Origin: a virus | Lineage: Duplodnaviria; Heunggongvirae; Uroviricota; Caudoviricetes | Virus record (IMG/VR): IMGVR_UViG_3300008108_000037 | Coordinates: 68,002-132,001 of that record | Strand: one strand, 5' to 3' | Length of the DNA: 64,000 nucleotides | Shown: positions 1-64,000 of the stretch, piece after piece | How the letters are laid out: every line of letters begins with the position of its first letter | Position numbering within the stretch: the first letter of the stretch is position 1 | The notes under the pieces: model-generated | What the model saw: only the letters and a program-made list of their open reading frames with translations | Told to the model about the DNA's origin: nothing | The model's database searches: none | Position numbers and translations under genes: made by a program

Positions 1-647
1 TTTTTCATAGAGTTCCACATTTTTTCATTCCATTTTGTTGCATTTGTATGTAAATGGATTCGTTCTAAATTTGACCATTTTGACTTATCAAAGTTTCTTA
101 AAAAATCTCTAAATCCAACAGAAACAAATGGATCACCACTACCAGTTATATACAGCGTTTTTGTTGTTTTACCGTATTCATTTTCAATATCCTCAATCGT
201 TTTTTTAATCCTTTGTATTCCATCGGCACTTTCCACAATTAAATCAACCCTACAAGATGGACATTTAAGATTGCACGTTCTATCAAATGAAAATTGAATT
301 ATTGTTGGGGGTTCAGTGATCCCGTTATTAAATAAATCAATTCTTTCTTTTAATTTACTCGGCATCTCATTCTTATGATAAAGAGTATCAGTATTACCAA
401 TTTTTCCAAATGTTACTAATTGATGTAAAAACGGACACTGACCTTTATCACAATATTTATAAGAGCCATCTAAAACGGATTTTCTGATTTCTATAGCCTC
501 TTCGGATTCCCAGGAATTTTTTAATGTGGTGTTTTCTGGTAGATACTTTTTCAACCACGATGCACAACAAAGAAACCTATTTTTATGTTGTATTTCAAGT
601 GACACAAATGGAACAGCACACACATAATTTTTTAAATCGATACTCAT
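1..647 (-). CDS. radical SAM domain protein, partial (gene starts at 647-645 and runs past window start)
   Basis: Manual translation of minus strand from ATG (645-647) gives MSIDLKNYVCAVPF...FDRTCNLKCPSCRVD (CX3CX2C radical SAM cluster motif) then ...LYITGSGDPF; its start overlaps TAA stop of the upstream ORF (TAATG). Confidence 0.55.
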   Translation of the reverse strand, partial: MSIDLKNYVCAVPFVSLEIQHKNRFLCCASWLKKYLPENTTLKNSWESEEAIEIRKSVLDGSYKYCDKGQCPFLHQLVTFGKIGNTDTLYHKNEMPSKLKERIDLFNNGITEPPTIIQFSFDRTCNLKCPSCRVDLIVESADGIQRIKKTIEDIENEYGKTTKTLYITGSGDPFVSVGFRDFLRNFDKSKWSNLERIHLHTNATKWNEKMWNSMK

Positions 648-1321
648 TAAATTATATTTTTAATTTGTCTCTTGTTATTTAATATATCTATTAAAAATTC
701 TGAAAATTCATAGTGGGAGTCCTCGCACCAATGACCATCGTCTACCTCTCCATTGGTTTCTTGTTTTATGTTTCTATATTTTTTAGATAAAATAATCCCA
801 CATTTTGACAGGTCTGAACACCATGACCAATGAATTATTTTATTTTTAAGAGAAAAATTAATCAATTTCATCCAGTTACATATTTCTAGTACGTAAGGGA
901 AATTCGATCTATTAATTAGTAATTCTTGTATTGTTTTTTCCGAGATAAACTCAAATGTCTCAATTTTTTTATGTGCAAAAAATCCGTTTTCGTTACCTGG
1001 TTCAGGATTGAAATGTCCCCACTGATCTGACTTATTTACTAATCTAAACCTACTTTGATTAGTCCAACCAAAAATTAAAATATCCCCTTCCTTAATTTTA
1101 TCAACAACTTTACAAAACTCCTCTAAAATATGCGAGTTATCAACACCTCCCAGTCCTAAATTTATTAAATTTAAACCAAGTTTCTCAGCAATAATCTCAC
1201 CATAAACTTTCGGGACATATCCCTTATATTCAATGTATTTTTGTCTCCAGTGTATTGTTGATCTTTCCGGGGGGTAAAAATAATCGGTAAACGAATCCCC
1301 AAAGGTCCACAGATTATTCAT
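647..1321 (-). CDS. SGNH/GDSL-family hydrolase-like protein (paralog 1 of 7)
   Basis: N-terminal WTFGDSFTD block (GDS(x) catalytic Ser motif of SGNH hydrolases); paralogous to 3387-4022, 4528-5346, 13704-14489, 17095-17754, 21995-22915. Confidence 0.5.
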   Translation of the reverse strand: MNNLWTFGDSFTDYFYPPERSTIHWRQKYIEYKGYVPKVYGEIIAEKLGLNLINLGLGGVDNSHILEEFCKVVDKIKEGDILIFGWTNQSRFRLVNKSDQWGHFNPEPGNENGFFAHKKIETFEFISEKTIQELLINRSNFPYVLEICNWMKLINFSLKNKIIHWSWCSDLSKCGIILSKKYRNIKQETNGEVDDGHWCEDSHYEFSEFLIDILNNKRQIKNII

Positions 1322-1863
1322 CAGATCATTGTTTTATTTTTTTCTTGTCTTGTTGTTAATTTAATTGTTACATCGGATATCTCGATAGTATGATCTAGCT
1401 CTATAATAAAGTTTAAAATTTTAAACAAATCCTCGAATTTGAGTTTATTAAAATTCGCACCAAACATTTTATTATTCTCCATTGTACTTGGGTTAAAATT
1501 AATAACTCTAACTTTTTTATACGGATTGGCAATATTTAATGTCTGTGATAAATTTATTAGGTGTTTTTTATTTGAGACATATAGAGGACTAAAACATCCG
1601 TCCTCGTGTACTGCGGACGTTCCAAAATTTATTATTGTTTTTTCTAAATCCTTCCATTTTTCGAATAGTTCAAAAAAAACCAAGGATTGCTTCACATCTT
1701 TACTATATGCATGATTTAAAAATACATCGCATGAAGCTACCTGCGATAATATAGTGTCAATTTCTTCTCTTAGATCTATTTTAATTATATCGTGGGTCTT
1801 TCCCCACATAAGCGAAGCGTAATTGCCAAAACCGTCTGAAGTACCTGATATTGCTATTTTCAT
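1321..1863 (-). CDS. SDR-family NAD(P)-dependent oxidoreductase-like
   Basis: N-terminal IAISGTSDGFG glycine-rich Rossmann motif; downstream YVSNK (YxxxK) catalytic dyad; 180 aa. Confidence 0.4.
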   Translation of the reverse strand: MKIAISGTSDGFGNYASLMWGKTHDIIKIDLREEIDTILSQVASCDVFLNHAYSKDVKQSLVFFELFEKWKDLEKTIINFGTSAVHEDGCFSPLYVSNKKHLINLSQTLNIANPYKKVRVINFNPSTMENNKMFGANFNKLKFEDLFKILNFIIELDHTIEISDVTIKLTTRQEKNKTMI

Positions 1864-2363
1864 ATTAATTTCGAATTTCCTATTTGTAAATCATTCTTAT
1901 TTAAAAATAATATAAGGGACCATCTCTCACCTCCTAATATTTTTTTCACTTCATGGTCCCTATCACTTTTCATTGTATAAATTGTCCCAGTAACTTTAGG
2001 AAGTATTTCTAAAGGATTATATGCAATGAATTCTCCACCATCATAACTTTCATTTAAACAAACACCTATATTTAAAATTTGATCAGGATGCGTTGTCGAA
2101 TCATTATGTTTAGCAAATTCATTACCAGCCAAATAACGATGCAAATATATTTCTTGCATTTCATTTATTTTATTTTTTGAATATTCATCTAAAAGAAATT
2201 CTTTCAGTCGATCAAATATCCACTGGGTGTTACTATTTCTAAGTACAACATGATAATAGTAATTAAAATCATTTCTTTTAAATAATGATGATGAGTGTTT
2301 AGGTTTAAAAGTATTTGATAGATTAATTATCTTATTACATTCTTCTATTGAAAATGAAATCAT
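1860..2363 (-). CDS. 2OG-Fe(II) oxygenase superfamily protein
   Basis: HxD (AKHNDS) ... H (DHEVKK) ... RxS (GERWSLILF) triad arrangement typical of P4H/PhyH-like dioxygenases. Confidence 0.45.
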   Translation of the reverse strand: MISFSIEECNKIINLSNTFKPKHSSSLFKRNDFNYYYHVVLRNSNTQWIFDRLKEFLLDEYSKNKINEMQEIYLHRYLAGNEFAKHNDSTTHPDQILNIGVCLNESYDGGEFIAYNPLEILPKVTGTIYTMKSDRDHEVKKILGGERWSLILFLNKNDLQIGNSKLI

Positions 2364-2851
2364 ATTAATTTTTTTTTATTCATTATGTCGGTTCTTAATC
2401 GTTCAGAACTATTCTCGTCAAATAGATCTTCATAATATTGAATTGGTATTTTTAATTTATCAGACAATTCCTGTAAATCTTGACCCATTTTTATTAAAAG
2501 TTCTCTTGATTTATCAATCGTTTCTACTGGTGGTGCGACATATTCATATGGGGTTCCGGAATGATACCCATTTCGAATATTGTGATAAAGGTAAGAGTAT
2601 GATTCGAGATGATTTTTAAAATTTTTTCGATTTAATAATATCACATCATCAAATTTTTTTGATAATTCAAAATTATTCTCGTGCTGATGTATTATTGTTT
2701 TAACAACAACGTTATTCATATCATCGTCATATAAAAAACGATCACTACCGTCAAACGGCTCAAAGATTGCTCTAAATTCTCTTTCTTTCGAAATTTTATG
2801 TAATAAAGATGTAGATCCCGTTCTGGGTAATGATATTATTAAAATTCTCAT
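2360..2851 (-). CDS. sulfotransferase-domain protein
   Basis: N-terminal ISLPRTGSTSL resembles the PAPS 5'-phosphosulfate-binding loop (P-K/R-T/S-G-S/T-T) of sulfotransferases; 163 aa; same array as APS kinase. Confidence 0.45.
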   Translation of the reverse strand: MRILIISLPRTGSTSLLHKISKEREFRAIFEPFDGSDRFLYDDDMNNVVVKTIIHQHENNFELSKKFDDVILLNRKNFKNHLESYSYLYHNIRNGYHSGTPYEYVAPPVETIDKSRELLIKMGQDLQELSDKLKIPIQYYEDLFDENSSERLRTDIMNKKKLI

Positions 2852-3390
2852 ATTAATCTTTTATTGTCATATAATTTAAGATATTTAAAATCTGTATTAG
2901 TCATCCAAACATTTAAAGCGCATCTAACCCCAGTCGTGACAGGCATAACCCCATGGTATATTTTACTTCCATCAAAAGATATGGACTGTCCTATTTTTAA
3001 CAAATGTTTTTGTGAATCGTTTATGTTTTTTGATTTTGATAATATAAATCTCCCATCTTCAAAATTTTCGCTTAAAACTATTACTGTAGTTAGCTGTGAG
3101 GTTGAATCCAAGTGTAAATCTAATCTTCTACTATCGTAATATTTGGTAATACTTATATTAAAATCTTCAATTTTAAAATCTTTAAAATTAAACCACAATT
3201 TAAATTTTTCTTCTTCAAAATTTTTTATGAACCTGTCAAATATCAATTTATTAAATCCTAAATCGGAAATTCTTTTACAATCCCAAACCTCGGATGGATT
3301 ATAATTAAATTTTTTACCCACCCTATCTGCATATTCAATAATTGAATTACATTCCTCACCTCCAAAGAAATTGTTTATCGAATAGTTCAT
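2848..3390 (-). CDS. 2OG-Fe(II) oxygenase (P4H-like)
   Basis: LHLDST (HxD), IYHGV (second His), GVRCALNVW (Arg for 2OG C5 carboxylate). Confidence 0.45.
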   Translation of the reverse strand: MNYSINNFFGGEECNSIIEYADRVGKKFNYNPSEVWDCKRISDLGFNKLIFDRFIKNFEEEKFKLWFNFKDFKIEDFNISITKYYDSRRLDLHLDSTSQLTTVIVLSENFEDGRFILSKSKNINDSQKHLLKIGQSISFDGSKIYHGVMPVTTGVRCALNVWMTNTDFKYLKLYDNKRLI

Positions 3391-4022
3391 AATATTTTTT
3401 TATCCTTTATATCCTCCACAAATTCTACAACGGGTTCTTCTATTTCTAATAATCCATGAATTATTTTATACATTTCGTAACATCCTTTAGGTCCTGGATG
3501 AAAATCTATTTTTTCTCCAACTCCTTCTTCCCAATTGGAAGTTACCTTAATAAGTGTTACAAAGTCAGAGGTAGGAATGGCGAATTGTTCACTCCATGTA
3601 ATAAACACTGGATTATATATTTTTAACCATTTTTGGAGATTTTTTAAAAATTTAATGTCATTTTCCCTAACACCGTTTATCCAATTATTACCTTCAGTGA
3701 GTCTTAAATCATCTAATTTTTCGGCAAATTTACTATCCTTATAATATTGTGGCGATCTGTACTGGTTATTTAAATATAGTTCTTTTTTATCCCCATAATA
3801 CCTTCCGGGTAACCTTCCAGGGTCAGTAAATACAATAACAATTCTATCTCCCTCCATATATTCATCTAAATTACCTAATTGAAAAATTATTGAGGAGTTA
3901 TCAGCCCCAAGTTTACCATGTTTATAAACTTCGTAGTGTTTTGATAAATAATATCTCCAATGGTATTTTGGTATGTGCCAATCAACAAAAGAATCCCCAA
4001 AGCAAAATAATCTCGGTTTCAT
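3387..4022 (-). CDS. SGNH/GDSL-family hydrolase-like protein
   Basis: N-terminal LFCFGDSFVDW GDS motif; paralog family. Confidence 0.5.
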   Translation of the reverse strand: MKPRLFCFGDSFVDWHIPKYHWRYYLSKHYEVYKHGKLGADNSSIIFQLGNLDEYMEGDRIVIVFTDPGRLPGRYYGDKKELYLNNQYRSPQYYKDSKFAEKLDDLRLTEGNNWINGVRENDIKFLKNLQKWLKIYNPVFITWSEQFAIPTSDFVTLIKVTSNWEEGVGEKIDFHPGPKGCYEMYKIIHGLLEIEEPVVEFVEDIKDKKIL

Positions 4023-4525
4023 TAAATTAAAGACGTTCTTTTTTTATTAAACATTATAACTAAAACCCTCCTTTGTCCAGATTCTAACTGTGTAACTTGG
4101 TGAACCTGGTTGTTTCCCTCGAAATTAACATACTGTCCAATTTCTGTAAAATTTACATCCTCTCCATCAATTATTAATCTTCCTCCCACAAATTCATTCG
4201 ATAACAAAATTAACGTGGTCTGTAAAACAAAATACTTATCTCTGTGAGGTTTTGTTAAGTTTCCTTTATCATATATTAATTCATAGAAAAAATCTATTTC
4301 ATATTCAGGTTTGCCAAATTTTTCAACAATAAATGAATTAAACTTGCTATCGTGCATCCCATAATATTTCATTGATGTCAGGATTAGTGCATCCTCGCCT
4401 TTGATAACTATATAGGGATGCTTATATTTTAAATTTTCATATTCTAAAGGATTCATTCCCCCATTTTCCGAAAGTGCTTGATTGATGTAATCGATCTCTT
4501 CGCTATTTAAACAACCAATATCCAT
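4022..4525 (-). CDS. 2OG-Fe(II) oxygenase-like protein
   Basis: KPHRDK (HxD), QVHQV (His), GQRRVLVIMF (Arg) in P4H-like spacing. Confidence 0.4.
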   Translation of the reverse strand: MDIGCLNSEEIDYINQALSENGGMNPLEYENLKYKHPYIVIKGEDALILTSMKYYGMHDSKFNSFIVEKFGKPEYEIDFFYELIYDKGNLTKPHRDKYFVLQTTLILLSNEFVGGRLIIDGEDVNFTEIGQYVNFEGNNQVHQVTQLESGQRRVLVIMFNKKRTSLI

Positions 4526-4527
4526 AG

Positions 4528-5346
4528 TTATATCAAGATGTTAATTTTTCCTTTAGTCTTTTCCGATATGATTTTATTTTCTCCAATAAAACGGTATATT
4601 TCATCGGAAATTAGTTCATATCCAAGCTTATTTGGATGTACACCAACAAGGTTAATTGGGTTTTTAAAATTCTCCCAAATACTTTTTTTATCAAAACTGG
4701 TTAAAAAGTCCCTAAATGTTTCTTTGCGGAATCCCCAATAGTGCCTAGTGTCGATCAAATCGGTTTTATCAATTTCCCCTATAATATTTTTTGGCAACAT
4801 CATATCGAATCCATCGCAAAACAAATATCTAATACCCAAATTTTTAAACATATATTGCAAATACAATAAATAACCCTGGTTGACTATGTTATAATAATTT
4901 TCGTTGTATAAATTAACCGTGTACCATTCCTTATAGTCGATTTTTAATTTATTATAAATTTTATTTTCCCCATTTGAGCTCAGTATATGATCGTATATGT
5001 ATTTTTTGTCTAGATGTCTTTTACTCCATGAATGCCATTCATTATCTGGCGGAAAAAATGGCAATTCTTCCCTTAAGGGGGAAGACCACATTATAATCAC
5101 TAGATCATTCTCTTTAATCCTACCAGTATCTATACATTTACAAACGCAATTAAATATGAATCGATTATCTGATCCACCTACTCCGTAATTTTGGAGGTCT
5201 ATTTTTAATTTTTCTGCTAATTGTTTTGGCCAAGAATATTTGCTCCGAATTTTTGTTTTTTCCTCTAAACTACTTACCGCATTCTCTTCTGCTAAATCTC
5301 CACCAACACCCTCCGTCCAGCTATCCCCGAATGTATATAATTTCAT
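4528..5346 (-). CDS. SGNH/GDSL-family hydrolase-like protein
   Basis: N-terminal LYTFGDSWTEGVGG GDSL block; 272 aa. Confidence 0.5.
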   Translation of the reverse strand: MKLYTFGDSWTEGVGGDLAEENAVSSLEEKTKIRSKYSWPKQLAEKLKIDLQNYGVGGSDNRFIFNCVCKCIDTGRIKENDLVIIMWSSPLREELPFFPPDNEWHSWSKRHLDKKYIYDHILSSNGENKIYNKLKIDYKEWYTVNLYNENYYNIVNQGYLLYLQYMFKNLGIRYLFCDGFDMMLPKNIIGEIDKTDLIDTRHYWGFRKETFRDFLTSFDKKSIWENFKNPINLVGVHPNKLGYELISDEIYRFIGENKIISEKTKGKINILI

Positions 5347-5945
5347 AACAGGTTTTTTTTAAACATCTTATTGATTTCTCTTTCTCTTACCCAAATAACT
5401 AAAATATATTTTACACCATCCACAATTGGTAAACCAGCATGTAATGATTTTTTATTTAGTGTTCTATCCGGGTTTAAATTATTCCACACCAGCAAATCCC
5501 CCTGATTTCCTTTTATTTTAATTTTTTTCAAAGGAAATTCAGTTTCTCCCCCGATATAATCATCATTTAAATAAAATATTCCGGTTATTAATCGATCACC
5601 GCTTTCCCCATTAGGTATATTCTTTGGGTCTCCGTAGCAGTCATAATGTGGCTTGTATTCTCCCCCAATTCCATATCTTATAAAGGATACCGGGGTTTCT
5701 TGCTGATTAATGGTTGTTTTTGTTTTTTCTGAGAATATTTTACGAACTTTTTTTAGTAATTCGGATTCATTTCCATATACAGCAATTTCAGCTTTTCTAT
5801 ATTTTATATCTGATTCCACATCCCCATTAATTGTTCTCGCAGTTTTAAATTCGTTAAATTCTTTTATTAATTTTTCACAATCCATTTTATCTAATACTTC
5901 TGCATGTAATTGATATAAAAGGTTATTATTTTCAAAGTATCTCAT
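5343..5945 (-). CDS. prolyl 4-hydroxylase-like 2OG-Fe(II) oxygenase (start moved to second Met giving ATGA overlap at 5942-5945)
   Basis: KPHYDCYGD (HxD) ... SLHAGLPIVDGVKYILVIW matches P4Hc core; the ORF-track start at 6008 overlaps the upstream gene by 67 nt, whereas Met at 5945 gives a 4-nt ATGA overlap. Confidence 0.6.
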   Translation of the reverse strand: MRYFENNNLLYQLHAEVLDKMDCEKLIKEFNEFKTARTINGDVESDIKYRKAEIAVYGNESELLKKVRKIFSEKTKTTINQQETPVSFIRYGIGGEYKPHYDCYGDPKNIPNGESGDRLITGIFYLNDDYIGGETEFPLKKIKIKGNQGDLLVWNNLNPDRTLNKKSLHAGLPIVDGVKYILVIWVREREINKMFKKNLL

Positions 5946-6433
5946 ATAATAGTTTTTAATTTTCCCCAGTTCTTTATGTCCCCGTATCTTATATAAAATA
6001 ACGCACAATATCTAACCCCTCTTTTTACTTTTTTCACTTCGTGATATTCGCTTGATTTATAATGATATATTTCACCCATCGGTTTCAAGTATGGTTTATC
6101 GTTTAAATAAAACTCCCCACCTTCATAATCATCATTTAATAATATATTAATATTATAAATAAAATCTCTACTGAGTGAATTAGTGGCGGACCCCGAATCT
6201 ATATGTTTTTGAATTAGGTCACCCTCAATGTATTTTAATATACCTACATTAATTGTACTAATGTCCAAATTTAAATACTCACTACAATATTGAATAATTA
6301 AATTTTTAATTTCACCGTCTTCGACTTCAAATAAAGTGGAATAGTATGAACCACCAGTCTTCACCCTTTTCCATAAATTTTTTGATTCTGATAACTCAAT
6401 CAAATACCTACAATGACTATTTGAGATTTTCAT
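5942..6433 (-). CDS. 2OG-Fe(II) oxygenase-like protein
   Basis: QKHIDSG (HxD), EYHEVKK (His), GVRYCALFYI (Arg). Confidence 0.45.
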   Translation of the reverse strand: MKISNSHCRYLIELSESKNLWKRVKTGGSYYSTLFEVEDGEIKNLIIQYCSEYLNLDISTINVGILKYIEGDLIQKHIDSGSATNSLSRDFIYNINILLNDDYEGGEFYLNDKPYLKPMGEIYHYKSSEYHEVKKVKRGVRYCALFYIRYGDIKNWGKLKTII

Positions 6434-6436
6434 TAT

Positions 6437-6946
6437 TTAAATTAAATTTTTATAGATTTTAATCTGATCTATTTCATTTGTCAATGATCCATAAATTCCA
6501 ATTCTTTCTGGGGTTGAAAATTCGTCACATAAAAAATCCTCTGTTTTAAAAATTAATAGATCTCCGTCTTCCAATACTATTTCTTTTATTTCATTTTTTA
6601 ATCTTAATGATATCTTACTTTTAAAGGATTTTATAAAAAGAATGAATGAATATTTTGATTTTGGATTTATCCCTCTTTTTAACTGCTTATCGAATTTTAT
6701 TTCTTGGTCCAATTCCTGTTCCTGTATATAAGCGAAGGTGTTTTTGACATATACTTGAAAATCCTCTAGAGTTTCTTTTTCTAGGTTTTGTAATATGATT
6801 TCAATTATTTTTAAAGTTGTGTCCGATTCTAACCACAGGATTCTCTTATTAAATTCGGATTTTACGTGATGTGAATTCAGTATAATATCATATTTTAATA
6901 GTTCCAAATTAATTTTTGGCTTAACGATTTTATAAAACATGATCAA
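6437..6946 (-). CDS. hypothetical protein
   Basis: Long ORF in co-directional array; no motif recognised. Confidence 0.3.
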   Translation of the reverse strand: MIMFYKIVKPKINLELLKYDIILNSHHVKSEFNKRILWLESDTTLKIIEIILQNLEKETLEDFQVYVKNTFAYIQEQELDQEIKFDKQLKRGINPKSKYSFILFIKSFKSKISLRLKNEIKEIVLEDGDLLIFKTEDFLCDEFSTPERIGIYGSLTNEIDQIKIYKNLI

Positions 6947-7656
6947 GAATTTATATGATTTTTGAAGACGATCCTTCTATTTGTTTCCCTAATAGAATTA
7001 AAATCATAATTAATATTCGTTGTGTATACTATTCTATCAGATTCTGAACCTAATGTAAGGGTTGGCATATGTTGTAAATCACCAGGAAAAAATAGAATAT
7101 CGCTTTCTTTTGGAGTGAATGAATGTAATTTTTCGTCTTCTGTTTTAAAAATAAGATCCCCTTCTCCATCTTTAAGATCCGAAGGAATTTGTATATAAAA
7201 AACATAGGTCCATTGCGTTTTCAAATTTGTTCTATTCGATGATTCTATCCAGTCATGGGTGTGCATCCATTCCATTTTAAAACCCGGAACTTGTATGTAT
7301 ATCCAACTGGATTTTATAAATCTGTCTATTTTGCAAGACAATTTTTTCCTTAAAAAATCCAATGCCTGATTATCTACAGATCTAAATTCATCGCATCCAA
7401 TATGGACGTCCAATGAATTTTGTACCCTGTATGTCTCGTTTTGGTATAAGGATTCGTTTTGATATATTCTAGTTAAAAATTCTTTTTTCGAAAACTGATT
7501 ATCGTACCTTGTCTTGTAGATTGTGTATTTTTCTGACAGCTTATATTGTTCTGAAAAGTTTATTTTTTTCATATTTCCCATATTTAGTAAACAGTTCATT
7601 TCCACGATATATTTTTTTCGTGGCAATCGATAAATTTCTATCAATATTCGGTTCAC
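6943..7656 (-). CDS. hypothetical protein, possible cupin/2OG-oxygenase-like (true start probably an internal Met near 7572-7581)
   Basis: MHTHDW and DLQHMPT His-containing blocks; the 5' end overlaps the downstream-array gene 7541-7975 by ~115 nt unless an internal Met is used. Confidence 0.25.
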   Translation of the reverse strand: MNRILIEIYRLPRKKYIVEMNCLLNMGNMKKINFSEQYKLSEKYTIYKTRYDNQFSKKEFLTRIYQNESLYQNETYRVQNSLDVHIGCDEFRSVDNQALDFLRKKLSCKIDRFIKSSWIYIQVPGFKMEWMHTHDWIESSNRTNLKTQWTYVFYIQIPSDLKDGEGDLIFKTEDEKLHSFTPKESDILFFPGDLQHMPTLTLGSESDRIVYTTNINYDFNSIRETNRRIVFKNHINS

Positions 7657-7975
7657 TATCCCAAGAACAGCTGTTTACCCAGTGCATGGGTGTTTTAAAT
7701 ATCCAATGACAATTTTTTTCTAGATTGACATTAAACGTCCATTCGTCACCAATCTTAGAAAATTCGTACATATCATAAACATGGATCTTAACGTTATAAT
7801 CAAGGGAATTTAATTCTGATTCAGTTAATTGGTAAATCCCTGAATCCCCCTTCCAGTTAACGAATATTTCTTCCCCCTCATCGATATCTCTAAGAGCAAA
7901 AATACCTACTCCGTGTATATTGCTCGGCGACATTTTAACGTTCACATGATTTTTGATGTATTCATATGCAGTCAT
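7541..7975 (-). CDS. SET-domain protein (putative protein lysine methyltransferase), paralog A
   Basis: N-terminal HGVGIFALRDIDEGEEI (SET N-region G-x-G...GE-I), central WVNSCSWDSEPN (NHSCxPN-like pseudoknot), C-terminal RGNELFTKYG (GEEL..Y). Confidence 0.4.
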   Translation of the reverse strand: MTAYEYIKNHVNVKMSPSNIHGVGIFALRDIDEGEEIFVNWKGDSGIYQLTESELNSLDYNVKIHVYDMYEFSKIGDEWTFNVNLEKNCHWIFKTPMHWVNSCSWDSEPNIDRNLSIATKKIYRGNELFTKYGKYEKNKLFRTI

Positions 7976-8448
7976 TATATGAAATTTTTTGGTGTGGTTC
8001 TGAATTGAGATCCATAGTTTCCTAATATCTCTTCACCTTCTTTTATCTTTCTAATTGCAACAGGTGCCACATTATTATTGCTATCCACGTTACAGTTTTT
8101 CAATCCACTGTTCATAAACATTTTTGGCCAAATGTATATCCAGTGATAACCTCGCTCTAAGGGGAAAAATATTTTTCCATATTCCTTAGGTATGATTTGT
8201 TCGACCCCATTTTTATCAACAAACCACATTTTATTGTCAAAGGTTTCGTATAAATTTTTTTGGAGCTTATCAGGGAGTGTGAATAATTCTTCCTGTGTAA
8301 TTGAATATATCCCACTCTCCCCATGCCAAAGATCAAAAACAGATTCACCTGCTTCAATATCTCTAATGGCAAAAAATCCAACGCCCTCTACAGAACTCGG
8401 CTTAAGTATTGCTGTGACCTTTTGCTGAAGATATTCTAAAGGAGTCAT
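7975..8448 (-). CDS. SET-domain protein, paralog B
   Basis: EGVGFFAIRDIEAGESV, MNSGLKNCNVD, KEGEEILGNYG; tandem duplicate of 7541-7975 with a 1-nt stop/start overlap. Confidence 0.4.
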   Translation of the reverse strand: MTPLEYLQQKVTAILKPSSVEGVGFFAIRDIEAGESVFDLWHGESGIYSITQEELFTLPDKLQKNLYETFDNKMWFVDKNGVEQIIPKEYGKIFFPLERGYHWIYIWPKMFMNSGLKNCNVDSNNNVAPVAIRKIKEGEEILGNYGSQFRTTPKNFI

Positions 8449-8612
8449 AAATATCCACAGAATTTAAGAATGTTTTAACTTAATCAGTTCTACAAGTTTT
8501 GACAATATAGTGAAGGTTTTCTGTTTTTTATCCTCGCTGATCGATGAAGCTTGTCTTAATTTAAGATCAACAGTATTAATTGACTTATATTTTGTTGGTT
8601 TTATCATGATCT

Positions 8613-10487
8613 TTATATTTTTGGTATTCCTCTGTTATGTGCTAAAATTCCATTAGCAAAAAAGTTATGATTATTTTTAATATCCTGTAAATTATAAACT
8701 AGAGTGGTTTCTTCTATCATGTTTATGTTCACAATTTTTGAGCTCCCCTTTAATAACTTTAAACAGTCTCCAATCTCTATCTTACCGATTTTAGATTCTA
8801 TAGTATACAGTTTATTAGATAGATTATTATCGAATGAAGACCATCCTTTATCTTCAACATATACTGGGTGATCTATGGTACATTTTAAAAATTCACCATT
8901 CTCTAATTCATACTCAACAATTCGGTCCACTTTTTTACTATAAACAGCATTTACTGTATTGGCCTCAATATTATTTGATAGCATGTTAAGTGTCAGTACA
9001 GAATCACCAGCAATAATATCCTCTATATTTTTTGTAACACCTTCCGAGATGGTTATTTTCGTGCCTGCAACGAAACATGGTGCATTGTGTGTTACGAATG
9101 AATTGACAGGAGTTGATCCTGCTATTATGTAGGTGTCAGTATCCTCAACATCAATTTCAACTAAGCTGAAATTGTTTTCATTAATTATTAATATTTCAGA
9201 ATTTGTGACCTGCGCTAATGATCCATCATAATCTACTAAGTAATCTGTCGTTGTTTTTATGTTTACAGATTGTTTCCATACGATCGAGTCCATTCCCTCG
9301 TCATAAACTAAGAAAGATTTATGAACCGACGTATAAATTGAATCCTCGTTATTATTTACTGTTATATTAGATAATGTTTTATTCAACAATTCTTTACTAT
9401 TTTTATATATAACAGTAGATGTCGTTAGATTAGATTCCGGTGGTAAGGTGTTTCCTGATATTTGCCAAGTTGGATATGTGAAGTCGTCTTCCGTTAAATC
9501 TGTTCCCCCTATATAATAAGATTTTATTTCTTCCCCGACAGAAATGTTCCCTATTTCTACCTCAGTATCATCAGATTTAATTATTAAATGCGTGTTTAAA
9601 ATGCCATCAATTATACCATCATATTTAATAAAATTTGTTGCAAACTCGTAATAATGTTTATTGTCTATCTTATTAATGTATTGGGCTTCATTATAAATTG
9701 ATTCGACAGGTAATTCAAATGCCGCACTTTCCTGAAATTGTCCTACGTGAATTAGGGACAGATCACCTCCGTAAATAATCGAGAAAGTTCTCACTGTGGA
9801 AACTTTATTATCTGAAACGGTTTGTGAACTTATGTGATATTTTTGTATTACGTTATTTTCTGTTGCCTTTTCGCTGATGAATACTCCCCATCGGCTTTGG
9901 TCTGTATCTTCAGTGGATTCGCTGCCTATTTTATAAAAATCTATAAGGGAATGTTCCGCATCGCTTATGTTTTTTATTAAGCAATCTGGCAAATTTCCCG
10001 AATTAAAATCCCTAGAAATCGTATCGTATTGTCCGAGTGAGGATGAATGATAAAACTCCGCAACGCTATCCTGCTCATTATAATCACAGAATAGCCTAAG
10101 TGTGTTTAATGTTCCCTTAGCATACTCGCTATCAAAAATGGCTGATTCGTCATACGCCATTCTCAGAACGAATAAGTCTGAAGCATCCTCAACAGGAGTC
10201 GGGTATATTCTGTTTGATTGCTCTTTTATCTCCTTAAATTCTGTGATAAATGGAGCGTTCGATGTCAATGATTCGGAAAGTTTATCGACTATATACTGAT
10301 GTATGTTCGGCTTATGTACTACCGTTACTCTTGTGATGTTATTGCTCTCTAAAACCGAGATAAGGTCGTTAAAATCCAGATAGACTAAATTATTAGTCGA
10401 AATAGTTGTGTCTGTATTTACTTCCAATAGTCTTAAATTGCCAACGCTATCCTCAATAAAATCCGCGGAAAAAAAGGTTCCTTTCAT
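8613..10487 (-). CDS. protein with C-terminal Hint (Hedgehog/intein-like) autoprocessing domain
   Basis: C-terminal ~150 aa: CFVAGTKITI (Hint block A nucleophile Cys), CTIDHPVYV (TxxH block B), VYNLQDIKNNHNFFANGILAHN then RGIPKI-stop (block G ending HN with no nucleophile following, so not a classical intein); N-terminal 460 aa of unknown function. Confidence 0.55.
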   Translation of the reverse strand: MKGTFFSADFIEDSVGNLRLLEVNTDTTISTNNLVYLDFNDLISVLESNNITRVTVVHKPNIHQYIVDKLSESLTSNAPFITEFKEIKEQSNRIYPTPVEDASDLFVLRMAYDESAIFDSEYAKGTLNTLRLFCDYNEQDSVAEFYHSSSLGQYDTISRDFNSGNLPDCLIKNISDAEHSLIDFYKIGSESTEDTDQSRWGVFISEKATENNVIQKYHISSQTVSDNKVSTVRTFSIIYGGDLSLIHVGQFQESAAFELPVESIYNEAQYINKIDNKHYYEFATNFIKYDGIIDGILNTHLIIKSDDTEVEIGNISVGEEIKSYYIGGTDLTEDDFTYPTWQISGNTLPPESNLTTSTVIYKNSKELLNKTLSNITVNNNEDSIYTSVHKSFLVYDEGMDSIVWKQSVNIKTTTDYLVDYDGSLAQVTNSEILIINENNFSLVEIDVEDTDTYIIAGSTPVNSFVTHNAPCFVAGTKITISEGVTKNIEDIIAGDSVLTLNMLSNNIEANTVNAVYSKKVDRIVEYELENGEFLKCTIDHPVYVEDKGWSSFDNNLSNKLYTIESKIGKIEIGDCLKLLKGSSKIVNINMIEETTLVYNLQDIKNNHNFFANGILAHNRGIPKI

Positions 10488-10527
10488 ACTTAATATTTTC
10501 TTTTATATCCCAATATAACAAAATGCA

Positions 10528-10737
10528 TCACTTTTTTAGACCATATTTTATATATCTATACCATACCCTCTCGTGTAAAAAATATAAGGCCATCTTGGTT
10601 ATCACCTCAAAGCCGCCAATGGCGATTCCTATTTTTATATTACCTGTTATGGCCCAGCTTAAAATAATCGTATCTAATGTTCCGACTATTCTCCATGTTA
10701 TAGTTTTAGCTATGTGTCTCTTTACCTGAGGCATCAA
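10528..10737 (-). CDS. DUF2061-like small membrane protein
   Basis: 69 aa, KRHIAKTITWRIVGTLDT...AIGGFEVITKMALYFLHERVW; this family is recalled as frequently adjacent to APS kinase genes. Confidence 0.3.
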   Translation of the reverse strand: MMPQVKRHIAKTITWRIVGTLDTIILSWAITGNIKIGIAIGGFEVITKMALYFLHERVWYRYIKYGLKK

Positions 10738-11077
10738 TTGTTCCCTCCCTTATTTTGGTACCGCTTATTAGCGCAATATTTTCTGGGGGCTCGTGGTAAA
10801 TAACCTCATAACCTACCCCTCTCCCATAATTGATTGATTCAATGTCGGGAATTATCGAAAGAAGTATTCTGTCAGAATTTTTAACAAAAAACGATTCTTT
10901 GGAAAGATCTTCCAAAATTTGTTGTGCTTTTTTTGGATTATTGGCATCTTGATCTACGTCCCTGATAGCGACCCAAATGTTTTTTCCCTTCTCTAACTGT
11001 TGATTAATAAGCCATTCGTGTCCTTTGTGCCAGTTCTGCCATCTACCTATATAGAGAGCATATTTTTTACCTTCCAT
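10706..11077 (-). CDS. HxGH-motif nucleotidyltransferase (cytidylyl/adenylyltransferase superfamily)
   Basis: YIGRWQNWHKGHEWLI = (H/T)xGH signature; C-terminal ISGTKIREG = ISxTxIR motif of the cytidylyltransferase family; 123 aa. Confidence 0.5.
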   Translation of the reverse strand: MEGKKYALYIGRWQNWHKGHEWLINQQLEKGKNIWVAIRDVDQDANNPKKAQQILEDLSKESFFVKNSDRILLSIIPDIESINYGRGVGYEVIYHEPPENIALISGTKIREGTIDASGKETHS

Positions 11078-11083
11078 TAATAT

Positions 11084-11512
11084 TTATACGCGCAGAAGGA
11101 GACAAAGTTCCACGAAAGATCTTTCTATGCTGGATCCGTTTCGAAAAATTAAAAAGTTTTCCTCAGGACCTTCAAAATTTTTAACGTGTAACTTTTCCTT
11201 CCCTCCGTAATCGTTCCTGGAAAATAAAACCTCTACAACATCGTTATTTTGCTTTAGATCTTCCCTTATAGCACGATAAGGACAAACCATACTTATCACC
11301 ACGTTATGTCCTTTAACCGACATAAAACGAGCTATAGTGAAGGACCTTTCTATGTTCTTGATCCTGCCAGAATAAGAATAGTCAGTATTGGGGAATATTT
11401 CCCTCAGATCATCGCCATCTATCCATACAGTTCCCATTCCTAATCTTCTAACTAAGAGCTCTGCCATTGTAGTTTTACCCGATCCTGGCTGTCCTATTAA
11501 TAGGTATATCAT
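11084..11512 (-). CDS. cysC: adenylylsulfate (APS) kinase
   Basis: P-loop LIGQPGSGKTT, IDGDDLRE (APS kinase LDGDNxR-like block), ISMVCPYRAIREDL (CysC SPYxxxR-like block); 142 aa. Confidence 0.6.
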   Translation of the reverse strand: MIYLLIGQPGSGKTTMAELLVRRLGMGTVWIDGDDLREIFPNTDYSYSGRIKNIERSFTIARFMSVKGHNVVISMVCPYRAIREDLKQNNDVVEVLFSRNDYGGKEKLHVKNFEGPEENFLIFRNGSSIERSFVELCLLLRV

Positions 11513-11674
11513 AGTAAAGTAATATCTAGTGGTTATAAATAAATGGGTCTCTTTTTCTTAGTTCCTCCAGTTTTTTCTTAAATCTTTTTTTCCTTTTATA
11601 GTTGTCTATACTTTTCTTTATCCAACTGAAAAGAATCAATCCCCTTAAGAACACAAAGAATTTTCTAAAGTGCT

Positions 11675-12022
11675 TCATTTATAATTATTTTTAAATTCCT
11701 CTAATCCCATGGCTTTATCGTCGATTAGGTAGTCATAATGCAATTTTCCCATTATCAGTCCATGGTGATTTATTCCCCATTCTTTTAAACTATCCAGGGT
11801 AAGAACATAAAGACTGTTATAAACCTTAACCAGATCTCCATTGAACTGTCCCATTCCCCTAGCAGTGTAAATGTAAATGGTGTGACCCTCATCATAAAGT
11901 TTATTCGATTTATCAATCATGTGCTTTATGGGTACACAATGTTTATATTTATCTGGGCCAAGGTGTTCCAGATTTTTATCCCGGGTACATAATGTATCGT
12001 CTAAATCAAATGCGTAAATCAT
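11675..12022 (-). CDS. HAD-superfamily phosphatase-like protein
   Basis: IYAFDLDDTLC = HAD motif I DxDxT. Confidence 0.45.
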   Translation of the reverse strand: MIYAFDLDDTLCTRDKNLEHLGPDKYKHCVPIKHMIDKSNKLYDEGHTIYIYTARGMGQFNGDLVKVYNSLYVLTLDSLKEWGINHHGLIMGKLHYDYLIDDKAMGLEEFKNNYK

Positions 12023-12123
12023 AGCGTTAGTTCTTTTAATATGTATTCTGATAATATAATATGGAATATCTCACCATAATGAAGATCTTCAACTTTTCCT
12101 TGGTGTCTCCAAAGACCCAAAGA

Positions 12124-13083
12124 TTATTGGACATAACTGAGCAGTCTTATTAATCTTTGCTTTATGTTATTTTTAATCGTTTCATCCATAGAATAATCCA
12201 TTTTAATAATATTATTTAATTTTTGATAGTTATAGTGACCGCAAACCATTATTAATTTTCTTTTATTCGAAAAATCAAAATTCAGATCTACCCACTTTTC
12301 CCATTTTTTAGAATCGTAGCATACCTCGTAAAACATGTCTATCTGATCCTTTTCCATAAAATCTATTATCGTTTCCGTTTCAATTTGTGCTATTTCTGGC
12401 CCAATATTCAAACTATTCAATCCTCTTTTAAATCTTACAACAATATCCGGCCAATCAAGATAATCGCCATTATGTTCCTTTGATTTCTTTCCATATGATT
12501 TGCATATTCCGATCATAGATTCTAAATCTTCTATATTGAATTTTCCTATATTTTTTTTATTAGCTATATCTAAACCCACCCCCGATTGAATACACACATA
12601 TTCTATTTTTTCAAATTCATCCCCGGTTAGACCAATTTGTAATTCTCTCAAAAAAAAATCCAGATCTTCAGTGGTAATTTTTTTGATTGCCTCTTCTGTC
12701 CCAACTTCAAATAAGATGTTTGAATTTAATTTGTGAATGAATTTAATGTTTTCGATTGTTTCTTTTGTCCCAGATTCGATATCTTGGTATTTTTTCCATG
12801 GATCTATGTGTACGATATCAAGATACTTGGAGTCATTAAAATAAGATTCATATTCGTCAGTGTCTCCTTGCCCTATTCCCCCATGATCCCTTTCTATTAT
12901 TATTTCGGATCTTTCTTTGACATAATTCTTGAATGCTTCGGTTGTCCAATTATTAACATATCCTCCATTAAATTCTATCTGTCTTCTGCTTGGCAATAAT
13001 CCTATCTTTTTAGAGCCCAATTCTATGACTGCATCCACTATGTTTTTAGACATTGGACATATGAAATAATTTATTTCAGACAT
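12124..13083 (-). CDS. GatZ/KbaZ-like (tagatose-bisphosphate aldolase accessory/tagatose-6-P kinase family) protein
   Basis: N-terminal YFICPMSKNIVDAVIE and IIERDHGGIGQG resemble GatZ ICSxxSAHP...GGDHLGP blocks; assignment from memory only. Confidence 0.25.
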   Translation of the reverse strand: MSEINYFICPMSKNIVDAVIELGSKKIGLLPSRRQIEFNGGYVNNWTTEAFKNYVKERSEIIIERDHGGIGQGDTDEYESYFNDSKYLDIVHIDPWKKYQDIESGTKETIENIKFIHKLNSNILFEVGTEEAIKKITTEDLDFFLRELQIGLTGDEFEKIEYVCIQSGVGLDIANKKNIGKFNIEDLESMIGICKSYGKKSKEHNGDYLDWPDIVVRFKRGLNSLNIGPEIAQIETETIIDFMEKDQIDMFYEVCYDSKKWEKWVDLNFDFSNKRKLIMVCGHYNYQKLNNIIKMDYSMDETIKNNIKQRLIRLLSYVQ

Positions 13084-13732
13084 ATTCTATTCCCGTGTAT
13101 ATTTTAAACTGTTCGATAGCTTGATATCTTGACATTAATTTTCCGCTTTCGAATTCTGTTCTTGCTTCGATAATCCGACCGTTTGTGCAAACGTCCACTG
13201 GAGTTGCATTAAAAATCCACCCATCCAAACTTTCAATTTTGCTCCAGTTTTTCCTTTCTATTATTTCATACTCTATTCCCCGAATTCTACACACATATTG
13301 GACTGCTAGACTAAAACCTCCATTTCCCAGTATGGCTATTTTTTTAACTTCCCTTGGTAAATATTTATCTATGCCAATCCAGTCTGTGTTGTAACCGAGT
13401 AATTTGTTATCAACTATTTTAACAGTATTACACGAACCAATATCTGCGACGGAAGAATCACACCAATCTAAATAATCTAATATTTGCACTTTATACGGCA
13501 TGCTAATTGCAAATCCACCAAATTTTAAGTTCTTAGCGGATTCTACCGATAATTCTATATCGTCGCTATAAAATGATTTATAAATTGCATCAACTGAATA
13601 CTTCTGAAAAGCACTATTGAAAAAATGACATCCATTATTTCCTGGGTTCTTTGAAAAAGATCCGAATATCTTAGTATCCTTGTTTATCAACACCTGCGAC
13701 ATTTTATAGTGATAATAATATATTTTCAGCAA
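13076..13732 (-). CDS. shikimate/quinate dehydrogenase-family oxidoreductase
   Basis: GGFAISMPYK, NTVKI, GYNTDWIG (AroE substrate-domain motifs) followed by IAILGNGGFSLA (NAD(P) Rossmann). Confidence 0.5.
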   Translation of the reverse strand: MLKIYYYHYKMSQVLINKDTKIFGSFSKNPGNNGCHFFNSAFQKYSVDAIYKSFYSDDIELSVESAKNLKFGGFAISMPYKVQILDYLDWCDSSVADIGSCNTVKIVDNKLLGYNTDWIGIDKYLPREVKKIAILGNGGFSLAVQYVCRIRGIEYEIIERKNWSKIESLDGWIFNATPVDVCTNGRIIEARTEFESGKLMSRYQAIEQFKIYTGIEYV

Positions 13733-14489
13733 TTATATACTGTCCAGTTTCGTTTGGGTGATGATCGTTAACTAATTCTTCCCAAAATTTTGTATCATAA
13801 TTTTTATATCTGTCAGAATATCTTAAGCATTCATTTGATGTAAACCTCTGAGCGTCGATATTAAATTCATCATCATCTAGCGGAAAGTAAATAATTCTGC
13901 TTGGATGAGTAATTGTTTTAATGACATTTTCTTTCCTTTTTTGCGTGGAATTTACATCTTTAGGATGTATAGGGTTTAAAAACCAATATTTAACTGTCGC
14001 ACCTATTTTATTTTCCAAATAATCAAAAACAGGAAGTACGTTTTTAAATCCAAGAATTAATAATTCAATTCTAAAATCTAAAACGAAATCTACGTATTTT
14101 TTCATTTTTTCTTCATCATAAAATTTTTCACTCCTGAAATAATCAATCTGATGCCAATCAAAATCTATCAATACGTCATTTATTTCAAATATGTCTTTAC
14201 TAGACCACGATTCTCTTACGTGGTTTTCGTTAACAAAAGGTACAGGGAACCTATCTGGGTATGTAAACTCGAAAACCACTAAATCCCCCTTCTTTATTTT
14301 TTCCATCTGCCTGAACAGCTTTACCGTAGATTCAAAATTGGATTGACCACTAAACCCGTTATTTACAAAATTGAATCCAATTTTTTCGGCTAATATTTCT
14401 GGCCAAAATTTCAAGCCGTATTCTTTTTCGTGATGTGGAGAATGAGTCCAACTACATCCGTAAGCCCATAGTGTGTTTTTTGTAATCAT
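13704..14489 (-). CDS. SGNH hydrolase-like protein (divergent paralog)
   Basis: N-terminal TLWAYGCSWTHSP aligns with the FG(D/C)S(F/W)T block of the other six paralogs (Asp replaced by Cys, as in 17095-17754). Confidence 0.35.
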   Translation of the reverse strand: MITKNTLWAYGCSWTHSPHHEKEYGLKFWPEILAEKIGFNFVNNGFSGQSNFESTVKLFRQMEKIKKGDLVVFEFTYPDRFPVPFVNENHVRESWSSKDIFEINDVLIDFDWHQIDYFRSEKFYDEEKMKKYVDFVLDFRIELLILGFKNVLPVFDYLENKIGATVKYWFLNPIHPKDVNSTQKRKENVIKTITHPSRIIYFPLDDDEFNIDAQRFTSNECLRYSDRYKNYDTKFWEELVNDHHPNETGQYIIAENILLSL

Positions 14490-16383
14490 CTAGAATTTCT
14501 ATAGATTTGAACCATAACATTTTACCAAATTTTCCATCGTGTAATGGAGACATATTTAGAAATATCAGGCCTGTTATAAATTTAATCTTATCGAGATCGA
14601 ATCCGTTTTTCCTGATCCATCCCTCATATTCAGATCTAAACTTAATTAGATTCTTTGAGATATGATATTCATATTTAATAGAATAAGATCCTTCAAAGTA
14701 TGTGATATTACTGTCATCTTTCATTAAATTGTATGGGATTATTAATCCGCCATAAAACTTAGAAAGATCGTAATAAATGTCTCCAGATTCTACATTTTCT
14801 CCAAAGCAGTCTCTCCAGTCTATGTAATAGTATTCGCCATCTTCCGATAATATCATATTATCAAAGTGGAGATCACCATGAAAATTAGAATAGAAAGGAT
14901 TCTCGTAAAGACAGTCAAATATTTTTTCATCAGATAATATAAGATCCAAAGATGGTCTTTTAATTTCGTTTATTTCATGATCAGAAACAAAATAACTTTC
15001 TCCATATTTAGCAAGAAATGATTCTAGTCTTTTATGGGTTTTGTCGACATAAAACTTTTTAAGATCTTCTATGTTTGCAGGGATTGTCTCCTTGGTGAGG
15101 AATTCCAGCTTTGTCAAAAACCTACTAAAATCCCCCAGTTCCCCGCGATCGTATAAAGTTTTACCTTCTATCCAATCGTAATAAAGAAAATTCCCAGCAA
15201 CATTGAAATTTGGGGGAACCAAGCCTCTTAAAATTTCTCCTCTAATTTTCCTTCTTTCTAGCAGATCTCTATCTTGTGTAAACTTTAAAAATTTACCCCC
15301 GTCCTTATAGGTTATTTCTCCTATGTCTTTTTTCAAAGATAGCGGTTTATCATTAAAGTACTGTCTAGCTTTATCTAGATCGTCTAGATTTCCGGTATCT
15401 AGCCATTTTAACTTTTTTGCCTTTAGACTTGTATAGACTTGAGGTGATTCAAATGCAGAAACTAATTCACCGCTTTTAATATTTTCTTTAAGCTCTTTCC
15501 AGAAAGTGGAGTAATCTGATATTCCTCCGAAACCAACAAATGCTAGATCGTATCCGTCAGTACTTTTGTTAACGAAAGATGTTATATTTTCTTTATCGTC
15601 CATCTTCACCGTGGAGTATTTTTCTGGATATGATGTTGAATGAACCCCTAACCAGTTACCGTTTATTCCAGGGATCGGAGAATCTATGATACAATCTCCC
15701 ATTATAAAATAAAAAGGTCTTTGAAGATGCTCGGAGCACAACAGAGCGCTTGTACCTGGCCCAGTTTGCGAAGGATCATAATTCTCGACATTTACGAATG
15801 TAAATTTGTGATCTGGATAAACTAGATTACAATACTCTTTGACGGAATCTCCCTTGTATCCAATAGCTATGATAAAGTCATATTCCTTAGGGAATTTTTC
15901 TATTATGTAGGATATGATAGCCCGATTGTTTACCGGCAATAAAGTTTTATTTATGTTGTCTGTTAATTTTTTTAGACGGCTACCTAAGCCTGCACATAAT
16001 ATTAAAACCGCGGGAGTTTTATGCTCGCTTTCGATCTTTCCATCAGGTCTATTTGTATCATCCTCCACTCGTATTACATCGTCGACCTCCGGGGTAGAAA
16101 CTTCTTGCATTATCAGGTCGGTCAAAGCAATTACCCTGTGTTTTTTAGGAGGAATTACGTTATAGTATTGACCTGGGCCGTACACCTCCTTAACAATTTC
16201 ACCTTGATCATTCTCCAGCCAAATTTCTGCTTGTCCCGATATGATATAGTTAGTTTCTTTTTTAAAGTTGTGATACTGTAAAGATGTTTTATATCCCTCG
16301 TTTATATAGATTCTTTTATAACAATAAGAATCATTAAGTTCTATCCATTCTTCTTTACCCCACGGTTTATAAATTGTTTTCAT
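14452..16383 (-). CDS. tri-domain nucleotide-sugar activation enzyme: cupin + sugar-phosphate nucleotidyltransferase + APH/choline-kinase-like kinase
   Basis: N-terminal KPWGKEEW...SLQYHNFKKETNYIISGQA (mannose-6-P isomerase type II cupin); LILCAGLGSRLKKLTDNINKTLLPV (AGGxGTRLxPLT...KPLLPV nucleotidyltransferase signature); C-terminal HGDLHFDNMI and YYIDWRDC (Brenner HGDxxxxN kinase motif and DxD). Confidence 0.55.
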   Translation of the reverse strand: MKTIYKPWGKEEWIELNDSYCYKRIYINEGYKTSLQYHNFKKETNYIISGQAEIWLENDQGEIVKEVYGPGQYYNVIPPKKHRVIALTDLIMQEVSTPEVDDVIRVEDDTNRPDGKIESEHKTPAVLILCAGLGSRLKKLTDNINKTLLPVNNRAIISYIIEKFPKEYDFIIAIGYKGDSVKEYCNLVYPDHKFTFVNVENYDPSQTGPGTSALLCSEHLQRPFYFIMGDCIIDSPIPGINGNWLGVHSTSYPEKYSTVKMDDKENITSFVNKSTDGYDLAFVGFGGISDYSTFWKELKENIKSGELVSAFESPQVYTSLKAKKLKWLDTGNLDDLDKARQYFNDKPLSLKKDIGEITYKDGGKFLKFTQDRDLLERRKIRGEILRGLVPPNFNVAGNFLYYDWIEGKTLYDRGELGDFSRFLTKLEFLTKETIPANIEDLKKFYVDKTHKRLESFLAKYGESYFVSDHEINEIKRPSLDLILSDEKIFDCLYENPFYSNFHGDLHFDNMILSEDGEYYYIDWRDCFGENVESGDIYYDLSKFYGGLIIPYNLMKDDSNITYFEGSYSIKYEYHISKNLIKFRSEYEGWIRKNGFDLDKIKFITGLIFLNMSPLHDGKFGKMLWFKSIEILDDYKKHTMGLRM

Positions 16384-17098
16384 GATATTGATCTTGATTA
16401 TTTCCCCAATCCATCGTTTTTTGGAATATCGTATTTATAGATATCTCTTCTTTATTTAACTGTCTAGAGTTAGCCCTTACAGTAACGACAGATGTTCTTG
16501 GAATTTTTTTAATTTTTATTTCACTTAGTAAAATGTGTTTGGCTAAGTGATGATGCATGGAGCCGTTACATTCGTTTCCGTCTAATCTTTCCGGTATATT
16601 ATCAATTAATTTTTCGATTAGATCATATTTACCAAAGAAAAAAATATCCTGTATGAATAATTCTTCCCCGTTATTTCTAATCTCTTCTAACCCGTATACA
16701 GATCCCTCTCTTAAATCCTCATCCGAATTTATATTCTCAAAATCGAAATTAAAATCAAAATAATTATCAGGTCTTGTTAGCATGATATAATCATATTTTA
16801 TACCGCTTTTTTTGATCATTTTAAGCCCGGATTTCCAGTGGAATATCATCTTTTCTGGATTGGTTAATTCAGAAAACACATCATCTAATATTAAAACATT
16901 TGCGTCTTTAATATGATCTAATATTCTTTTTTCTGTGACTTCCTCGTCGATTATGATGTCTAGTTTTTTATTTTTTTGCTTGGATCTAGACCATGTTGAA
17001 AAATAAACCTCGCAATCAAACTTGCTTAAAAAATTCCAAGAAGTAACAGCAATATCAAATTCCCTATACATCCCATAAACCAAAATTGCAATTTTCAT
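16367..17098 (-). CDS. hypothetical protein, third copy of the MKIAI..SG domain found twice in 17751-19532
   Basis: MKIAILVYGMYREFD...EVYFSTWS parallels MKIAICFSGQIRR...DYFIHTWD and MKIAICLSGQFRT...DFFCHAWN. Confidence 0.3.
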   Translation of the reverse strand: MKIAILVYGMYREFDIAVTSWNFLSKFDCEVYFSTWSRSKQKNKKLDIIIDEEVTEKRILDHIKDANVLILDDVFSELTNPEKMIFHWKSGLKMIKKSGIKYDYIMLTRPDNYFDFNFDFENINSDEDLREGSVYGLEEIRNNGEELFIQDIFFFGKYDLIEKLIDNIPERLDGNECNGSMHHHLAKHILLSEIKIKKIPRTSVVTVRANSRQLNKEEISINTIFQKTMDWGNNQDQYHENNL

Positions 17099-17754
17099 AT
17101 GATTTTTACCTTTGATTTTATTTCATTTTCTATGTATTGGCAAAAATCCCTATGACCCTTGAATGACCAGTGATGGTTTACTATTTCTCCCTTTGTTGCA
17201 TTGACTATTAATTCAAATTTTTCCCAGAGACTTTCTACATCCCAGATATAGCAGAGATTTACTCCTCTATCTTTTAGTAGTCTTTCTCTCAAAAAATTCA
17301 GTCTAAAATCGTGTCTGATAGAATAAGCTTTCTGTGTTGCAAATTCTATTGAAAACATTTTTATGGTCTCTATCTGCTCGTTGGTAAATAATCCAACGGT
17401 TGCATCTTCAAACCATTTTTGTACGTCTTTTTCCCCTCCCCTATAAACTATAGATTTGACTTCCGGTGAATCATTTTCTTTCGGAAAGTCAAATCTGTGT
17501 GACCAGGTTTTACCTATTATTACTATATCGTCCTTAGAAATATCCTCCCAGTTTTTTATTATAGTATCAATAATAGTATCGTTAGACACCCCAGGTAAAC
17601 CTTTATTTTGTAGAGCATAGTTTATTTTTCTGGATAATAATTTATTCCAAGAAAGGTCATCATCTTTTAACCTATATCTTTGATAATATAGATCATGATC
17701 TAATGTGCCGTCTCCGTATGTAAAAGAACATCCAAATGTCCAGATTTTATTCAT
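17095..17754 (-). CDS. SGNH hydrolase-like protein (GCS variant)
   Basis: N-terminal IWTFGCSFTYGDG; paralog family. Confidence 0.4.
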   Translation of the reverse strand: MNKIWTFGCSFTYGDGTLDHDLYYQRYRLKDDDLSWNKLLSRKINYALQNKGLPGVSNDTIIDTIIKNWEDISKDDIVIIGKTWSHRFDFPKENDSPEVKSIVYRGGEKDVQKWFEDATVGLFTNEQIETIKMFSIEFATQKAYSIRHDFRLNFLRERLLKDRGVNLCYIWDVESLWEKFELIVNATKGEIVNHHWSFKGHRDFCQYIENEIKSKVKII

Positions 17755-19532
17755 ATTAATATTTTATCTATGACCTCTGTTTCACCTCCGGGGAACACCG
17801 CTATATCTTCGAACAGAACCTCATTGTCCCCAAGTCCCCCTAATTTTAATTGTTTTTTGAGAGTTATAAAATTCCTAAATTTGCATATCTGAAAATTAAG
17901 AGGGGTAGTTTGATTCTTTACTCCAATCTCTTTTAAATAGTGATAAAAAACTAACTCAGGTATCAGGTGGTTTCTGCTTTCTTCAAACGTTCTAATGTCT
18001 ATACTTGGTAGGTGCCTATAAAAATCGCAAATTTTATCGAACGTTAAAGAATCTGAAAACCAAAACACATCACCAATTGCAAAATGAGGGTAAACATCAA
18101 TTTTTCTATTATGTATAGAAAATATAGTATTTGGTTTAACAGTTGATAAAATTTCGATTAAATCAAAAACCTGTCCCCATGGAACATATTGATCGTACCG
18201 TAATCTGATACAAACATCATATTCGAAATTATTTTCTATCTCGTATTGTCTTTTCAATTCGCACGATCTCATCACTGCATAAAACTGGTTTGCACACCAA
18301 GTAATGGGCGGACCTTCATTTTCTGGATATCTCTCCTCTGCAATGTCAATAACATCCTGGTTTACTCTTTGATTTTTTTCAAAATCCTCAATTAGATATT
18401 TTTTCGGTTTGTATATTTTAATTATTTCATTTAATTTATCATCGTCGTACGGAGTTACTCTATTATTGGCGGTTACATCCAATATTGGTCTGGATTCGCT
18501 TTCAAAATTCCAAGCATGGCAGAAAAAGTCGACAGTGCTATTAGGATCACTTTCAACTTTATTTTTTAGCTTTATTATGTTGTGGTAGCATTTTTCATAA
18601 GTTCTGAATTGACCACTTAAGCAGATAGCAATTTTCATAGTTCTTAATTTTTTTAACACATTGGGTGAAAACCCGGTCTTTTCAAAAATTTCTTTTTTGA
18701 ATTTCAAAAGTAGATTGTATCCGATGTGTTTGACGTTTGATAATTTTTGAAACTCGTGATTATATAATATTCTATTGATTTCAACACACTCCCTAAAATT
18801 ATCCACTGGATGATAACCCAGGGAGAATTCTCTAAAGATTGTCCACTTATACTCCATTTCATTTAGAAACTCTATAGATTCTATATTATTTTCCTTGAGA
18901 TAATCATCAAAAAACACGTGATAAAGATCTTTGCTTTTATCTGTTGTGATAATATAGTTATGAAACAATGAAGCCTTATCCATAACTGAGGAATTTGACA
19001 TAAATACCACATCATGCAGCATTCTGCTTGAAGGATTCTCAAATTCTGTTATTGTGTCGACTAAAAAAATACCATTTTTGATAAAAGAAATGTTGTCGTG
19101 AATTATATTTTTTAATTTAATCGACGGATCATATATGCAATCCATTCTCATTTTTATTACAACGTCGTATTGAAAATTGTTTTCCTCTTCGTATTTCTTT
19201 TTTAAATTAACACTTTCATACCAGCTGTACCACATCGGGGAATTTGATGTCCCCTTTTTTAGAGACAAATCGTAATAGTCCTCGTAAATATCAACCTTAG
19301 TTTTTTTTGGTTTGTATATGTTATTAATTTTTATGTAATCATTTAGTTCTACCTTCTTGATATGGGTATATTCATGTTCGGGTCTTTCGTCCCCAAAAAA
19401 TCTTTTACCGTCATTAATATCCCACGTGTGTATAAAATAGTCGGCCTCACATCCCTCAATAAAATTGAGTATGTTGATGGAAGAATCAACTGCCCTTCTT
19501 ATTTGACCACTAAAGCAAATCGCAATTTTCAT
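17751..19532 (-). CDS. hypothetical protein with internally duplicated ~290-aa domain
   Basis: Two repeats each starting MKIAIC(F/L)SGQ(I/F)R and containing (Y/F)F(I/C)H(T/A)W(D/N); no known family recognised. Confidence 0.3.
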   Translation of the reverse strand: MKIAICFSGQIRRAVDSSINILNFIEGCEADYFIHTWDINDGKRFFGDERPEHEYTHIKKVELNDYIKINNIYKPKKTKVDIYEDYYDLSLKKGTSNSPMWYSWYESVNLKKKYEEENNFQYDVVIKMRMDCIYDPSIKLKNIIHDNISFIKNGIFLVDTITEFENPSSRMLHDVVFMSNSSVMDKASLFHNYIITTDKSKDLYHVFFDDYLKENNIESIEFLNEMEYKWTIFREFSLGYHPVDNFRECVEINRILYNHEFQKLSNVKHIGYNLLLKFKKEIFEKTGFSPNVLKKLRTMKIAICLSGQFRTYEKCYHNIIKLKNKVESDPNSTVDFFCHAWNFESESRPILDVTANNRVTPYDDDKLNEIIKIYKPKKYLIEDFEKNQRVNQDVIDIAEERYPENEGPPITWCANQFYAVMRSCELKRQYEIENNFEYDVCIRLRYDQYVPWGQVFDLIEILSTVKPNTIFSIHNRKIDVYPHFAIGDVFWFSDSLTFDKICDFYRHLPSIDIRTFEESRNHLIPELVFYHYLKEIGVKNQTTPLNFQICKFRNFITLKKQLKLGGLGDNEVLFEDIAVFPGGETEVIDKILI

Positions 19533-20679
19533 ACTCTAATAAATAATCTCCAATGTCTAGATTTCTTATAGAATCCATCATTTTTAAAAAATTGGAAGAT
19601 TTTTTTTCTAAATTCCCATCTTTTTTATTTTCTATCTCGTACATAAATCTATTTCTGTCGCCATCTCCCAATTTGTAGATTTGCTCCATTGCAAGATCCT
19701 TCAGCTTTGGGTGTAAACAAGATATGTGTAAGTAATTGGGGCTATAGACAAAATTATATTCAATTTGTTCACCGGAAAAAAACTCTCTAAAATTCCACAC
19801 ATTACAAACATTCAAAACACTTATTGTCTGGGTTATAGTAATTTGTAATTTTTCTTTTTTCAGTTTTAAAAAATTATCATACACAACTTCCCATTTTGAA
19901 GGATATCTTATATAATCATTCCTATTTCCAACGTCGTCTATAGAAAGCTGTAGTTTTACCTCCCGAAATTCTCTTAACAGCTCTAAAAACCTGTCTGGTA
20001 AATTTGTACAGTTTATGTTATATACCAGCTTTATATTTTTTGATTTGTCTAGAGAAATCAACTTCTCCAAAAAGTAAAAATGCTCCTTTATCAACGTTGG
20101 TTCTCCCCCGTTGATGTAAATTTCCTCCAATTCGCTAGAATGCTTTAATAATTCATCATACCATTCTTTGTTTTTAAACCAATCGCTTTTATAATCTTCA
20201 TAGTTGTAATGATCGTCTCCGAACGTGGACGGAAATCTTTTAACATCTTCTATCCACTTGCTACTTGACATCGGGTTGCATGTTAAACACTTTATGTTAC
20301 AAACATTACCGAGTCTTAATTCGATAAACTTAAGATGTATATTTGGGAGTTTTTCGCTTATACTTATTTTATTGAGATATTTAGCATTTTCTTCATCTCT
20401 TTTACTCTTGAATCCGTTTTCTTCTATCCTGTAACAACCTATACATTCGATAGGTTTCTCATTATTCATCATCTTTCTTCTAATTTCTGTGAAAGAATCA
20501 GAATTCATAATGTCTTCTATGCTATCCTTACCTAGGGTTAATACTCTATTTTTAGTTTTGGAGAAACAAACCCCATTTTCAAAATTAGCAATACAACAAG
20601 GTGACACCAGCCCGTTAGGATGAGTTGCTAAATGCGTAAACGGTAACGAACATATAGTTTTTAAATTTGTGTCCACCAT
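19510..20679 (-). CDS. radical SAM enzyme with N-terminal Cys-rich extension (short subfamily)
   Basis: CSLPFTHLATHPNGLVSPCC and CIGCYRIEE precede LGNVCNIKCLTC (CX3CX2C); IYINGGEPTL (GGEP SAM-binding glycine motif). Confidence 0.6.
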   Translation of the reverse strand: MVDTNLKTICSLPFTHLATHPNGLVSPCCIANFENGVCFSKTKNRVLTLGKDSIEDIMNSDSFTEIRRKMMNNEKPIECIGCYRIEENGFKSKRDEENAKYLNKISISEKLPNIHLKFIELRLGNVCNIKCLTCNPMSSSKWIEDVKRFPSTFGDDHYNYEDYKSDWFKNKEWYDELLKHSSELEEIYINGGEPTLIKEHFYFLEKLISLDKSKNIKLVYNINCTNLPDRFLELLREFREVKLQLSIDDVGNRNDYIRYPSKWEVVYDNFLKLKKEKLQITITQTISVLNVCNVWNFREFFSGEQIEYNFVYSPNYLHISCLHPKLKDLAMEQIYKLGDGDRNRFMYEIENKKDGNLEKKSSNFLKMMDSIRNLDIGDYLLEYENCDLL

Positions 20680-21998
20680 TCTAATAATTTTTTGTTTTGT
20701 CCTAGAATATTCTCAAATGTTAATGATCCATTTAAACCGTCCTTTCTGAACTCTGCTATTCTTATCATGTTTTCTTTCCCTCTCTTTCTGCCCTCTTTAT
20801 AATCTGGATACGATTCTTCGAAAGTTTTTTTGGTTTTTAAATCTTCTAAAGCCTCCACATAAATTTGGGTTTTCGATGTAACCCTTGGCTTAATGTAATC
20901 TAGGGTATCGTCTATAATTTCTTCGAGGATGGACCTAGGTATTGACAATGGAGACATAAGAACAGAGGAATCGAAAGAAAAAGTTGTTTTTATATAGGTT
21001 ACTACATTTAATTCCACTGCACGATCGAATAATTCTTTTATAGACAGTAGGCCTGGAAGAGTTATTGTAAGATCAAAAACCATTCCATGATCGCCGTATA
21101 AATCGTTTAGAAAAAGACCTCCCTTAAAATTATCTAGCCACTTTTCCCACACTATTCCAGTTCTGATAAATTCAACAATTTTTCCAGTTCCATCTATACT
21201 TGCACACAGATTTACCCTTTTAAAATGAGGCAGAAAATCATATAGATTCATTCCTTTATATGATACCCTGCTTAAATTTGTGTTGTATCTTATTATAACA
21301 TTCTTGGATTGATTATTATCAACCAAATACTTCATGATATCCCAATGAATGTCCCACATCAATGGTTCACCACCTACCCAATATATTTCTTCTATTCTAT
21401 TCTCTTTCACTGCTTCCCAAAGTTCGTTTTCAGTAACTTCTTTCTGGAATTTTTTAAATTTTTCTTGATTTTCTTTTTTATAAAATGGCTCGGTTTCTAA
21501 ATTAATGTTGCCCATTATTTTTCTTTCCGCCTCCCACTGTGAACTTAACAAGTCGCCACACATTCTACATTTAAAATTACACAGATTACTTATCCGATAG
21601 TCATATGATATTGGTTTCATGTGAGTGTAACCATCATCTTCCGTTTTTTCGAATATCTCGTCTATTTTGTGGGGAAAAAGTGTATTGGTGAAATAACCTT
21701 TGTATGTGTAAAGATTTAGAATTTGATCGTTACAAACCTGACATTGTGGAATTGACTCTCCGGACATTATTCTTTTTCTAATGTTTTTCATATAATCACT
21801 ATTCCAATGATCCTCCAGCGAAACTGGTTTAAAATGTGAGTTATCGTCAGGATTTTCAGAATCTATGTACTGTTTAATATAGTTTGCCTTTTCCCTACTT
21901 GCACAACATAATCTTCTTTCCCCCTGTGGGGAAAGATATGTGTGTGTCCACGGTGCTGTACAAAAAAATTCATTTCCATCCGAAGGTTTTATTCTCAT
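20661..21998 (-). CDS. radical SAM enzyme with N-terminal Cys-rich extension (short subfamily)
   Basis: FCTAPWTHTYLSPQGERRLCC, CQVCNDQ, then ISNLCNFKCRMC (CX3CX2C), IYWVGGEPLM. Confidence 0.6.
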   Translation of the reverse strand: MRIKPSDGNEFFCTAPWTHTYLSPQGERRLCCASREKANYIKQYIDSENPDDNSHFKPVSLEDHWNSDYMKNIRKRIMSGESIPQCQVCNDQILNLYTYKGYFTNTLFPHKIDEIFEKTEDDGYTHMKPISYDYRISNLCNFKCRMCGDLLSSQWEAERKIMGNINLETEPFYKKENQEKFKKFQKEVTENELWEAVKENRIEEIYWVGGEPLMWDIHWDIMKYLVDNNQSKNVIIRYNTNLSRVSYKGMNLYDFLPHFKRVNLCASIDGTGKIVEFIRTGIVWEKWLDNFKGGLFLNDLYGDHGMVFDLTITLPGLLSIKELFDRAVELNVVTYIKTTFSFDSSVLMSPLSIPRSILEEIIDDTLDYIKPRVTSKTQIYVEALEDLKTKKTFEESYPDYKEGRKRGKENMIRIAEFRKDGLNGSLTFENILGQNKKLLEWWTQI

Positions 21999-22915
21999 AT
22001 TAATCTGCTAGATTTTATTATATTCTGCGTATAGAGATCACCCCTTCCGTTTGAAATCCATTCATACAACAATTCTGCCCATAATTTGTGCGATTTGGGT
22101 GTTGGATGTACACCATATAATCTTTCCTCCAACGGTATCTGTTTTATATAATTTAAAAATGAATTTGATGGCTTGTCTTTCATCAGAAAATTGGATTCTG
22201 GTACATGGTCCCATTTTAATTTACTCATACGGTATAGATCCTCCCCCCAAATACCTTCAACATATTTGAAAGAATCTATCCATTTCATAATATTTAAGTC
22301 TATAAATTTTCTTTCCATTTTATAGATATGATGTTCCTCAGGTAAAGCATTGAACAAATAACATGGAATTCCGTACTTATCGCAAAACGTACGTATTTCA
22401 AAATTGTAGTTTATGAAATCGTACGCTCCTTCATAGTCATTTTGAACAACCGATAAATACCACTTAAAGAATTCCCTCATTCCATATTCCTCTTTATTGA
22501 AATCTCCGTTACTGTTTAGAGTTTTTCGGTATATTTTATTATGAGTATTGAAAAAAAATTCCTTTCTAACTATAGAGGTCCATCCAATGACTACAATGAT
22601 GTCATCTGGAGTTTTATTAGGGACAATGTAGTTTTCAAGTAGCCAGTTTAAAAGTGTTTCAAAAATCCATTTGTTACCTACTGCAGGCTTGGCTAAATTT
22701 ATAACCTCTTTTGCCCCTATTAATTCTTTTAAATATGTTGGCCAAATTCTTTCAATCCTATATTGATCGTTTTTTGCGTCAGTATCTTCTTCTATTATCC
22801 CGTTAAATTTATTTATTTGGTGAGGCTTTGATGGAGCTTCCAAAAACTGTGGGTCCACAATTTCACTACCATATGTAAAGCTATCTCCGCACACAACTAA
22901 TTTCATTTCACTCAT
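21995..22915 (-). CDS. SGNH/GDSL-family hydrolase-like protein
   Basis: N-terminal KLVVCGDSFTYGSE. Confidence 0.5.
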   Translation of the reverse strand: MSEMKLVVCGDSFTYGSEIVDPQFLEAPSKPHQINKFNGIIEEDTDAKNDQYRIERIWPTYLKELIGAKEVINLAKPAVGNKWIFETLLNWLLENYIVPNKTPDDIIVVIGWTSIVRKEFFFNTHNKIYRKTLNSNGDFNKEEYGMREFFKWYLSVVQNDYEGAYDFINYNFEIRTFCDKYGIPCYLFNALPEEHHIYKMERKFIDLNIMKWIDSFKYVEGIWGEDLYRMSKLKWDHVPESNFLMKDKPSNSFLNYIKQIPLEERLYGVHPTPKSHKLWAELLYEWISNGRGDLYTQNIIKSSRLI

Positions 22916-24467
22916 CTTTAATATATTTTAGCATTTCATCCTGGATATCGGGTTCGATGTAATCCTGAGATCCTGGATTGCTATTTTGAGGATCTAATAC
23001 CCATCCCTCTTTTTTTGCGGTTTCTATCACATCGTCGACATATTTATTAGATTTAGCATCGTCACCATCAACCATTCCTATTTCAAGGGGCTCTATTTTT
23101 GTTTCAGGTATCGAATCGAACCATTCTGATAACATCGGGAATGATTCTTTAAAATTCCTATTTCTTCTTATGTCATATTGAATATAAAAAGATTTAAAAT
23201 CTCTTTCTCTAGATTCAATAGATGATGTAAATCTATGCCCAGTTTCAACTTCTCTTATGTAAGCAATCATTCTGATTATTCCATCTCTCTCAATATCTAG
23301 TAAATCAGAAATATTCTTACTTAGCCATCCCTCTATATGATTTGCTCGTTCAATTCTTATGTCTTGCGGTAGTGTAACTATAGACTGAAAGCTTGGAAAC
23401 CTTAATATATTAAAAGAACAAATCGGGAAATGCTTGCCAAATTTTTTCTTCATTTTAATTACCTCATCCATAAATTCAGTAAGACTAAACAGACACAAAG
23501 AATTTATAGTCATCATTACGTTTAGGGATGCCAATTTACCTTCTTCACAAACCCTGTACATATTTTTAAGCCATTTTTCCCAGATTAATCCATATCTGAT
23601 ATACTCAGCTTGCTTCCCTGTTGCTTCGCATGATGTGTAGAGATGAAACGTTTTAAAGCTGTGTGTCGACTTAATAAGTTCTTCCAAGAGTTCGTCTTTC
23701 TGTCCTAGATTGGAGTTAACTGCAAATTCCACACTACAATCCTTATTGGTTTCCCACCATTTCATCAGTTTCCAGAAATCTTGAGACATTGTTGGTTCAC
23801 CTCCTGTTACTCTCAATTCTCTTAAAGAATATTGAAGCTCTCCCTCCCACCATTTCCAAAATGCTTCGATGTATGGATTTCCGATATTTTTTTTACCGTA
23901 TGGGAGAGAGTGCGAACCATCATGCTGGAAAGCAGCTGCACCATCACTTACTAAATTCTGATATGGGCCGAACTTTTTTATATCATTTTGCCAGGTTGTA
24001 GAAAATGAAGAATTGCAGTAAGAGCATGCAAAGTTACAATTGGGATCGAATGCAATTTCTAATGTTTTTAGATCCACGTCTTGCTGCCATCCGAGTTTGT
24101 TCTTGGCATCTTTTAGTTCTTCATCGGTGTAAATAACAGATTTATAAACCCGATCAGAAACTTTGTCGCTTCCCATGTCCTCTATTTTCCAGCAATACTC
24201 GCATTCTTTAGGTCTTTCTCCCTCCAGCATTTGTTTTCTGACCAATTTTTTATAGCTAGTGTTGTGTATTGCTTTATAACTTTGCGCAACTTCTGCGAGG
24301 GGTATTTTATGAGCTGGGGGGTGATGGCAACTAGCTGTAGTTCCGTTTCCTAACCAGATTGTTGCGTTATACCATTTAGCACCACAGAAGGAAGGGGAAA
24401 CAGAGTTTATCGCTCTGTCCCTATATTCTTGGTAGCTCTCCTCTCCTTTTTTTGCAAATATTCCCAT
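22908..24467 (-). CDS. radical SAM enzyme with N-terminal Cys/His-rich extension (long subfamily)
   Basis: SFCGAKWYNATIWLGNGTTASCHHPPAHKIPL, ECEYCWKIED, then FDPNCNFACSYC (CX3CX2C), LRVTGGEPTM. Confidence 0.6.
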   Translation of the reverse strand: MGIFAKKGEESYQEYRDRAINSVSPSFCGAKWYNATIWLGNGTTASCHHPPAHKIPLAEVAQSYKAIHNTSYKKLVRKQMLEGERPKECEYCWKIEDMGSDKVSDRVYKSVIYTDEELKDAKNKLGWQQDVDLKTLEIAFDPNCNFACSYCNSSFSTTWQNDIKKFGPYQNLVSDGAAAFQHDGSHSLPYGKKNIGNPYIEAFWKWWEGELQYSLRELRVTGGEPTMSQDFWKLMKWWETNKDCSVEFAVNSNLGQKDELLEELIKSTHSFKTFHLYTSCEATGKQAEYIRYGLIWEKWLKNMYRVCEEGKLASLNVMMTINSLCLFSLTEFMDEVIKMKKKFGKHFPICSFNILRFPSFQSIVTLPQDIRIERANHIEGWLSKNISDLLDIERDGIIRMIAYIREVETGHRFTSSIESRERDFKSFYIQYDIRRNRNFKESFPMLSEWFDSIPETKIEPLEIGMVDGDDAKSNKYVDDVIETAKKEGWVLDPQNSNPGSQDYIEPDIQDEMLKYIKDE

Positions 24468-24468
24468 G

Positions 24469-25122
24469 TTAAATTATTTTGGCGCTAGGCGCTATTTTAT
24501 TGAATTCGTTGATCGAATGGCTAGAGTATTCTGGATCTTCAAATATAATTCCATGATTTCCGTTCCCACTTTTATCGAATGTTTTAAATTTTGAATTTCT
24601 TTCAAAATCAAAAAACGAGTACAGCTTTTTTGATTTCTCGTCAAAGGAATCGACGATTTCATCGAAAACTGCAATTTTATAAATATCCCCTTTGAACCAG
24701 CATTCATAAGATCCACTGTATGGATTTATAGATCCTATAAAAATATTCTTGTCTGAATAAGATTCAATTGGACCGGTTTCTTTTTCACCTTTTAAAATTC
24801 CATCGATGTATATTTTAACAGAATCTGAAACTGTCACCATGACCTCCATTCTTTTATGTATATCATCAACAGGTATCCAAATATCGTTATATTGATAGGG
24901 TTTAGTGTACCAAGAGAATTTAACACCATTTGGTTTCTGTAAAAATATTCCCATATGGTATCCTATCCTTCCTACAATCAACGACTCATCCTCTGCAAAC
25001 TCAGAGAGTTGAAAATCCCCATAAAGAGAAAAATTCCCCTCCAGATTTTCAAAATTCTTTGTGTTCGTATTATTTTTAGAATTGTTTGGGATGTAATATG
25101 CTTTCTTTTCGAATCTCATCAA
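24469..25122 (-). CDS. LamG/concanavalin-A-like lectin-fold protein
   Basis: IYIDGILKGEK...NIFIGS...WFKGDIYKIAVFDEI matches the LamG F-x-G-x-I-D-E-hydrophobic signature. Confidence 0.4.
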   Translation of the reverse strand: MMRFEKKAYYIPNNSKNNTNTKNFENLEGNFSLYGDFQLSEFAEDESLIVGRIGYHMGIFLQKPNGVKFSWYTKPYQYNDIWIPVDDIHKRMEVMVTVSDSVKIYIDGILKGEKETGPIESYSDKNIFIGSINPYSGSYECWFKGDIYKIAVFDEIVDSFDEKSKKLYSFFDFERNSKFKTFDKSGNGNHGIIFEDPEYSSHSINEFNKIAPSAKII

Positions 25123-26501
25123 ATTATTTTTTTATAAAATTCCTCAAATTCTGGAAAAACCTTCAAAAAATTGGTGCCTCTTCTTTTATCGTGATTGTCT
25201 ACAAAAATTCGGAAATCCCTCCTGTTCTGTAATAAGGTCTCTTCAGGTTCTTCCGTTACCATCCAATCATGAATTCTATTTAACTTATTGATTTCGATGT
25301 CGGTATATCCAAATCCATCAAGACCAACTCTTATTTGTTCGTAGAAGTCCATTAGCTGAGCTTGCTCTTTTACTACTGCAGACCATTCCTTATCTAATAT
25401 TTTCACTGTCTGGTGTGGAGGCCACCTTAAATAGGACGAGTCTAACATAATAGAGGAGCCATAGTATCTGTGAGGGTTGTGATATTCTTCCTTAAGCTTT
25501 ACCACATTTTCTATTAACTTTTCATAATTAGGAACGGAAAGTGCGTTATATGTGGACATTATTATTACGGTCAGAGGCTCAATTTCTTTCAATAGAAAAT
25601 TAACTCTATCCCACCATTGGTTGAAGACCAAACCATGTCTAATGTATTCAGCTTGTTCTCCCCAGGTATCTGCACTGGTAAATAGTATCACCTCGTTTAC
25701 CCTGTTCTCGTCTATCATTCTTTTTAATTTTTCTACCATTAGATTAAAAAGCTTATCTGGTGCTCCTAAATTCGTATTGAGAGAAAAATTTAAATTTCTG
25801 TTTGGGTTTTTTTCATCCAAGATATAATCAAAAACCTTAAAAGTGTCTTTAGACAGAAGAGGTTCCCCTCCCGTTATTCTAAAAGTATGAAGATCTCTGT
25901 ATAAATCAGGCCACCATTTCCAGAAAGCCTCAACGTATGGGTTCTCCTGATTATGCGGTCTTGGGATCATGTTCAGATCCTTCAAATATTCTAAATTGTT
26001 AAATCTAAAGCTGGTAGGATATGGTCCATGCTGCTCTATTTCTTGAACCCATTGGGAAGAGAACGACGGTCCACAATACGAGCATTTAAAATTACAGTGA
26101 TTACTAAAAGCTACCTCAACATACTTAGGATTGTAATTTTCTTTCCACCCTAAATCTTTTATTTCATTAAAATATGGGGCAGACCAGGGTTCAGAAGATT
26201 TATAAATTCTATCGGAAAATGCATTTGATGTATCTTCTATATTCCAGCAATAATCGCATTCGTCTGGTCTTTTACCGTGAAGCATTTTTCTTCTCTGCTG
26301 CTTTTTATAAACTGTATTATGTAGAGCAGATGGGTTTTTTTCTAACTCTGATAGTGGGATATGATGCGTGCCTGGATGGTGACACGAATGTGTTTGTCCC
26401 ATTTGTAAATGAAGTGTTACTTGAGTCCATTTTGCTAAACAAAAGCCACATCCAACATCGTTTAATTTATTTCTAGTTTTGTCGAAAAATTCGTTTAGCA
26501 T
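25119..26501 (-). CDS. radical SAM enzyme with N-terminal Cys/His-rich extension (long subfamily)
   Basis: GCGFCLAKWTQVTLHLQMGQTHSCHHPGTHHIPL, ECDYCWNIED, then FSNHCNFKCSYC (CX3CX2C), FRITGGEPLL; paralog of 22908-24467. Confidence 0.6.
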   Translation of the reverse strand: MLNEFFDKTRNKLNDVGCGFCLAKWTQVTLHLQMGQTHSCHHPGTHHIPLSELEKNPSALHNTVYKKQQRRKMLHGKRPDECDYCWNIEDTSNAFSDRIYKSSEPWSAPYFNEIKDLGWKENYNPKYVEVAFSNHCNFKCSYCGPSFSSQWVQEIEQHGPYPTSFRFNNLEYLKDLNMIPRPHNQENPYVEAFWKWWPDLYRDLHTFRITGGEPLLSKDTFKVFDYILDEKNPNRNLNFSLNTNLGAPDKLFNLMVEKLKRMIDENRVNEVILFTSADTWGEQAEYIRHGLVFNQWWDRVNFLLKEIEPLTVIIMSTYNALSVPNYEKLIENVVKLKEEYHNPHRYYGSSIMLDSSYLRWPPHQTVKILDKEWSAVVKEQAQLMDFYEQIRVGLDGFGYTDIEINKLNRIHDWMVTEEPEETLLQNRRDFRIFVDNHDKRRGTNFLKVFPEFEEFYKKII

Positions 26502-27808
26502 TATAGTAATCTTTTTTTAATTATCGGATTGAGACTCTCCAAACAAATTAGATCGTTTGGTAAATTTCTGTGTTTTGAATTATTTGCAATCATTAAATCG
26601 TGTCTTTCTTTATGATTTACCCATGGATTATCTCCAAATAATCTTATATGTTCATTTATACTCGATATAAATATCTTCGATTCAAAGTCGTCGTTATCTA
26701 AAATAAACTCTGGAAGATGATACGAATTAACAAACGGAACAATGTAATCATAATTTCTCCTGAGAATTGATTCAAAGCTATTTTTTATATTCGCTCCGTC
26801 AAGTAATATACATCCATTCTTGACGTAGAATATTATATTCTTTTTACTATCCTTTAAAATATTTAAAATTATTTGGGATTCTAAATCTTCCGATGATGTG
26901 TCCAAGAAAACATATTCATATTCAAAATGATCAGTAATCATGCTTCTGAGCGTCTCCTTGCTGTTTTTTTCGATCACAAAATATCTAAGATTTTTAAATT
27001 TATTTTTATAAAAGTTTAGCGTAGTTTCCAAAACCCCTCCATAATTTTCTTCAGCTCCATCTACCGAAATAAAAGCACAGACCTCAGTAGAGATGCACGG
27101 TATGTCTTCATATGGTGGATAATGATTGTCTCTAAAATTTACTAGCTGTTTATAAAGAGAATTTGATATGGTTGAAGGAAATTCGCAGTTTGATAACGCA
27201 AGGCCAAAAACAGCTCCCTCTCCTCTTAAATCATCATCAGCCTCCTTCGCTACCTTTTTTCTAAGCATCGAATAAAATTCATAGGTTTCAAACAATTTGT
27301 CTATCTTTTCTTCGTCAATACCCTCGAAATTAAAATACATTAAATCTTCCCATGGAGTAACTGTATTTCTAAATTCAACATTATTTTTTATCAGCTCATC
27401 TTTAAATTTTCCAAGTTTTGGATTCGTTTCTAATAAGGCTTTGAAATGTATGCTTGTAAATCTGTTGTATGAAAATCCTGGATTAAAATTCTTAGAAATA
27501 ATATCATTTATGAATTCTTCAGAATTTATCAATATCAGATCAGAATCCATATAAAGTATTTTATTATACCCCCTTTTTCTTACCTGGTTAATGAATATAA
27601 ATTTGCTATGAAAATCAAAGGTTGTGGAAAAATCGTGCTTTATTGTTTCAACCCCTTCCATGTCTTTGAATTCTGACACATTATCAGTGTAAACAAATAT
27701 TTTAAAAGATCCACTATCAGTGAAATTCTTTATTAAAAATTTGCAGCAGGTATAATAATACTCAGTATTAGAAGCAATTGTCGCTATTGCTATTTTATTT
27801 TCCATCAT
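26501..27808 (-). CDS. putative GT-A fold glycosyltransferase (DxD)
   Basis: N-terminal IAIATIASNTEYY and ILYMDSDLILIN (DxD) resemble GT8/GT77-type nucleotide-diphospho-sugar transferases; weak. Confidence 0.3.
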   Translation of the reverse strand: MMENKIAIATIASNTEYYYTCCKFLIKNFTDSGSFKIFVYTDNVSEFKDMEGVETIKHDFSTTFDFHSKFIFINQVRKRGYNKILYMDSDLILINSEEFINDIISKNFNPGFSYNRFTSIHFKALLETNPKLGKFKDELIKNNVEFRNTVTPWEDLMYFNFEGIDEEKIDKLFETYEFYSMLRKKVAKEADDDLRGEGAVFGLALSNCEFPSTISNSLYKQLVNFRDNHYPPYEDIPCISTEVCAFISVDGAEENYGGVLETTLNFYKNKFKNLRYFVIEKNSKETLRSMITDHFEYEYVFLDTSSEDLESQIILNILKDSKKNIIFYVKNGCILLDGANIKNSFESILRRNYDYIVPFVNSYHLPEFILDNDDFESKIFISSINEHIRLFGDNPWVNHKERHDLMIANNSKHRNLPNDLICLESLNPIIKKRLL

Positions 27809-29251
27809 TTATGCTTTGCAATTAATCAGAAGGGTATTGTTGAATACCTCTTTAGTAGAGACTAACTCGTACTTCATACTGTTGAATCCCTCACTTTTAT
27901 AGTTTATACATTTCCTTTGCATTTCAGTTACGAACCTTTTTTCATTTCTTGCTGTTGTTTCCCCCTTTGCCCACTTATTATTTACTAGCCCTTCGTCAAT
28001 GTGTGGTAAACACTCGAAAGATCCTTCTCTCCTATAAGGAATTGGCATGTCGCTAACCTCTATGGAATCTTCAACGATTTCTAAATTATAAGCCTTAGCT
28101 TTAATTCCACTCATTACGTCTTCGATTTCTCCATTTTCTATCAAATCAAATTTAAAATGCAGAACTGGCTTATGTTTTAAATCGTGAAATTTAGTAACAT
28201 CTCCTGGAATTTTTACTGCCTTATCAAAAATCATTAATTCTGCAATTTCACCTCTAAAAAATAATGGATTTTCCTCGTCGCCGTTATATCCCATGATAGA
28301 TTTTTCTTTATCCCTATACTGAAATAAATCATTATTTATTATTGTAGATTTATTTTCTTTGATTCCTTTTTCGTTAGATCTTGCTAGTTCGTCATTTAGA
28401 AAAAAATTAAAGTGACCACTTGAAGAATCATAAGATGTTGTTACCCAGGACCAAACACCATCATCCCTCTTGATCCAATTATAGATCTGGGATGATGAAA
28501 AATCTGAAATCATGCTAGTAACAGCTCTGGAGTTGTTAAAAGATATGCAGTACGGACTATATGATTGCTTTCGGAAAACCGGAAATTCTATGAATTTTTT
28601 GTCATCCGTTCCTATTAGCCAATCTTTATATTTTTCAGGTTGTTGTTCTGCTTTAAATAGAGCACATACCGTATGATCTGATCCCAGTATTTTGTTTATG
28701 GATTTTATCCATGGGATTTCAACATATGAGTTGTTTCCATTAAATCTTGAAAATTTTCTTTTTTTATATTTTTTATAAATCCTTTTTTCAACATATCCTT
28801 CGAAATAACATCGATAAAAAAGGTCGTCATCTTCCATACCCCAATCCCAATAATCATTAGAATATCCGTTAGTTTTTATAACTTGATCCTTAGTAAATAG
28901 AATTACCCCACCGAAGTATTGTTCATAATTTAGTTTGAAATCGTACTTCGAAAGTTTTGTTGCTATATGAATTGGATATTTTTCCGGATATGAATAGTCA
29001 CAATCATCGGAGAATGGCACCATATCAACGTCATGCCATGCAATATAATCACATCCATCATCGAAGGCAAACTTGGCTGCTATGTTTTTCATTAGTCCCC
29101 TATTAAACAGCTTATTATCCACCTGATGGGCCACATAAAATTTATGATCTATTCCACGATTTTTTAGATACTCCCCCAGGTCTTCAGTTAGCTTCTGTAA
29201 GTGATCGAATCTATTTCTGTAAGGTATGCAAATTCCCAGTTTATGACTCAT
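27809..29251 (-). CDS. GT7-family (beta-1,4-galactosyltransferase-like) glycosyltransferase fused to C-terminal LamG-like domain
   Basis: FNRGLMKNIAA...DYIAWHDVDMVP...YFGGVILFTKDQVIKTNGYSNDYWDWGMEDDDLFYRC is the GT7 core (FNRG, DVD, WGWGxEDDD); C-terminal FFRGEIAELMIFDKAV LamG signature. Confidence 0.55.
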   Translation of the reverse strand: MSHKLGICIPYRNRFDHLQKLTEDLGEYLKNRGIDHKFYVAHQVDNKLFNRGLMKNIAAKFAFDDGCDYIAWHDVDMVPFSDDCDYSYPEKYPIHIATKLSKYDFKLNYEQYFGGVILFTKDQVIKTNGYSNDYWDWGMEDDDLFYRCYFEGYVEKRIYKKYKKRKFSRFNGNNSYVEIPWIKSINKILGSDHTVCALFKAEQQPEKYKDWLIGTDDKKFIEFPVFRKQSYSPYCISFNNSRAVTSMISDFSSSQIYNWIKRDDGVWSWVTTSYDSSSGHFNFFLNDELARSNEKGIKENKSTIINNDLFQYRDKEKSIMGYNGDEENPLFFRGEIAELMIFDKAVKIPGDVTKFHDLKHKPVLHFKFDLIENGEIEDVMSGIKAKAYNLEIVEDSIEVSDMPIPYRREGSFECLPHIDEGLVNNKWAKGETTARNEKRFVTEMQRKCINYKSEGFNSMKYELVSTKEVFNNTLLINCKA

Positions 29252-30654
29252 ATTCCTACGTTAATTTCTGTTATATTTCCCTCTCTTTTTCTTCCGTGAT
29301 CTGTGTACTTTAGATCCGATAATCCGTCTCCAAATAAAAGATTGCTGTTATTTCTTACCTCGTTATAGAATCTTAATTGATTCCATCTAGTTGCTTTATC
29401 CTTCCATCTATTTTCGAAGAAACCATTTTGCTCATGTTTCATGGATTTAAAGATAGAATCCCTTCTGATCGGAAGGTCTATTTTTTTAAACCAAGGACCT
29501 TCCATATCAACAATTTCACATTTGAAAATACTAGCATCGTTTCCGTTTCCTGAAAGATCTACTAACTTATAATTTTCTATGTGCTCTGCATCATAGTGAC
29601 AAAGAATGGATCCGGATTTTTTATATTCCGAAAAGTCGTTTGTTGCTGAAACAGATTTAACTTCATTTTCACTTAAAATTCCTTCTAAGACTACCAAAGA
29701 ATCTATGTACCCCTTGAAAAAATTAGGATCTCCATTTCTTTTAGGATTTCCTGCACCGATAAAGAAATACTTTTCGTCTGAATAATCCTTTAATTCTCCC
29801 TCCCAATTTGTTTTTCCTATATGTTCTCCGTCTTGATAGAAATTTATTTCTCTCAACGATTGATTTAATGTGATACAAATATTTGTTTGATAATTAGTAG
29901 TTATTTCTGTGTTTATGTATGATGCTTTTTCTTCGGAGTTGAATGTAACAAAATTGTATCTCTTGAATGAATTATAGGAAATTGCAGTGTCATACCCCGG
30001 AATGCTAAAAACCGTATAAACATCAAGATCCTTCGTTGAATCATAAACCAATTCATCGGGGAAAAAAGATGCAAATAATGTTAGATCCTTGTCTATGCAA
30101 AAATTATTTTTTGCTCTCACAAAAGAATCCTGTCCGTTAAATTTTAGTGATTTATGGAAATTTCTTGTTTTTTTGATGTAATAAGGCTCTGTGCCTATGC
30201 TCTTGTTTTTGCATCTTAGGAAAAGGTCATCATCTTCAAATCCCCATCCCCAATACTTATTTGAATATCCGTTTATCTTTTTGAAATCTTTAATCGGAAA
30301 CATAGTGACCCCGCCGAAGTATTCGTCGAATGGCTTTGATCTTTCCCCCGAGTCCTCGTCCTCTATTAGAGTTGCAAGATGAACTGGATGATCACAGTAA
30401 GAATAATCAACATCCAATGGCAGCAAATCAACATCATGAAAAACCACATAATCACATCTTAAGTTTCTGGCACACTTAAATCCTATATTTAATAGCATCC
30501 CTCGATTAAATTGCTTACCGTCGTCTTGATTTACGATGATAATTTCATGTGGTATTTTTTCCTCGTTTAGATATTTTACTATCTCCTTGAGAAAAAAATA
30601 AAGATGTTCCCCTCTGTGGCGGAAAGGAACTATGACTCCTAGTTTTTTATCCAT
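29248..30654 (-). CDS. GT7-family (beta4GalT-like) glycosyltransferase fused to C-terminal LamG-like domain
   Basis: FNRGMLLNIGF...DYVVFHDVDLLP...YFGGVTMFPIKDFKKINGYSNKYWGWGFEDDDLFLRC; C-terminal FFKGYIDSLVVLEGILSENEV LamG signature; paralog of 27809-29251. Confidence 0.55.
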   Translation of the reverse strand: MDKKLGVIVPFRHRGEHLYFFLKEIVKYLNEEKIPHEIIIVNQDDGKQFNRGMLLNIGFKCARNLRCDYVVFHDVDLLPLDVDYSYCDHPVHLATLIEDEDSGERSKPFDEYFGGVTMFPIKDFKKINGYSNKYWGWGFEDDDLFLRCKNKSIGTEPYYIKKTRNFHKSLKFNGQDSFVRAKNNFCIDKDLTLFASFFPDELVYDSTKDLDVYTVFSIPGYDTAISYNSFKRYNFVTFNSEEKASYINTEITTNYQTNICITLNQSLREINFYQDGEHIGKTNWEGELKDYSDEKYFFIGAGNPKRNGDPNFFKGYIDSLVVLEGILSENEVKSVSATNDFSEYKKSGSILCHYDAEHIENYKLVDLSGNGNDASIFKCEIVDMEGPWFKKIDLPIRRDSIFKSMKHEQNGFFENRWKDKATRWNQLRFYNEVRNNSNLLFGDGLSDLKYTDHGRKREGNITEINVGI

Positions 30655-30856
30655 CTATTGTAGGGTCCTTTGGTTTTATCGATTTATGAAATTCCGTCAG
30701 ATAGTACTGAATCCTGTTGCTCCAATCATCCTTATCAATATCTTCTATCCAAGCTGAAATGTCATCGAGGGAATCTGAGATTCTTTCGAGTGCTTTTACT
30801 TTTCTAAGTTCCAATTCTAAAAATTGATCCTCGTTTGATTTTTTAGCTGTTGCCAT
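30647..30856 (-). CDS. small hypothetical protein
   Basis: 69-aa acidic ORF in the array; no motif. Confidence 0.2.
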   Translation of the reverse strand: MATAKKSNEDQFLELELRKVKALERISDSLDDISAWIEDIDKDDWSNRIQYYLTEFHKSIKPKDPTIDG

Positions 30857-30857
30857 A

Positions 30858-31706
30858 TTAGATTGATATTATTTTTTTAATTAAAGAGCTCCATTCTTTA
30901 TAATCTTCAAAATAGACGCATCCATATTCAAACATAAAATCAGAATTACTGAGGTCTATCCTAGATTTATTTCTCTTTATAGCATCATACATCACTTTAT
31001 ATTCGTCAGAATATGAATAATCCTGATTAATATCTGCGACATTTTTGATCCTTTCTAAGCATGTTGAATCCCATTTAAAATGGTGGACCTGGACGGAATA
31101 TTTTTCTACTGGTGCAATTAGTGGATGGCTCCATCCTTGCCACCTCCAGGTAGTCTGCCCATTTATTTTTGCATAATGCTGCCCAGAAGTTATTTCAATT
31201 CCTCCTTTAACCAAGCAGATTTTGTTAGGGCATGCGTTACTCATGGGGTATCTGAAAAATCCGGCTATGGGAAACTGGTCAAAGATTGGTACATCTTCAA
31301 GTATCTTACAGAACTCCCCGTTGTTTCCTATCCTGTCTAGAAATCCTCCCCTAATTAATTCCCACCCCTGACTTTCACAATCACTAACCATATAATTAGG
31401 TGACTCAGGATAAACGTGAAATTCGTCTATATCAGCAATCATGTACCAGTTGCTTCTTGATTTTTTTATTTGTTCATTATATAGATCAGTAACCCTGTTC
31501 CAATCAAAGATCCTATCATAAACAGTTTTAACTATTTTTACTTTTTCCTTACCTCGGATAGATCTTCTTACCTCTCTCTTTAAATCTGGATGCAGATCAG
31601 ATTCATAGACCACAAAATTTATTTCATCTACCATGTTATAATAATGATTGATGAAGTGTGGTATTAGAGGAACCCCATGACCTATTATAGATATTAATTT
31701 TATCAA
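30858..31706 (-). CDS. hypothetical protein, possible glycosyltransferase (DxD)
   Basis: WYMIADIDEF DxD-like block; otherwise unassigned. Confidence 0.25.
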   Translation of the reverse strand: MIKLISIIGHGVPLIPHFINHYYNMVDEINFVVYESDLHPDLKREVRRSIRGKEKVKIVKTVYDRIFDWNRVTDLYNEQIKKSRSNWYMIADIDEFHVYPESPNYMVSDCESQGWELIRGGFLDRIGNNGEFCKILEDVPIFDQFPIAGFFRYPMSNACPNKICLVKGGIEITSGQHYAKINGQTTWRWQGWSHPLIAPVEKYSVQVHHFKWDSTCLERIKNVADINQDYSYSDEYKVMYDAIKRNKSRIDLSNSDFMFEYGCVYFEDYKEWSSLIKKIISI

Positions 31707-32431
31707 ATCTCTTTTCTTTTAAATAGGGTTATTCCTGATGACGAAGGTTTATCTTTTAATGATCCGTAATTAAATAGACTGAATTTTTCCCATTCAGAGT
31801 CGTCAAAATCTTTTACAAATTGGGATGGACCAGAGAAATCGTGGAAATCTTTTTTCTGATCTTCAGATACTATGAAGCTGGAAGAAAATTTAGGATCTGT
31901 GTCATGGATTGCTATGATGCCCTGATCGTTCAAAATGTTTTTGTATAACTTAAAATCCTTGTCTACTCCTTCATATGAATGATCTCCATCTATAAAAAGA
32001 AAGTCTATTTTAATATCTTGTAAAACGAAAAAATCATAATATGCTCTTTCTGAAGTTTCTTTAACAAATCTTGGATGGAATGTTTTTCTGTAAAAACTTT
32101 CTTCATCACACATATTAGATTGTCCCCCTACACCATTACACGGATCTACCACATAAGTTGCTCCGATATTCCCCCAATTATAATCGGGATTTCCCGAGAA
32201 AGTTCCTATTGAATGCAGATCTATTCGGGCTTGTGTTAGAATTCGCGGAATATATCCGCCTCCACTTCCTATGCAAACACAATTTTTAAATCTGAAAAAT
32301 TGCACTAGAGAATAGATCAGAAGTCCATCCCCCATATCCAGATCAGTCGCTCCGTGGGAGTATCTGAACGGGACAGGATTGTCCAAATCGTTGGTTATTC
32401 TTTGTTTTATGTAATCAGTATTCAGAATCAT
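31703..32431 (-). CDS. class I SAM-dependent methyltransferase (TylF/CmcI, Methyltransf_24-like)
   Basis: CVCIGSGGGY and FLFIDGDHSYEGVDKDFKLY...GIIAIHD match the macrocin-O-MTase-type family; first gene of the minus-strand array. Confidence 0.5.
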   Translation of the reverse strand: MILNTDYIKQRITNDLDNPVPFRYSHGATDLDMGDGLLIYSLVQFFRFKNCVCIGSGGGYIPRILTQARIDLHSIGTFSGNPDYNWGNIGATYVVDPCNGVGGQSNMCDEESFYRKTFHPRFVKETSERAYYDFFVLQDIKIDFLFIDGDHSYEGVDKDFKLYKNILNDQGIIAIHDTDPKFSSSFIVSEDQKKDFHDFSGPSQFVKDFDDSEWEKFSLFNYGSLKDKPSSSGITLFKRKEI

Positions 32432-32439
32432 CCTTACAT

Positions 32440-32539
32440 TTTACCCTATTTTCTATGAAAATTTCATGCAAAGATTGTCTATGAAATAGACAAGGTTGCA
32501 TTTTATTTAACCGGGGATTATTTTTACATTTACGACATC
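32440..32539. promoter_or_regulatory. divergent intergenic region with two palindromes: ATGAAAATTTCAT (32456-32468) and GTCTATGAAATAGAC (32477-32491)
   Basis: Seen directly in sequence, between minus-strand array start (32431) and plus-strand gene start (32540). Confidence 0.35.
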
Positions 32540-33328
32540 ATGGAAAAGAAGCAAAAAATATTGACTATAGGGGACATTCACGGGAGGGATTACTGGAAAT
32601 TCATTACCCATGGTAGTAGTTACGAATTTGAGCAGTGGGTAACCATGGTGAATGCTGGGGCTAATCCCATGGACGATTTGTTTAAAGAGGATTATCCTTA
32701 TTTTTCCGCAGACAAGATAGTTTTTGTTGGTGATTACGTTGACAGTTTCACAATTAGTAATGTTGAGATCAAGAAAAATCTTGAGGATATCATTTTCTTT
32801 AAAAAGACACTACCAAATAAGGTAGTGCTTCTCTGGGGAAATCACGATGTTCAGTATTTTATTCCCAATCAAATCTGTAGCGGATATCGTCCAGAGGCAA
32901 GATGGGATCTACAGATTCTTTTTGAGAGCAATAAAGATCTTTTCCAGATGGCATATCACGAGGGTGATTATCTTTGGACTCATGCTGGTTTATTAAAGCC
33001 AGTATTAAGTGATCTTTTAAAACATCATCCAGATCTAAAGGAACTTGGTAATGAGGCAGATATTTTAAACGAGGCATTTAAAATGGAACTCCCCCAAATT
33101 TTTCAGGTGGACGGTGCCAGTGGGGGATGGAGCATGTACGGGGGACCGCTCTGGGTTAGGCCAAATCAGCTTCAAGAATATGGAGTAGACCTGCATCAGA
33201 TAGTAGGACACACCCCGGTTTCAGAATTGAAGAATTTAAAAAATAAAAGAGACTATAACATCTGGCTCACAGATTATTTAGAATATAGCTTGGGCGAAGG
33301 ACTTGATCCCTTAACTTTAGAAATATGA
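32540..33328 (+). CDS. calcineurin-like metallophosphoesterase (Ser/Thr phosphatase / ApaH-like)
   Basis: LTIGDIHGR, FVGDYVDS, LLWGNHDV = GDxHG / GDxxDRG / GNHE-type phosphoesterase motifs. Confidence 0.6.
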   Translation: MEKKQKILTIGDIHGRDYWKFITHGSSYEFEQWVTMVNAGANPMDDLFKEDYPYFSADKIVFVGDYVDSFTISNVEIKKNLEDIIFFKKTLPNKVVLLWGNHDVQYFIPNQICSGYRPEARWDLQILFESNKDLFQMAYHEGDYLWTHAGLLKPVLSDLLKHHPDLKELGNEADILNEAFKMELPQIFQVDGASGGWSMYGGPLWVRPNQLQEYGVDLHQIVGHTPVSELKNLKNKRDYNIWLTDYLEYSLGEGLDPLTLEI

Positions 33329-33609
33329 TATCGAAAAAAACGAAAGAAAGGGCAAAACAAATTATGAATGGAACATATGTACCTCCAGAGCCAGAAAAGA
33401 TAGCGGTTACTTTTGAGGTCACTGAAAAACAATATAAAAAATACAAAAGGTGGAGAAATGCTAAGAAGAAAAAAGAAGGGGAGCTTTACGTCGGAGCAAT
33501 CGGAGGAGCATACACTTTTTGTTTTACTGCAACAGGAATAGGTGAAATAGTAACTGTGAAAGCAGCAGACGGAGATGAGTTAGATTTAACAGATTATAAT
33601 ACTTGGTAA
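33325..33609 (+). CDS. hypothetical protein
   Basis: 94-aa ORF with 4-nt overlap to upstream gene. Confidence 0.3.
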   Translation: MISKKTKERAKQIMNGTYVPPEPEKIAVTFEVTEKQYKKYKRWRNAKKKKEGELYVGAIGGAYTFCFTATGIGEIVTVKAADGDELDLTDYNTW

Positions 33610-33610
33610 T

Positions 33611-34216
33611 ATGAAAGTGATATTTTTAGACAATGACGGAGTAATTTGCCTTTCCAATAATTGGGGATCACGACACAAGAAGCAAAAAAAATGGGGTGGT
33701 AGGAAACTATCTATGACTACTCGTGAAATGCCCCTTGAATATAGATTTGATAATTTTGATAAAAAAGCAATTAAAATCTTAAATGAAATTCTAGAACAAA
33801 CTGGAGCTGAAATTGTAGTGAGCTCCGATTGGAGATTGTATGCGGATTTAGAGGAGTTGGGGAAATACTACACATCCCAGGGTATTATCAAAAATCCTAT
33901 AGGAGTAACTGAAATATTTCACCATAAAAATTGGGTAGAAGAAGGTAGAATACCCCCAGATTTTGATTGGTACAGAATCGAAGATAGGGAGCAAGAAAGG
34001 CACTTCGAAATTCTGGAATGGCTAAAGAAGAATCCGGAGGTTACTCAATGGGTAGCTGTGGATGATTTACACATGGGGATTCACGTCGAAGCAAGTTCTT
34101 ATGGAGCATTCGATAGAGATTGGGGATTGAAAAATTTTGTATGGACTCCCAGAGCCTGGGAAGGAATTAAACAGTCAGGAATCAAAAAAAAGATTTTAAA
34201 ATTTTTAAACAACTAA
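33611..34216 (+). CDS. HAD-like hydrolase
   Basis: VIFLDNDGVIC = DxDG(T/V) HAD motif I. Confidence 0.4.
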   Translation: MKVIFLDNDGVICLSNNWGSRHKKQKKWGGRKLSMTTREMPLEYRFDNFDKKAIKILNEILEQTGAEIVVSSDWRLYADLEELGKYYTSQGIIKNPIGVTEIFHHKNWVEEGRIPPDFDWYRIEDREQERHFEILEWLKKNPEVTQWVAVDDLHMGIHVEASSYGAFDRDWGLKNFVWTPRAWEGIKQSGIKKKILKFLNN

Positions 34217-34219
34217 AAA

Positions 34220-34429
34220 ATGGAATACGTAATCGCAATTGGAATAAGCTTCGGACTTGCTGCTATCATAGCATTTTTCTGGGTAAGAGGAATTGATAAT
34301 ATGCAGAAGAATTATCCAGACTATAAAGGGGAAGACTTCCTAAATTGGAACGAGAAGGAAATAGACGATGAATTTAGCAGACAATCCAAACAAAATAACA
34401 AAAAACAAAATCATGAAGGAGATCTTTAG
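34220..34429 (+). CDS. small membrane protein
   Basis: N-terminal hydrophobic helix IAIGISFGLAAIIAFFWV. Confidence 0.25.
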   Translation: MEYVIAIGISFGLAAIIAFFWVRGIDNMQKNYPDYKGEDFLNWNEKEIDDEFSRQSKQNNKKQNHEGDL

Positions 34430-34760
34430 AAAAGCATTTAGTGTTAAATCATTAGAACCTTTTGTTGTGGGTATTAGTGTAATTCTATTATTAGAATTTG
34501 CAATTTTTCCCGCTCTTACAATTGCCAACACTTTTTTGAATCTATTAGGAGGAGGATTAGGTGTGGGACTTGTGATATTTCTTTACGAATATGTAAAGAA
34601 AAAAATTCATAATGTTATACCTGATGAACTGCCAGAAGGGGAAACTGAATTGGATTATGTCAACCCAGAGGAACTAAAGCCTAAGGGAAAAAGAAATCCT
34701 AAGCAGTTTCCCGAGGTAAAAAGCGAAGGACCTTTTATAAAAACTAGAAAAAATAAATAA
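34413..34760 (+). CDS. membrane protein (start taken at internal Met MKEIF)
   Basis: Two predicted TM helices (FVVGISVILLLEFAIFPAL; LLGGGLGVGLVIFLY); ORF-track start 34368 would overlap upstream ORF by 62 nt. Confidence 0.25.
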   Translation: MKEIFRKAFSVKSLEPFVVGISVILLLEFAIFPALTIANTFLNLLGGGLGVGLVIFLYEYVKKKIHNVIPDELPEGETELDYVNPEELKPKGKRNPKQFPEVKSEGPFIKTRKNK

Positions 34761-34761
34761 T

Positions 34762-35673
34762 ATGGGACTTTATGATAACGATTATCAGGCTCTAAGACAA
34801 AAAGAGCGTGAAGAAGAAAAATTAAAACAACAATTAAAAATTAAAAAAATGATTAAAACAATCGGAGTTGCAGTTGCAGGATTTTTTCTGCTAGTATTTT
34901 TATTCATGTCTTGCGAAAGAATTGATGCTGGACATGTTGGGGTGAAAGTTAATCTTTACGGAGACAATAAAGGGGTAGATGATGTTGTGGAAGTTACTGG
35001 GATGGTTTTTTATAATCCATTAACCCACAACATTTACGAATTTCCTACATACGTCCAGCACAAAGAATACGTTGGGGATAATTCATTTATAGTTAACTCT
35101 AAAGATGGTTCAGAATTTCACGTGAGCCCGATTATTAACTATTCAGTTAAAAGAGAGATGGTACCAAAGATTTTTTCTAAGTATAGAAGAAATCTAGAAA
35201 GTATCGAAGAAGGATTTTTGAAGACCGCAGTATTTGATGCCTTTAGATTAGCAACAAACGTATACACTGCAGATGAGTTAATAGGCAACAGACAGAAATT
35301 TGAAGTAGAGGTCAGAAGAATTCTCGAAGATCAACTAAATAAAGAGGGATTCTACATTCAGCAATTTACGTCAAACCTAGTTTATCCTGAAACATTCAAG
35401 AAAGCTATCGAGGCAAAGAACAATGCTGTTCAATCAGCTTTAATGGCAGAAAATAAAGTTAAACAAGCTGAAGCAGAGGCTAAAATCAAAGTAGCTACTG
35501 CGGACGGTAACGCTCAAGCGATGTTAACATCAGCTAAAGCTGAAGCTGAAGCCAATAGACTGAAGCAGCAAACAATCACCCCGATGTTATTACAATTGGA
35601 ATGGATTAATAAGTGGGACGGAAAGCTACCAGTATATGGACAAGCACCTATGCTTTATAAACCAGTACAATAA
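34762..35673 (+). CDS. SPFH/Band-7 (prohibitin/HflKC-like) domain membrane protein
   Basis: N-terminal TM helix then ERIDAGHVGVKVNLYGD...core, and C-terminal coiled-coil ALMAENKVKQAEAEAKIKVATADG typical of SPFH proteins. Confidence 0.6.
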   Translation: MGLYDNDYQALRQKEREEEKLKQQLKIKKMIKTIGVAVAGFFLLVFLFMSCERIDAGHVGVKVNLYGDNKGVDDVVEVTGMVFYNPLTHNIYEFPTYVQHKEYVGDNSFIVNSKDGSEFHVSPIINYSVKREMVPKIFSKYRRNLESIEEGFLKTAVFDAFRLATNVYTADELIGNRQKFEVEVRRILEDQLNKEGFYIQQFTSNLVYPETFKKAIEAKNNAVQSALMAENKVKQAEAEAKIKVATADGNAQAMLTSAKAEAEANRLKQQTITPMLLQLEWINKWDGKLPVYGQAPMLYKPVQ

Positions 35674-35687
35674 ACTAAAATAAAAAA

Positions 35688-36758
35688 ATGAGTATCGCCT
35701 TAACTTATGATGACATCCAATTAGTTCCTGCTTACTCTGAAGTTGTTTCCAGGAGTACAATCAATCTTAACACTTTGGTGACACGAAGATACGGATTAAT
35801 TAGACCCCTGGTGGCTTCTCCGATGGATACGGTGTGTGAACTTGACATGGCCTATAGAATTTTTCTATTCGGAGGAGTTGGATGTATCCATCGTTTCATG
35901 CCTATTGAAAATCAATCCCGGATGATTGAGATGCTAAGATATAAAATATATGGAGACGGATTTGGTGGTCCTTTCGAGGATTGGGGAATCATGTATGACG
36001 ATTGGCATTCTGAGATCAAGCAGATACCTATTATGGCAGCTGTTGGAGCTAATGGCGATTATTTGGATAGAGCAAAAAGTCTAATAAAGAATGGAGCAAA
36101 TATCATCCTCATAGACGTAGCTCATGGACATCATAAAAATGTCAAAGATGCAATCGAATCTATAAAATCTATTAGTCCCGAAATTGATGTGATAGCAGGA
36201 AATATTGCAACACCAGAAGCTGCTCAAGATTTAGAATCGTGGGGAGCGGACGGATTAAGAGTTGGTATTGGAGGTGGATCCCTTTGTACAACTAGAGTTA
36301 AAACTGGATTTGGTATTCCTAACGTAACTTGTATAGAAGAGATATCAAAAATTGCCACAGTTCCTGTTATGGCAGATGGAGGTATTCGAACTAGTGGAGA
36401 TATTGCTAAGGCTTTAGCACTTGGGGCAAGCAGTGTGATGCTAGGATCATTGCTTGCAGGGACAGAAGAATCCCCTGGACAGATAGTTGAAAAATCAACG
36501 GGTCTATATAAAAGATACAGGGGTGCAGCATCATTAGAAACCAAAACGGTTCACGGACAAGCACAGAGAAATGTAGAGGGGGAATCTACAATTATTCCAT
36601 ATAAAGGAGGAGCTAAATTTGTTTTAGAGGGATTACTTGACGGGGTTAAATCTGCTCTTTCATATGCAGGTGCGGTTTGTTTGAAAACATATCACCCAAA
36701 ATATGTTCAAATTACCAACGCTGGTATGAACGAAGCAAAGCCGCATCTGATAAATTAA
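35688..36758 (+). CDS. guaC: GMP reductase (IMPDH/GMPR family, no CBS insert)
   Basis: LTYDDIQLVPAYS N-terminus, catalytic loop GIGGGSLCTTRVKTG, MADGGIRTSGDIAKALALGASSVMLGSLLAG; 356 aa without CBS pair fits GuaC. Confidence 0.65.
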   Translation: MSIALTYDDIQLVPAYSEVVSRSTINLNTLVTRRYGLIRPLVASPMDTVCELDMAYRIFLFGGVGCIHRFMPIENQSRMIEMLRYKIYGDGFGGPFEDWGIMYDDWHSEIKQIPIMAAVGANGDYLDRAKSLIKNGANIILIDVAHGHHKNVKDAIESIKSISPEIDVIAGNIATPEAAQDLESWGADGLRVGIGGGSLCTTRVKTGFGIPNVTCIEEISKIATVPVMADGGIRTSGDIAKALALGASSVMLGSLLAGTEESPGQIVEKSTGLYKRYRGAASLETKTVHGQAQRNVEGESTIIPYKGGAKFVLEGLLDGVKSALSYAGAVCLKTYHPKYVQITNAGMNEAKPHLIN

Positions 36759-36808
36759 TTCGGTTCGCACGAAACAAACTTCTTAAAAGATATATAAATT
36801 TCATCATT

Positions 36809-37191
36809 GGGGGTGTATTTGGCACTTGACAGACATTGGTAGTTCTTTGAGATGATGCAGGCCGAGTTAGTATTGGAAACTCGTTAATCACCTATGCAAA
36901 CAATAAACGACGTAGAATTATCTACAATGACCTTCGAAGACGCTATGTCTTTCGTTGGTGCTGATTACGCAATAGCTGCCTAATCCCTCCCGCACACATC
37001 GTGGGGCTTAAAATAGAATGTGAACCCAGGTGGAATATGACTGAACCCGAAATCGAGTCATCTGAATTTGGTAGTTTAATCAGCCAACTATAAACTACAT
37101 ATTTTGTTTGTAAAGAAAAACAAGCTAAGCCTGTGAATGAGTTTCTTTTAACAGATGGACTGGACACCGGTTCGATTCCGGTCACCTCCAC
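36809..37191 (+). ncRNA. ssrA: tmRNA (ssrA); CCA not encoded
   Basis: 5' GGGGGTG pairs with 3' CACCTCC with a G3-U70 wobble (alanine identity); 3' tRNA-like T-arm ACCGGTTCGATTCCGGT; internal ORF ending GCT GAT TAC GCA ATA GCT GCC TAA (...ADYAIAA-stop), resembling canonical tags ending YALAA. Confidence 0.6.
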
Positions 37192-37206
37192 AAAAATTAA
37201 TTTAAT

Positions 37207-37839
37207 ATGCAAGACAGAAAAGAATTCCCGTCGTTATTGAAATCGATGGGATTGACCAACAAGGGAGTTGAGGTTGGATCTTTTAAGGGTGACTTTGCTA
37301 AAGAAATTCTTGAGCAGTGGCCAGGAATATTATATTTAGTGGATCCTTGGCGAGAAATGAAGGAAGAGGAGTATGACGATATTTCAAACATGAAACACCA
37401 GGGAAAAGTTTATGAAAAAACTTTTGAAAACCTAACAGGATTTGAAGAGCGAGCATTAATGATGAGAATGACATCAGATCAGGCTGCTGAATTATTTCCC
37501 GACAGGTCTTTGGATTTTGTTTATATTGACGCAAACCACACTTATGAGCATGTGAAAAATGATATCATGCTTTGGTATCCCAAAGTTAAAATAGGAGGAA
37601 TTCTTGCAGGACATGATTTTTTAAAACTAGAATGCTTCAACAAAGAATCTTACGCTAATGGACAAAAGAACCACCCGATTTGGATGTGGTTAGATGGGGA
37701 TTACAATAATAGATTCTATGCTGGAATGTTTGGAGTGAATCCAGCAGTGGAAGAATTTTTGGAATATAATGGTTACGATCTTCATGTCACTAATGAGTTC
37801 ACAGGAACTTGGTGGATAGTCAAAAAAAGCAATCTATGA
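37207..37839 (+). CDS. class I SAM-dependent methyltransferase (Methyltransf_24/TylF-like)
   Basis: GVEVGSFKGDFA and LDFVYIDANHTYEHVKNDIMLW...GGILAGHDF; same family as 31703-32431. Confidence 0.5.
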   Translation: MQDRKEFPSLLKSMGLTNKGVEVGSFKGDFAKEILEQWPGILYLVDPWREMKEEEYDDISNMKHQGKVYEKTFENLTGFEERALMMRMTSDQAAELFPDRSLDFVYIDANHTYEHVKNDIMLWYPKVKIGGILAGHDFLKLECFNKESYANGQKNHPIWMWLDGDYNNRFYAGMFGVNPAVEEFLEYNGYDLHVTNEFTGTWWIVKKSNL

Positions 37840-38777
37840 AAACCGCCTTTCTAAATCTCAGAAATCACAGGAAGGCTTATCTTATTTGTTCAGTTGGTCA
37901 AAGGTATATTGATATGGTTGAAGAACTGGTCCGCCAGTTAGACAAATATTCATCATTTCCTGTTTTTTTATACTATTCGGATGGCCAGGTTAATTTTGAT
38001 TTTCCCAATCTAATAAAACAGAAGTTTGAAATTGATTCCTCGATAAAGTATGAAATCGAAGGAATAAATCCAGAGAGTGTTAAAACACTAATGCTTACCA
38101 CAGTTAAACCCAGGGCTTGCAAGCTTTTATTGGAAAACTATGAGGTAGATGAATTTGTCTTTCTTGATTCCGATGTTTTGGTTACACCTGCTATAGATTC
38201 TGTTTTTCTAAACTATGGCGATTCTATTTCTAACTTTCCTATTTTTCTAAGATATTCATGGGACTGGGTAACCACCAACGGAAAGCAGCATGTTGCAGAT
38301 ATTATCTTAGAGAGAATTGGAATTTCTAGGGCTCCAACAGTAACCTCACTTTGTACCTGTCTTTTTATTGCAAACAGAAATTGTAAATCTTTCTTATCTG
38401 ATTGGGAAAAATATTGTTCAGATCCTGAAATAATTAAGTTTGCTTTAAGTCCGGAGGGATACGGAGGATTTACCGATGAATCTGTTGCTAACGCAGTCGC
38501 TTGGCTTTATAGATGTAATATTTCCATTCCAACTAATCTTTGTTGGGCTTGGAAATATGAACCAGTGAAATATGTCTTTGATTTTTATGACGGGATAATT
38601 TCAGATCTAGAAAGACACACTTCACAGCCGACCCATTATAAATTGAGTGGAGAAAATGAAGTACCTTTTGGTCTTTCTGTTATTCCCGAAAGAAAAAATA
38701 ATTTTTTAGGATTTCATTTCATCAAAGATCTAGAGACAATTAAAAAAGTTGCAGAAGAAATAGAAAAAAGGTTCTAA
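37809..38777 (+). CDS. hypothetical protein, possible GT-A glycosyltransferase
   Basis: FVFLDSDVLV DxD-like block; weak. Confidence 0.25.
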   Translation: MVDSQKKQSMKTAFLNLRNHRKAYLICSVGQRYIDMVEELVRQLDKYSSFPVFLYYSDGQVNFDFPNLIKQKFEIDSSIKYEIEGINPESVKTLMLTTVKPRACKLLLENYEVDEFVFLDSDVLVTPAIDSVFLNYGDSISNFPIFLRYSWDWVTTNGKQHVADIILERIGISRAPTVTSLCTCLFIANRNCKSFLSDWEKYCSDPEIIKFALSPEGYGGFTDESVANAVAWLYRCNISIPTNLCWAWKYEPVKYVFDFYDGIISDLERHTSQPTHYKLSGENEVPFGLSVIPERKNNFLGFHFIKDLETIKKVAEEIEKRF

Positions 38778-38854
38778 TTTCTGAAAATTTTTCTTTTTAT
38801 CTTCTATAATCTAAAACAAAAGGAATATATAAAAATTCCTAGATCTTTAAACAT

Positions 38855-38929
38855 TGCGGGGTAGAGCAGTGGTAGCTCGCTGGGCTCATAACCCAGAAGT
38901 CGTGGGTTCGAATCCCACCCCCGCTACCA
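38855..38929 (+). tRNA. tRNA-fMet (CAT), initiator-type, CCA encoded
   Basis: Near-colinear with E. coli tRNA-fMet: TGCGGGG TA GAGCAGTGGTAGCTC GCTGGG CTCATAA CCCAG...GTGGGTTCGAATCCCAC CCCCGCT ACCA; three G-C pairs closing the anticodon stem and a mismatched 1:72 pair (U:U). Confidence 0.75.
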
Positions 38930-39083
38930 AAAAGAAGTTGGTAGCAAACTTGTGTATGATACGTTCCGGCTTCGATTGATAATCGAAGGTATCAAAAAGG
39001 AAGACGTCTCCGAGGTCTAATTCCCGCAAGTCCCTGCTACCTTTTTTATTGTAACCATTTCGTTATTCAATCGTATAATATGC

Positions 39084-39857
39084 ATGAGCAAAAATTTGGT
39101 AATTTATTTAAATGTCTTTGATGACATATCAAAGACAGCACAAAGTGTAGAATCGATTAGAAGAGCATGTCATCGATGGGGTGCTAATTTTTACGAGGTG
39201 ACAAACGTTCAGTATCCAAATGCACCTTATCCCTTTCTCTGGGAAACCCTTGCAGCTTTTGAAGAGTTCAATCACTATGATAAAATTTTAAATTTGGATC
39301 ATGATATCATCATAAATTCTAATGCTCCAAACATATTTGAGGAATTAACAGATGAATATGATTTTTGTGCTGTTAGAGACGGGAATCCGGGAGGAAGATT
39401 TCCTCATAATGATGGATTTCTAAGAGATTCTATTATAAAAACAATTAGTCACGATCAAAATTGCTTTGATCTTTTTCATAGTGTTTTAAAGAATTTTAAT
39501 TATGAAAAATACTGGCAAAATTATTTTAATTTAGGTGTCTATCTATTTAACCCCAAAAAATACAATCGATTGATTAAAGAAATCAAGCAATTGGCTTTTG
39601 ATGACAAAAGAGTTTATCAAATGCTTATGGGACAGGGATTTCCTTGGCACGCATTACAGAATTTTTTTAATGCTTACATATCTTCCTCCGATCTTAAAAT
39701 TAAATTAATTGACAATACTTGGAATTGGATTATGCCAGATATATCCGAGGAATATCACGATGATTTTTATCTGGGAAAAATGAAACCAAACATCTATCAT
39801 TTCTGTGGAACCCCAACATCAAAGGAGGACCTTCCTTTTTATGACAGATGGAAATAA
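39084..39857 (+). CDS. hypothetical protein, possible nucleotide-sugar transferase
   Basis: ILNLDHDIIIN DxD-like block; weak. Confidence 0.25.
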   Translation: MSKNLVIYLNVFDDISKTAQSVESIRRACHRWGANFYEVTNVQYPNAPYPFLWETLAAFEEFNHYDKILNLDHDIIINSNAPNIFEELTDEYDFCAVRDGNPGGRFPHNDGFLRDSIIKTISHDQNCFDLFHSVLKNFNYEKYWQNYFNLGVYLFNPKKYNRLIKEIKQLAFDDKRVYQMLMGQGFPWHALQNFFNAYISSSDLKIKLIDNTWNWIMPDISEEYHDDFYLGKMKPNIYHFCGTPTSKEDLPFYDRWK

Positions 39858-39872
39858 TTAAAATGAATCGAT

Positions 39873-40520
39873 ATGGCAAATGGAGTATACAAAATTACAG
39901 AAGAATTTGAAAAATCACTCGAAAGCTATACAGGAGCTCCACATGTTGTAACTTTAGACAATCAGAGTAACGGACTTTTTCTTTCCCTATATTATGAAAA
40001 TTACGTTAAAAAGAGCATAGAAAAAGGAAGTATAAAAATTCCAAGTCGAACTTATCCTTCAGTTCCTTGCGAGATTATTCATGCTGGCCTTAAAGTAGAG
40101 TTTGAGCATGTGAAAGGTAAGACGATTAAAGGTGCATACCAACTAAAAGGGAGCAAGGTTTGGGATTCTGCATTGTGTTTTACCTATAATATGTATAAGA
40201 AAAATACCCATATGTGCGTTTCTTTTACTGGACCATTTAAGCATTTTAAGTTGTCTAAAGGTGGAGCAATATTAACAGATGATCATGAAGCATATCTTTG
40301 GTTTAAAAGAGCTAGATATAGTGGCAGAAGAGAATGTTCTTATCATGACGATCACTTTGATATGCTGGGATGGAATTTTTATATGATGCCAGAATTAGCA
40401 GCAAGGGGTTTACTCATGATGGGACAATTTTATGATCCTACAACGGGAAAACCTAAAAACAATCCAGATCTGGAACTACCATATCCAGATTTATCAAAAT
40501 TTGATATTTATAAAAAATGA
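39873..40520 (+). CDS. hypothetical protein
   Basis: 215-aa ORF; no motif recognised. Confidence 0.3.
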   Translation: MANGVYKITEEFEKSLESYTGAPHVVTLDNQSNGLFLSLYYENYVKKSIEKGSIKIPSRTYPSVPCEIIHAGLKVEFEHVKGKTIKGAYQLKGSKVWDSALCFTYNMYKKNTHMCVSFTGPFKHFKLSKGGAILTDDHEAYLWFKRARYSGRRECSYHDDHFDMLGWNFYMMPELAARGLLMMGQFYDPTTGKPKNNPDLELPYPDLSKFDIYKK

Positions 40521-42700
40521 GTAAAAAATTATCTATAATAATTCCCTCACTAAACAGGGAAAAATTACTTATAAGTTCTATCAATAGCATAGTAGAAATT
40601 TTTAATTCATTCAACTTTCAAGATTATGATGTACATGCTATAGTAAATGGGTCAAACAAAAATACAACAGAAAAAATTAGAGAGAATATTTTTTTACATC
40701 ATCATGAAAAAAAATTGAATCCTGGAATAGCGAGAAATATAGGAATTGAAAAAAGCGACTCTGAGTGGATTTGGTTTATTGACGACGACGATGAAATAGT
40801 AGGTGAAAACATATCAAAAGTAATAGATTTTTTATACGACAAAAATGGTAATCATGGATTCGATTTAATAGCTCATTCTTTAAAAAATAAATACATTCCG
40901 GAAGATAATAAGAGATCTCTATTGGAAAATGTTTGTTTTTTTAAAGAAAAACAGGAGGCATTCAATTACATTTTCAAAAGAGATTTAATAAAAAAGCATA
41001 ATATATTATTTTCCGACGGATTACACGAGGATATCAGATACGTAACAGAACTGATAATAAATTCCTCCATCATTAAAATATTTGATTTTTTCCTGTATAA
41101 AAAAATTAACCGGGATGATTCGATAACTAAAAATCTCAATCCATCTAGAATAGATGGATATTTACTAGCAATCAGCGAGATTCAATCACTAGATAGCGAT
41201 GAAATTTCTTCGATGTCTAATGGAATAGTGACACAGTGTCTAGGAACTATCCTATATCTAATAAACAAATCCCAAAATAAGTTGGAGCTACTAGAATATC
41301 TGGACAGCAAATTCACATTTTATCTAAGATCAAAAATAACCGAAACGTATAGTGAAAAAGATACTAATTTCAAATACGCTGTTTCTCTTTACATTAATAA
41401 GAAAGACAATCTAGTATTTCTTGAAAGATTAAACGAATGCTTTTCTAGCTATCTCTCTTGTAGAGATCTAAAAAACTCAATATTTCTTGGTCCGAAAGAA
41501 ATAATAGGATGCTGTAAAAGATTCTTTTATAATGGTAAGATGAAGGGTGACATCGTTTTAATGTCGGAATCAATAGATGTTAATTTAGATTCTATACTTA
41601 AAAGAAAGGCTGAGGTTGAAGATGGGATAAATTCACAGACATATGAACCTTGTGAGGGGTGCCCTTATATAGAAAGATATAGTAGATTAGAAAATAAAAA
41701 AATAAACTACATAAGCTTAGAAAATTTCACTTATTGCAACATGCGTTGTACTTATTGTTCTCCTAAATATTATGGGGGTAAAGAAGCAGTATACAACACT
41801 CATGATATAATTAGTCAATTAATAGATGGTGAATATCTTGACGATAAAGTACACGTTGTTTGGGGAGGGGGAGAGCCAACATTACAAAGGGAATTTGGGG
41901 AAATAACAGAGAAACTAATAAACATAGAAAATGTCTATAAGATAAGAGTTCTTACAAACAGTCTAAGATTTTCAAACGATCTTTATAACCTAGCATCGAA
42001 TGATAAAATAAGGATAGTTACTAGTATAGATGCAGGAACTCAAGATGTATTTAAAAATATCAGGGGAAAAGGAGAAATTTTAACAGTTTTAGAGAACCTA
42101 AAAAAATATACAGAGCAAACCAAGGATCCAGAGAATCTAACTTTAAAATACATTCTAACTGAACAAAACTATCATTCCAATCAGTTAGAACAATTTGTAA
42201 AAACTATAAAAGAATTTGGATTTGAAAACAATTTTGTCCAAATAAGTTGTAATTTTTTATATGATCATCTGGGTGATGAGATAATATTTTCAATATACGA
42301 ATTAGCAGCTAGACTATTAAATAATGGATTTAAGTTTGTTTATTTTGATGATTTAATCCGTGACAGATTAGCTATAAGTGAGGATATTGCGGATAAAGTA
42401 ATCAATTATTTGTCGGAAAAATACCTCTATCACGATGATATAATTTCTTATAAGAGTAATAAACGGGTAGTTCTTTGGGGAGATGGATACCAATCTAGAT
42501 GGATAAAAAACAGCACAACCTTTGGAAAATCTAATAAAATAAGGGGAATCGTTTCCGATATAAATGGATTTAACAATTTGAATTTAAATGTGGGTTTTAC
42601 AGTATCCCCTGCCGCAATCCAACAATTACCAGACATATTTAAGGAAATTAAGAAGGAAAAAGATGTCTATAATAAATTGAAATTCCACATATTTCTATAA
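40517..42700 (+). CDS. GT2-family glycosyltransferase fused to C-terminal radical SAM domain
   Basis: N-terminal LSIIIPSLNRE and WIWFIDDDDEI (GT2 core, DxD); C-terminal NFTYCNMRCTYCSP (CX3CX2C) and HVVWGGGEPTLQ (GGEP); 727 aa, 4-nt overlap with upstream gene. Confidence 0.6.
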   Translation: MSKKLSIIIPSLNREKLLISSINSIVEIFNSFNFQDYDVHAIVNGSNKNTTEKIRENIFLHHHEKKLNPGIARNIGIEKSDSEWIWFIDDDDEIVGENISKVIDFLYDKNGNHGFDLIAHSLKNKYIPEDNKRSLLENVCFFKEKQEAFNYIFKRDLIKKHNILFSDGLHEDIRYVTELIINSSIIKIFDFFLYKKINRDDSITKNLNPSRIDGYLLAISEIQSLDSDEISSMSNGIVTQCLGTILYLINKSQNKLELLEYLDSKFTFYLRSKITETYSEKDTNFKYAVSLYINKKDNLVFLERLNECFSSYLSCRDLKNSIFLGPKEIIGCCKRFFYNGKMKGDIVLMSESIDVNLDSILKRKAEVEDGINSQTYEPCEGCPYIERYSRLENKKINYISLENFTYCNMRCTYCSPKYYGGKEAVYNTHDIISQLIDGEYLDDKVHVVWGGGEPTLQREFGEITEKLINIENVYKIRVLTNSLRFSNDLYNLASNDKIRIVTSIDAGTQDVFKNIRGKGEILTVLENLKKYTEQTKDPENLTLKYILTEQNYHSNQLEQFVKTIKEFGFENNFVQISCNFLYDHLGDEIIFSIYELAARLLNNGFKFVYFDDLIRDRLAISEDIADKVINYLSEKYLYHDDIISYKSNKRVVLWGDGYQSRWIKNSTTFGKSNKIRGIVSDINGFNNLNLNVGFTVSPAAIQQLPDIFKEIKKEKDVYNKLKFHIFL

Positions 42701-42726
42701 TAGAATATTTTTAAAGAGAATTATAA

Positions 42727-43827
42727 ATGAAAAATAAAAAATTAAAAGTTTCTGTCATAGGAGGGGGTATAAATTCTGCAGTGGGATACGCACACTATTC
42801 TGCTATTAAGCTTTCAAACAAGTTCGAGATAACCTGCGGAAATTTTAGCAGAAATTCAAAGACTAATAGGGAAAGCGCTGAAATATATGGAGTGAATAAA
42901 GTTTATAGCGACTATAGGACTATGCTGTTGGAAGAAAAAAATAATATAGATGCAGTTGTAATATTAACCCCTACGGATCAGCATTATGATCAGTTAGACC
43001 TTGCAATAAGCTTAGGAATCCCTATTGTTTGTGAGAAATGCTTGATCGCTAATAATTTGGAATTAGAAAAACTGAAGGAGAAACAATCTAATAATTTCAT
43101 AGCAGTTGTTTTCAATTATCTCTGTTATCCTATGTTGAAGGAATTAAAAAGCATAATTGATTCGGGTGGAATTGGAAAAATTTTACAGATTCAAATCGAG
43201 ATGCCGCAAGAAGGATTTCTTAGGCACATGAACGGATTACCACTTAAACCACAAAAATGGAGATTAGTGGATGGAAGAGTTCCCACCCTTTCTCTTGATC
43301 TAGCAACGCACACATATTCTATAGTAAGATTTTTAACATCACAAAATCCTTTAGAGGTTATTGCAGTCGAAAGTAGTTTTGGAAATTTTCCTGGAATAGT
43401 TGATGATATAAATTGCATAATTAAATACACGAATGATATAATTTGTAATATGTGGTATAGTAAAACCGCATTAGGGAATAGAAATGGATTAAGGGTTAGA
43501 ATATTTGGGTCTGATGGAAGTGCAGAATGGTACCAATTAGAACCAGAAGTAATTCACATGTCAGATAAAAGTGGAAAGATATCTTTGCTAGATAGGGGAT
43601 CTGAAGGATTATTAACAGCTAATGAATTCAAATATAATAGATTCAAAGTTGGGCATCCTGTAGGATTTATTGAATCCCTCGCTAATTTTTATGAGGACGT
43701 CTATGATGATTTTAAAAAAAGTCATGATGATCGCGTTACATATGGTCTAGAGCAATCAGAGGAGTGTATTAAACTGCTAGAGGCAATATCTAAGTCATCC
43801 GAAGAAAAATCTTGGCAATCCTTATGA
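42727..43827 (+). CDS. Gfo/Idh/MocA-family NAD(P)-dependent sugar oxidoreductase
   Basis: KVSVIGGGINSAVGYAH...IDAVVILTPTDQHYDQ...IPIVCEKCLI matches the family N-terminal Rossmann and EKP block. Confidence 0.55.
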   Translation: MKNKKLKVSVIGGGINSAVGYAHYSAIKLSNKFEITCGNFSRNSKTNRESAEIYGVNKVYSDYRTMLLEEKNNIDAVVILTPTDQHYDQLDLAISLGIPIVCEKCLIANNLELEKLKEKQSNNFIAVVFNYLCYPMLKELKSIIDSGGIGKILQIQIEMPQEGFLRHMNGLPLKPQKWRLVDGRVPTLSLDLATHTYSIVRFLTSQNPLEVIAVESSFGNFPGIVDDINCIIKYTNDIICNMWYSKTALGNRNGLRVRIFGSDGSAEWYQLEPEVIHMSDKSGKISLLDRGSEGLLTANEFKYNRFKVGHPVGFIESLANFYEDVYDDFKKSHDDRVTYGLEQSEECIKLLEAISKSSEEKSWQSL

Positions 43828-44987
43828 AAAAAATTTTACTGCTCGATACTAACGTTTCATCGTTTCCTATTTATAATTTTTTGGTTAACGAGGGATATGA
43901 AGTTTATGTTGCTGGATCAAAAGAAAATGATTGTCTGGCAAAATGCTCTACTAATTATATTTTTTTAGACTATTCCAGAATAGAAGAATTAAACAAAATA
44001 ATTGAAGATTATAAATTTGATTATATTGTTCCAGGGTGTAACGACATGTCTTATGCTTGTGTTACTAAAATAAATAAATCTAGAAAATTTCCTGGATTAG
44101 ATCCGACTGAAATTTGCGAAACTATTAATAATAAATCGATGTTTAGGGATTTTGCAATTTCGAATGGATTAAATGTTCCCAAGGTTTATTCTTTAAAAGA
44201 TGCTTATTGTGTTAATGTTCCACTAATAATAAAACCAGTTGATGCTTATAGCGGGAGAGGGATTTCTATAGTAAACGAACCAAACAAGATGTTACTAGAT
44301 TTGGCTGTTGAAAATGCTATAAAATTTTCAAAAGACAAAAAATATGTAATAGAAGAATACAAAACAGGTCAGCTATACAGTCATTCTGCATTTATAGAAA
44401 ACAAAAAGATAGTAAAAGATTTTATAGTTGTAGAAAATTGTACTGCCAATCCTTTTACTGTGGATTCTAGTTATGTTGTACATGATGACTTTCCTGTTAA
44501 TTTGCTAGAATCAATAAGGAAAGATATAGAGATAATAGCAAAAATTTTAAAATTAGAGGATGGTCTTATTCATACGCAATTTATAAGGTCTGGAGATTCT
44601 TTTTATATAATAGAGGTTACCAGAAGATGTCCGGGGGATTTGTATAGCTTGCTGATTGAAAAATCTACAAATTTTAAATATTCACAAAATTATGTTAGAC
44701 CTTTTATTGGGAAAAAAATAATACAATCCACATCAGAAGAAATTAAAAAATACATTTTTAGACACACTATATCTAGCGATGCAGACCTTTTTTCGATTGG
44801 AATTGAATTTAAAAACGAATTGGATATAGATTTATACATTTCTCTTTCTGTTACTGGGGATGAAATGAAAAAATCACCATTCAGTAGATTTGGTCTGGTC
44901 TTCATTAAATGTAACGATCAGAAGGATCTTGAGAATAAATACGGCCTAGCTTTGAGGAGAGAACTATATTATTATAAGAGTATATAG
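43812..44987 (+). CDS. ATP-grasp domain ligase
   Basis: PLIIKPVDAYSGRGISIV and YVIEEYKTGQLYSHSAF resemble ATP-grasp B-loop/core blocks. Confidence 0.5.
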   Translation: MAILMKKILLLDTNVSSFPIYNFLVNEGYEVYVAGSKENDCLAKCSTNYIFLDYSRIEELNKIIEDYKFDYIVPGCNDMSYACVTKINKSRKFPGLDPTEICETINNKSMFRDFAISNGLNVPKVYSLKDAYCVNVPLIIKPVDAYSGRGISIVNEPNKMLLDLAVENAIKFSKDKKYVIEEYKTGQLYSHSAFIENKKIVKDFIVVENCTANPFTVDSSYVVHDDFPVNLLESIRKDIEIIAKILKLEDGLIHTQFIRSGDSFYIIEVTRRCPGDLYSLLIEKSTNFKYSQNYVRPFIGKKIIQSTSEEIKKYIFRHTISSDADLFSIGIEFKNELDIDLYISLSVTGDEMKKSPFSRFGLVFIKCNDQKDLENKYGLALRRELYYYKSI

Positions 44988-45003
44988 AGATATTTTTATA
45001 GAA

Positions 45004-45327
45004 ATGATTACAGTAACTGAAAAAGCAGCACAAAGAATTAAATACCTAATAGAAGAAGCAGAAGATTCTAAGTTTTATCTAAGAGTATCTGTTAAAGGGG
45101 GAGGATGTAGCGGACTTTCATATGATTTATCATTTGATGACGAGATGAACGAAAAAGACACTCTTTATGAAGATAAAGCAGTTAAAATATTAGTGGATAA
45201 TAAATCCATTCTTTATCTGTTTGGAACTGAACTAGACTTCTCTGACGGACTTAACGGTAAGGGATTTCAGTTCGTAAATCCTAATGCCTCCCGCACATGT
45301 GGATGTGGAGAAAGCTTTGCTGTGTAG
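45004..45327 (+). CDS. IscA/HesB/ErpA A-type Fe-S cluster carrier
   Basis: VKGGGCSGLSY...GFQFVNPNASRTCGCGESF: the three conserved Cys (C-x...C-G-C-G) of A-type carriers; 107 aa. Confidence 0.7.
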   Translation: MITVTEKAAQRIKYLIEEAEDSKFYLRVSVKGGGCSGLSYDLSFDDEMNEKDTLYEDKAVKILVDNKSILYLFGTELDFSDGLNGKGFQFVNPNASRTCGCGESFAV

Positions 45328-45343
45328 CTTGATATATAGCTAC

Positions 45344-46036
45344 ATGATAAAGGGGTTTTCTGAATACATTAACGAAGCTTATAGCAATCCTAAAAATTAT
45401 ACGGATTTAAAATACGGAAATCCACAAAAGTGGCAAAAAGAAGCCATGGACAGAGGATCTAACCTTTTAAAATCTGTCAAAGAATCAAATCTTTGGGAAA
45501 AATGGACTTCTAGTTTACCTCCCAATCAAGATTCAGAGGAGGTAAAATCCGATTTACAAAATTTAATTCTCATGGGAAATTCTTTAACCGAGGAGGAAAA
45601 AGAGTTTGTAAAGGATTCAGAAAATGATATGCTAGGAATCTTTGAGAAATTTTTAAAGTTAAATGGGGTTGATTCTATTAAGAAAGAAGATTTGGAATCG
45701 GTAACAGATGAATTGGATCCGATCACTTTTATTTTAAAATATCAGTTTAACTATCCTAGACCACTTCAACTGGCTCTTGTCCACGACATACCCCTTTATC
45801 CAGAGCAGCCAACTAACGCTTGCAGTCCCGCTTATCCTTCCGGACACTCAATAGATGCTTTTGTGATTGCTGGATTGATTGCTAAAAAATACCCTCAACT
45901 TGCCGATGATGTTTCTAAGCTTTCTGAAAGAGTTTCTATGACTAGAAACCTGGGAGGAATACATTTCACGTTTGATTCATCCTTTGGTAAAGAAATAGCA
46001 GAAGATATACTTTCTTTGGATCTTTTATCCCTTTAG
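45344..46036 (+). CDS. PAP2-superfamily phosphatase (start taken at internal Met)
   Basis: YPRP (KxxxxxxRP), YPSGHS (PSGH), SMTRNLGGIHFTFD (SRxxxxxHxxxD) tripartite PAP2 signature; ORF-track start 45284 would overlap IscA gene. Confidence 0.5.
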   Translation: MIKGFSEYINEAYSNPKNYTDLKYGNPQKWQKEAMDRGSNLLKSVKESNLWEKWTSSLPPNQDSEEVKSDLQNLILMGNSLTEEEKEFVKDSENDMLGIFEKFLKLNGVDSIKKEDLESVTDELDPITFILKYQFNYPRPLQLALVHDIPLYPEQPTNACSPAYPSGHSIDAFVIAGLIAKKYPQLADDVSKLSERVSMTRNLGGIHFTFDSSFGKEIAEDILSLDLLSL

Positions 46037-46153
46037 AAAAATAGTTTAACCGATTAAACTTTCCCGTTTGTTTTATTGAATATATAAATTGGGCTTGATA
46101 AAAGGATATCTCATTGATACACTAATCATGCTGGAGAAATTGTATGAATTATT

Positions 46154-49100
46154 ATGGCAAATTATAGAATTTTAGGACAAGAAACTGTTAACAATTCGGT
46201 AAGTCCGGGACCTACCCTTGTAACACTTTATACGGTTCCTCAAAATGCTTCCATTCTAATCAATGCAATAACCGGATATAATGAGGGATTTAATAGTGGA
46301 TATCTTACCGTTGCAGTAAAAAGGAACGGGGACGAGGACTATTCTCCAGATCAAATTGTTATAAATACTCCCTTAGCACCCGGTGCTTCAATACAAATTT
46401 CTCCTCAATTTTCTCCTGTTGGTTTAACTGCCGGCGACGTAATACTTTTAGTTGGTAATTATTCTCCTGCCCCTACAACAGTAGCGGTAACCTTATTCGG
46501 TGAAGACGGGGCTTCTAGCGGTGGATCCGGCAATGCAGGAACATCCGGAACTTCAGGAAACAGTGGGGGCTCAAGTACTTCAGGAAGTAATGGTACTAGC
46601 GGGACTTCGGGAACTAATGGATCTACAGGAACTGGTGGTACTAGTGGTACCTCTGGAATGAACGGATCTATCGGAACTAATGGTACGAGTGGAACCTCAG
46701 GTGAAACCTTCGGAACTAGTGGAACGTCAGGGGCAGCTGGTGCTCCTGGAGCAGCGGGATCTTCTGGAACATCTGGGGTTTCCGGAGCATCTGGTTCTTC
46801 TGGAACCTCTGGGGTTTCCGGAGCATCCGGTTCTTCCGGAACATCGGGAAATTCAGGTTCTTCTGGAACATCTGGGATTTCCGGGGCATCTGGTTCTTCC
46901 GGAACATCAGGAAATTCGGGATCCTCTGGTACATCAGGAAATTCGGGAACCTCTGGTACTTCGGGAGAATCTGGTTCTGCTGGTACATCCGGATCATCTG
47001 GAACATCAGGAAACTCCGGGTCATCCGGTACATCAGGAAACTCCGGGTCCTCCGGTACATCAGGAAATTCGGGAACCTCTGGTACTTCTGGGGAATCTGG
47101 CTCTTCTGGAACATCAGGATTCTCTGGGTCCTCCGGAACATCAGGAAACTCCGGGTCATCCGGTACATCAGGATCCTCTGGAGAACCCGGTTCTGCCGGA
47201 ACATCGGGATCCTCAGGTACATCTGGTACATCAGGAAACTCCGGGTCATCCGGTACATCAGGGTCATCCGGTACATCAGGGTCCTCTGGTACATCTGGTG
47301 CTGATGGTACATCCGGTTCTTCCGGAACCTCGGGAAACCCTGGATCATCAGGGACCTCTGGAACATCAGGAAACTCTGGATCATCGGGGACCTCCGGATC
47401 CGCTGGAACTTCTGGTTTAAGCGGAATATCTGCAGGACAGATTTATTATTTTAACCAATCTCAGTCTTCTGACATTTCTCCATATAAAGTCCTTAGTGTT
47501 TACCCATCAGGAGCTGCTGAACAAACAGTTCCTATGGTATTAACGGGCGGGCAATTGAATGTTCTGGTAAGTCAATTCCTGACCCCCGAATTGGGATTTG
47601 CTGTAATTCCACCAGGCACTCAGAGATTTCATCTGCATTTTTTAAAACAACAGTTTAATGATGACATAGATGGCTATGTTACCATAGAACTTGCAAATTC
47701 GTCAGGTGTAGGATATGGCACTATTATTCAATCAAACAAAGCTTTAATTGGATGGGTGAGTGTTTCTCAATCTTATGAGCTGTTGGTTGATATTGTTTTA
47801 CCTTCAGTATACATAAACACCACAGACAGAATGATTGTCAAGGTTTACGTTGACAATAATGAAGCAACCGTCAGAAATTTAACTTGGTACACAGAGGGGG
47901 CTCAAAACTATTCATATGTAATCACATCGGTTGGAGCAATTGTAGCAAGCTCTGGAACGTCAGGGAGTTCTGGAACTAGTGGATCAAGCGGAACTTCGGG
48001 ATCCGGGGGTTCATCAGGAACTAGCGGATCTAGTGGATCGGAGGGAACTTCAGGTAGCTCTGGTACTTCCGGCAGTTCTGGAACCTCTGGAGAAGATGGA
48101 ACTTCAGGTAGCTCTGGTACTTCCGGCAGTTCTGGAACCTCTGGAGAAGATGGAACTTCGGGATCTGGGGGTTCATCAGGAACTAGCGGATCTAGTGGAT
48201 CGGAGGGAACTTCAGGTAGCTCTGGTACTTCGGGAACCTCTGGAGAAGATGGAACTTCAGGTAGCTCTGGTACTTCGGGAACCTCTGGAGAAGATGGAAC
48301 TAGTGGATCTTCAGGTACATCAGGAACCTCGGGGGTGTGCGAGTGTCCACACAGCTACACTATCACGGCTCCAACGGATATCACGTGTTACTCTTTAACA
48401 AATGACGGAGATCCCGACAACGTAAATAGTACAAACTATCTCGATTGTAACGGGAATCCTGCGGTCATTTACAATAAAATTTTTCTCACACCAGCTACTT
48501 ATTTCTGTGCTCAGACCGGATCTGTTACAACTGATTCGGGGCTCACTGTAATATCAGTACCTGATGATCCTGGATCTTGCGACGGATGTTGCGATGGATA
48601 TGCTTATTCTTATACCGACGAAACAGATACTATCATAAGTGGAATCATATATGACGGAGAATCTCTAACTTTCTGTGCGATCCCAGGATCTGTAGTTTGG
48701 TCCCATACAATAGTAGACAATGGGCATTGTGTAGGAAGTTCAGGTACTTCCGGCAGTTCTGGTTCGAATGGTACGTCAGGTAGCTCTGGTACTTCCGGCA
48801 GTTCTGGTTCGAATGGTACGTCAGGTAGCTCTGGTACTTCCGGCAGTTCTGGATCTTCTGGGACATCAGGAACTGATGGTTCCTCCGGTAGTACAGGTAC
48901 TTCTGGTTCTTCCGGCAGTTCTGGATCTTCTGGGACATCAGGAACTGATGGTTCCTCCGGTAGTACAGGTACTTCTGGATCCTCAGGGTCATCTGGAACT
49001 TCCGGAACTGATGGATCTTCAGGTACATCAGGTAACTCTGGTTCTTCTGGAACCTCAGGATCAGCAGGTACATCAGGAAATGAGGGTCCCCCTGGATCTT

Positions 49101-50857
49101 CGGGAACGTCAGGAATTGATGGAACCAACGGATCGACAGGTTCTTCTGGAACCTCAGGAAACTCTGGTTCTTCAGGTACTTCAGGTACTTCAGGTAGTTC
49201 TGGTTCAACTGGTACTTCAGGTACTTCAGGTAGTTCTGGTTCAACTGGTACTTCAGGTAGTTCTGGTTCTTCTGGAACCTCTGGTTCTTCTGGTTCAACT
49301 GGTACTTCAGGTACTTCCGGTAGTTCTGGTTCAACTGGTACTTCAGGTAGTTCTGGTTCTTCTGGAACCTCAGGAAACTCTGGATCTTCTGGAACCTCTG
49401 GAGCATCAGGATCTTCTGGAACCTCAGGAAACTCTGGTTCTTCTGGAACCTCTGGAGCATCAGGTAGTTCTGGTTCTTCTGGAACCTCTGGAGCATCAGG
49501 ATCTTCTGGAACCTCAGGAAACTCTGGATCTTCTGGAACCTCAGGAAACTCTGGATCTTCTGGAACCTCTGGAGCATCAGGATCTTCTGGAACCTCAGGA
49601 AACTCTGGATCTTCTGGAACCTCTGGAGCATCAGGATCTTCTGGAACCTCTGGAGCATCGGGAGCTAATGGATCTTCTGGAACCTCTGGAGCATCAGGAT
49701 CTTCTGGAACCTCTGGAGCATCAGGAGCTAATGGATCTTCTGGAACCTCTGGAGCATCAGGAGCTAATGGATCTTCTGGAACCTCAGGAAACTCTGGTTC
49801 TTCTGGAACCTCTGGAGCATCAGGAGCTAATGGATCTTCTGGAACCTCAGGATCTTCTGGAACCCGAGGTTCCTCAGGAACTTCAGGAGCTTCCGGTGGA
49901 AACGGAACATCCGGAACTTCAGGAGCTTCCGGGGGAAGCGGAACATCCGGAACTTCGGGAGCTTCTAGTTCAGCAATATCTAGTAATAACATCGACAACT
50001 ATGTTGTTACCATGACTGGAAACAATTCCACGCCTTTCCAAGGGGAGCCTAACTTAACATTCGATAATACGAGACTTTTTGTAACTGGGAAAGTAAGGGT
50101 TTATCAAAATCCATTAAGCATAAGTTCAGGAAGTCTTTCTTGGCCTTTAAGATCTGGAGCAAATGCAACAGTTACTTTAAATCAAAATGTAACTACGTTT
50201 ACACTTAGCGAATTTGAAGCTGGAGATACTGGGGTATTAATAGTAAAACAAGATGCTACTGGAGGTAGAACAATGGTACTTCCCTCTAGTTCACAAGTAG
50301 TTGGAGGAGGATCTTATACCCCAACATCCGCTGCAAACTCACAAGACGTTCTTGGAGTTTACTACGACGGAACAACATATTTCTGGACCATTGGGCTCGC
50401 TAGTGTTACAGGTAACTTACTTACAATAAACAATAATGCAGATCACAGAATATTGACTGCAACTGGTAGTGCTACTTCGATAGACGGAGAAACAGGATTG
50501 ACTTATAACAGCAGTACATTAGCAGTAACTGGAGCAATCACAGCAACAGGAGATATCACTGCTTATTCATCTTCGGATGAAAGATTAAAGGATAATATTT
50601 CGGTTATTCAGGATGCTTTGGAAAAGGTCTCTAGCATAAGAGGAGTGGAATTTGATTGGAACGACAAGGCTCATGAAGTTAATAGAGGTCACGATCTTGG
50701 AGTAATTGCTCAAGAGCTGATTAAAGTTCTTCCTGATGCAGTTAAAGAAAGAGAAGATGGATATTATGGGGTAAGATATGACAGAATTATACCTCTTCTC
50801 ATAGAGGCTATAAAAGACTTAAGAAAAGAAATAGAAGAACTTAAAAGAGAAAAATAA
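46154..50857 (+). CDS. collagen-like tail fibre protein with C-terminal S74 intramolecular chaperone (endosialidase-chaperone) autoprocessing domain
   Basis: Hundreds of Gly-X-Y triplets dominated by GTSGSSGTSGNSG, in three blocks separated by globular inserts (one Cys-rich: VCECPHSY...CDGCCDGY); C-terminus SSSDERLKDNISVIQDALEKVSSIRGVEFDWND...HDLGVIAQELIKVLPDAV...YYGVRYDRIIPLLIEAIKDLRKEIEELKREK matches the phage tail-fibre IMC/peptidase S74 domain. Confidence 0.75.
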   Translation: MANYRILGQETVNNSVSPGPTLVTLYTVPQNASILINAITGYNEGFNSGYLTVAVKRNGDEDYSPDQIVINTPLAPGASIQISPQFSPVGLTAGDVILLVGNYSPAPTTVAVTLFGEDGASSGGSGNAGTSGTSGNSGGSSTSGSNGTSGTSGTNGSTGTGGTSGTSGMNGSIGTNGTSGTSGETFGTSGTSGAAGAPGAAGSSGTSGVSGASGSSGTSGVSGASGSSGTSGNSGSSGTSGISGASGSSGTSGNSGSSGTSGNSGTSGTSGESGSAGTSGSSGTSGNSGSSGTSGNSGSSGTSGNSGTSGTSGESGSSGTSGFSGSSGTSGNSGSSGTSGSSGEPGSAGTSGSSGTSGTSGNSGSSGTSGSSGTSGSSGTSGADGTSGSSGTSGNPGSSGTSGTSGNSGSSGTSGSAGTSGLSGISAGQIYYFNQSQSSDISPYKVLSVYPSGAAEQTVPMVLTGGQLNVLVSQFLTPELGFAVIPPGTQRFHLHFLKQQFNDDIDGYVTIELANSSGVGYGTIIQSNKALIGWVSVSQSYELLVDIVLPSVYINTTDRMIVKVYVDNNEATVRNLTWYTEGAQNYSYVITSVGAIVASSGTSGSSGTSGSSGTSGSGGSSGTSGSSGSEGTSGSSGTSGSSGTSGEDGTSGSSGTSGSSGTSGEDGTSGSGGSSGTSGSSGSEGTSGSSGTSGTSGEDGTSGSSGTSGTSGEDGTSGSSGTSGTSGVCECPHSYTITAPTDITCYSLTNDGDPDNVNSTNYLDCNGNPAVIYNKIFLTPATYFCAQTGSVTTDSGLTVISVPDDPGSCDGCCDGYAYSYTDETDTIISGIIYDGESLTFCAIPGSVVWSHTIVDNGHCVGSSGTSGSSGSNGTSGSSGTSGSSGSNGTSGSSGTSGSSGSSGTSGTDGSSGSTGTSGSSGSSGSSGTSGTDGSSGSTGTSGSSGSSGTSGTDGSSGTSGNSGSSGTSGSAGTSGNEGPPGSSGTSGIDGTNGSTGSSGTSGNSGSSGTSGTSGSSGSTGTSGTSGSSGSTGTSGSSGSSGTSGSSGSTGTSGTSGSSGSTGTSGSSGSSGTSGNSGSSGTSGASGSSGTSGNSGSSGTSGASGSSGSSGTSGASGSSGTSGNSGSSGTSGNSGSSGTSGASGSSGTSGNSGSSGTSGASGSSGTSGASGANGSSGTSGASGSSGTSGASGANGSSGTSGASGANGSSGTSGNSGSSGTSGASGANGSSGTSGSSGTRGSSGTSGASGGNGTSGTSGASGGSGTSGTSGASSSAISSNNIDNYVVTMTGNNSTPFQGEPNLTFDNTRLFVTGKVRVYQNPLSISSGSLSWPLRSGANATVTLNQNVTTFTLSEFEAGDTGVLIVKQDATGGRTMVLPSSSQVVGGGSYTPTSAANSQDVLGVYYDGTTYFWTIGLASVTGNLLTINNNADHRILTATGSATSIDGETGLTYNSSTLAVTGAITATGDITAYSSSDERLKDNISVIQDALEKVSSIRGVEFDWNDKAHEVNRGHDLGVIAQELIKVLPDAVKEREDGYYGVRYDRIIPLLIEAIKDLRKEIEELKREK

Positions 50858-51210
50858 TGACACATTTAGAGCCAGTAATAGTTCAAAATGAAATACCTCC
50901 ATACTTTGATATTTACTTTGAAAACACCCTTCCAGAAGGTGAGGATGAATTTTCTTTTTCTTTTGGACCCCAACCGGGATACGATACTTGGGAGATAGAA
51001 TTCGCTGAAGGATCAACTGATTGGGAGGTTAAACCTGATGGCTGGGTACAGATTGAAATAGGATGGGGTCAAGAAACATATTTAACCCCTTTCCATCATT
51101 TGAACCAAATAATACATTTAGAATTTAATAGAATCCATGTGATGAAACCCGGAACTCTAAAAACATTAAAATTAAGAGGTAGAAGAATAGCATTGAAAGA
51201 TAAATCATGA
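50857..51210 (+). CDS. hypothetical protein (possible fibre-associated)
   Basis: 117-aa ORF, 1-nt stop/start overlap with tail fibre gene. Confidence 0.3.
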   Translation: MTHLEPVIVQNEIPPYFDIYFENTLPEGEDEFSFSFGPQPGYDTWEIEFAEGSTDWEVKPDGWVQIEIGWGQETYLTPFHHLNQIIHLEFNRIHVMKPGTLKTLKLRGRRIALKDKS

Positions 51211-51911
51211 GCCAGAGATATTACATGACCAGCTTAGGAAGAAGGCCTACTGGACCATCTACTGCTATCATCGGTAGTGATGCCGATGTTCTGATGTTCA
51301 GATATGTTTGGCCAGGAACTTTGAATGGAGGTGATGCTGATACATTCACTGGCATTGAACCAGGAACTGGTACATCCTATGATGGTATAAAAAATGCTAG
51401 CGGGGCACCAACCCGTTATGTTGGATATGCTCCAGGGGGAGGAATGACATCTACTGTGGGCTCGACGACAGGCATAAATACCTCAACAACACTCATTTAT
51501 TGGGCTGGTGATAATACCTCAACTGCTGGACAGGAAGTTGTTTTAGTTAGACCCAAATCAATAGCTGCATTAGACACCTCTATAACAAGATGGAAAATCG
51601 GAATATATCTCAATTGGTATGATACAGTAGGGGTTGGGTGTATGGACTTTATAATCAGGTGCTACAGTGGTTCAACTTTCTCGGATACCGGTACAGACAT
51701 CAGTGCATCAGGGGGAACGCTTTTAAGAACTTACCTGTTTAATGCTAATACAAACAACCAAAATAATCCCTCTGGGACTGGATACCCATCGAATGGTATC
51801 AATGGATATGCTCAAATCGGTATTTTTGAATTTTTTTCCAGTGGAGATGGGTTTTTTAGATATAATCTAACCTCTATCGGGAGCTGCAGTACTGAGAATG
51901 ATATGGCTTAA
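51207..51911 (+). CDS. Gly/Thr/Ser-rich hypothetical protein (possible receptor-binding/fibre component)
   Basis: 234-aa ORF with locally higher GC and G/T/S-rich composition; 4-nt overlap with upstream ORF. Confidence 0.3.
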   Translation: MSQRYYMTSLGRRPTGPSTAIIGSDADVLMFRYVWPGTLNGGDADTFTGIEPGTGTSYDGIKNASGAPTRYVGYAPGGGMTSTVGSTTGINTSTTLIYWAGDNTSTAGQEVVLVRPKSIAALDTSITRWKIGIYLNWYDTVGVGCMDFIIRCYSGSTFSDTGTDISASGGTLLRTYLFNANTNNQNNPSGTGYPSNGINGYAQIGIFEFFSSGDGFFRYNLTSIGSCSTENDMA

Positions 51912-52096
51912 TTTTTTTGTAACTTTTTTGTATATTTGTATAAAATAGATATTCAAACGATATATAGATCAATTAACATGAAAAAAGGTTTCAACATATT
52001 GCCCCTTCATAGTTCGTTATCATCTTCAACAAGAAGACCGATAACCCCTGTGGAGAATCTGGGCAATTAAGAAACTTAAATTCATTTTAGTTCTAA

Positions 52097-52135
52097 AAAA
52101 CCCAGATCTCCTTCAAAAGAGGTCTGGGTTTTTAT
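52097..52135 (+). terminator. intrinsic terminator hairpin (copy 1) AAAACCCAGATCTCC...GGAGGTCTGGGTTTTTATTT
   Basis: GC-rich inverted repeat followed by T-run, immediately upstream of tRNA array 1; near-identical to 58861-58894. Confidence 0.4.
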
Positions 52136-52165
52136 TTAGGGTTCTTTGACATTGTGGAAAATAAC

Positions 52166-52252
52166 GGAGGCTTGGCAGAGCGGTCGAATGCGGCAGTCTT
52201 GAAAACTGCTTTACGGGTAACTGTAACCGGGGTTCGAATCCCTGAGCCTCCG
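52166..52252 (+). tRNA. tRNA-Ser (TGA), type II
   Basis: Acceptor GGAGGCT/AGCCTCC, anticodon loop CTTGAAA, long variable arm, T-loop GGTTCGAATCC. Confidence 0.8.
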
Positions 52253-52257
52253 CAATT

Positions 52258-52320
52258 GCCTCCTTAGCTCAGCTGGTAGAGCGACGCACTTGTAATGCGT
52301 AGGTCATTGGTTCGATCCCG
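52258..52320 (+). tRNA. tRNA-Thr (TGT)
   Basis: GCCTCCT TA GCTCAGCTGGTAGAGC G ACGCA CTTGTAA TGCGT ... AGGAGGC. Confidence 0.8.
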
Positions 52321-52401
52321 ATAGGAGGCTCGATACTAACGTAAAACTTGTACACTAACATAATCCTTGTTAGCGTACAAAAAGTTCGTTAGCAGTCAAA
52401 T

Positions 52402-52488
52402 AGAGAGGTGTCCGAGAGGCTGATGGAGCACGCTTGGAAAGCGTGTTTACGAGCGATCGTAACAAGGGTTCGAATCCCTTTCTCTCTG
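52402..52488 (+). tRNA. tRNA-Ser (GGA), type II
   Basis: Anticodon arm CACGC TTGGAAA GCGTG, long variable arm, T-loop GGTTCGAATCC. Confidence 0.7.
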
Positions 52489-52494
52489 CACATG

Positions 52495-52600
52495 CCGGTG
52501 TGGCGGAATGATGACTTGGCCAGTCATAGACGTCCCTGATCTAGAGTGGGGGTGTAACCGAAAAGGACACCGTGAAGGTAAACAACCCTTCCACCGGCAC
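52495..52600 (+). ncRNA. unusual ~105-nt tRNA-like element flanked by a perfect 7-bp acceptor-like pairing (GCCGGTG...CACCGGC)
   Basis: Sits 6 nt after tRNA-Ser and 5 nt before tRNA-Leu with the same spacing as bona fide tRNAs; no canonical cloverleaf could be folded by eye (internal hairpin ATGAC-TTGGCCA-GTCAT). Confidence 0.3.
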
Positions 52601-52605
52601 CTTTT

Positions 52606-52691
52606 GCCTGGGTGTTGGAATAGGTAGACAAGACAGACTTAAAATCTGTTGGACTGCAAAGTCCGTGCGGGTTCGATTCCCGCCCCAGGTA
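52606..52691 (+). tRNA. tRNA-Leu (TAA), type II
   Basis: Acceptor GCCTGGG/CCCAGGT, anticodon arm ACAGA CTTAAAA TCTGT, variable arm GGACTGCAAAGTCC, T-loop GGTTCGATTCC. Confidence 0.8.
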
Positions 52692-52788
52692 CAAACCAAA
52701 AACAGCGTCGAGCCACATTTTGCGTCGTTCTTGGTCTAGATCTTCTCAACGGGAGAGGTGGCCGCGACCCCGAGGAGATCACCAAATT

Positions 52789-52862
<74 letters not shown>

Positions 52863-52871
52863 CATTAAAAT

Positions 52872-52945
52872 GTTGGATGTAGCTCAGTTGGCAGAGCACT
52901 AGCTTGTGGCGCTAGATGTCGCCGGTTCGATCCCGGTCGTTCAAC
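52872..52945 (+). tRNA. tRNA-His (GTG) with encoded G-1
   Basis: G-1 then TTGGATG TA GCTCAGTTGGCAGAGC A CTAGC TTGTGGC GCTAG ... CGTTCAA C; G-1 opposite discriminator C73. Confidence 0.75.
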
Positions 52946-52951
52946 CATTAT

Positions 52952-53028
52952 CGAGTAGTTCGGGAGTCAGGTTACCCGGCTTGGTTTGGGACCAAGACAA
53001 CTCGCAAGTTCGAATCTTGCCTACTCGA
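52952..53028 (+). tRNA. tRNA-Pro (TGG)
   Basis: Acceptor CGAGTAG/CTACTCG, anticodon arm CTTGG TTTGGGA CCAAG, T-arm GCAAG TTCGAAT CTTGC. Confidence 0.75.
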
Positions 53029-53033
53029 CAAAA

Positions 53034-53125
53034 AGGAGAGGTGCCTGAGTGGCCGAAAGGGCCGGTTTGCTAAACCGTTGTACGGACTTAAATCTGTACC
53101 GAGGGTTCGAATCCCTCCCTCTCCG
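53034..53125 (+). tRNA. tRNA-Ser (GCT), type II
   Basis: Acceptor GGAGAGG/CCTCTCC, D-arm with GTGG, anticodon loop TTGCTAA, long variable arm, T-arm GAGGG TTCGAAT CCCTC. Confidence 0.75.
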
Positions 53126-53185
53126 CGTAGATTCTAAGCTAATTTTCTTTCCAGTAGGATATATAAATGGACATAAAAATAGGAA

Positions 53186-53881
53186 ATGGAAATTATCACT
53201 AGATTTTTAGACTTCGTTAACGAGTCCATGATTTTAGAGTATCGCCCCAAGTCAGAACAAACCGGGGCTTACTCTATTTTTAAAATCACATTCTCCAATG
53301 GAGAAACACATTATGGACAACTAAGGGGTATTATCGACCCCGATGTTTATCTTAATACACTAAGATCCGGAGCTAAAAACGCAGCATCAAAAACGAGGTT
53401 GCAAGAAAGAATTCTTTTCGAAGAGCCAAATCCAGACACAGAACTAGTCTTTTTTTCAAAAGACGAGGGTGAGGTTGTTGAAAAAATGAAAGATCTAGTT
53501 AAGAATGATCCTGACAGCATAAATACCCTGAATATGATAGGGTTAAAAAGAAGACTCGGTGTCAAGAATAAAACCATTTCAGTTCCGATTGATAAAACAT
53601 ATCTTTCTTCCGATGATCAAATTTTCATAGAAATGGATTATGCTATGAACGATCCGGAATTAAAATTAAGAGTTGATCTAGGAAAGACAGCATATAATCC
53701 AATAAACAGGAAAAAGTATGTTAAATCGAAAAACAAGAATTATATTAAACTAATTTCATTGGAAAAACCCACAGAATTTTCTGGCGAAACTGACTATCCC
53801 TATAAAGAATTAATACCCACAGAGGAAATGACAGCGGATTATATCAAGCAGTACTTTGGATTGGGTAAATACTCGAGATAA
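53186..53881 (+). CDS. hypothetical protein
   Basis: 231-aa ORF between tRNA arrays. Confidence 0.35.
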   Translation: MEIITRFLDFVNESMILEYRPKSEQTGAYSIFKITFSNGETHYGQLRGIIDPDVYLNTLRSGAKNAASKTRLQERILFEEPNPDTELVFFSKDEGEVVEKMKDLVKNDPDSINTLNMIGLKRRLGVKNKTISVPIDKTYLSSDDQIFIEMDYAMNDPELKLRVDLGKTAYNPINRKKYVKSKNKNYIKLISLEKPTEFSGETDYPYKELIPTEEMTADYIKQYFGLGKYSR

Positions 53882-53921
53882 GTCCCTTAAATCACGCAAC
53901 TTCTTAAAATTTAATAATATT

Positions 53922-53995
53922 GGACCTGTAGCTCAGTTGGTTAGAGCACCTGACTCATAATCAGTAGGTCCCTGGTTCGAGCCCAGGCTGGTCCA
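53922..53995 (+). tRNA. tRNA with CAT anticodon (elongator Met or lysidine-Ile)
   Basis: GGACCTG TA GCTCAGTTGGTTAGAGC A CCTGA CTCATAA TCAGT ... CCTGG TTCGAGC CCAGG CTGGTCC A. Confidence 0.75.
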
Positions 53996-54003
53996 CGATA
54001 TTT

Positions 54004-54942
54004 TTGTTATGTATGAAAACTATTTGGGTTTTAGAGGACATAAAAAAAGATGGAGAATTTTTCCTTCATGAGGTTGAGCTCGTTTGTCTGATTGCATCAG
54101 TTTCGAATTGGAAGGTGTTATATCCGGAATGTGAAACTGTAATTTATGTGTGTCCCTCAGTTTACAATTATCTAGAAAAAATTGGAATTTTAAATTTATG
54201 GGACAGTGTAGAAACTAATCCTTTATCAAAAAGTGATAATATTAATAGAAGAGCTTTCTGGACTGCTTCCAAGCTGAAGTGTATGAAAAACATAGAAGCT
54301 CCTTTCATAATGATGGATTGTGATTTATATTTCAAAAGAAAAACATTTGAAATCAAGGACTTATCCAAATACGATATAATAGTTAATCAGATCGAAGAAG
54401 GAGTAAAGGTTTATCCCAGCATCAAAGACAAAATACTAAATCAGATAGTAAATGAATATCCGATTAAATTCGGATGGAAAAACACACATTCAACCAACGT
54501 TTCATTCCTTTATATAAATAATGAAGATTTTAGAATGGAATATGCTAACATCTCATTGGAATGGATGGAAATCCTTTCGCAAAGATTTTGGGACGATCCT
54601 GATTTGAACGGAAAATATATGGTTTTTTGTGAACAGAAGATTTTAAAAGAGCTTGGGGATTTAAGAGTTCAAAAGATAGCAGCTCTTTCTCCACAATTCT
54701 TTTTCGGAGAAGAAAATACAATTCTGAATATCCCTGATGAATATGGAACTTTTTCAATGAATGACAGTCTAGATTATTCTCATCTCCATGCGAATAAAAG
54801 ATTTGTTCTCAAGGACAGGAGTCTTTTTTTAGATATAAGAAGCGATATTATAGAATCCATGGTAAATCTAAATAGTTTTACTATGAAACTTTTGCATCAG
54901 ATATTACTTAAAAATAAAGAAATAATTGGCCCAGTGGCGTAA
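54004..54942 (+). CDS. hypothetical protein
   Basis: 312-aa ORF; its stop codon (54940-54942) lies inside the D-loop of the following tRNA-Leu. Confidence 0.35.
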   Translation: MLCMKTIWVLEDIKKDGEFFLHEVELVCLIASVSNWKVLYPECETVIYVCPSVYNYLEKIGILNLWDSVETNPLSKSDNINRRAFWTASKLKCMKNIEAPFIMMDCDLYFKRKTFEIKDLSKYDIIVNQIEEGVKVYPSIKDKILNQIVNEYPIKFGWKNTHSTNVSFLYINNEDFRMEYANISLEWMEILSQRFWDDPDLNGKYMVFCEQKILKELGDLRVQKIAALSPQFFFGEENTILNIPDEYGTFSMNDSLDYSHLHANKRFVLKDRSLFLDIRSDIIESMVNLNSFTMKLLHQILLKNKEIIGPVA

Positions 54943-55009
54943 TTGGTAGCCGCACTAGACTTAGGATCTAGTGTCGAAAGACGTGGGGGTTCGAGTCCCT
55001 CCTGGGTCA
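54928..55009 (+). tRNA. tRNA-Leu (TAG), type II
   Basis: Acceptor GGCCCAG/CTGGGTC, anticodon arm CTAGA CTTAGGA TCTAG, variable arm TGTCGAAAGACGT, T-loop GGTTCGAGTCC. Confidence 0.75.
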
Positions 55010-55017
55010 CACAGAAA

Positions 55018-55635
55018 ATGATAGTTCACTTTATTTGGGTTGGGGATCGAAAAATTCCTCAGCATTTTTTGTCTAATCTGGAAAAGTTTAAATCCTTAAA
55101 TCCCTCTGAAGAAATTCTGGAGTGGGACGATGAGCATTTAATCCCATTAATTAAATCTTACGGCAGGGAAGAACTTTATTTTTCTTCTGGTATTTTCCAC
55201 AAGTTACAAATTGCTAGATACACTGTTTTAGATTACTATGGAGGAATTTACATAGACTATGATCTGAATTGGAAAGTCTCAGTCAAAGAAGGACTAGGAT
55301 TAAGAACAGAAAGGGATCTGTGTTTAATTAAAAGAAGATCCCTATATTTCTACAAGAAAGAAGAATCAATCTTAAAGATTGATCTATTAGACGATTATGT
55401 AATTTTTGCTAAGCCTGGAATTACAAACGGGTTTATAGATTATAGCCTGAACAGGTTCCTAGATAAATCTAGAATCAAAGAATGCCAAACTGAACCTTTC
55501 AGCGTGTATTCTTTGACTGAATGGGTTCACGATTCACAATTCGATTTTGATTGTTTCGATCATACTGAGATATATGACAGCGGGGAATGTAAGCTAGCAT
55601 ATCATGATAACAAAAAAACCTGGGAGGGAAAATAA
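55018..55635 (+). CDS. GT32-like glycosyltransferase (sugar-binding region with DXD motif); start set after tRNA
   Basis: HFIWVGDRKIP ... YTVLDYYGGIYIDYDL matches the Gly_transf_sug/OCH1-type family; ORF-track start 54943 translates the tRNA and is rejected. Confidence 0.45.
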   Translation: MIVHFIWVGDRKIPQHFLSNLEKFKSLNPSEEILEWDDEHLIPLIKSYGREELYFSSGIFHKLQIARYTVLDYYGGIYIDYDLNWKVSVKEGLGLRTERDLCLIKRRSLYFYKKEESILKIDLLDDYVIFAKPGITNGFIDYSLNRFLDKSRIKECQTEPFSVYSLTEWVHDSQFDFDCFDHTEIYDSGECKLAYHDNKKTWEGK

Positions 55636-55637
55636 GA

Positions 55638-55949
55638 ATGCCGACTAAAAAAATAAAAGAGATAGTTAAAGAGTATAAGGATGCAACCGCCTTTGAGATT
55701 TTTGAGGGAGTTAGAGATAATTTTCTCTTTGGATTTATTGGAGCAACTTTGGTAGTTTTCATTTCGACCCGGTTAGATATAGGAGTTTTATTGGGTTATA
55801 TTACATATTACTATTTTATGGGAAGAATTGTAAATCGTCCTAAATACGTGACCTCCTTAGGAAAATTAATAGTTTTCCCCATTCCCTCTGCACTTGGGGC
55901 TTTTGCAGGATACAAGTTAGCTTATTATCTACATCTGATAATTCAATAA
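55638..55949 (+). CDS. small membrane protein
   Basis: Two hydrophobic helices (FLFGFIGATLVVFISTRL; LIVFPIPSALGAFAGY). Confidence 0.3.
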   Translation: MPTKKIKEIVKEYKDATAFEIFEGVRDNFLFGFIGATLVVFISTRLDIGVLLGYITYYYFMGRIVNRPKYVTSLGKLIVFPIPSALGAFAGYKLAYYLHLIIQ

Positions 55950-55951
55950 CT

Positions 55952-56024
55952 ACACCCGTAGTTCAATGGATTAGAACACTTGACTACGGATCAAGAAATG
56001 TGGGTTCGACCCCTACCGGGTGTA
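55952..56024 (+). tRNA. tRNA-Arg (ACG)
   Basis: Acceptor ACACCCG/CGGGTGT, D-arm GTTC AATGGATTA GAAC, anticodon arm CTTGA CTACGGA TCAAG. Confidence 0.75.
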
Positions 56025-56076
56025 CATTTTTTATTTTTAAAAAATCCTCGTAAATTTGATCCTAAATTAAAAAGCA

Positions 56077-56337
56077 ATGAAAAAGATTCTTCTATTCTTA
56101 TTAGTTCTAGGATTTAGCTATTCCGTATTTGCTCAGGAACCTAAAACTGTTGAAGTTACAATTCAAAAATTTAGGGAAATTAAAAAAGATTTGGAAAAGA
56201 GGAAAATTGCCTACTATATAGATGCTGGCATTATCCACACAGAAAACTTCGGTAAAGAACCTAAAGAGATCTTGATTTATGTTTCCAAGGATGAAAACGG
56301 ACTGAAACAGGTTTTAACTACTGGAAGTAGACCTTAA
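56077..56337 (+). CDS. small secreted protein with Bacteroidota-like signal peptide
   Basis: MKKILLFLLVLGFSYSVFAQ signal peptide; 86 aa. Confidence 0.4.
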   Translation: MKKILLFLLVLGFSYSVFAQEPKTVEVTIQKFREIKKDLEKRKIAYYIDAGIIHTENFGKEPKEILIYVSKDENGLKQVLTTGSRP

Positions 56338-57539
56338 TTATCAACCTTACCAGATCCATGGGTGATTCCCCCCGTTCCTATTCCTCCTGTGGACTGTACA
56401 GCGGAACCTACCTCAACATTTGCAATCGCACTATTGTATGTTTTTGGCATTTCTCTTAAGATTCTATTTACTATTGCGTTAGAAAGCACGTTCCAGTATT
56501 TGGGTAAAAATTCATCAAATTCTGGGTAGTCCTTAAGTGTTTTTGGCTGGTAGATCTTTAGCATCTCCATGATTTGGGTTTTTATAGAGGTGGGATCGAA
56601 ACTTTTGATGTCATTTGGCTGTGCACTTACAATTTTTTCAGCATATGGTTGGAGATCCACCTTATAAATTTTACTTAAATCCATCGGATAAAAATCCGAT
56701 AAACCAGCAAGACAATATTGAAAAACAACAGCTAAATAGTACGCCGGCGGTTCTTTTGCGAAAACCTTCTTCATCTCGCTAAATCCGAAAAACGAGCTAA
56801 ATTTAGAATTCCATTTAGCATTATTTCTTAAGAAATGAGCTGCTTTAATTCCATCAGCGATACTATCTCCTGAAACTACTATTTGATCATTAGAGCTAGT
56901 TTGAATTTCGTCTGGTTTTTGATCTTGTGATAAAGCTTCTTTGAGTTGATTCTCGAATCTTTTCACAAGATCGGCATATCCAGTTGAGATCCTAACTCCA
57001 TTTGCTTGATCATATTTTCCATTAACACTTAGACCCATTCCTTTTCTAGTGACCTCTCCAATTTTGATCATCATGATTCCCTCAAATGGAAACTTATAAT
57101 CAAACGAATTTTTAGTAACTGCAACATTCAAATAATGCAAAGCTCTTAATAAAGCTAATAATCCATTTCCCGAACCCTCGACTTCCAAAACTGTGGAATT
57201 ATTGAACGGAATCTTGACGGAACCGGTTTCTGTCATTGTGTATTTTTTGCCATCAGCAGTTATTGTTAAATAATCCATTCCTGCTTTGACTTTTTTCCCG
57301 CTCGTTACACTCTCGAATTTTTTTGCAGCCCCTATCTTTATCATCTCTTCTACTCCGCTTATTTTAAGCGAGGTTGTGGTATCCTGTTGAATACCTATAG
57401 GATTTGCAGCTCCCGCAAAAAGATTGTCAGTGTCTGTGGATCCTATAACGGCTATAAAACCTTTATCTGTTCCTTCCTGCTCTAAGATTGCATAGCTGTT
57501 TCTTTTTAAGAATTGATCGAACGTTTCTAGTATTTTCAT
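56334..57539 (-). CDS. hypothetical protein (possible virion/structural)
   Basis: 401-aa ORF with Gly-rich C-terminus; no motif recognised. Confidence 0.35.
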   Translation of the reverse strand: MKILETFDQFLKRNSYAILEQEGTDKGFIAVIGSTDTDNLFAGAANPIGIQQDTTTSLKISGVEEMIKIGAAKKFESVTSGKKVKAGMDYLTITADGKKYTMTETGSVKIPFNNSTVLEVEGSGNGLLALLRALHYLNVAVTKNSFDYKFPFEGIMMIKIGEVTRKGMGLSVNGKYDQANGVRISTGYADLVKRFENQLKEALSQDQKPDEIQTSSNDQIVVSGDSIADGIKAAHFLRNNAKWNSKFSSFFGFSEMKKVFAKEPPAYYLAVVFQYCLAGLSDFYPMDLSKIYKVDLQPYAEKIVSAQPNDIKSFDPTSIKTQIMEMLKIYQPKTLKDYPEFDEFLPKYWNVLSNAIVNRILREMPKTYNSAIANVEVGSAVQSTGGIGTGGITHGSGKVDN

Positions 57540-57570
57540 AAAGATATATATCTTGTAAATATTCGTTTAT

Positions 57571-58365
57571 ATGAGAAAAATACAGTCATTTTCACAATTT
57601 GTCAGCGAAGCTCAATTTGCTATAAGTGATCCCTCAACAGCAGGAGAGAAATTAGCAGGTGTCCTAGTAGCTAATAAAGACGCAAAAGAAGAACCAAAGG
57701 GAAGTAATAAAGGACCGGAAGTAGACAAATATCTACAATCAGTAGGATTAGGCCCAGGTTTACCCTGGTGTGCAGCCTTTGTTTATTATATTTTTGACCA
57801 GCTTTCCAAGCAACTTGGAACTTCAAACCCACTTCCTAAGACTGGAGGGGTAATGAATCACTGGAATAAATCAGACCAGGATGCAAAGATTACCATAGAT
57901 CAAGCTAGGATCAATCCAAATTTAGTTAGGCCAGGACAAGTATTTATAATGACCAGACCAGGTAAAGGATTGGGACATACTGGTATAATAGTATCAGTAG
58001 ATCCACAAAAGAAAACCATGACAACTATGGAGGGTAACACCAACGATCAGCTTTCTGGTGAAGGTAACAGAGTCGGAACTAATGTGAGAAAATTGGATCA
58101 AGGAACCCTAGTAGGATTCTTGGATTATTTTAAAACAAGTAGAACACCAGAATTTGAAGCAGATCTTTCTAAAGCAATAACAGGTCAAGCCACAGCATTA
58201 CCTCCTCTTTCAGCTGACGATGTTCCAGGAGACGATGTAGTAGGTCCGGTTAAAACCGATGCTGGAGGACAATTAATGGCTCAAGCTCTTGGTAATGTTG
58301 CAGCGGCAACTGCAAATATGGAAGCTCCTAGAACACCAGAAGAAGTTCCGGTGGAACTTAGATAA
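57571..58365 (+). CDS. CHAP-like peptidoglycan amidase/peptidase (phage lysin-type)
   Basis: GPGLPWCAAFV (catalytic Cys context) and KGLGHTGIIVSVD (His) then TMEGNTND, as in CHAP-domain phage proteins (resembles the TIGR02594 family, from memory). Confidence 0.5.
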   Translation: MRKIQSFSQFVSEAQFAISDPSTAGEKLAGVLVANKDAKEEPKGSNKGPEVDKYLQSVGLGPGLPWCAAFVYYIFDQLSKQLGTSNPLPKTGGVMNHWNKSDQDAKITIDQARINPNLVRPGQVFIMTRPGKGLGHTGIIVSVDPQKKTMTTMEGNTNDQLSGEGNRVGTNVRKLDQGTLVGFLDYFKTSRTPEFEADLSKAITGQATALPPLSADDVPGDDVVGPVKTDAGGQLMAQALGNVAAATANMEAPRTPEEVPVELR

Positions 58366-58400
58366 ATAGATTATTAAATACAAAAATATAATAAGTAGAT

Positions 58401-58697
58401 ATGAAACATCTTAAAGGATATAACGAAATAAGCGAAAGTTTTTTCGATTTTAATTTTGGAAGGCCTACCGCTACAAAGGCAGCTAAAGACAGTCTAAGAG
58501 GAACTGGGGTTTCTGGATATTCAAGGGGAGATCAAAATTACGGAGAAGCTCCAGATCCTAAGAAAGAGGTAGTAATTTTTCAAGGAAGGGAATTCACGCA
58601 GGATCAAATAGAATATGCTGGTTATAACGATCTTGGAGAAATTCCAAGAATTGAAGGAGATAAATTAATTATTGCAAATCCTGTTTGGGAAATGTAA
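58401..58697 (+). CDS. hypothetical protein
   Basis: 98-aa ORF. Confidence 0.3.
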   Translation: MKHLKGYNEISESFFDFNFGRPTATKAAKDSLRGTGVSGYSRGDQNYGEAPDPKKEVVIFQGREFTQDQIEYAGYNDLGEIPRIEGDKLIIANPVWEM

Positions 58698-58860
58698 TTT
58701 TTTTCTTAAATTTACACGAAACAAAAAATAACGTTTGATATATAACAAACATCTCATGAAGACTCAGTTCACATATAATTGCAACCAAATGCCTGAACAA
58801 GGTAATAAGGGGGATTATATGGATACGGATCTGGGTTAACATGTCTAAAATATAAATTGA

Positions 58861-58894
58861 AAAACCCAGATCCAAAAGGTCTGGGTTTTTCTTT
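58861..58894 (+). terminator. intrinsic terminator hairpin (copy 2) AAAACCCAGATCCAAAAGGTCTGGGTTTTTCTTTT
   Basis: Same AAAACCCAGATC / GGTCTGGGTTTTT arms as 52097-52135; directly upstream of tRNA array 2. Confidence 0.4.
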
Positions 58895-58898
58895 TGAT

Positions 58899-58970
58899 GG
58901 CGATTTGGCCGAGTGGTTCAGGCAGGGGTCTGCAAAACCTCTTACTCCAGTTCGACTCTGGAAATCGCCT
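58899..58970 (+). tRNA. tRNA-Cys (GCA)
   Basis: Acceptor GGCGATT/AATCGCC, anticodon arm GGGGT CTGCAAA ACCTC, T-arm TCCAG TTCGACT CTGGA. Confidence 0.75.
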
Positions 58971-58978
58971 CAGAAATT

Positions 58979-59050
58979 GGGGATATAGCTCAGCGGTAGA
59001 GCAAGCGACTGTTAATCGCTAGGTCATAGGTTCGAATCCTTTTATCCCCG
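58979..59050 (+). tRNA. tRNA-Asn (GTT)
   Basis: GGGGATA TA GCTCAGCGGTAGAGC A AGCGA CTGTTAA TCGCT ... TTCGAATCC ... TATCCCC G. Confidence 0.8.
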
Positions 59051-59054
59051 CATT

Positions 59055-59127
59055 TGGCCCCGTCGTCTAATGGTTAGGACGCCTCCCTTTCACGGAGGAA
59101 ATTTCGGTTCGACTCCGTGCGGGGCTA
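59055..59127 (+). tRNA. tRNA-Glu (TTC)
   Basis: GGCCCCG TC GTCTAATGGTTAGGAC G CCTCC CTTTCAC GGAGG ... TTCGACTCC ... CGGGGCT A. Confidence 0.75.
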
Positions 59128-59135
59128 CATTCGAG

Positions 59136-59208
59136 GATCTCTTAGCTCAATCGGTAGAGCACTACACTTTTAATGTAGGGGTTTTGGGTTCGAGTCCCAA
59201 AGGGATCA
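59136..59208 (+). tRNA. tRNA-Lys (TTT)
   Basis: GATCTCT TA GCTCAATCGGTAGAGC A CTACA CTTTTAA TGTAG GGGTT TTGGG TTCGAGT CCCAA AGGGATC A. Confidence 0.8.
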
Positions 59209-59297
59209 CATAATACCTTATTATAAGCTCATAGCTGAACTCTAATTTTTAATCAGATTTAGATACTATAAGCTAAAATAATCTCTTTAAACAAAGC

Positions 59298-59380
59298 GGG
59301 AGCATCGCATAGCGGCAATTGCAAGGGACTGTAAATCCCTCCTCTTACGAGTTCGGTGGTTCGAGTCCACCTGCTCCCAC
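59298..59380 (+). tRNA. tRNA-Tyr (GTA), bacterial type II
   Basis: Acceptor GGGAGCA/TGCTCCC, anticodon arm AGGGA CTGTAAA TCCCT, long variable arm TCTTACGAGTTCG, T-arm GGTGG TTCGAGT CCACC. Confidence 0.8.
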
Positions 59381-59463
59381 AAATCAGAAGCGGTAAGAAG
59401 CGTTACTTCATCAAAATTGGATTTGACAACAACACACGCTGATTAAATATTCTCTGATTTTAT

Positions 59464-59534
59464 TGCCCGATGGTGTAATGGCAGCACAAGTGGTTTTGGT
59501 CCACTTAGTCTAGGTTCGAATCCTAGTCGGGCAT
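59464..59534 (+). tRNA. tRNA-Gln (TTG)
   Basis: U1-A72 acceptor TGCCCGA/TCGGGCA, anticodon arm AGTGG TTTTGGT CCACT, T-arm CTAGG TTCGAAT CCTAG. Confidence 0.75.
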
Positions 59535-59539
59535 CATTA

Positions 59540-60196
59540 TTACCAATAATAGGATTCCCATTTAAATTTTTCAATCGGAGTAAATACTGGTTCTTTTGTT
59601 CCGTATGATGCACGCTTCTCCACATCATCTTTAGGATTTTGAAGAATTTGGAGTGCATAATCTACAATTCTGGGTCCATGAGGTAAAACGTGAGTAACTT
59701 TATATCGGGATGCAAATTCTTTCACCCTGTTTATTATTTCAGGTAATATCTCATAGTATTTTTCACTGTATCTTGATCCCCATGTTCTTTCAATTTTAAG
59801 ATAATTTTCTGAATCCCATGATGCTCCGGGGGCGTAAACCTTTATAGGGGAGAATTGATAAACAGTATCTATATACATAGGATGATAATAGGAGATAAGA
59901 CACTCAAGTTCTTCCAGCTTATTTCCTATGAACCCCTTTATATTTTTTTCCGCATGTTCTGCTCTTTTGATCTCGTCATTATTTAAGGTGAATCCCCCCC
60001 TCCACCCAAGATAACATGCATCAATTAATTTGGACTGATTTCTCTCGCTGAAAAGTTCCTCTATCTTTTCCTCGTTATAAATTGGCCCAGTTATTACTGT
60101 TCTATTATGGAGGATTTTTTTAAATTCCATCCCGAATAGATCTCTTCCTTTCTGAGAGATACCATAAAAACTCTCGTAAATTGTTAGATGTCTCAC
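59540..60196 (-). CDS. hypothetical protein
   Basis: 218-aa ORF on minus strand between tRNA arrays. Confidence 0.3.
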   Translation of the reverse strand: MRHLTIYESFYGISQKGRDLFGMEFKKILHNRTVITGPIYNEEKIEELFSERNQSKLIDACYLGWRGGFTLNNDEIKRAEHAEKNIKGFIGNKLEELECLISYYHPMYIDTVYQFSPIKVYAPGASWDSENYLKIERTWGSRYSEKYYEILPEIINRVKEFASRYKVTHVLPHGPRIVDYALQILQNPKDDVEKRASYGTKEPVFTPIEKFKWESYYW

Positions 60197-60269
60197 AAAT
60201 CTATATATTCCGCATTTTTTATTAATAATCCTCTTTATTAAATTTGGGATAGATAGGAAACACTTTTAT

Positions 60270-60764
60270 ATGAAAACGAAAAAAATATTAGTGCTAATTT
60301 TTCTTTTTTTAATTCCAGCTTGGGAATTTCAAAAAGAACCAGATTTTAAATTCTTCAAAATAATTCCGGAGGAGGTAGAAAAAATTTCTCATCAAAATCT
60401 TTATAATGAAATTATTGAAAGCGGAATAAAATTCCCCGAAATAGCTTTCGTACAGGCAATTATAGAATCCGGGAATTTTACATCCGGGCTTTTTAAAAAG
60501 CATAACAATCTTTTTGGAATGAGATTTCCAGGAAGGAGAGAAACAACTTCTATAGGTAGAAACAAAAGGGGATATGCAAGATACGAAGATTGGGACGATA
60601 GCGTAAAGGATTATTTTCATTGGCAATCCTTTTTTATGAGAAGGAGAGACATCAACACCAAAGAAGAGTATCTAGATCTTTTAGATGATGTGTATGCTGA
60701 AGATAAATCTTATGTTACTGTTATTAGAAAGAATATAAAGCAATACAAACACATTTTTGATTAA
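60270..60764 (+). CDS. mannosyl-glycoprotein endo-beta-N-acetylglucosaminidase-like peptidoglycan hydrolase (FlgJ-type glucosaminidase domain)
   Basis: AFVQAIIESGNFTSGLFKKHNNLFGMRF matches the glucosaminidase-domain core (AQAxxESGWG...NNLFGI); N-terminal hydrophobic segment. Confidence 0.55.
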   Translation: MKTKKILVLIFLFLIPAWEFQKEPDFKFFKIIPEEVEKISHQNLYNEIIESGIKFPEIAFVQAIIESGNFTSGLFKKHNNLFGMRFPGRRETTSIGRNKRGYARYEDWDDSVKDYFHWQSFFMRRRDINTKEEYLDLLDDVYAEDKSYVTVIRKNIKQYKHIFD

Positions 60765-60765
60765 T

Positions 60766-60839
60766 GGACCGGTAGTTCAGCTGGTTAGAATGCCGCCCTG
60801 TCACGGCGGAGGTCGCGGGTTCGAGTCCCGTCCGGTCCG
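60766..60839 (+). tRNA. tRNA-Asp (GTC)
   Basis: GGACCGG TA GTTCAGCTGGTTAGAAT G CCGCC CTGTCAC GGCGG AGGTC GCGGG TTCGAGT CCCGT CCGGTCC G. Confidence 0.8.
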
Positions 60840-60937
60840 CAAATGGTCAAAATTTGAGTAGTAAAACGGTCAAAATTTGAGTAGCAAATAATTACTAGGA
60901 ACTTTTAAAATTTTTTAGCATATAATTTCGGATACTA

Positions 60938-61010
60938 GCAGCGGTGGTGTTCAATGGTAGCACGCCAGCCTTCCAAGCTGGACGAGAGGGTTCGAATCCC
61001 TTTCGCTGCT
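60938..61010 (+). tRNA. tRNA-Gly (TCC)
   Basis: Acceptor GCAGCGG/TCGCTGC, anticodon arm CCAGC CTTCCAA GCTGG, T-arm GAGGG TTCGAAT CCCTT. Confidence 0.75.
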
Positions 61011-61077
61011 CAATATAATAAACCAGATTCTGTCTAATAATCACATCTGGTTTATTTAGTAAAAACAGGTTTAGTAA

Positions 61078-61150
<73 letters not shown>

Positions 61151-61185
61151 CAAAATATAAAAACAAGTATTTTTATAAATAGAAC

Positions 61186-62274
61186 ATGACTGATTATCTA
61201 ATAGTTGGAGCTGGACTTTACGGATCTATTGTTGCAAACGAATTAAAAAAATCAGGTAAGTCAGTTATTGTAATAGATCAGAGAGATCATATTGGAGGAA
61301 ACTGTTTCACACAAAGCATAGATGGTATTAATGTTCATAAATATGGGCCCCATATATTTCACACAGATAATCTAAGTGTTTGGAATTACATTCAAAAATT
61401 CTGCGATTTTAATCATTTTAGCTACAGACCAAGGGTTAACTATAAAGGAAAAATATATTCCTTTCCGATCAACTTACTAACTTTTCAACAAGTATATGGT
61501 ATCAGTTCTCCTGCTGAAGTCCAGAAATTACTGGAAGAGATAAGGATTTTTCACGAGGATCCAAAAAACATGGAAGAATGGATGCTAGATCAAATTGGAC
61601 CAGATCTTTATAAAATTTTTATAGAAGGGTATACTACAAAACAGTGGGGAAGATCTCCGAAGGAACTTCCTGCTTCCATAGTAAAAAGAATTCCAATACG
61701 TCTAACTTTTGATGATAATTACTATAATCATCCATACCAAGGAATCCCAGTTGGCGGGTACACACAGATTTTTGAAAAACTTCTTAATGGTATAGACGTC
61801 AGATTAAATCACAATTATTTTGATAATAAAGAATTTTTTGACTCTCTAGCAAAGAATGTAATTTACACCGGTCCGATAGACAGATTCTATAATTATGAAT
61901 TTGGAAAATTAGAATATAGATCCTTAGATTTTAAAACAGAACTTTTAGATATTCCGGATTTTCAGGGGGTAGCTGGGGTTAATTATACAGATTTAGATGT
62001 ACCATATACAAGAATAGTAGAACACAAACATTTTGAATTTGGAAAACAAAACCACACGATCATCACAAAAGAATATTCAAAATCGTTAGGTGATCCCTAC
62101 TATCCAATAAATGACGGAAGAAATCAAAAGATTTATGAAGTGTATAGATCCAAGTCCGTGGAAAATCCGAAGTTTAATTTTGGCGGAAGATTAGCAGAGT
62201 ATAAGTATTATGACATGCATCAAATAATCTCGCAAGCCCTTGATTTCTCTTCGAAAATTAGAATCAAAAATTAA
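61186..62274 (+). CDS. glf: UDP-galactopyranose mutase
   Basis: Near-colinear with bacterial Glf: YLIVGAGLYGSIVANELKK...IGGNCFT...HKYGPHIFHT...GYTTKQWGRSPKELPASIVKRIPIRLTFDDNYYNHPYQGIPVGGYT...VPYTRIVEHKHF...FGGRLAEYKYYDMHQ. Confidence 0.9.
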   Translation: MTDYLIVGAGLYGSIVANELKKSGKSVIVIDQRDHIGGNCFTQSIDGINVHKYGPHIFHTDNLSVWNYIQKFCDFNHFSYRPRVNYKGKIYSFPINLLTFQQVYGISSPAEVQKLLEEIRIFHEDPKNMEEWMLDQIGPDLYKIFIEGYTTKQWGRSPKELPASIVKRIPIRLTFDDNYYNHPYQGIPVGGYTQIFEKLLNGIDVRLNHNYFDNKEFFDSLAKNVIYTGPIDRFYNYEFGKLEYRSLDFKTELLDIPDFQGVAGVNYTDLDVPYTRIVEHKHFEFGKQNHTIITKEYSKSLGDPYYPINDGRNQKIYEVYRSKSVENPKFNFGGRLAEYKYYDMHQIISQALDFSSKIRIKN

Positions 62275-62876
62275 TTTTTGTGATCCTTGTCTTCGCAAAG
62301 CATTTCTAATTGTTCCCAGCTAAATTTTGGCTTTTCATTTAAAAAAACAAAGCATCTCCACTTTTTTTGAGACTCAAAGTAGATATGCTTTTGTAGGTGG
62401 GAGGGAATGGCAGCATTTGTCTCAACTCTTTTAACGGGATTGTCAAAAAATATTTTAATTAATACAGTGATATTTTCTTTATCGTCCCATTTTCTGATCT
62501 GCTCCTCCAATAATCTCCATTCACCCCTATTCAGATACTGATTTTGCATAATGCAATTAAGGTAAGAAAATGTTTGCTTTAGGTTTTCCATGTTGTCAGA
62601 AAATGTAGCAGCAGGTGCTCCATGTCCTTTATCATACACATTTTTTACATAATCATCAGCATCCGAAGTTTTGACTGATTTTTCTGTGTAAAAATCCATT
62701 GATCCCCTATTAACATTAGTAGGTCTGTTGGTTGATCTATATTTGATCCATAAAGGCTGCTCTAATTTCTGCGAATATAAAACTTCAAACACTTGATTTT
62801 TAATTCTTACTGTGTCTTGGGCTTTTAATACTACTGATAGTGATAAAAATAGAAGTACTGATAAAATTCTTTTCAT
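62271..62876 (-). CDS. secreted DNA/RNA non-specific endonuclease (Endonuclease_NS-like) with Bacteroidota-type signal peptide
   Basis: MKRILSVLLFLSLSVVLKAQ signal peptide; DKGHGAP (DRGH-type catalytic His block) and downstream Asn-containing NQYLNRGEWRLLE block. Confidence 0.5.
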   Translation of the reverse strand: MKRILSVLLFLSLSVVLKAQDTVRIKNQVFEVLYSQKLEQPLWIKYRSTNRPTNVNRGSMDFYTEKSVKTSDADDYVKNVYDKGHGAPAATFSDNMENLKQTFSYLNCIMQNQYLNRGEWRLLEEQIRKWDDKENITVLIKIFFDNPVKRVETNAAIPSHLQKHIYFESQKKWRCFVFLNEKPKFSWEQLEMLCEDKDHKN

Positions 62877-62878
62877 GT

Positions 62879-63697
62879 TTATTTTTTTCTTTTTAACTCT
62901 TTCATCGGAACATTTACATGTTTACCGAACGGCATTTGTTTACTGCTTATCATTGCCCAAATAATTTTTTTGTGCCATTTTGGTTTTTCAGGGTCGTGAG
63001 CACCACCGTCAGTAAAGTATATGAGGCAGGCAAGATCTTTTCCTTTTTTTAGAATGTTATCTTCTGCCCATTTTATAGGCGGGTCAAATCCAAGTTCGTT
63101 ACCACCCGTAGATCCCTGTTTAGAAGGATCTAATTTTTGAGTTGGGTATTTTAAATAATCTATACCATCTATGTCATCACTGCAATAGATTATCCAAATT
63201 TCTTCAGGAGAAAAAGCTTTAAGTATACTTCTAGCTTCTGTCAAGAAAGTATTATATTCTTCGGATCCTATACTTCCGGAGGTATCAACTGCAATTACAA
63301 CTGATCCAAATCCCTCTTCCTTTCCTCTTAGACCAGGAAGGTAAATGCCTTGACTAGCATATCTTCTGTTTGGTATTTTATACATTGTAGGTTCCTCGTT
63401 GGCAGTCGAAACGTATCTTTGTAATATTTTTCTCCAATTAATCTGTGGATTAGCTAATCTTTCAACGAATTTTCTAAGAGCCCCTGATCCTCCTCCACTG
63501 CCCATTCCTCTGTTTGCAGCATTGTTTACTATTTCTTTTACCTTGTCTTTTACAGATTTTCTTTCCTTCTGTATTGGTTTTTCTTTCTGTGGATTCCAAT
63601 CCCCCTTCTCTTGATCTGGCTTATCTGGATCCCCATCTTTCCATTCGCTTTCTTTTTCGTCAGAAATGATTTTGTATTTTCCTTTTTGTACGTACAT
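62879..63697 (-). CDS. von Willebrand factor A (VWA) domain protein
   Basis: VVIAVDTSGSIGSEEY = MIDAS DxSxS motif in VWA context; Lys/Glu-rich N-terminus. Confidence 0.5.
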   Translation of the reverse strand: MYVQKGKYKIISDEKESEWKDGDPDKPDQEKGDWNPQKEKPIQKERKSVKDKVKEIVNNAANRGMGSGGGSGALRKFVERLANPQINWRKILQRYVSTANEEPTMYKIPNRRYASQGIYLPGLRGKEEGFGSVVIAVDTSGSIGSEEYNTFLTEARSILKAFSPEEIWIIYCSDDIDGIDYLKYPTQKLDPSKQGSTGGNELGFDPPIKWAEDNILKKGKDLACLIYFTDGGAHDPEKPKWHKKIIWAMISSKQMPFGKHVNVPMKELKRKK

Positions 63698-63700
63698 ATT

Positions 63701-64000
63701 AAACTTCTATATCTCCGTTTTTATAAACCTTCTTTATAGTTTTAATAGCTCCGCTATCTAATCTTACTTTTTGTCCGGTTTTAGGTAACTCCAATTCTCC
63801 GGATCCTCCCTCGGCATTTCCTGATCCTCCTTCACCTTCACCTTCTCCTTCACCTTCACCTTCTCCCTCGCCTTCTCCTTCACCTTCTCCCTCGCCTTCT
63901 CCCTCGCCTTCTCCTTCGCCTTCTCCTTCTCCTTCTCCTTCACCTTCTCCTTCACCTTCTCCCTCGCCTTCTCCCTCGCCTTCTCCTTCACCTTCTCCCT
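63701..64000 (-). CDS. Gly-Glu dipeptide-repeat protein, partial (N-terminus beyond window end); frame differs from ORF-track call 63764-63991
   Basis: Minus-strand frame reading ...GEGEGEGEGEGGSGNAEGGSGELELPKTGQKVRLDSGAIKTIKKVYKNGDIEV-stop ends at TAA 63701-63703, giving a TAATATG junction with the downstream VWA gene start at 63697; the track ORF (KEKAREKVKEK...) is the +1 frame of the same repeat. Confidence 0.35.

Follow-up and report, generated by a model that had tools for sequence, protein, structure and literature searches.

Radical SAM enzymes of the SPASM and twitch type usually carry their auxiliary-cluster domains as "C-terminal extensions" (PMC9012708). In BtrN, a 2-deoxy-scyllo-inosamine dehydrogenase, the auxiliary cluster has four cysteine ligands and is the proposed electron acceptor in a two-electron oxidation (PMC9012708). 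The opposite order is found in the curated NCBIfam family NF033640 (N_Twi_rSAM, "twitch domain-containing radical SAM protein"; cut-off 170 bits), for which we found no paper in the literature searched and no solved structure of any member in the PDB. This family is already named and has no assigned function; that many uncultured phages carry it as a conserved set of four genes is new context, and this phage cassette context is what our analysis adds.

A radical SAM quartet within a phage sugar-chemistry island

The window, a 64,000-nucleotide stretch of a Caudoviricetes genome (IMG/VR record IMGVR_UViG_3300008108_000037), looks like jumbo phage DNA. It encodes 21 tRNAs, a tmRNA, several prolyl-hydroxylase-type 2OG oxygenases and a collagen-like, Ser/Thr-rich tail fibre of 1567 aa with 280 G-X-Y triplets. 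The radical SAM quartet sits inside a giant-phage sugar-chemistry island, and the window also encodes two GT7 proteins with LamG domains, GT2_4 and GT8 proteins, a GT2-radical SAM fusion, a nucleotidyltransferase, a GFO/IDH/MocA protein, a DegT fragment, an ATP-grasp protein, a PAP2 protein, a UDP-galactopyranose mutase, methyltransferases and SGNH-like proteins. The features of the region are as follows.

1-647, minus strand: divergent truncated relative, 215 aa visible; 53.9 bits against NF033640, below 170
14452-16383, minus strand: 643-aa cupin/nucleotidyltransferase/kinase-like protein (Pfam) of the same gene string
19510-20679, minus strand: R4, N_Twi_rSAM paralog, 389 aa; NF033640 314.9 bits; SPASM at residues 10-82; C-C subgroup
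20661-21998, minus strand: R2, N_Twi_rSAM paralog, 445 aa; NF033640 306.6 bits; SPASM at residues 13-90; C-C subgroup
21995-22915, minus strand: DUF6071 protein, 306 aa, between R1 and R2; Pfam E 1.7e-12
22908-24467, minus strand: R1, N_Twi_rSAM paralog, 519 aa; NF033640 313.2 bits; S-C-H-H-P subgroup
24469-25122, minus strand: 217-aa protein between R0 and R1; weak concanavalin-A-like/Laminin_G_3 match, Pfam E 1e-4, below gathering score
25119-26501, minus strand: R0, N_Twi_rSAM paralog, 460 aa, heading the radical SAM genes of the cassette; NF033640 331.1 bits; S-C-H-H-P subgroup
26501-27808, minus strand: 435-aa protein directly upstream of R0, family unassigned
27809-29251 and 29248-30654, minus strand: two paralogous GT7-type (beta-1,4-galactosyltransferase-like) proteins with Laminin_G_3; Pfam Glyco_transf_7N/7C E 1e-16 to 1e-20
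40517-42700, plus strand: GT2-radical SAM fusion, 727 aa; Pfam Glycos_transf_2 at residues 6-110, Radical_SAM at 405-540

The initial annotation had the four radical SAM ORFs, which lie on the minus strand, exactly right in coordinates and length (389, 445, 519 and 460 aa). They overlap or abut their neighbours, with spacings of -23 to +1 bases, so the genes look like one operon. Among the other products, the two GT7-type paralogs share 30% identity, as do the 217-aa protein and the C-terminal part of the GT7 protein at 29248-30654. The DUF6071 protein begins …VVCGDSFTYG, a GDS-type N-terminal motif of SGNH-like appearance, and the 643-aa protein matches MannoseP_isomer and NTP_transferase at gathering scores, with NTP_transf_3 and APH just under theirs. 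The 435-aa protein has no Pfam or PHROG match and keeps its position on identical and related contigs; from its …YMDSDLILIN… segment it is a putative DXD-type glycosyltransferase.

By profile score, the four paralogs are members of the curated, functionally uncharacterised NF033640, matching it at 306-331 bits over its full length (model positions 1-4 to 380-398 of 398). The earlier statement that they could not be placed in a named subfamily is thus superseded. All other NCBIfam matches, including weak ones to QueE models, fall far under their cut-offs. Identical copies of R0 occur on ENA and JGI metagenome contigs, and the only close relative from a cultured phage is gp349 of Ralstonia phage RsoM2USA (316 bits). 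A fifth, partial protein at 1-647 had been credited with the same N-terminal block, but it carries C…CC…C-x4-C, not C-x2-C, ahead of CNLKCPSC, and a full-length homologue (L088, 345 aa, 36% identity) scores 71.8 bits. We regard it as a relative, with membership not established because its score lies under the family cut-off. The GT2-radical SAM fusion has a C-x16-CC…C-x2-C element before CNMRCTYC and matches NF033640 through its core only; at 40.6 bits against a cut-off of 170, it too is a relative and, by score, not a member.

The N-terminal domain and its probable metal ligand

Alignment of the four proteins revealed four invariant cysteines in the N-terminal block (C10, C29, C79 and C82; residue numbers are those of the 389-aa protein), followed by an invariant CX3CX2C motif (C127/C131/C134) and G191-G192-E193-P194, the GGEP element expected from the initial annotation. 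That annotation had also recognized that the Cys-rich block precedes CX3CX2C, the reverse of the usual SPASM/twitch arrangement, and both the invariant columns and the published description of that arrangement (PMC9012708) bear this out. Columns invariant in the four paralogs stay invariant across 66 diverse homologues. Among 495 near-full-length viral and bacterial relatives, conservation is 100% at C79, at C82 and at the three cysteines of CX3CX2C, and all seven cysteines are present in 434; the remainder show gaps at the N-terminus, which we suspect stem from crude start-codon choice, as the start of each relative was set to the first ATG in its ORF. The spacing across relatives is tight, with C-x17-19-C, x35-63, C-x2-C, x37-69 and CX3CX2C. 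Conservation of these cysteines over thousands of homologues is not a matter of chance.

The motif as first described needs amendment. The proposed opening C-x2-C is a single Cys except in the 460-aa protein (CGFC), and the "W" and "HHP" elements are confined to one subgroup. In 148 sequences, S occupies position 28 and C-H/Y-H-P comes next; C-C occurs there in 318. The proposed division into two subfamilies holds roughly: identity is 33% for the 519/460 pair and 29% for the 389/445 pair, the latter barely above that of 389 versus 460, and wider data give four orthogroups.

Sequence profiles and models indicate that the N-terminal domain is a twitch, i.e. a truncated SPASM, of about 90 residues preceding the core. 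Pfam SPASM scores above its gathering threshold at the N-terminus of the 389-aa and 445-aa proteins. The best PDB match of the domain profile, with an E-value of only 0.084, is the BtrN twitch domain (residues 169-240), and in this alignment all four query cysteines fall on cysteines. These are C169, C187, C232 and C235, which we take to be the four auxiliary-cluster ligands of BtrN. The AlphaFold2 model of the 389-aa protein has a pLDDT of 90.4. When the N-terminal domain was modelled alone, its six best PDB matches were SPASM/twitch enzymes, and its superposition on BtrN spanned 74 residues, with 23% identity.

The initial annotation had left the choice between an auxiliary Fe-S cluster and zinc. 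Four cysteines arranged as C…C…C-x2-C could bind zinc as a structural ribbon with no Fe-S cluster. However, Pfam SPASM is an "iron-sulfur cluster-binding domain", the cysteines are in register with presumed [4Fe-4S] ligands of BtrN, NCBI curators named the family for its twitch domain, and zinc-ribbon proteins are absent among the 14 PDB matches of the isolated domain model. Given the BtrN register and the SPASM/twitch enzymes that make up the best PDB matches, C10/C29/C79/C82 are most likely the ligands of a second [4Fe-4S] cluster coordinated entirely by cysteine, and we give the zinc ribbon very little credence. Nor did we find a place for the proteins in a well-characterised subfamily with an N-terminal zinc ribbon, which the initial annotation had set as a ground for refutation, because NF033640, though named, has no solved structure and is not well characterised.

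Conservation of the cassette in viruses and bacteria

Arrays of this family recur in viral genomes. Of 80 IMG/VR loci, 76 have two or more members, on average 5.0 and at most 12 per 17 kb; within one locus, the median identity between paralogs is 26% and the highest 49%. The four paralogs of the window belong to four separate orthogroups, and at about 26% identity they are old. With the window counted alongside the 80 viral loci in each case, R0 is found in 56 loci, R1 in 49, R2 in 46 and R4 in 28, and the order R0-R1-R2-R4 on one strand is recurrent. The cassette usually lies behind putative or Pfam-supported glycosyltransferase genes; R0 comes after a member of the GT7 plus Laminin_G_3 family in 6 viral loci, and a homologue of the 217-aa protein is placed between R0 and R1 in 5.

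Annotated viral neighbours include DUF6071-type proteins (28/80 loci), carbamoyltransferase (27/80), NAD epimerase/dehydratase (12/80) and UDP-Glc/GDP-Man dehydrogenase (12/80). The commonest neighbour families (c1, c2, c5, c6 and c7) match nothing in Pfam or PHROG, and only our reading of their motifs suggests putative glycosyltransferases or methyltransferases. Some NF033640 members are fused to GT2 (P0267, 301.9 bits) or to a GT7C/GT2-like domain (P0296, 307.5 bits), and others to TPR repeats. Among bacteria, most carriers belong to the predatory Bdellovibrionota. Arrays occur in loci of Bdellovibrionota and Legionellales, in some cases on scaffolds of megabase scale, and lie alongside GT2, OmpA and ABC-2 transporter genes; neighbours in bacteria also include carbamoyltransferase (3 of 140 ORFs flanking the arrays), epimerase/dehydratase and GDSL proteins. 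In Flavobacteriales, a single-copy homologue adjoins not sugar genes but an ABC transporter and heme-biosynthesis-like genes, as read from sequence.

Proposed function and comparison with known systems

We favour, with moderate confidence, the view that the twitch radical SAM enzymes of the cassette tailor sugars by radical chemistry, as part of a glycan pathway that the phage encodes. CX3CX2C would bind the SAM-cleaving [4Fe-4S] cluster, with GGEP contacting SAM; reductive cleavage of SAM at this cluster would yield a 5'-deoxyadenosyl radical that takes a hydrogen from a substrate C-H bond, and the second electron would be left to the auxiliary cluster, a role proposed in BtrN and related enzymes. 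The reaction we infer would oxidise, epimerise or dehydrate its substrate or form a bond; that substrate would be a sugar unit made by the surrounding glycosylation island, whether as a nucleotide-sugar or within a growing glycan. Because the four orthologues are ancient and recur together in a constant order, each probably acts at a different step or position. The Ser/Thr-rich tail fibre is our guess for the acceptor. Sugars are the likely substrate class from gene neighbourhood and fusions alone: the enzymes structurally closest to the core (among them SkfB, anSME, the sactipeptide maturase 5wgg, SuiB, BlsE, BtrN and MoaA) include both protein- or peptide-modifying and sugar or nucleoside enzymes, so the fold does not discriminate between these classes. 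The Flavobacteriales homologue, with its neighbours outside sugar metabolism, speaks against a sugar substrate.

The same region could instead serve protein or peptide modification, such as maturation of the tail fibre or another virion protein or of a RiPP-like product, through epimerisation, cross-links or anSME-like Ser/Cys oxidation, with the glycosyltransferases acting on the same protein. The fibre's 280 G-X-Y triplets and Ser/Thr richness, the 2OG oxygenases, which suggest protein modification in the region, and the TPR fusions are consistent with this reading. It is nevertheless unlikely, if a serious contender, as Pfam and NCBIfam profiles detected an RRE/PqqD-like domain in none of the four proteins, no Cys-rich small ORF or precursor was noticed among those inspected (a conserved 69-aa ORF and the 103-aa c8 family are unlike precursors), and a one-cluster twitch differs from the seven-Cys SPASM that peptide maturases typically carry. 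The consistent partners of the family are, moreover, nucleotide-sugar enzymes, carbamoyltransferase and glycosyltransferases, the last also being fusion partners.

BtrN, BlsE, DesII and AprD4, which act on sugar- or nucleoside-like substrates and are among the structural matches, belong to antibiotic pathways. A diffusible small molecule, for example a carbamoylated aminoglycoside- or nucleoside-like compound, might therefore be the product rather than a virion or cell-surface glycan decoration, and the prominence of carbamoyltransferase among annotated viral neighbours and of predatory bacteria among the carriers would suit it. We consider this improbable, given that the window and its relatives are rich in glycosyltransferases bearing lectin-like domains and also encode a PAP2 phosphatase and UDP-galactopyranose mutase, a set characteristic of the assembly of polymers or glycoconjugates, and that no exporter or self-resistance gene was seen among the Pfam matches obtained for part of the window ORFs. 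Phages are not known to produce antibiotics of this kind. DNA or nucleotide hypermodification, in which glycosyltransferases would act on bases and radical SAM enzymes tailor the appended groups, is more doubtful still. The genes are carried by a large phage, other phages are known to glycosylate their DNA and to employ radical SAM steps when hypermodifying bases, and QueE models match weakly. Yet those matches lie far under cut-offs, Pfam and PHROG searches of most large ORFs found no hydroxymethylase, thymidylate-synthase-like protein or DNA glycosyltransferase, and relatives form arrays in bacterial loci beside GT2, OmpA and ABC-2 transporter genes.

The four proteins share the architecture of NF033640, an N-terminal twitch and then the radical SAM core, and nothing sets them apart from that family. 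BtrN, the archetypal twitch enzyme, likewise has one auxiliary-cluster domain with four cysteines at comparable spacing and a carbohydrate-like substrate; however, its twitch follows the core, and at about 250 aa it is shorter than the window proteins, which reach 389-519 aa with an extra helical C-terminal region. SPASM enzymes (anSME, SkfB, 5wgg, PqqE and SuiB) have a seven-Cys motif, whereas the window proteins lack its second half after C-x2-C, place the domain at the N-terminus and have no detected RRE domain; with only four conserved cysteines, they would hold one auxiliary cluster. Finally, NCBIfam scores far under the cut-offs give no sequence-level membership with BlsE, DesII or AprD4, which occur singly in antibiotic clusters, whereas the family described here forms ordered phage arrays of four to twelve paralogs.

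The four radical SAM paralogs and their N-terminal domain

The four radical SAM proteins of the window belong to a curated family that has no assigned function, so the novelty of this finding in itself is modest. The open reading frames claimed for them in the initial annotation are all present on the minus strand.

N_Twi_rSAM paralogs of the window (ORF listing), with their scores against NF033640 and the loci that hold each orthogroup (R0, R1, R2, R4) among the 80 best viral loci and the window
25119-26501, minus strand, 460 aa, 331.1 bits; orthogroup R0, 56 loci
22908-24467, minus strand, 519 aa, 313.2 bits; orthogroup R1, 49 loci
20661-21998, minus strand, 445 aa, 306.6 bits; orthogroup R2, 46 loci
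19510-20679, minus strand, 389 aa, 314.9 bits; orthogroup R4, 28 loci

We assigned membership by the curated cut-off of 170 bits together with end-to-end coverage of the model. All four proteins exceed this cut-off for NF033640 (NCBIfam N_Twi_rSAM, "twitch domain-containing radical SAM protein"), cover it from model position 1-4 to 380-398 of 398, and carry its defining feature, namely a twitch domain (a truncated SPASM domain for one cluster) that precedes the radical SAM core. These full-length matches (306-331 bits) supersede the earlier statement that the proteins could not be placed in a named radical SAM subfamily. Against the other NCBIfam models, including MoaA, viperin, SkfB, DynA and QueE, the four scored far below each cut-off. 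Pfam Radical_SAM reached its gathering score in three of them, with the 519-aa paralog at 28.2 versus a cut-off of 29.5, and Pfam SPASM matched above its gathering score at residues 10-82 and 13-90 of the two shorter proteins (389 and 445 aa). The initial annotation had named membership in a well-characterised family of known role as evidence against its reading, and NF033640 is not such a family. A search of PDB sequences with two full-length paralogs returned only a marginal match to the SkfB core (E 0.0017), so that no family member has a solved structure. Likewise, the literature searched yielded no relevant paper on the NF033640 family, on N-terminal twitch/SPASM domains or on radical SAM enzymes with glycosyltransferases in jumbo phages. 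A fifth, partial protein at 1-647 had been grouped with the four; it is indeed a relative with a similar Cys-rich element before the core, but at 53.9 bits it falls under the NF033640 cut-off, as does its full-length homologue (71.8 bits).

When the four proteins are aligned, their N-terminal block shows four invariant cysteines, C10, C29, C79 and C82 (residues numbered as in the 389-aa protein). These are followed by invariant C127-x3-C131-x2-C134 and G191-G-E-P194, the CX3CX2C and GGEP-type motifs of the radical SAM superfamily. The same columns are invariant in an alignment of 66 sequences with identities down to about 20%. We further examined 495 relatives of nearly full length, encoded at viral and bacterial loci. 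Every one has C79, C82, the radical SAM cysteine triad and G191-G-E, while P194 occurs in 484 and the complete set of seven cysteines in 434, the remainder having N-terminal gaps that possibly stem from a crude choice of start codon. Spacing in these relatives follows C-x17-19-C, x35-63, C-x2-C and then x37-69 to CX3CX2C. The Cys-rich block described ahead of CX3CX2C is thus borne out in alignments of the four, 66 and 495 sequences. The motif string given for it mixed two subgroups: an S-C-(H/Y)-H-P subgroup (148 sequences), with the window's 460- and 519-aa proteins, and a C-C subgroup (318 sequences), with the 389- and 445-aa proteins. The leading "C-x2-C", given as a common element, exists among the four in the 460-aa protein alone.

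SPASM and twitch domains have been defined as C-terminal extensions of the core (PMC9012708). In the present proteins the domain occupies residues 1 to about 95, ahead of the core, as the initial annotation had recognized, and no invariant cysteine is found in the C-terminal region across the four or in the 66-sequence alignment. We compared a profile of this domain (residues 1-100 from 21 sequences) with all PDB sequences, and the best match was BtrN, with an E value of 0.084 that is not significant alone. The profile aligns to the BtrN twitch domain (residues 169-240) and places the four conserved cysteines on C169, C187, C232 and C235, which we take to be the ligands of the BtrN auxiliary cluster. 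That cluster, a [4Fe-4S] with four Cys ligands, is the proposed acceptor of the substrate-radical electron (PMC9012708). In a confident AlphaFold2 model of the 389-aa protein (pLDDT 90.4, pTM 0.87), a beta-hairpin separates C10 from C29, and helices lead to C79-x2-C82. Given the BtrN register and the C-terminal definition of such domains, what precedes the core is a twitch domain permuted to the N-terminus, most likely with a [4Fe-4S] cluster ligated entirely by cysteines.

A conserved, ordered cassette in phages and its relatives

The four genes and those between and around them overlap or abut (-23 to +1 bases), a packing that suggests a single operon with translational coupling. In IMG/VR, relatives are encoded at no fewer than 557 viral loci, and we surveyed the best 80 of these at about 17 kb each. 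Two or more members were present in 76 of the 80, with a mean of 5.0 and a maximum of 12 per locus. Within a locus, paralog identity has a median of 26% and never exceeds 49%, which rules out recent tandem amplification. When the 80 loci and the window were clustered at 40% identity and 75% coverage, the window's genes fell into four separate orthogroups, found in the order R0-R1-R2-R4 on a single strand and most often directly adjacent. R0 is usually preceded by a gene of an unannotated 298-aa family that carries a DXD-like motif (25 loci) or, alternatively, of a GT7 family with a laminin G domain (6 loci), as in the window (27809-29251 and 29248-30654, minus strand). Annotated neighbours in the 80 loci include DUF6071 (28), carbamoyltransferase (27), NAD epimerase/dehydratase (12) and UDP-Glc/GDP-Man dehydrogenase (12); PHROGs gave nothing useful on the conserved unannotated neighbour families. 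Among cultured phages in the collection searched, a close homologue is confined to Ralstonia phage RsoM2USA, where the neighbours are all annotated as hypothetical, and matches in KVP40-like Vibrio phages (21-25% identity) are too distant to use.

The family extends well beyond these phages. A profile of the four paralogs run against 1.84 billion representatives recovered 4,043 clusters (50% identity) at E <= 1e-30, with uninformative member names such as "organic radical activating enzyme", "hypothetical" and "MoaA". Relatives in reference genomes lie mainly in Bdellovibrionota and Flavobacteriales. Arrays of two to eight paralogs occur at Bdellovibrionota and Legionellales loci, and the neighbours of bacterial arrays include further radical SAM genes, GT2, carbamoyltransferase, epimerase/dehydratase and GDSL genes. 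Some metagenomic homologues carry the family module and a GT2 in one chain (P0267) or a GT7C/GT2-like domain with the module (P0296). Others hold two or three complete N_Twi_rSAM modules, or two linked via TPR repeats, for example P0241 (1203 aa), P0242 (950 aa), and P0250 and P0276 (about 1100 aa). NF033640 scores of about 300 bits per module confirm these fusions as bona fide members.

The single-copy Flavobacteriales homologue (at about position 8000 in loci L049, L053, L054, L057, L063, L066, L072 and L077) has no sugar genes alongside; its neighbours, read from sequence, are hemE-, hemL- and hemB-like genes and an ABC transporter. This arrangement may reflect local synteny or a different role of that branch. 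We considered a heme-related role for the phage cassette and set it aside, judging the hem-like neighbours to be local synteny among close Flavobacteriales relatives. Another locus, L085 (CBFHJJ010000001.1, a 248-kb contig in a Flavobacteriaceae bin), has the gene order of the window (methyltransferase, a 285-aa protein, two GT7 genes, then radical SAM genes) and probably represents a phage contig that was sorted into a bacterial bin.

The family is large (4,043 clusters; at least 557 viral loci) while lacking an assigned function or solved structure. What is new here is the conserved four-gene cassette within phage glycan islands. Its paralogs diverged long ago and travel together in a constant order, they are located behind glycosyltransferase genes in the sugar-metabolism islands of very large phages, and some family members are fused to glycosyltransferases.

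The sugar island of a probable very large phage

Judging from its tRNA and tmRNA genes, tail fibre, low GC and long related contigs, the window appears to come from the genome of a very large phage. It encodes 21 tRNAs (38855-38929 and 52166-61151, plus strand; 20 confirmed by Rfam), most of them in a loose array that covers at least 15 amino acids, a set consistent with a jumbo phage. A tmRNA gene at 36809-37193 (plus strand) scores 79.5 bits with Rfam RF00023 against a gathering score of 47, and ARAGORN predicts its tag peptide as DVELSTMTFEDAMSFVGADYAIAA. The first 46 kb have a GC content of 28-37% (about 31-36% within the cassette), against 45-49% in the tail-fibre gene; the open reading frames that overlap this gene in other frames are probably shadow ORFs. 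Copies identical to the cassette lie on metagenome contigs whose shown length reaches 55 kb (75 kb on record), and relatives lie on contigs of 320-352 kb.

Features of the window outside the cassette
40517-42700, plus strand, GT2-radical SAM fusion of 727 aa (GT2 at residues 6-110, radical SAM at 405-540)
46154-50857, plus strand, collagen-like tail-fibre protein of 1567 aa with 280 G-X-Y triplets
61186-62274, plus strand, UDP-galactopyranose mutase (Pfam GLF, E 3e-76)

Carbohydrate enzymes dominate bases 1 to about 46,000 and 61186-62274. The glycosyltransferases comprise two GT7-type proteins with Laminin_G_3, a GT2_4-like protein, a GT8 and the GT2-radical SAM fusion. They are accompanied by a protein with cupin, nucleotidyltransferase and kinase-like domains, a GFO/IDH/MocA oxidoreductase, a DegT fragment, a sugar-transfer-type ATP-grasp protein, PAP2, two Methyltransf_24 proteins and several SGNH/DUF6071-like proteins. 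The UDP-galactopyranose mutase implies that the phage can make UDP-galactofuranose. The fusion carries its own C-x16-CC…C-x2-C element before the radical SAM part, scores 40.6 bits against NF033640, under the 170 cut-off, and is followed downstream by the GFO/IDH/MocA and ATP-grasp genes. Many of the tail-fibre triplets are of the GTSGSS type, rich in Ser and Thr.

Several other genes drew our attention. Small oxygenase paralogs of the 2OG-FeII_Oxy_3 type, presumably prolyl-4-hydroxylase-like, lie at 1860-2363, 5343-6008 and 5942-6433 (minus strand) and, by BLAST, also at 2848-3390 and 4022-4525, in the same minus-strand gene string, with the collagen-like fibre gene nearby. Adjacent paralogs at 7541-7975 and 7975-8448 (minus strand) share 34% identity, and the second matches a SET (lysine methyltransferase) domain, which seems unusual for a phage. 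A 624-aa protein (8613-10487, minus strand) matches Hint/intein-splicing/AXH modules in its C-terminal part (about 463-621), and no known domain was found in its N-terminal part. Downstream of the cassette, a 593-aa protein (17751-19532, minus strand) is internally duplicated, each of its two copies beginning MKIAIC(F/L)SGQ, and gives a faint DUF7796 match; it is paralogous to a 243-aa protein (16367-17098, minus strand), and both match phrog_13607.

Proposed chemistry and comparison with known radical SAM systems

Linkage or fusion to carbohydrate-active enzymes is seen in the window, the 80 best viral loci, bacterial loci and the fusion proteins, the enrichment being qualitative. Building on what the data show, namely family membership, the twitch fold assignment, the conserved ordered cassette and the ties to carbohydrate enzymes, we propose radical tailoring of sugars as the most likely function. 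Each enzyme would cleave SAM at its CX3CX2C cluster to give a radical that abstracts hydrogen from a carbon of the sugar. With the second electron then handled by the N-terminal cluster, the outcome would be oxidation, epimerisation, dehydration or bond formation, with a separate step or position for each of the four orthologues. Candidate substrates are a nucleotide-sugar and a glycan that has been joined to its acceptor beforehand. Given the Ser/Thr-rich collagen-like fibre and the prolyl-4-hydroxylase-type oxygenases in the window, the glycosylated fibre is an attractive candidate acceptor. A bolder reading, which we regard as possible but more likely wrong than right, is that the R0-R1-R2-R4 cassette, with as many as 12 paralogs in some phages, acts as an assembly line of twitch-first radical enzymes. 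These would functionalise several C-H bonds one after another, either on a glycan that the phage makes or on a glycosylated collagen-like fibre.

Other, less probable readings of the cassette compete with sugar tailoring. It might modify a protein or peptide, as SPASM maturases do; two-cluster enzymes of that kind have a seven-Cys motif, whereas the four have four conserved cysteines only and lack C-x5-C-x3-C after C-x2-C. Pfam and NCBIfam scans of the four revealed no RRE/PqqD-like peptide-binding domain, and all maturase models score far below their own cut-offs. A role in DNA hypermodification is a further alternative, and no DNA-modification markers were found among the window ORFs scanned. 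The cassette might also make a diffusible small molecule, and a defence-system role was a further reading considered. At the level of the cofactor, the N-terminal cysteines might bind zinc rather than Fe-S. The initial annotation had named both options, and the Pfam SPASM matches and the BtrN cysteine register support an auxiliary Fe-S cluster.

If the glycan assembly line is real, its sugars would be multiply oxidised, epimerised, deoxygenated or cross-linked, without known counterpart, and the enzymes would constitute a functional class, the first among radical SAM enzymes that tailor carbohydrates, to be specific to viruses and predatory bacteria. If radical chemistry helps to build a glycan on the virion or the host surface, that glycan would matter for phage-host recognition. 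The conserved four-gene cassette offers enzymologists a testable functional hypothesis and a defined gene set, and it bears on the role of the large "dark" accessory regions of jumbo phages. It also bears on whether an auxiliary cluster can function when its domain sits at the opposite end of the chain: in canonical SPASM/twitch enzymes of the BtrN, MoaA and anSME type the auxiliary domain is C-terminal, whereas in the four paralogs it is N-terminal.

What the first reader, a model, noticed from the sequence alone, without database searches (positions are those of the whole stretch)
24469..30654. Animal-type GT7 (beta4GalT-like) glycosyltransferases fused to LamG lectin domains, plus a stand-alone LamG protein
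Two paralogs (27809-29251, 29248-30654) have FNRG, DVD and WGWGxEDDD blocks characteristic of the GT7 family. That family is mainly eukaryotic and includes chondroitin GalNAc transferases. Each is fused to a C-terminal LamG-like jelly-roll (F-x-G-x-I-D-E/S). A separate LamG-like ORF (24469-25122) follows a radical SAM gene. A GT7-lectin fusion in a phage next to sulfation genes suggests synthesis of a glycosaminoglycan-like sulfated glycan.
Basis: partly seen in the sequence, partly recalled or inferred. Interest (0 to 1): 0.6.

Follow-up and report, generated by a model that had tools for sequence, protein, structure and literature searches.

The report
Phage galactosyltransferase-like enzymes with inserted lectin domain
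Two neighbouring genes of an uncultured freshwater jumbo phage encode sugar-adding enzymes of the family best known from animal beta-1,4-galactosyltransferases, each interrupted by a lectin-like LamG domain; they belong to a conserved, unstudied gene cassette that most likely builds sugar chains on the phage's serine/threonine-rich tail fibres, and nothing supports the proposed sulfated, glycosaminoglycan-like product.

Summary
ORFs 29248-30654 and 27809-29251 (minus strand) are true GT7 (beta4GalT-like) glycosyltransferases that carry a LamG/pentraxin-like jelly-roll. ORF 24469-25119 is a stand-alone paralogue of that jelly-roll.

- The LamG domain is not C-terminal. It is a ~230-residue insertion inside the catalytic domain, between the catalytic-base helix (WGxEDDD) and the metal-binding histidine loop.
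- "Animal-type" is misleading. The catalytic core is 51-55% identical to small bacterial GT7 proteins and only 38% identical to animal beta4GalT1/T7. The same GT7+LamG architecture sits in bacterial polysaccharide gene clusters.
- No sulfotransferase or PAPS gene turned up in the 47 ORFs of the window I scanned, so the sulfated glycosaminoglycan idea lacks support.

The two genes are an old tandem pair inside a conserved cassette: methyltransferase, 282-aa GT-like protein, 69-aa helical protein, GT7-A, GT7-B, N-terminal-twitch radical SAM. I examined 80 of 541 matching IMG/VR viral contigs; the cassette keeps its order there and often lies directly downstream of tail-fibre genes, some of them proline-free (Gly-Thr-Ser)n collagen-like fibres like the one in this window.

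The family has no match in 50,697 GenBank phage records, and I found no paper describing it.

Best reading: soluble glycan-elongating enzymes, probably UDP-Gal-dependent, that use LamG to dock the acceptor, most plausibly virion fibre glycans. The target is inferred, not shown.

The parts
29248..30654 (-). GT7-A: 468-aa soluble GT7 (beta4GalT-like) glycosyltransferase. It has DxD (D74-V-D76), a G-loop (YFGGV), xED (E140-D141-D142) and a C-His (H407), all invariant or nearly so in 57 homologues.
29467..30159 (-). LamG/pentraxin-like beta-sandwich inserted in GT7-A (about aa 166-396), between the xED helix and the C-His loop. Boundaries are approximate.
27809..29251 (-). GT7-B: 480-aa paralogue, 30% identical to A over the full length. 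It has the same architecture, and its start overlaps the stop of A by 4 nt.
   Evidence: Pfam 7N and 7C; BLASTP A vs B E 5e-48; B orthologues are 72-74% identical to each other in the core and 42% to A.
28034..28750 (-). LamG-like insertion of GT7-B (about aa 168-406). Boundaries are approximate.
   Evidence: Pfam Laminin_G_3 E 3.3e-4; B-family profile vs stand-alone LamG family 96.7% probability, E 3.5e-10, B residues 181-386.
24469..25119 (-). Stand-alone LamG-like protein (216 aa from the ATG at 25119). It is a paralogue of the GT7 insertion and lies between two N-twitch radical SAM genes.
30647..30856 (-). Conserved 69-aa helical protein directly upstream of GT7-A, overlapping it by 8 nt. 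Function unknown.
   Evidence: Found in 80 of 80 related IMG/VR loci at the same position; sequences.
30858..31706 (-). Conserved 282-aa protein with a weak Glyco_tranf_2_4 (GT-A-like) match. It is a candidate for an earlier or initiating sugar transfer.
   Evidence: Pfam E 7.5e-5, below the cut-off; present in 78 of 80 loci; no PDB relative.
31703..32431 (-). Methyltransf_24 methyltransferase, the first gene of the cassette.
   Evidence: Pfam E 2e-11; present in 74 of 80 loci.
26501..27808 (-). 435-aa protein of unknown function between GT7-B and the first radical SAM gene. It is absent at this position in L049, L050 and L005.
   Evidence: No Pfam, NCBIfam or PHROG hit; synteny comparison.
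25119..26501 (-). N-terminal-twitch radical SAM enzyme. It follows the GT7 pair in most related phages.
   Evidence: NCBIfam NF033640 E 1e-98; present downstream in 68 of 80 loci.
19510..24467 (-). Three more N-twitch radical SAM paralogues (22908-24467, 20661-21998, 19510-20679) and an SGNH/DUF6071 protein (21995-22915).
   Evidence: NF033640 E 3e-91 to 8e-94; DUF6071 E 1.7e-12.
46154..50857 (+). Candidate acceptor (inferred): a 1567-aa proline-poor collagen-like fibre. It has 263 Gly-X-Y triplets, mostly GTS and GSS. Its C-terminal ~80 residues (about aa 1471-1552) resemble intramolecular-chaperone domains of phage fibres (assigned from memory, not run against Pfam).
   Evidence: Composition and triplet counts. 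The C-terminal domain has homologues directly upstream of the cassette in 20 of 80 related loci. Collagen-like ORFs lie upstream in 10 of 80 loci.

Best explanation
GT7-A and GT7-B are two old paralogues of the beta-1,4-galactosyltransferase family (CAZy GT7). They are soluble, cytoplasmic, metal-dependent inverting GT-A glycosyltransferases.

In both, a LamG/pentraxin-like beta-sandwich of about 230 residues is inserted between the helix carrying the catalytic base (WGxEDD) and the loop carrying the metal-binding histidine. In beta4GalT1 that loop closes over the donor and forms the acceptor site. The inserted domain therefore sits on the acceptor side. I infer that it docks or selects the acceptor. 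A stand-alone paralogue of the same domain is encoded among the radical SAM genes and may do the same job in trans.

The two enzymes are the centre of a conserved, tightly packed cassette: methyltransferase, 282-aa GT-like protein, 69-aa helical protein, GT7-A, GT7-B, N-twitch radical SAM enzymes. A large clade of aquatic jumbo phages carries it.

I propose that the two enzymes add two successive hexoses, most likely Gal from UDP-Gal in beta linkage, to a growing glycan. I propose that the glycan is carried by Ser/Thr-rich, often collagen-like (Gly-Thr-Ser)n, tail-fibre proteins. The product would be O-glycosylated virion fibres.

Shown: family, fold, insertion topology, conservation of catalytic residues, synteny, distribution.
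Inferred: donor, linkage, role of LamG, and the acceptor.

The confidence of 0.45 is for the whole statement. The enzyme and architecture part alone is about 0.9, and the fibre target about 0.4.
For: Family and fold:
- Pfam 7N and 7C above cut-offs.
- PDB hits E 1e-30.

Insertion topology:
- The N-terminal match ends at residue 165.
- A profile with the LamG spliced out aligns to beta4GalT7 across the junction, E 1.7e-39, with a collinear C-terminal stretch on beta4GalT1.
- Bacterial homologues are 210-265 aa with no insert.
- The tail of a 223-aa minimal GT7 (RKNSIFESMFHKPNG) aligns to residues 397-427 of GT7-A, E 2e-5.
- Many ~223-aa representatives match the profile in two stretches.

Likely active:
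- D74, D76, G114, G115, E140, D141, R51 and H407 are invariant in 57 homologues.

Donor hint:
- The equivalents of bovine beta4GalT1 Arg228 (FNR) and Tyr289 (YFGGV) are invariant.
- The role of R228 is described in PMC7185993.
- A UDP-galactopyranose mutase gene lies in the window at 61186-62274, E 3e-76, so UDP-Gal is used during infection.

Sugar acceptor hint:
- The aromatic positions of the beta4GalT7 xylose pocket are kept (F109, W137, F139), from the alignment.

Cassette:
- The same order is found in 80 IMG/VR loci: small protein 80/80, 282-aa protein 78/80, GT7-B 75/80, methyltransferase 74/80, radical SAM 68/80.
- Gene overlaps of 1-8 nt suggest one transcript (coordinates).

Link to fibres:
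- 45 of 80 loci have fibre-type or LamG_3 genes within about 4 kb upstream on the same strand.
- 10 loci have a (GTS)n collagen-like fibre there.
- L050 has a 1710-aa Ser-rich fibre directly upstream.
- The window's own fibre has 263 GXY triplets with Ser or Thr at 431 of the 526 X and Y positions.

Cytoplasmic acceptor:
- No polytopic membrane protein (flippase, polymerase, initiating phosphoglycosyl transferase or ABC permease) is found anywhere in the 64 kb.
- Neither GT7 protein has a transmembrane segment.
Against: - No direct evidence identifies the acceptor. Adjacency to fibre genes may only reflect conserved genome order.
- In this window the cassette lies 14 kb from the fibre gene and on the opposite strand.
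- The only cellular homologues with the same architecture lie in bacterial polysaccharide loci with ABC exporters. That points to lipid-linked glycans rather than proteins as the ancestral acceptor.
- Only 10 of 80 loci show a collagen-like fibre next to the cassette, and several of those are near-identical contigs.
- Donor and linkage are assigned by analogy with animal enzymes that are only 38% identical.
Confidence: 0.45

Rival explanations
1. Host-envelope remodelling. The cassette elongates a lipid-linked (undecaprenyl-PP) or envelope polysaccharide of the infected cell, using the host's own initiation and export machinery. The purpose could be to block superinfection or change the surface during infection.
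For: - Bacterial proteins with the same GT7+LamG architecture lie in polysaccharide clusters. In a Spirochaetaceae MAG the cluster holds an ABC transporter, GT4, GT2, a Glyco_tranf_2_4 protein, an FkbM methyltransferase and a radical SAM enzyme.
- A 636-kb bacterial contig carries three GT7(-LamG) paralogues with an FkbM methyltransferase and an ABC exporter.
- The aromatic acceptor pocket suggests a sugar acceptor, which fits either model.
Against: - The 64-kb window encodes no flippase, polymerase, initiating transferase or permease.
- The cassette usually follows fibre genes in related phages.
Confidence: 0.25
2. These are animal-type GT7 enzymes fused to lectins that synthesise a sulfated, glycosaminoglycan-like (chondroitin-type) glycan.
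For: - GT7 membership is real.
- The closest solved structure is the proteoglycan-linker enzyme beta4GalT7.
- The candidate fibre is full of Ser-Gly dipeptides, which resemble the GAG attachment motif.
Against: - No sulfotransferase or PAPS gene in the 47 ORFs scanned.
- No UDP-GlcA or UDP-Xyl enzymes, and no GT31, GT47/64 or GT14 partners, among those ORFs.
- The Tyr289 equivalent is Tyr, as in Gal-transferring rather than GalNAc-transferring enzymes.
- The nearest relatives are bacterial, not animal.
Confidence: 0.04
3. The cassette modifies something other than a protein or envelope glycan. Candidates are hypermodified phage DNA bases or a small-molecule or RiPP-like product, with the radical SAM enzymes doing the core chemistry and the GT7 enzymes decorating it.
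For: - Four or five N-twitch radical SAM paralogues and a methyltransferase are linked to the GT7 pair.
- A conserved 69-aa protein lies directly upstream.
- Phage glycosyltransferases are known to glycosylate DNA, as cited in PMC12619734.
Against: - The 69-aa protein is helical and acidic, with no Cys/Ser/Thr-rich core typical of RiPP precursors.
- No hydroxymethylase-type DNA-modification gene was seen among the scanned ORFs.
- LamG domains are typically protein- or glycan-binding.
- GT7 enzymes are not known to act on DNA (my own knowledge).
Confidence: 0.1
4. The proteins are catalytically dead and act as lectin-like structural or adhesive virion components.
For: LamG_3 proteins occur among fibre genes in related loci.
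Against: - Every catalytic-core residue (DxD, G-loop, xED, C-His, FNR) is invariant across homologues down to 30% identity.
- Both paralogues have been retained as a pair across the clade.
Confidence: 0.03

Closest known systems
Animal beta-1,4-galactosyltransferases, CAZy GT7 (beta4GalT7, PDB 3lw6/4irq; beta4GalT1, PDB 1o0r)
   Same: - DVD, FNR(G), YFGGV and WGWGxEDD motifs, plus a histidine in the C-terminal loop.
- Expected inverting, Mn2+-dependent UDP-hexose transfer.
   Different: - No N-terminal membrane anchor or stem, so the phage proteins are soluble and cytoplasmic.
- A ~230-residue LamG domain is inserted before the metal-binding loop.
- Core identity is only 38%, lower than to bacterial relatives.
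- Donor and acceptor are untested.
Bacterial single-domain 'minimal' GT7 proteins of 210-265 aa (Parachlamydiaceae, Verrucomicrobiota, Beta- and Alphaproteobacteria, SAR11), uncharacterised
   Same: They are the closest catalytic cores (51-55% identity) and share the C-terminal motifs (R-x-x-S-x-F-x-S-[LM]-x-H, N-Q-L/F, DGL-S-L).
   Different: They have no LamG insertion. They are cellular, single genes in varied contexts.
Bacterial GT7+LamG proteins in polysaccharide loci (Spirochaetaceae MAG L009; GCA_942490635.1 contig L133), uncharacterised
   Same: - Same three-domain Pfam signature and length (480-500 aa).
- Multiple paralogues per locus.
- Co-occurrence with methyltransferase, GT-A and radical SAM genes.
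   Different: - They are embedded with ABC exporters, GT4 and GT2 genes.
- They are 28-48% identical.
- No fibre genes lie nearby.
Polypeptide GalNAc-transferases (GT27), a GT-A catalytic domain plus a ricin-type lectin domain
   Same: - The logic is the same: a GT-A enzyme from the same evolutionary clade as GT7 (PMC7185993) is coupled to a lectin-like domain that guides acceptor choice on Ser/Thr-rich substrates.
   Different: - The lectin is a C-terminal ricin B fold, not an inserted LamG.
- The mechanism is retaining.
- They are eukaryotic Golgi enzymes.
Virus-encoded virion glycosylation: mycobacteriophage capsid and tail-tube O-glycosylation (Freeman et al. 2023, cited in PMC12619734). 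From my own knowledge: chlorovirus PBCV-1 capsid glycosylation, Mimivirus collagen-like fibril glycosylation, Bacillus anthracis BclA collagen-like Thr glycosylation.
   Same: Virus- or cell-encoded cytoplasmic glycosyltransferases lie near structural genes, and Ser/Thr-rich or collagen-like proteins serve as acceptors.
   Different: - Different GT families are involved.
- None is known to use GT7 with a LamG insert.
- Glycosylation is not demonstrated here.

Membership tests
CAZy GT7 / beta4GalT-like glycosyltransferases | Glyco_transf_7N and Glyco_transf_7C sequence signatures above curated thresholds | tested here: met
   A: 72.5 and 69.6 bits. B: 58.2 and 71.4 bits. Cut-offs are 27 and 23 bits. 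dbCAN itself was not available.
CAZy GT7 / beta4GalT-like glycosyltransferases | GT-A fold that is closest to solved GT7 structures | tested here: met
   [not shown]
CAZy GT7 / beta4GalT-like glycosyltransferases | Catalytic core residues: DxD, G-loop, xED catalytic base, C-terminal His, and FNR (Arg228 of beta4GalT1) | tested here: met
   D74, D76, G114, G115, E140, D141, R51 and H407 are invariant in 57 sequences, including paralogue B. The core definition is from PMC7185993.
CAZy GT7 / beta4GalT-like glycosyltransferases | Type II membrane topology with a stem region (the animal Golgi enzymes) | tested here: not met
   The proteins start directly with the first beta-strand, and the hydropathy scan finds no transmembrane segment. 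This is a feature of the animal members, not of the CAZy family as such.
CAZy GT7 / beta4GalT-like glycosyltransferases | Inverting beta-1,4 transfer of Gal or GalNAc from a UDP-sugar | not testable with these tools
   Needs enzyme assays. Only conserved Arg228 and Tyr289 equivalents hint at Gal.
LamG / Laminin_G_3 (concanavalin A-like lectin/glucanase superfamily) | Pfam PF13385 above the gathering score | tested here: inconclusive
   Met for GT7-A (33.2 vs 27.6 bits). Below the cut-off for GT7-B (21.3) and the stand-alone ORF (23.0). Both are rescued by profile-profile matches.
LamG / Laminin_G_3 (concanavalin A-like lectin/glucanase superfamily) | Two-sheet jelly-roll fold matching solved LamG or pentraxin domains | tested here: met
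   [not shown]
LamG / Laminin_G_3 (concanavalin A-like lectin/glucanase superfamily) | Ligand (carbohydrate, Ca2+ or protein) binding | not testable with these tools
   No coordinates or binding assay were available.
Glycosaminoglycan (chondroitin-type) synthesis and sulfation system | Sulfotransferase(s) and PAPS supply | tested here: not met
   No Sulfotransfer, APS-kinase or ATP-sulfurylase hit in the 47 ORFs scanned with Pfam, 10 of them also with NCBIfam. ORF 2360-2851 has no hit at E<=1 and no PDB relative. ORFs shorter than about 150 aa were mostly not scanned.
Glycosaminoglycan (chondroitin-type) synthesis and sulfation system | Paired GalNAc/GlcA transferase activities (GT7+GT31 or a K4CP-type dual GT2) and UDP-GlcA supply | tested here: not met
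   [not shown]
Phage virion-protein glycosylation systems | Phage-encoded glycosyltransferases genetically linked to structural genes | tested here: met
   Fibre-type or LamG_3 genes lie within about 4 kb upstream, on the same strand, in 45 of 80 related loci. In the window itself the fibre gene is 14 kb away on the other strand.
Phage virion-protein glycosylation systems | Glycans covalently attached to virion proteins | not testable with these tools
   Needs virions or heterologous co-expression followed by mass spectrometry.

The most novel reading that the evidence does not exclude
The LamG module may be a shared substrate-recruitment domain for a whole virion-maturation pathway. It would be built into the two GT7 enzymes and supplied in trans to the N-twitch radical SAM enzymes, in the way RiPP recognition elements serve RiPP enzymes.

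The pathway would turn a proline-free (Gly-Thr-Ser)n collagen-like tail fibre into a densely O-galactosylated and further modified triple helix, with glycosylation replacing hydroxyproline as the stabilising factor. From my own knowledge, galactosyl-threonine plays that role in the cuticle collagen of the vent worm Riftia.

If so, this would be a new class of phage-encoded protein glycosylation machinery, widespread in aquatic jumbo phages.
Probability: 0.15. Interest if true: 0.8.

Novelty: new variant of a known kind. Interest (0 to 1): 0.5.

Why it matters
GT7 is textbook animal Golgi enzymology: lactose synthase, N-glycan galactosylation and the proteoglycan linker. This work shows a large, unstudied prokaryotic and viral branch of the family.

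Its size:
- 16,547 cluster representatives match at E<=1e-3 and 1,130 at E<=1e-30.
- At least 541 IMG/VR contigs encode relatives.
- None of the 50,697 GenBank phage records has a match.

In this branch a lectin-like domain has been inserted next to the acceptor site. The enzyme has been fixed as a tandem pair inside a conserved cassette beside tail-fibre genes.

If the fibre-glycosylation reading is right:
- It extends virion glycosylation from mycobacteriophages to abundant freshwater and marine jumbo phages.
- It suggests how proline-free collagen-like fibres could be stabilised or masked.
- It offers soluble, bacterial-expression-friendly GT7 enzymes with a built-in targeting domain for glycoengineering.

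If it is wrong, the family is still a clean target for working out what a LamG insertion does to a GT-A enzyme.

Tried and rejected
- Megablast of 24000-31000, and tblastn of both GT7 proteins, against 50,697 GenBank phage records gave no match.
- PHROGs gave no family for the GT7, LamG, 282-aa or 435-aa proteins. NCBIfam gave none for them either.
- The sulfation claim: Pfam at E<=0.01 to 1, and NCBIfam, on 47 ORFs found nothing. ORF 2360-2851, with a 'PRTGSTSL' P-loop that looked sulfotransferase-like by eye, has no Pfam, NCBIfam or PDB relative. I do not count it as a sulfation gene.
- A single-sequence profile comparison of GT7-B with the stand-alone LamG family was weak (37% probability). 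It was resolved by building a 20-sequence B-family profile.
- hhalign of a minimal GT7 against the full family returned only the N-terminal hit. The C-terminal correspondence was then shown by BLASTP of the tail alone.
- PDB sequence searches for the 282-aa protein and the radical SAM enzyme found nothing useful.
- The promoter and terminator scan of 24-33 kb was no better than shuffled sequence.
- The only GenBank phage relative of the radical SAM enzyme, Ralstonia jumbo phage RsoM2USA gp349 (38% identity), sits among unannotated hypothetical proteins.
- Literature searches for Glyco_transf_7C or GT7 in phages, for lectin-bearing galactosyltransferases in phage metagenomes, and for glycosylated collagen-like phage fibres found no description of this family. 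The 'moraphage' paper mentions four core glycosyltransferase orthogroups in Bacteroidota jumbo phages but gives no detail. I could not tell whether this phage belongs to that lineage.
- Recent eukaryote-to-phage transfer was considered and set aside, because animal sequences are not the nearest neighbours. The tree is a rough neighbour-joining tree on 151 columns with only two animal sequences.

Full report
**1. What is there**

The window is AT-rich (about 30-38% G+C outside the repeat-rich 46-54 kb stretch). It carries 22 tRNA genes and a tmRNA gene. It also carries a 1567-aa collagen-like fibre gene, whose C-terminal ~80 residues look like the intramolecular-chaperone (S74-type) domain of phage fibres; that assignment is from memory and was not run against Pfam.

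From 647 to 32431 nearly all genes lie on the minus strand, tightly packed. The three ORFs of the finding exist as described, all on the minus strand.

An identical copy of GT7-A and its neighbourhood occurs on freshwater metagenome contigs of 51-56 kb. The longest contig carrying the identical protein is 219 kb.

**2. The GT7 assignment is solid**

- Both large ORFs match Pfam Glyco_transf_7N and Glyco_transf_7C well above the curated thresholds.
- GT7-A matches solved beta4GalT7 and beta4GalT1 at E about 1e-30 over residues 4-165.
- An AlphaFold2 model built on 57 homologues has mean pLDDT 93.6 and pTM 0.89.
- The residues that define the GT-A catalytic core, as described by Taujale et al. 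(PMC7185993), are invariant across the alignment, paralogue B included. They are DxD (D74, D76), the G-loop (G114, G115), xED (E140, D141) and the C-terminal His (H407).
- The FNR arginine (Arg228 of bovine beta4GalT1) and the tyrosine of YFGGV (Tyr289 by my count on the alignment) are also invariant. Arg228 is linked to Gal-versus-Glc donor choice in that paper. From my own knowledge, Tyr289 limits the enzyme to Gal rather than GalNAc.
- On this basis I expect active inverting enzymes and a UDP-Gal donor. This is analogy, not a test.

**3. The LamG domain is an insertion, not a C-terminal fusion**

- A profile made from homologues with residues 167-387 spliced out aligns to Drosophila beta4GalT7 straight across the junction (E 1.7e-39). 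It also gives a weak collinear second stretch on the C-terminus of beta4GalT1.
- Bacterial homologues found in GTDB genomes are 210-265 aa and have no insert.
- One 223-aa representative reads ...GLEIQRKNSIFESMFHKPNG... immediately after the catalytic-base helix. That tail aligns to residues 397-427 of GT7-A (RRDSIFKSMKHEQNG), E 2e-5.
- The insert therefore spans about residues 166-396 in A and about 168-406 in B. It lies between the xED helix and the histidine loop.
- In beta4GalT1 this is the start of the long flexible loop that closes on the donor and creates the acceptor site (my own knowledge of that enzyme). The inserted domain is thus on the acceptor side.
- GT7-B aligns with A over its full length at 30% identity, E 5e-48.
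- A 20-sequence profile of B orthologues matches the stand-alone LamG family at 96.7% probability.

**4. The stand-alone LamG protein**

- It most likely starts at the ATG at 25119, giving 216 aa as called on the identical contigs. It has 42 homologues in the protein collection.
- It is homologous to the GT7 insert: hhalign 98.9% probability, E 3.4e-17, covering residues 187-397 of GT7-A, including the shared D-x-SGNGN-x-G strand.
- Its model (pLDDT 89.3) returns the same structural neighbours as the insert.
- In the window, in L005 and in L050 the equivalent gene sits between two radical SAM genes.

**5. Relatives and origin**

- A search of 5.8 billion proteins found 2081 relatives at E<=1e-3. 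The best 120 are all about 470 aa with the same architecture and no informative name.
- A full HMMER scan of 1.84 billion cluster representatives found 16,547 matches at E<=1e-3, 5,785 at E<=1e-10 and 1,130 at E<=1e-30. Among the best 150, full-length proteins are mixed with fragments and with ~223-aa minimal forms, some of which match in two stretches.
- IMG/VR holds 541 viral contigs with a relative, some longer than 300 kb.
- GenBank phages hold none.
- In GTDB genomes, full-length matches occur mainly on MAG contigs labelled Flavobacteriaceae, Flavobacteriales and Pelagibacter. The 248-kb Flavobacteriaceae contig carries the phage cassette and is probably a mis-binned phage.
- True bacterial examples also exist. 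A 500-aa GT7+LamG protein in a Spirochaetaceae MAG sits among an ABC-transporter ATPase, two GT4, a Glyco_tranf_2_4 protein, two GT2, an FkbM methyltransferase and a radical SAM enzyme.
- A 636-kb bacterial contig has three GT7(-LamG) paralogues with an FkbM methyltransferase, glycoside hydrolases and an ABC exporter.
- Over 151 core columns GT7-A is 51-55% identical to minimal GT7 proteins of Parachlamydiaceae and Verrucomicrobiota, 46% to the Spirochaete protein, and 38% to animal beta4GalT7 and beta4GalT1. GT7-B is 48% identical to the Spirochaete protein and 39-40% to the animal enzymes.
- The neighbour-joining tree is rough and has only two animal sequences. It gives no support for a recent animal origin.

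**6. The cassette**

- In 80 IMG/VR loci that are 45-60% identical to GT7-A, the order is kept on one strand: methyltransferase, 282-aa protein, ~65-aa protein, GT7-A, GT7-B, radical SAM.
- Counts are: small protein 80/80, 282-aa protein 78/80, GT7-B 75/80, methyltransferase 74/80, radical SAM 68/80. Shortfalls are partly due to contig ends.
- A and B are separate orthologue groups. In the core, A-A identity is 60-66%, B-B is 72-74% and A-B is 42%. The duplication is therefore old, and both copies are kept, as expected for two different transfer steps.
- In the window the genes overlap or abut by 0-8 nt (coordinates).
- All four radical SAM proteins at 19510-26501 belong to NCBIfam NF033640, the N-terminal-twitch family, with E 1e-91 to 1e-98. 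Their chemistry is unknown to me.
- The 435-aa gene between GT7-B and the first radical SAM gene is not found at that position in L049, L050 or L005.

**7. What the enzymes act on**

This part is inference.

*For a cytoplasmic, virion-protein acceptor:*
- The whole 64-kb window has no polytopic membrane protein that could flip, polymerise or export a glycan. The GT7 proteins have no membrane segment.
- In 45 of 80 related loci, fibre-type or LamG_3 genes lie within about 4 kb upstream of the cassette on the same strand. Fibre-type here means a C-terminal domain like that of the window's fibre (the putative chaperone domain), a T4-like fibre or a Gly-rich protein.
- In 10 of those loci the upstream gene is a (Gly-Thr-Ser)n collagen-like fibre of the same kind as the window's own. 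In others it is a Ser-rich fibre.
- The window's fibre has 263 Gly-X-Y triplets. X is Thr or Ser in 204 and Y is Ser in 218. It has only 38 prolines in 1567 residues.
- It is preceded on its own strand by more sugar-metabolism genes: GT8, a DegT-like fragment, a GT2-radical SAM fusion, a Gfo/Idh/MocA oxidoreductase and an ATP-grasp protein.
- A UDP-galactopyranose mutase is encoded at 61186-62274.
- The aromatic positions that hold xylose in beta4GalT7 are kept as Phe109, Trp137 and Phe139 (alignment). This suggests that the GT7 enzymes extend a sugar rather than start on a bare hydroxyl. The 282-aa GT-like protein is a candidate for the first step.

*Against:*
- The bacterial relatives sit in exported-polysaccharide loci.
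- In this window the cassette and the fibre gene are 14 kb apart on opposite strands.
- Adjacency alone is weak evidence.

I put the fibre-glycan model at about 0.4 and host-envelope remodelling at about 0.25. Other acceptors make up most of the remainder.

**8. The sulfated-GAG idea**

- I scanned 47 ORFs of the window with Pfam and 10 of them also with NCBIfam. No sulfotransferase, APS kinase, ATP sulfurylase, UDP-glucose dehydrogenase or UDP-xylose synthase turned up.
- ORF 2360-2851 has a P-loop-like 'PRTGSTSL' that may have prompted the idea. It matches nothing at E<=1 in Pfam, nothing in NCBIfam, and nothing meaningful in the PDB.
- Chondroitin enzymes are much weaker structural matches than beta4GalT7.
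- The Ser-Gly-rich fibre and the beta4GalT7 resemblance are suggestive, but they do not amount to evidence for a glycosaminoglycan.

**9. Novelty and verdict**

- The family and folds are known. The architecture (LamG inserted in a GT7 core), the conserved tandem pair, the cassette, and its distribution in aquatic jumbo phages and some bacteria are not described in anything I could find.
- One source labels a member 'beta-1,4-galactosyltransferase 1' automatically.
- I rate it a new variant of a known kind, of moderate interest (0.5).
It is wrong on topology, origin and product.

Noticed in passing
window 46154-50857 (+): A 1567-aa collagen-like fibre with 263 Gly-X-Y triplets (GTS x100, GSS x79) and almost no proline. 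It has two non-collagen globular inserts, and its C-terminal ~80 residues resemble intramolecular-chaperone (S74-type) domains of phage fibres (assigned from memory). The repeats explain the local G+C rise to 45-49% and several long spurious ORFs in other frames.
   Followed up: partly
window 19510-26501 (-): Four paralogous radical SAM enzymes, all NCBIfam NF033640 (twitch/SPASM-like Cys cluster at the N-terminus instead of the C-terminus), E 1e-91 to 1e-98. The only GenBank phage relative is an unannotated gene of Ralstonia jumbo phage RsoM2USA (38% identity). The substrate is unknown.
   Followed up: partly
window 36809-37191 (+) and 38855-61151: A phage-encoded tmRNA (tag peptide ending ...DYAIAA) and 21 tRNA genes, mostly clustered at 52-61 kb.
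   Followed up: no
window 1860-6433 (-): A run of small 2OG-Fe(II) oxygenase (prolyl-hydroxylase-like) paralogues: 1860-2363, 5343-6008 and 5942-6433 have Pfam hits, and 2848-3390 and 4022-4525 look similar by eye. They are interleaved with SGNH/GDSL-like proteins (647-1321, 3387-4022, 4528-5346). This points to further modification chemistry of unknown target.
   Followed up: partly
window 8613-10487 (-): A 624-aa protein with a C-terminal Hint/intein-like domain (Intein_splicing E 1e-10, PT-HINT, Vint) after a long N-terminal region of unknown function.
   Followed up: no
window 7975-8448 (-): A SET-domain protein (Pfam E 7.7e-8) in a phage. It may be a protein lysine methyltransferase.
   Followed up: no
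window 14452-16383 (-): A 643-aa fusion of a cupin/mannose-6-P-isomerase-like domain, a nucleotidyltransferase and an APH/choline-kinase-like kinase. It may be a one-protein route from a free sugar (or choline-like alcohol) to its nucleotide-activated form. It is conserved near the cassette in related phages.
   Followed up: no
window 40517-42700 (+): A 727-aa fusion of a GT2 glycosyltransferase with a radical SAM domain. It is followed by a Gfo/Idh/MocA oxidoreductase, an ATP-grasp protein and a PAP2-like protein just upstream of the fibre gene.
   Followed up: no
window 61186-62274 (+): UDP-galactopyranose mutase (GLF, E 3e-76). The phage may make UDP-galactofuranose.
   Followed up: no
window 16367-17098 and 17751-19532 (-): Proteins with a repeated 'MKIAI(C/L)xSGQxR' N-terminal motif. 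The 593-aa one is a tandem duplication with a weak DUF7796 match. They are conserved near the cassette in related phages. Function unknown.
   Followed up: no
window 12124-13732 (-): A protein with a shikimate-dehydrogenase N-terminal domain (13076-13732) lies next to an unannotated 319-aa protein. This is unexpected in a glycan-gene region.
   Followed up: no
proteins P0338, P0368, P0382: Giant proteins of 6,000-7,000 aa in the metagenome collection contain 13-20 tandem copies of a domain matching the GT7 LamG insert.
   Followed up: no
L005 (CBFHJJ010000001.1, 248 kb, labelled Flavobacteriaceae MAG): This 'bacterial' MAG contig carries the complete phage cassette in the phage order. It is probably a jumbo-phage genome binned as a bacterium. 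It may hint at a Bacteroidota host.
   Followed up: partly

What the first reader, a model, noticed from the sequence alone, without database searches (positions are those of the whole stretch)
36809..37191. Phage-encoded tmRNA
A ~383-nt element has a 7-bp acceptor with G3-U70, a tRNA-like T-arm and 3' end (CCA not encoded), and an internal reading frame ending ...ADYAIAA-stop that resembles degradation tags ending YALAA. It lies between guaC and a methyltransferase on the plus strand. Spurious ORFs 36943-37212 and 37197-37391 overlap it on the minus strand. tmRNAs occur in some very large phages and indicate manipulation of host ribosome rescue.
Basis: partly seen in the sequence, partly recalled or inferred. 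Interest (0 to 1): 0.65.

Follow-up and report, generated by a model that had tools for sequence, protein, structure and literature searches.

The report
Phage-encoded tmRNA with long tag
The flagged element is a real, intact transfer-messenger RNA gene carried by an uncultured large freshwater phage; such genes are already known from big phages, so this is a well-supported but fairly ordinary new example whose only unusual trait is a long, acidic tag peptide.

Summary
Confirmed. ARAGORN calls a tmRNA at exactly 36809-37191(+), and Rfam RF00023 matches it end to end at 79.5 bits (threshold 47). It has a 7-bp acceptor stem with G3:U, a T-arm, discriminator A with no encoded CCA, pseudoknot PK1, and resume codon GAC with the U(-5)A(-4) context. 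The 24-codon tag reads DVELSTMTFEDAMSFVGADYAIAA-stop. Five homologues from metagenome contigs (80-99% identical, RF00023 79-92 bits) show compensatory changes in the acceptor, T-arm, PK1 and both stems of PK2. They also keep the tag frame across an in-frame 6-nt indel. Of the 16 substitutions in the 96%-identical variant L087 (15 in L086), none breaks a proposed pair. The surrounding DNA is phage-like: tail fibre, endolysin-type genes, 21 tRNAs, and an identical locus on many lake-metagenome contigs. No SmpB gene or CCA-adding enzyme was found among the ORFs scanned in the window. The 5' half, resume context and tag end resemble Chitinophagaceae ssrA genes, whose tag is GNTQYAMAA. This suggests capture from a Bacteroidota host followed by a roughly 15-codon tag expansion. 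Phage tmRNAs have been reported since 2006, including in huge phages, so this is a new member of a known kind. Interest is low to moderate.

The parts
36789..36797 (+). GATATATAA motif 12 nt upstream of the mature 5' end; candidate -10-like promoter element
   Evidence: Invariant in all six family members even where the flanks diverge. Three other copies in the window (10548-, 53158+, 58737+; positions lie outside the ORFs >=120 aa listed). The count alone is not significant, and the sigma-70 consensus scan found no promoter here.
36809..37191 (+). tmRNA (ssrA) gene, one-piece, 382 nt to the discriminator plus one C
   Evidence: ARAGORN; RF00023 79.5 bits against a gathering score of 47, full-length match.
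36809..36815 (+). Acceptor stem 5' strand, GGGGGUG (G3 pairs with U379)
   Evidence: Pairs with 37183-37189. G5:C changes to A:U in L072, a compensatory change.
36830..36862 (+). Helix 2, 5' strand (pairs with 37129-37162)
   Evidence: 21 proposed pairs, 96-100% paired across the six sequences. Almost invariant, so it gives no covariation evidence.
36863..36897 (+). Pseudoknot PK1 (S1 55-59/71-75; S2 62-68/84-89 in RNA numbering)
   Evidence: C55:G75 changes to A:U in L072. U63:G88 changes to U:A in L086, L087 and L085. 100% of cells paired.
36909..36983 (+). Tag reading frame: resume codon GAC (36909-36911), 24 codons DVELSTMTFEDAMSFVGADYAIAA, stop TAA (36981-36983)
   Evidence: ARAGORN. U(-5)A(-4) lie upstream at 36904-36905. 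The frame, stop position and the VELS..T residues are kept in L072 across a 6-nt in-frame indel, with 4 synonymous codon changes.
36988..37022 (+). Pseudoknot PK2 (S1 180-185/193-198; S2 187-191/210-214)
   Evidence: 4 of 6 pairs in S1 and 4 of 5 pairs in S2 change on both sides across the family. 100% paired.
37037..37071 (+). Candidate pseudoknot PK3 (S1 229-234/248-253; S2 239-243/259-263)
   Evidence: Proposed by inspection. 82-100% paired in the family alignment, which is unreliable here for L085 and L072. No substitutions in the close variants.
37072..37123 (+). Two hairpins in the PK4 position (264-270/283-289 and 296-301/310-315)
   Evidence: All 5 substitutions that L086/L087 carry in this segment fall in the two loops and none in the stems. 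No pseudoknot partner could be found. The segment is replaced or expanded in L085 and L072.
37129..37162 (+). Helix 2, 3' strand
37166..37182 (+). T-arm (stem 358-362/370-374, loop UUCGAUU)
   Evidence: 3 of 5 pairs have compensatory changes in L072 and L085.
37183..37190 (+). Acceptor stem 3' strand CACCUCC plus discriminator A; followed by CAA, so CCA is not encoded
   Evidence: Sequence. L085 encodes CCA; L072 has CAU.
35688..36758 (+). Upstream neighbour: IMPDH/GMP-reductase-family protein with no CBS insert
   Evidence: PF00478, E 1.6e-97. Below all NCBIfam equivalog cutoffs.
37207..37839 (+). Downstream neighbour: Methyltransf_24 methyltransferase, starting 16 nt after the tmRNA with no terminator between them
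   Evidence: Absent in L086/L087, where tRNA-Met follows the tmRNA within about 7 nt.
32540..34216 (+). Metallophos and HAD_SAK_2 (RNA-repair-type HAD) genes upstream; possibly functionally linked to the tmRNA

Best explanation
This is a functional one-piece tmRNA gene carried by a large uncultured freshwater phage. The proposed mechanism has several steps. The RNA is transcribed from a phage promoter, possibly the conserved GATATATAA element, or is cut out of a longer transcript by the host tRNA-processing enzymes, and CCA is then added. Host alanyl-tRNA synthetase charges it with alanine through the G3:U pair. With SmpB and EF-Tu it enters the empty A site of ribosomes stalled on broken or stop-less mRNAs. 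Translation then switches to the internal frame at GAC (36909) and appends (A)DVELSTMTFEDAMSFVGADYAIAA. The stop codon releases the ribosome. The tag's C-terminus, YAIAA, resembles the likely host-clade tag (GNTQYAMAA) and would mark the product for host proteases. The benefit to the phage would be extra ribosome-rescue capacity during infection, when mRNA breakdown or host ribotoxins strand ribosomes. What is shown: the gene, its structure, purifying selection on structure and reading frame, and the phage context. What is inferred: charging, SmpB use, tagging, proteolysis and the benefit to the phage.
For: Detection by two independent methods. Five homologues score 79-92 bits on RF00023. In the family alignment 95.7% of pair cells are paired, against 35-43% when partners are slid, and 17 pairs change on both sides, against 5.5 in shuffles. 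The compensatory changes lie in the acceptor, T-arm, PK1 and both PK2 stems. Of the 16 substitutions in L087 (15 in L086), 14 (13) fall at unpaired positions and 2 convert G:U to A:U; none breaks a pair, although 41% of positions are paired. The tag frame, resume codon, stop position and acidic character survive a 6-nt in-frame indel. Four synonymous codon changes preserve V, L, T and I. The resume context U(-5)A(-4) matches the E. coli U85/A86 rule (established knowledge). The upstream motif is invariant. Phage context. The locus is 100% identical on five of the six contigs examined, out of at least 23 that carry the neighbouring gene. There is no duplicated 3' end, so this is not an attachment-site remnant. 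Similarity of the 5' half, resume region and tag end to Chitinophagaceae ssrA is. Translation starts lacking Shine-Dalgarno motifs fit a Bacteroidota host. Phage tmRNAs are documented in PMC1475703, PMC4131195, PMC7162821 and PMC12484599.
Against: No expression, charging or tagging data exist. No SmpB gene was found among the roughly 56 window ORFs scanned, so the RNA must rely on host SmpB or on a gene elsewhere in the genome. The gene is dispensable in the lineage: relatives with the same IMPDH-methyltransferase synteny have only a 239-nt gap and no tmRNA. The L072 tag ends in ILA rather than the canonical AA, so a degradation signal is not assured. PK3 and PK4 are weakly supported. The three tag substitutions among close variants are all non-synonymous. 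The host is unknown, and the Bacteroidota link rests on a set of bacterial loci pre-selected for sharing the 3' 29-mer.
Confidence: 0.8

Rival explanations
1. The RNA is a real tmRNA, but its main role is not ordinary degradation tagging. The 15-residue acidic extension might recruit a different adaptor or fate for tagged chains. Alternatively, the RNA might compete with host tmRNA for SmpB and stalled ribosomes, serving as counter-defence or as a sensor of host physiology. It may act together with the adjacent RNA-repair-type genes.
For: The tag is 24-26 residues with 5-6 acidic and no basic residues, against 9 residues for the most similar bacterial tags. V-E-L-S..T is preserved through synonymous codon changes. 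The L072 tag ends in ILA. Metallophos and HAD_SAK_2 genes lie beside the tmRNA locus in both lineages. TLD-only phage tmRNAs, proposed to titrate SmpB, exist in mycobacteriophage DS6A (PMC4131195), and a 139-nt example turned up here in L001/L002.
Against: The complete messenger-like domain, resume context and the host-like C-terminus YA(I/V)AA are retained in four of the five variants. Bacterial tags of 25-33 residues also occur, for example in Omnitrophota, so length alone is not special. Nothing directly shows an alternative fate.
Confidence: 0.12
2. The gene is a recently captured host ssrA riding as a neutral passenger or decaying pseudogene, or the contig is bacterial or an integrated element with ssrA as its attachment site.
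For: Sequence resemblance to Chitinophagaceae ssrA. Patchy presence among related phages. No capsid or terminase gene inside the window.
Against: Outside the last ~85 nt there is no blastn-level similarity to any of the 63 bacterial loci. The gene is maintained, with compensatory changes and an intact frame, in phage lineages whose neighbouring methyltransferase is only 80% identical. Zero pair-breaking substitutions. A conserved upstream motif. No repeat of the 3' end and no integrase nearby. The gene sits mid-contig among phage-type genes.
Confidence: 0.05
3. A chance tRNA-like match with no real gene behind it.
For: None beyond the generally low posterior probabilities in the central part of the Rfam alignment.
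Against: E 3e-29, two independent detectors, and conserved homologues with covariation.
Confidence: 0.01

Closest known systems
Bacterial one-piece tmRNA (SsrA; Rfam RF00023), especially Bacteroidota/Chitinophagaceae ssrA
   Same: Full architecture: tRNA-like domain with G3:U, helix 2, PK1, resume codon with U(-5)A(-4), a tag ending YA(I)AA plus stop, and PK2. The 5' half, the resume context AAACAATAAAY|GRC and the tag end GCN-ATN-GCT-GCC-TAA-TC are close to Flavisolibacter/Chitinophagaceae genes.
   Different: Sits in a phage genome. The tag is 24 residues and strongly acidic, against 9 (GNTQYAMAA). The resume codon encodes Asp, not Gly or Ala. The PK3/PK4 region is unrelated in sequence, and PK4 is probably two hairpins. 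CCA is not encoded.
tmRNAs of large phages (mycobacteriophage cluster C such as Bxz1, Bacillus phage G, 'huge phages')
   Same: A complete ssrA carried together with a large tRNA set by a big phage genome (PMC1475703, PMC4131195, PMC7162821). Phage G has a 13-residue tag, AKLNITNNELQVA (PMC12484599).
   Different: No detectable sequence similarity to any tmRNA in 50,697 GenBank phage records, and no family member found in IMG/VR with three sequence patterns taken from this tmRNA. It is an independent acquisition in an undescribed freshwater phage lineage. SmpB, which some huge phages carry, was not found in this window.
TLD-only phage tmRNA (mycobacteriophage DS6A)
   Same: A phage-borne derivative of ssrA. 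The 139-nt RNAs in L001/L002 share the identical T-arm and acceptor 3' strand with the window tmRNA.
   Different: The window RNA keeps the whole messenger-like domain and the pseudoknots. It is a full tmRNA, not a TLD-only decoy.

Membership tests
tmRNA (RF00023) | Covariance-model score above the curated threshold over the full model | tested here: met
   79.5 bits against a gathering score of 47, model positions 1-374. ARAGORN agrees.
tmRNA (RF00023) | tRNA-like domain: 7-bp acceptor stem with G3:U70, T-arm with a GUUCGAnUC-type loop, discriminator A | tested here: met
   Sequence. Compensatory changes at 1 acceptor pair and 3 T-arm pairs.
tmRNA (RF00023) | 3'-terminal CCA | tested here: not met
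   The gene reads A-CAA after the stem, so CCA must be added after transcription. 20 of the 21 tRNAs in the window also lack it. L085 encodes CCA. An encoded CCA is not required for family membership.
tmRNA (RF00023) | Long helix 2 joining the tRNA-like domain to the pseudoknot ring | tested here: met
   21 pairs, 96-100% paired in six sequences, but nearly invariant, so there is no covariation evidence.
tmRNA (RF00023) | PK1 immediately upstream of the resume codon | tested here: met
   One compensatory and one G:U-to-A:U change; 100% paired. The resume codon lies 11 nt downstream.
tmRNA (RF00023) | Resume codon and in-frame tag ending in a hydrophobic/Ala-rich C-terminus plus a stop codon | tested here: met
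   GAC...GCA ATA GCT GCC TAA. The frame is kept across an in-frame indel in L072.
tmRNA (RF00023) | Pseudoknots PK2-PK4 downstream of the tag | tested here: inconclusive
   PK2 is strongly supported: 8 of 11 pairs are compensatory. PK3 is plausible. The PK4 position holds two hairpins supported only by loop-restricted substitutions.
tmRNA (RF00023) | Alanylation, SmpB/EF-Tu binding and trans-translation activity | not testable with these tools
   No SmpB gene among the roughly 56 window ORFs scanned. The rest of the genome was not available.
Phage-encoded (as opposed to cellular) ssrA | Located within a phage genome, with virion, lysis and replication genes on the same molecule and no cellular core genes | tested here: met
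   Tail fibre (collagen plus Peptidase_S74), endolysin-type CHAP and glucosaminidase ORFs, 21 tRNAs and PHROG hits. A holin sits in the relative L072. RecA-like and RNaseH-like genes lie beyond the window, and the longest contig class is 0.2-1 Mb. Capsid, portal and terminase genes were not seen within the window.
ssrA attachment-site remnant of an integrated element | Duplicated 3' segment of ssrA flanking an integrase-bearing island | tested here: not met
   There is only one copy of the 3' 17-mer in the window, even allowing 3 mismatches. No integrase is adjacent.

The most novel reading that the evidence does not exclude
The tag's 15-residue acidic N-terminal extension (VELS..T.., conserved at the peptide level in two diverged phage lineages) may be a phage-specific signal. 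It could redirect or protect products of trans-translation. Alternatively, the tmRNA could form a counter-defence 'translation-rescue island' against host ribotoxins, together with the neighbouring Metallophos/HAD_SAK_2 RNA-repair-type genes and the tRNA set.
Probability: 0.12. Interest if true: 0.6.

Novelty: new member of a known kind. Interest (0 to 1): 0.27.

Why it matters
It adds a well-validated, covariation-supported tmRNA family from an abundant, uncultured freshwater phage lineage that is missing from GenBank phage records and IMG/VR. Its resemblance to Chitinophagaceae ssrA gives a usable clue to the host, probably Bacteroidota. It also shows how a captured ssrA can evolve in a phage: the tag expands from 9 to 24-26 residues, the PK3/PK4 region turns over, and the gene is gained and lost between close relatives. 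The concept of phage-encoded tmRNA is already established, so the finding confirms and extends it rather than changing it.

Tried and rejected
- Megablast and blastn of the locus against 50,697 phage records found no match.
- IMG/VR scans with the 3' 29-mer found only two unrelated contigs, each with a 139-nt mini-tmRNA.
- A 17-mer from helix 2 gave 5 chance hits with no tmRNA.
- One IMG/VR scan used a spacer one base too long and was uninformative. The corrected pattern also found nothing.
- Peptide patterns from the methyltransferase found nothing in IMG/VR.
- The 3' 29-mer occurs in 63 bacterial species from many phyla, so it does not identify the host on its own. Blastn of the whole RNA against those loci matched only the 3' end.
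- Minimum-free-energy folding was uninformative (z = -1.0), as expected for a pseudoknotted RNA.
- The sigma-70 consensus scan found no plus-strand promoter or terminator at the gene.
- Methyltransferase homologues at 59-65% identity (L073, L074, L080-L083) carry no tmRNA.
- The attachment-site idea was rejected because the 3' end is not repeated.
- No H-type partner could be found for a PK4.
- The hairpin expected after the stop codon (helix 5) is not conserved between lineages.

Full report
**Observation.**
ARAGORN finds one tmRNA in the window, at exactly the reported coordinates, 36809-37191(+). Its tag peptide is DVELSTMTFEDAMSFVGADYAIAA*. It also finds 21 tRNA genes. The Rfam tmRNA model RF00023 matches 36809-37193(+) from end to end (model positions 1-374) at 79.5 bits, against a gathering score of 47, with E 3e-29.

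- The acceptor stem GGGGGUG pairs with CACCUCC, giving G3:U.
- The T-arm is ACCGG/UUCGAUU/CCGGU.
- The discriminator is A at 37190. It is followed by CAA, so CCA is not encoded.
- The internal frame ends ...GAT TAC GCA ATA GCT GCC TAA, with the stop at 36981-36983.
- The resume codon called by ARAGORN, GAC at 36909, lies 11 nt after PK1. It is preceded by U at -5 and A at -4. These are the positions equivalent to U85/A86, which set the frame in E. coli tmRNA (established knowledge).

The neighbours are an IMPDH/GMP-reductase-family gene at 35688-36758 and a Methyltransf_24 gene at 37207-37839. Calling the first one 'guaC' goes further than the data allow. It falls below all NCBIfam equivalog cutoffs, and its best hit is an IMP dehydrogenase model.

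The minus-strand ORF 36943-37212 overlaps the RNA and is not conserved in relatives, so it is spurious. ORF 37197-37391(-) lies just beyond the RNA, over the methyltransferase gene.

**Relatives and test of the structure.**
The same locus is 100% identical on five of six metagenome contigs examined and differs by one base on the sixth. At least 23 contigs from JGI and ENA samples carry the neighbouring gene, and the longest contig class is 0.2-1 Mb. Diverged homologues came from two routes:
- Through a methyltransferase homologue (80% identity): L072:433-825, RF00023 92.3 bits, tag DNTVELSAYTADALLAELEAEATILA*.
- Through a metagenome pattern scan: L084 (99% identical, resume codon GGC); L086 and L087 (96%); and L085 (5' and 3' parts 88-96% identical, PK3/PK4 region replaced and longer, CCA encoded). 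These score 79-87 bits on RF00023.

ARAGORN misses the gene in L086 and L087 and miscalls the tag in L085. The alignment shows that the same frame is present, ending ...ADYAVAA.

I proposed a structure of 79 pairs and counted it on the six-sequence alignment:
- 95.7% of pair cells are standard pairs, against 35-43% when the 3' partners are slid by 1-3 columns.
- 17 pairs change on both sides, against a mean of 5.5 in shuffles (0 of 500 shuffles reach the observed value).
- Compensatory changes fall in the acceptor stem (G5:C to A:U), the T-arm (3 of 5 pairs), PK1 stem 1 (C55:G75 to A:U), PK2 stem 1 (4 of 6 pairs) and PK2 stem 2 (4 of 5 pairs).

PK2 keeps the same geometry (6 bp, 1 nt, 5 bp, 1 nt, then an ~11-nt loop) with three unrelated sequences. 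Helix 2 is always paired but nearly invariant, so it is uninformative.

An independent check uses the 16 substitutions that separate the window from L087. Fourteen lie at unpaired positions. Two convert G:U to A:U. None breaks a pair, although 41% of positions are paired in the model. This includes the two hairpins at the PK4 position, where all five changes are in loops.

PK3 (229-234/248-253 with 239-243/259-263) is plausible but weakly tested. I could not find a pseudoknot partner for PK4. The helix-5 hairpin is not conserved.

**The tag.**
Between the two lineages the tag-coding segment is the least conserved part at the nucleotide level. Even so, several features are kept:
- the resume codon
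- the reading frame across a 6-nt indel
- the stop position directly before PK2
- an entirely acidic charge pattern (5-6 Asp/Glu, no basic residues)

Four codons change synonymously (V, L by two substitutions, T, I), preserving V-E-L-S..T and the penultimate Ile. This argues that the frame is translated and that part of the peptide sequence matters. A tag of 24-26 residues is long, but within the range seen in bacteria (8-33 residues among the 61 bacterial genes).

**Phage context and likely host.**
The window has about 32% G+C and two large strand blocks. Its contents include:
- a 1567-residue collagen-repeat tail fibre with a Peptidase_S74 chaperone domain
- CHAP and glucosaminidase endolysin-type proteins
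- a non-specific endonuclease
- a DUF2201/VWA protein of a phage family
- many glycosyltransferase, radical-SAM, 2OG-oxygenase and SET-domain ORFs
- no cellular core genes

Just outside the window lie RecA-like, RNaseH-like, NT5C, thioredoxin and TROVE-domain genes. The relative L072 has a phage holin. The best protein matches in GenBank phages are to uncultured 460-480-kb phages, at only 35-43% identity. There is no nucleotide match in GenBank phages, and three patterns taken from this tmRNA found no family member in IMG/VR. No capsid or terminase gene lies in the window, so phage origin is very likely rather than formally proven.

No SmpB gene or CCA-adding enzyme was found among the ORFs scanned. 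Twenty of the 21 tRNAs also lack an encoded CCA.

Three observations point to a Bacteroidota host:
- Among 61 bacterial tmRNAs from at least eight phyla that share the 3' 29-mer, the 20 best matches to the phage's 5' 100 nt are all Chitinophagaceae or other Bacteroidota. The 5' region was not used for selecting those loci.
- The alignment shows a near-identical resume context (AAACAATAAAT|GGC against AAACAATAAAC|GAC) and tag end (TAT GCC ATG GCT GCC TAA TC against TAC GCA ATA GCT GCC TAA TC).
- Only 8 of 50 ORFs have any Shine-Dalgarno-like 4-mer upstream, as is typical of Bacteroidota.

I therefore infer, with moderate confidence, that the gene was captured from a Bacteroidota ssrA and that its tag grew from about 9 to 24-26 codons.

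**Expression signals.**
The sigma-70 scan finds no consensus promoter or terminator on the plus strand. However, a GATATATAA element 12 nt upstream of the mature 5' end is invariant in all six sequences, even where the flanks diverge. It recurs at three other sites in the window (10548-, 53158+, 58737+) that lie outside the ORFs of 120 aa or more listed. The methyltransferase start codon follows 16 nt after the RNA. In L086 and L087 a tRNA-Met follows within about 7 nt instead. Release of the RNA by the tRNA-processing machinery is therefore likely (inference).

**Mechanism and rivals.**
The best explanation (about 0.8) is ordinary trans-translation with a phage-supplied tmRNA. Host AlaRS charges the RNA via G3:U. 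Host SmpB, or an unseen phage copy, delivers it with EF-Tu. Translation resumes at GAC, the acidic tag ending YAIAA is added, and the ribosome is released at UAA. The tagged product is probably proteolysed. The benefit would be to keep ribosomes available while mRNAs are being destroyed or attacked.

The rivals are:
- A modified role, such as altered fate of tagged chains, competition with the host system, or counter-defence together with the adjacent Metallophos/HAD_SAK_2 RNA-repair-type genes (about 0.12).
- A passenger gene, pseudogene or attachment-site remnant (about 0.05). This is contradicted by the covariation, the intact frame, the conserved upstream motif and the absence of a 3'-end repeat.
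- A chance match (about 0.01).

Against essentiality, relatives with the same IMPDH-methyltransferase synteny lack the gene. It is therefore an accessory gene.

**Comparison with what is known, and verdict.**
Phage tmRNAs have been reported several times:
- three in mycobacteriophages in 2006 (PMC1475703)
- eight cluster-C-type mycobacteriophages plus Bacillus phage G and a TLD-only form in DS6A (PMC4131195)
- tmRNA and SmpB in huge phages (PMC7162821)
- phage G's tag AKLNITNNELQVA (PMC12484599)

The element meets every testable defining feature of RF00023 except an encoded CCA, which is not required. PK3 and PK4 remain unresolved. It is a new member of a known kind, from a phage lineage not represented in reference collections. 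The interest score should be lower than the 0.65 proposed, because the phenomenon is established. The distinctive points (the long acidic tag, the Bacteroidota-like origin, and the linkage to RNA-repair genes) are modest and partly inferential.

Noticed in passing
L001:4715-4853(-) and L002:4091-4229(-) (IMG/VR UViG_3300033388_004813 and UViG_3300033145_001073): A 139-nt 'mini-tmRNA': 5' and 3' halves of a tRNA-like domain joined by about 85 nt, with CCA encoded. RF00023 scores 59.3 bits (gathering score 47), but ARAGORN calls no tag. Its T-arm and acceptor 3' strand are identical to the window tmRNA. It resembles the TLD-only ssrA of mycobacteriophage DS6A, which has been proposed to titrate SmpB (PMC4131195).
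   Followed up: partly
window 32540-34216 (+): Metallophos phosphoesterase and HAD_SAK_2 ('Swiss Army Knife' RNA-repair HAD) genes lie just upstream of the tmRNA. In a relative, HAD_SAK_2 sits directly upstream of a ~600-nt gene-free gap before the methyltransferase, where L072 carries its tmRNA. A TROVE/Ro60-like ORF lies about 15 kb beyond the window start. This may be an RNA-repair and translation-rescue module.
   Followed up: partly
window 38855-38929 and 52166-61151 (+): 21 tRNA genes covering 16 amino acids, interspersed with ORFs. 20 of the 21 lack an encoded CCA. No CCA-adding enzyme was found among the ORFs scanned.
   Followed up: partly
window 36789-36797, 53158-53166, 58737-58745 (+) and 10548-10556 (-): The motif GATATATAA is invariant upstream of the tmRNA in six phage variants. 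Its three other copies in the window lie outside the listed ORFs of 120 aa or more. It may be a -10-like phage promoter element. The count alone is not significant (4 observed against 1.95 expected).
   Followed up: partly
window-wide ORF starts: Only 8 of 50 ORFs have any Shine-Dalgarno-like 4-mer in the 20 nt upstream, and the start regions are A/T-rich. This pattern is typical of Bacteroidota and their phages and fits the Chitinophagaceae-like tmRNA.
   Followed up: partly
L086:2898-3361, L087:648-1111, compared with window 37192-38854: The methyltransferase and the 322-residue ORF between the tmRNA and tRNA-Met are absent in 96%-identical variants, where tRNA-Met follows the tmRNA within about 7 nt. 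More distant relatives (L080-L082) keep the IMPDH-methyltransferase synteny but lack the tmRNA. This locus gains and loses genes readily.
   Followed up: partly
window 46154-50857 (+): A 1567-residue collagen-repeat tail-fibre ORF with a C-terminal Peptidase_S74 chaperone domain. Its G+C is 45-49% in a genome of about 32%, and several long spurious ORFs overlap it in other frames.
   Followed up: no
window 647-8448 (-) and 8613-10487 (-): A run of about 14 small same-strand ORFs (144-272 residues), including 2OG-Fe(II) oxygenase and SET-domain proteins. It is followed by a 624-residue protein with a C-terminal Hint/intein-like (AXH/PT-HINT) domain.
   Followed up: no
window 12000-31700 (-): A dense block of radical-SAM/SPASM enzymes, galactosyltransferase-like glycosyltransferases with Laminin_G_3 lectin domains, sugar-nucleotide enzymes and an APS-kinase-like P-loop protein. 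It looks like a large glycan or peptide-modification cluster in a phage.
   Followed up: no
L085, L086, L087: ARAGORN fails to report the tmRNA in L086 and L087, despite 96% identity to the window gene and RF00023 scores of 87 bits. In L085 it reports a wrong tag (AEVVTTSL). ARAGORN-only surveys would therefore under-count this family.
   Followed up: yes
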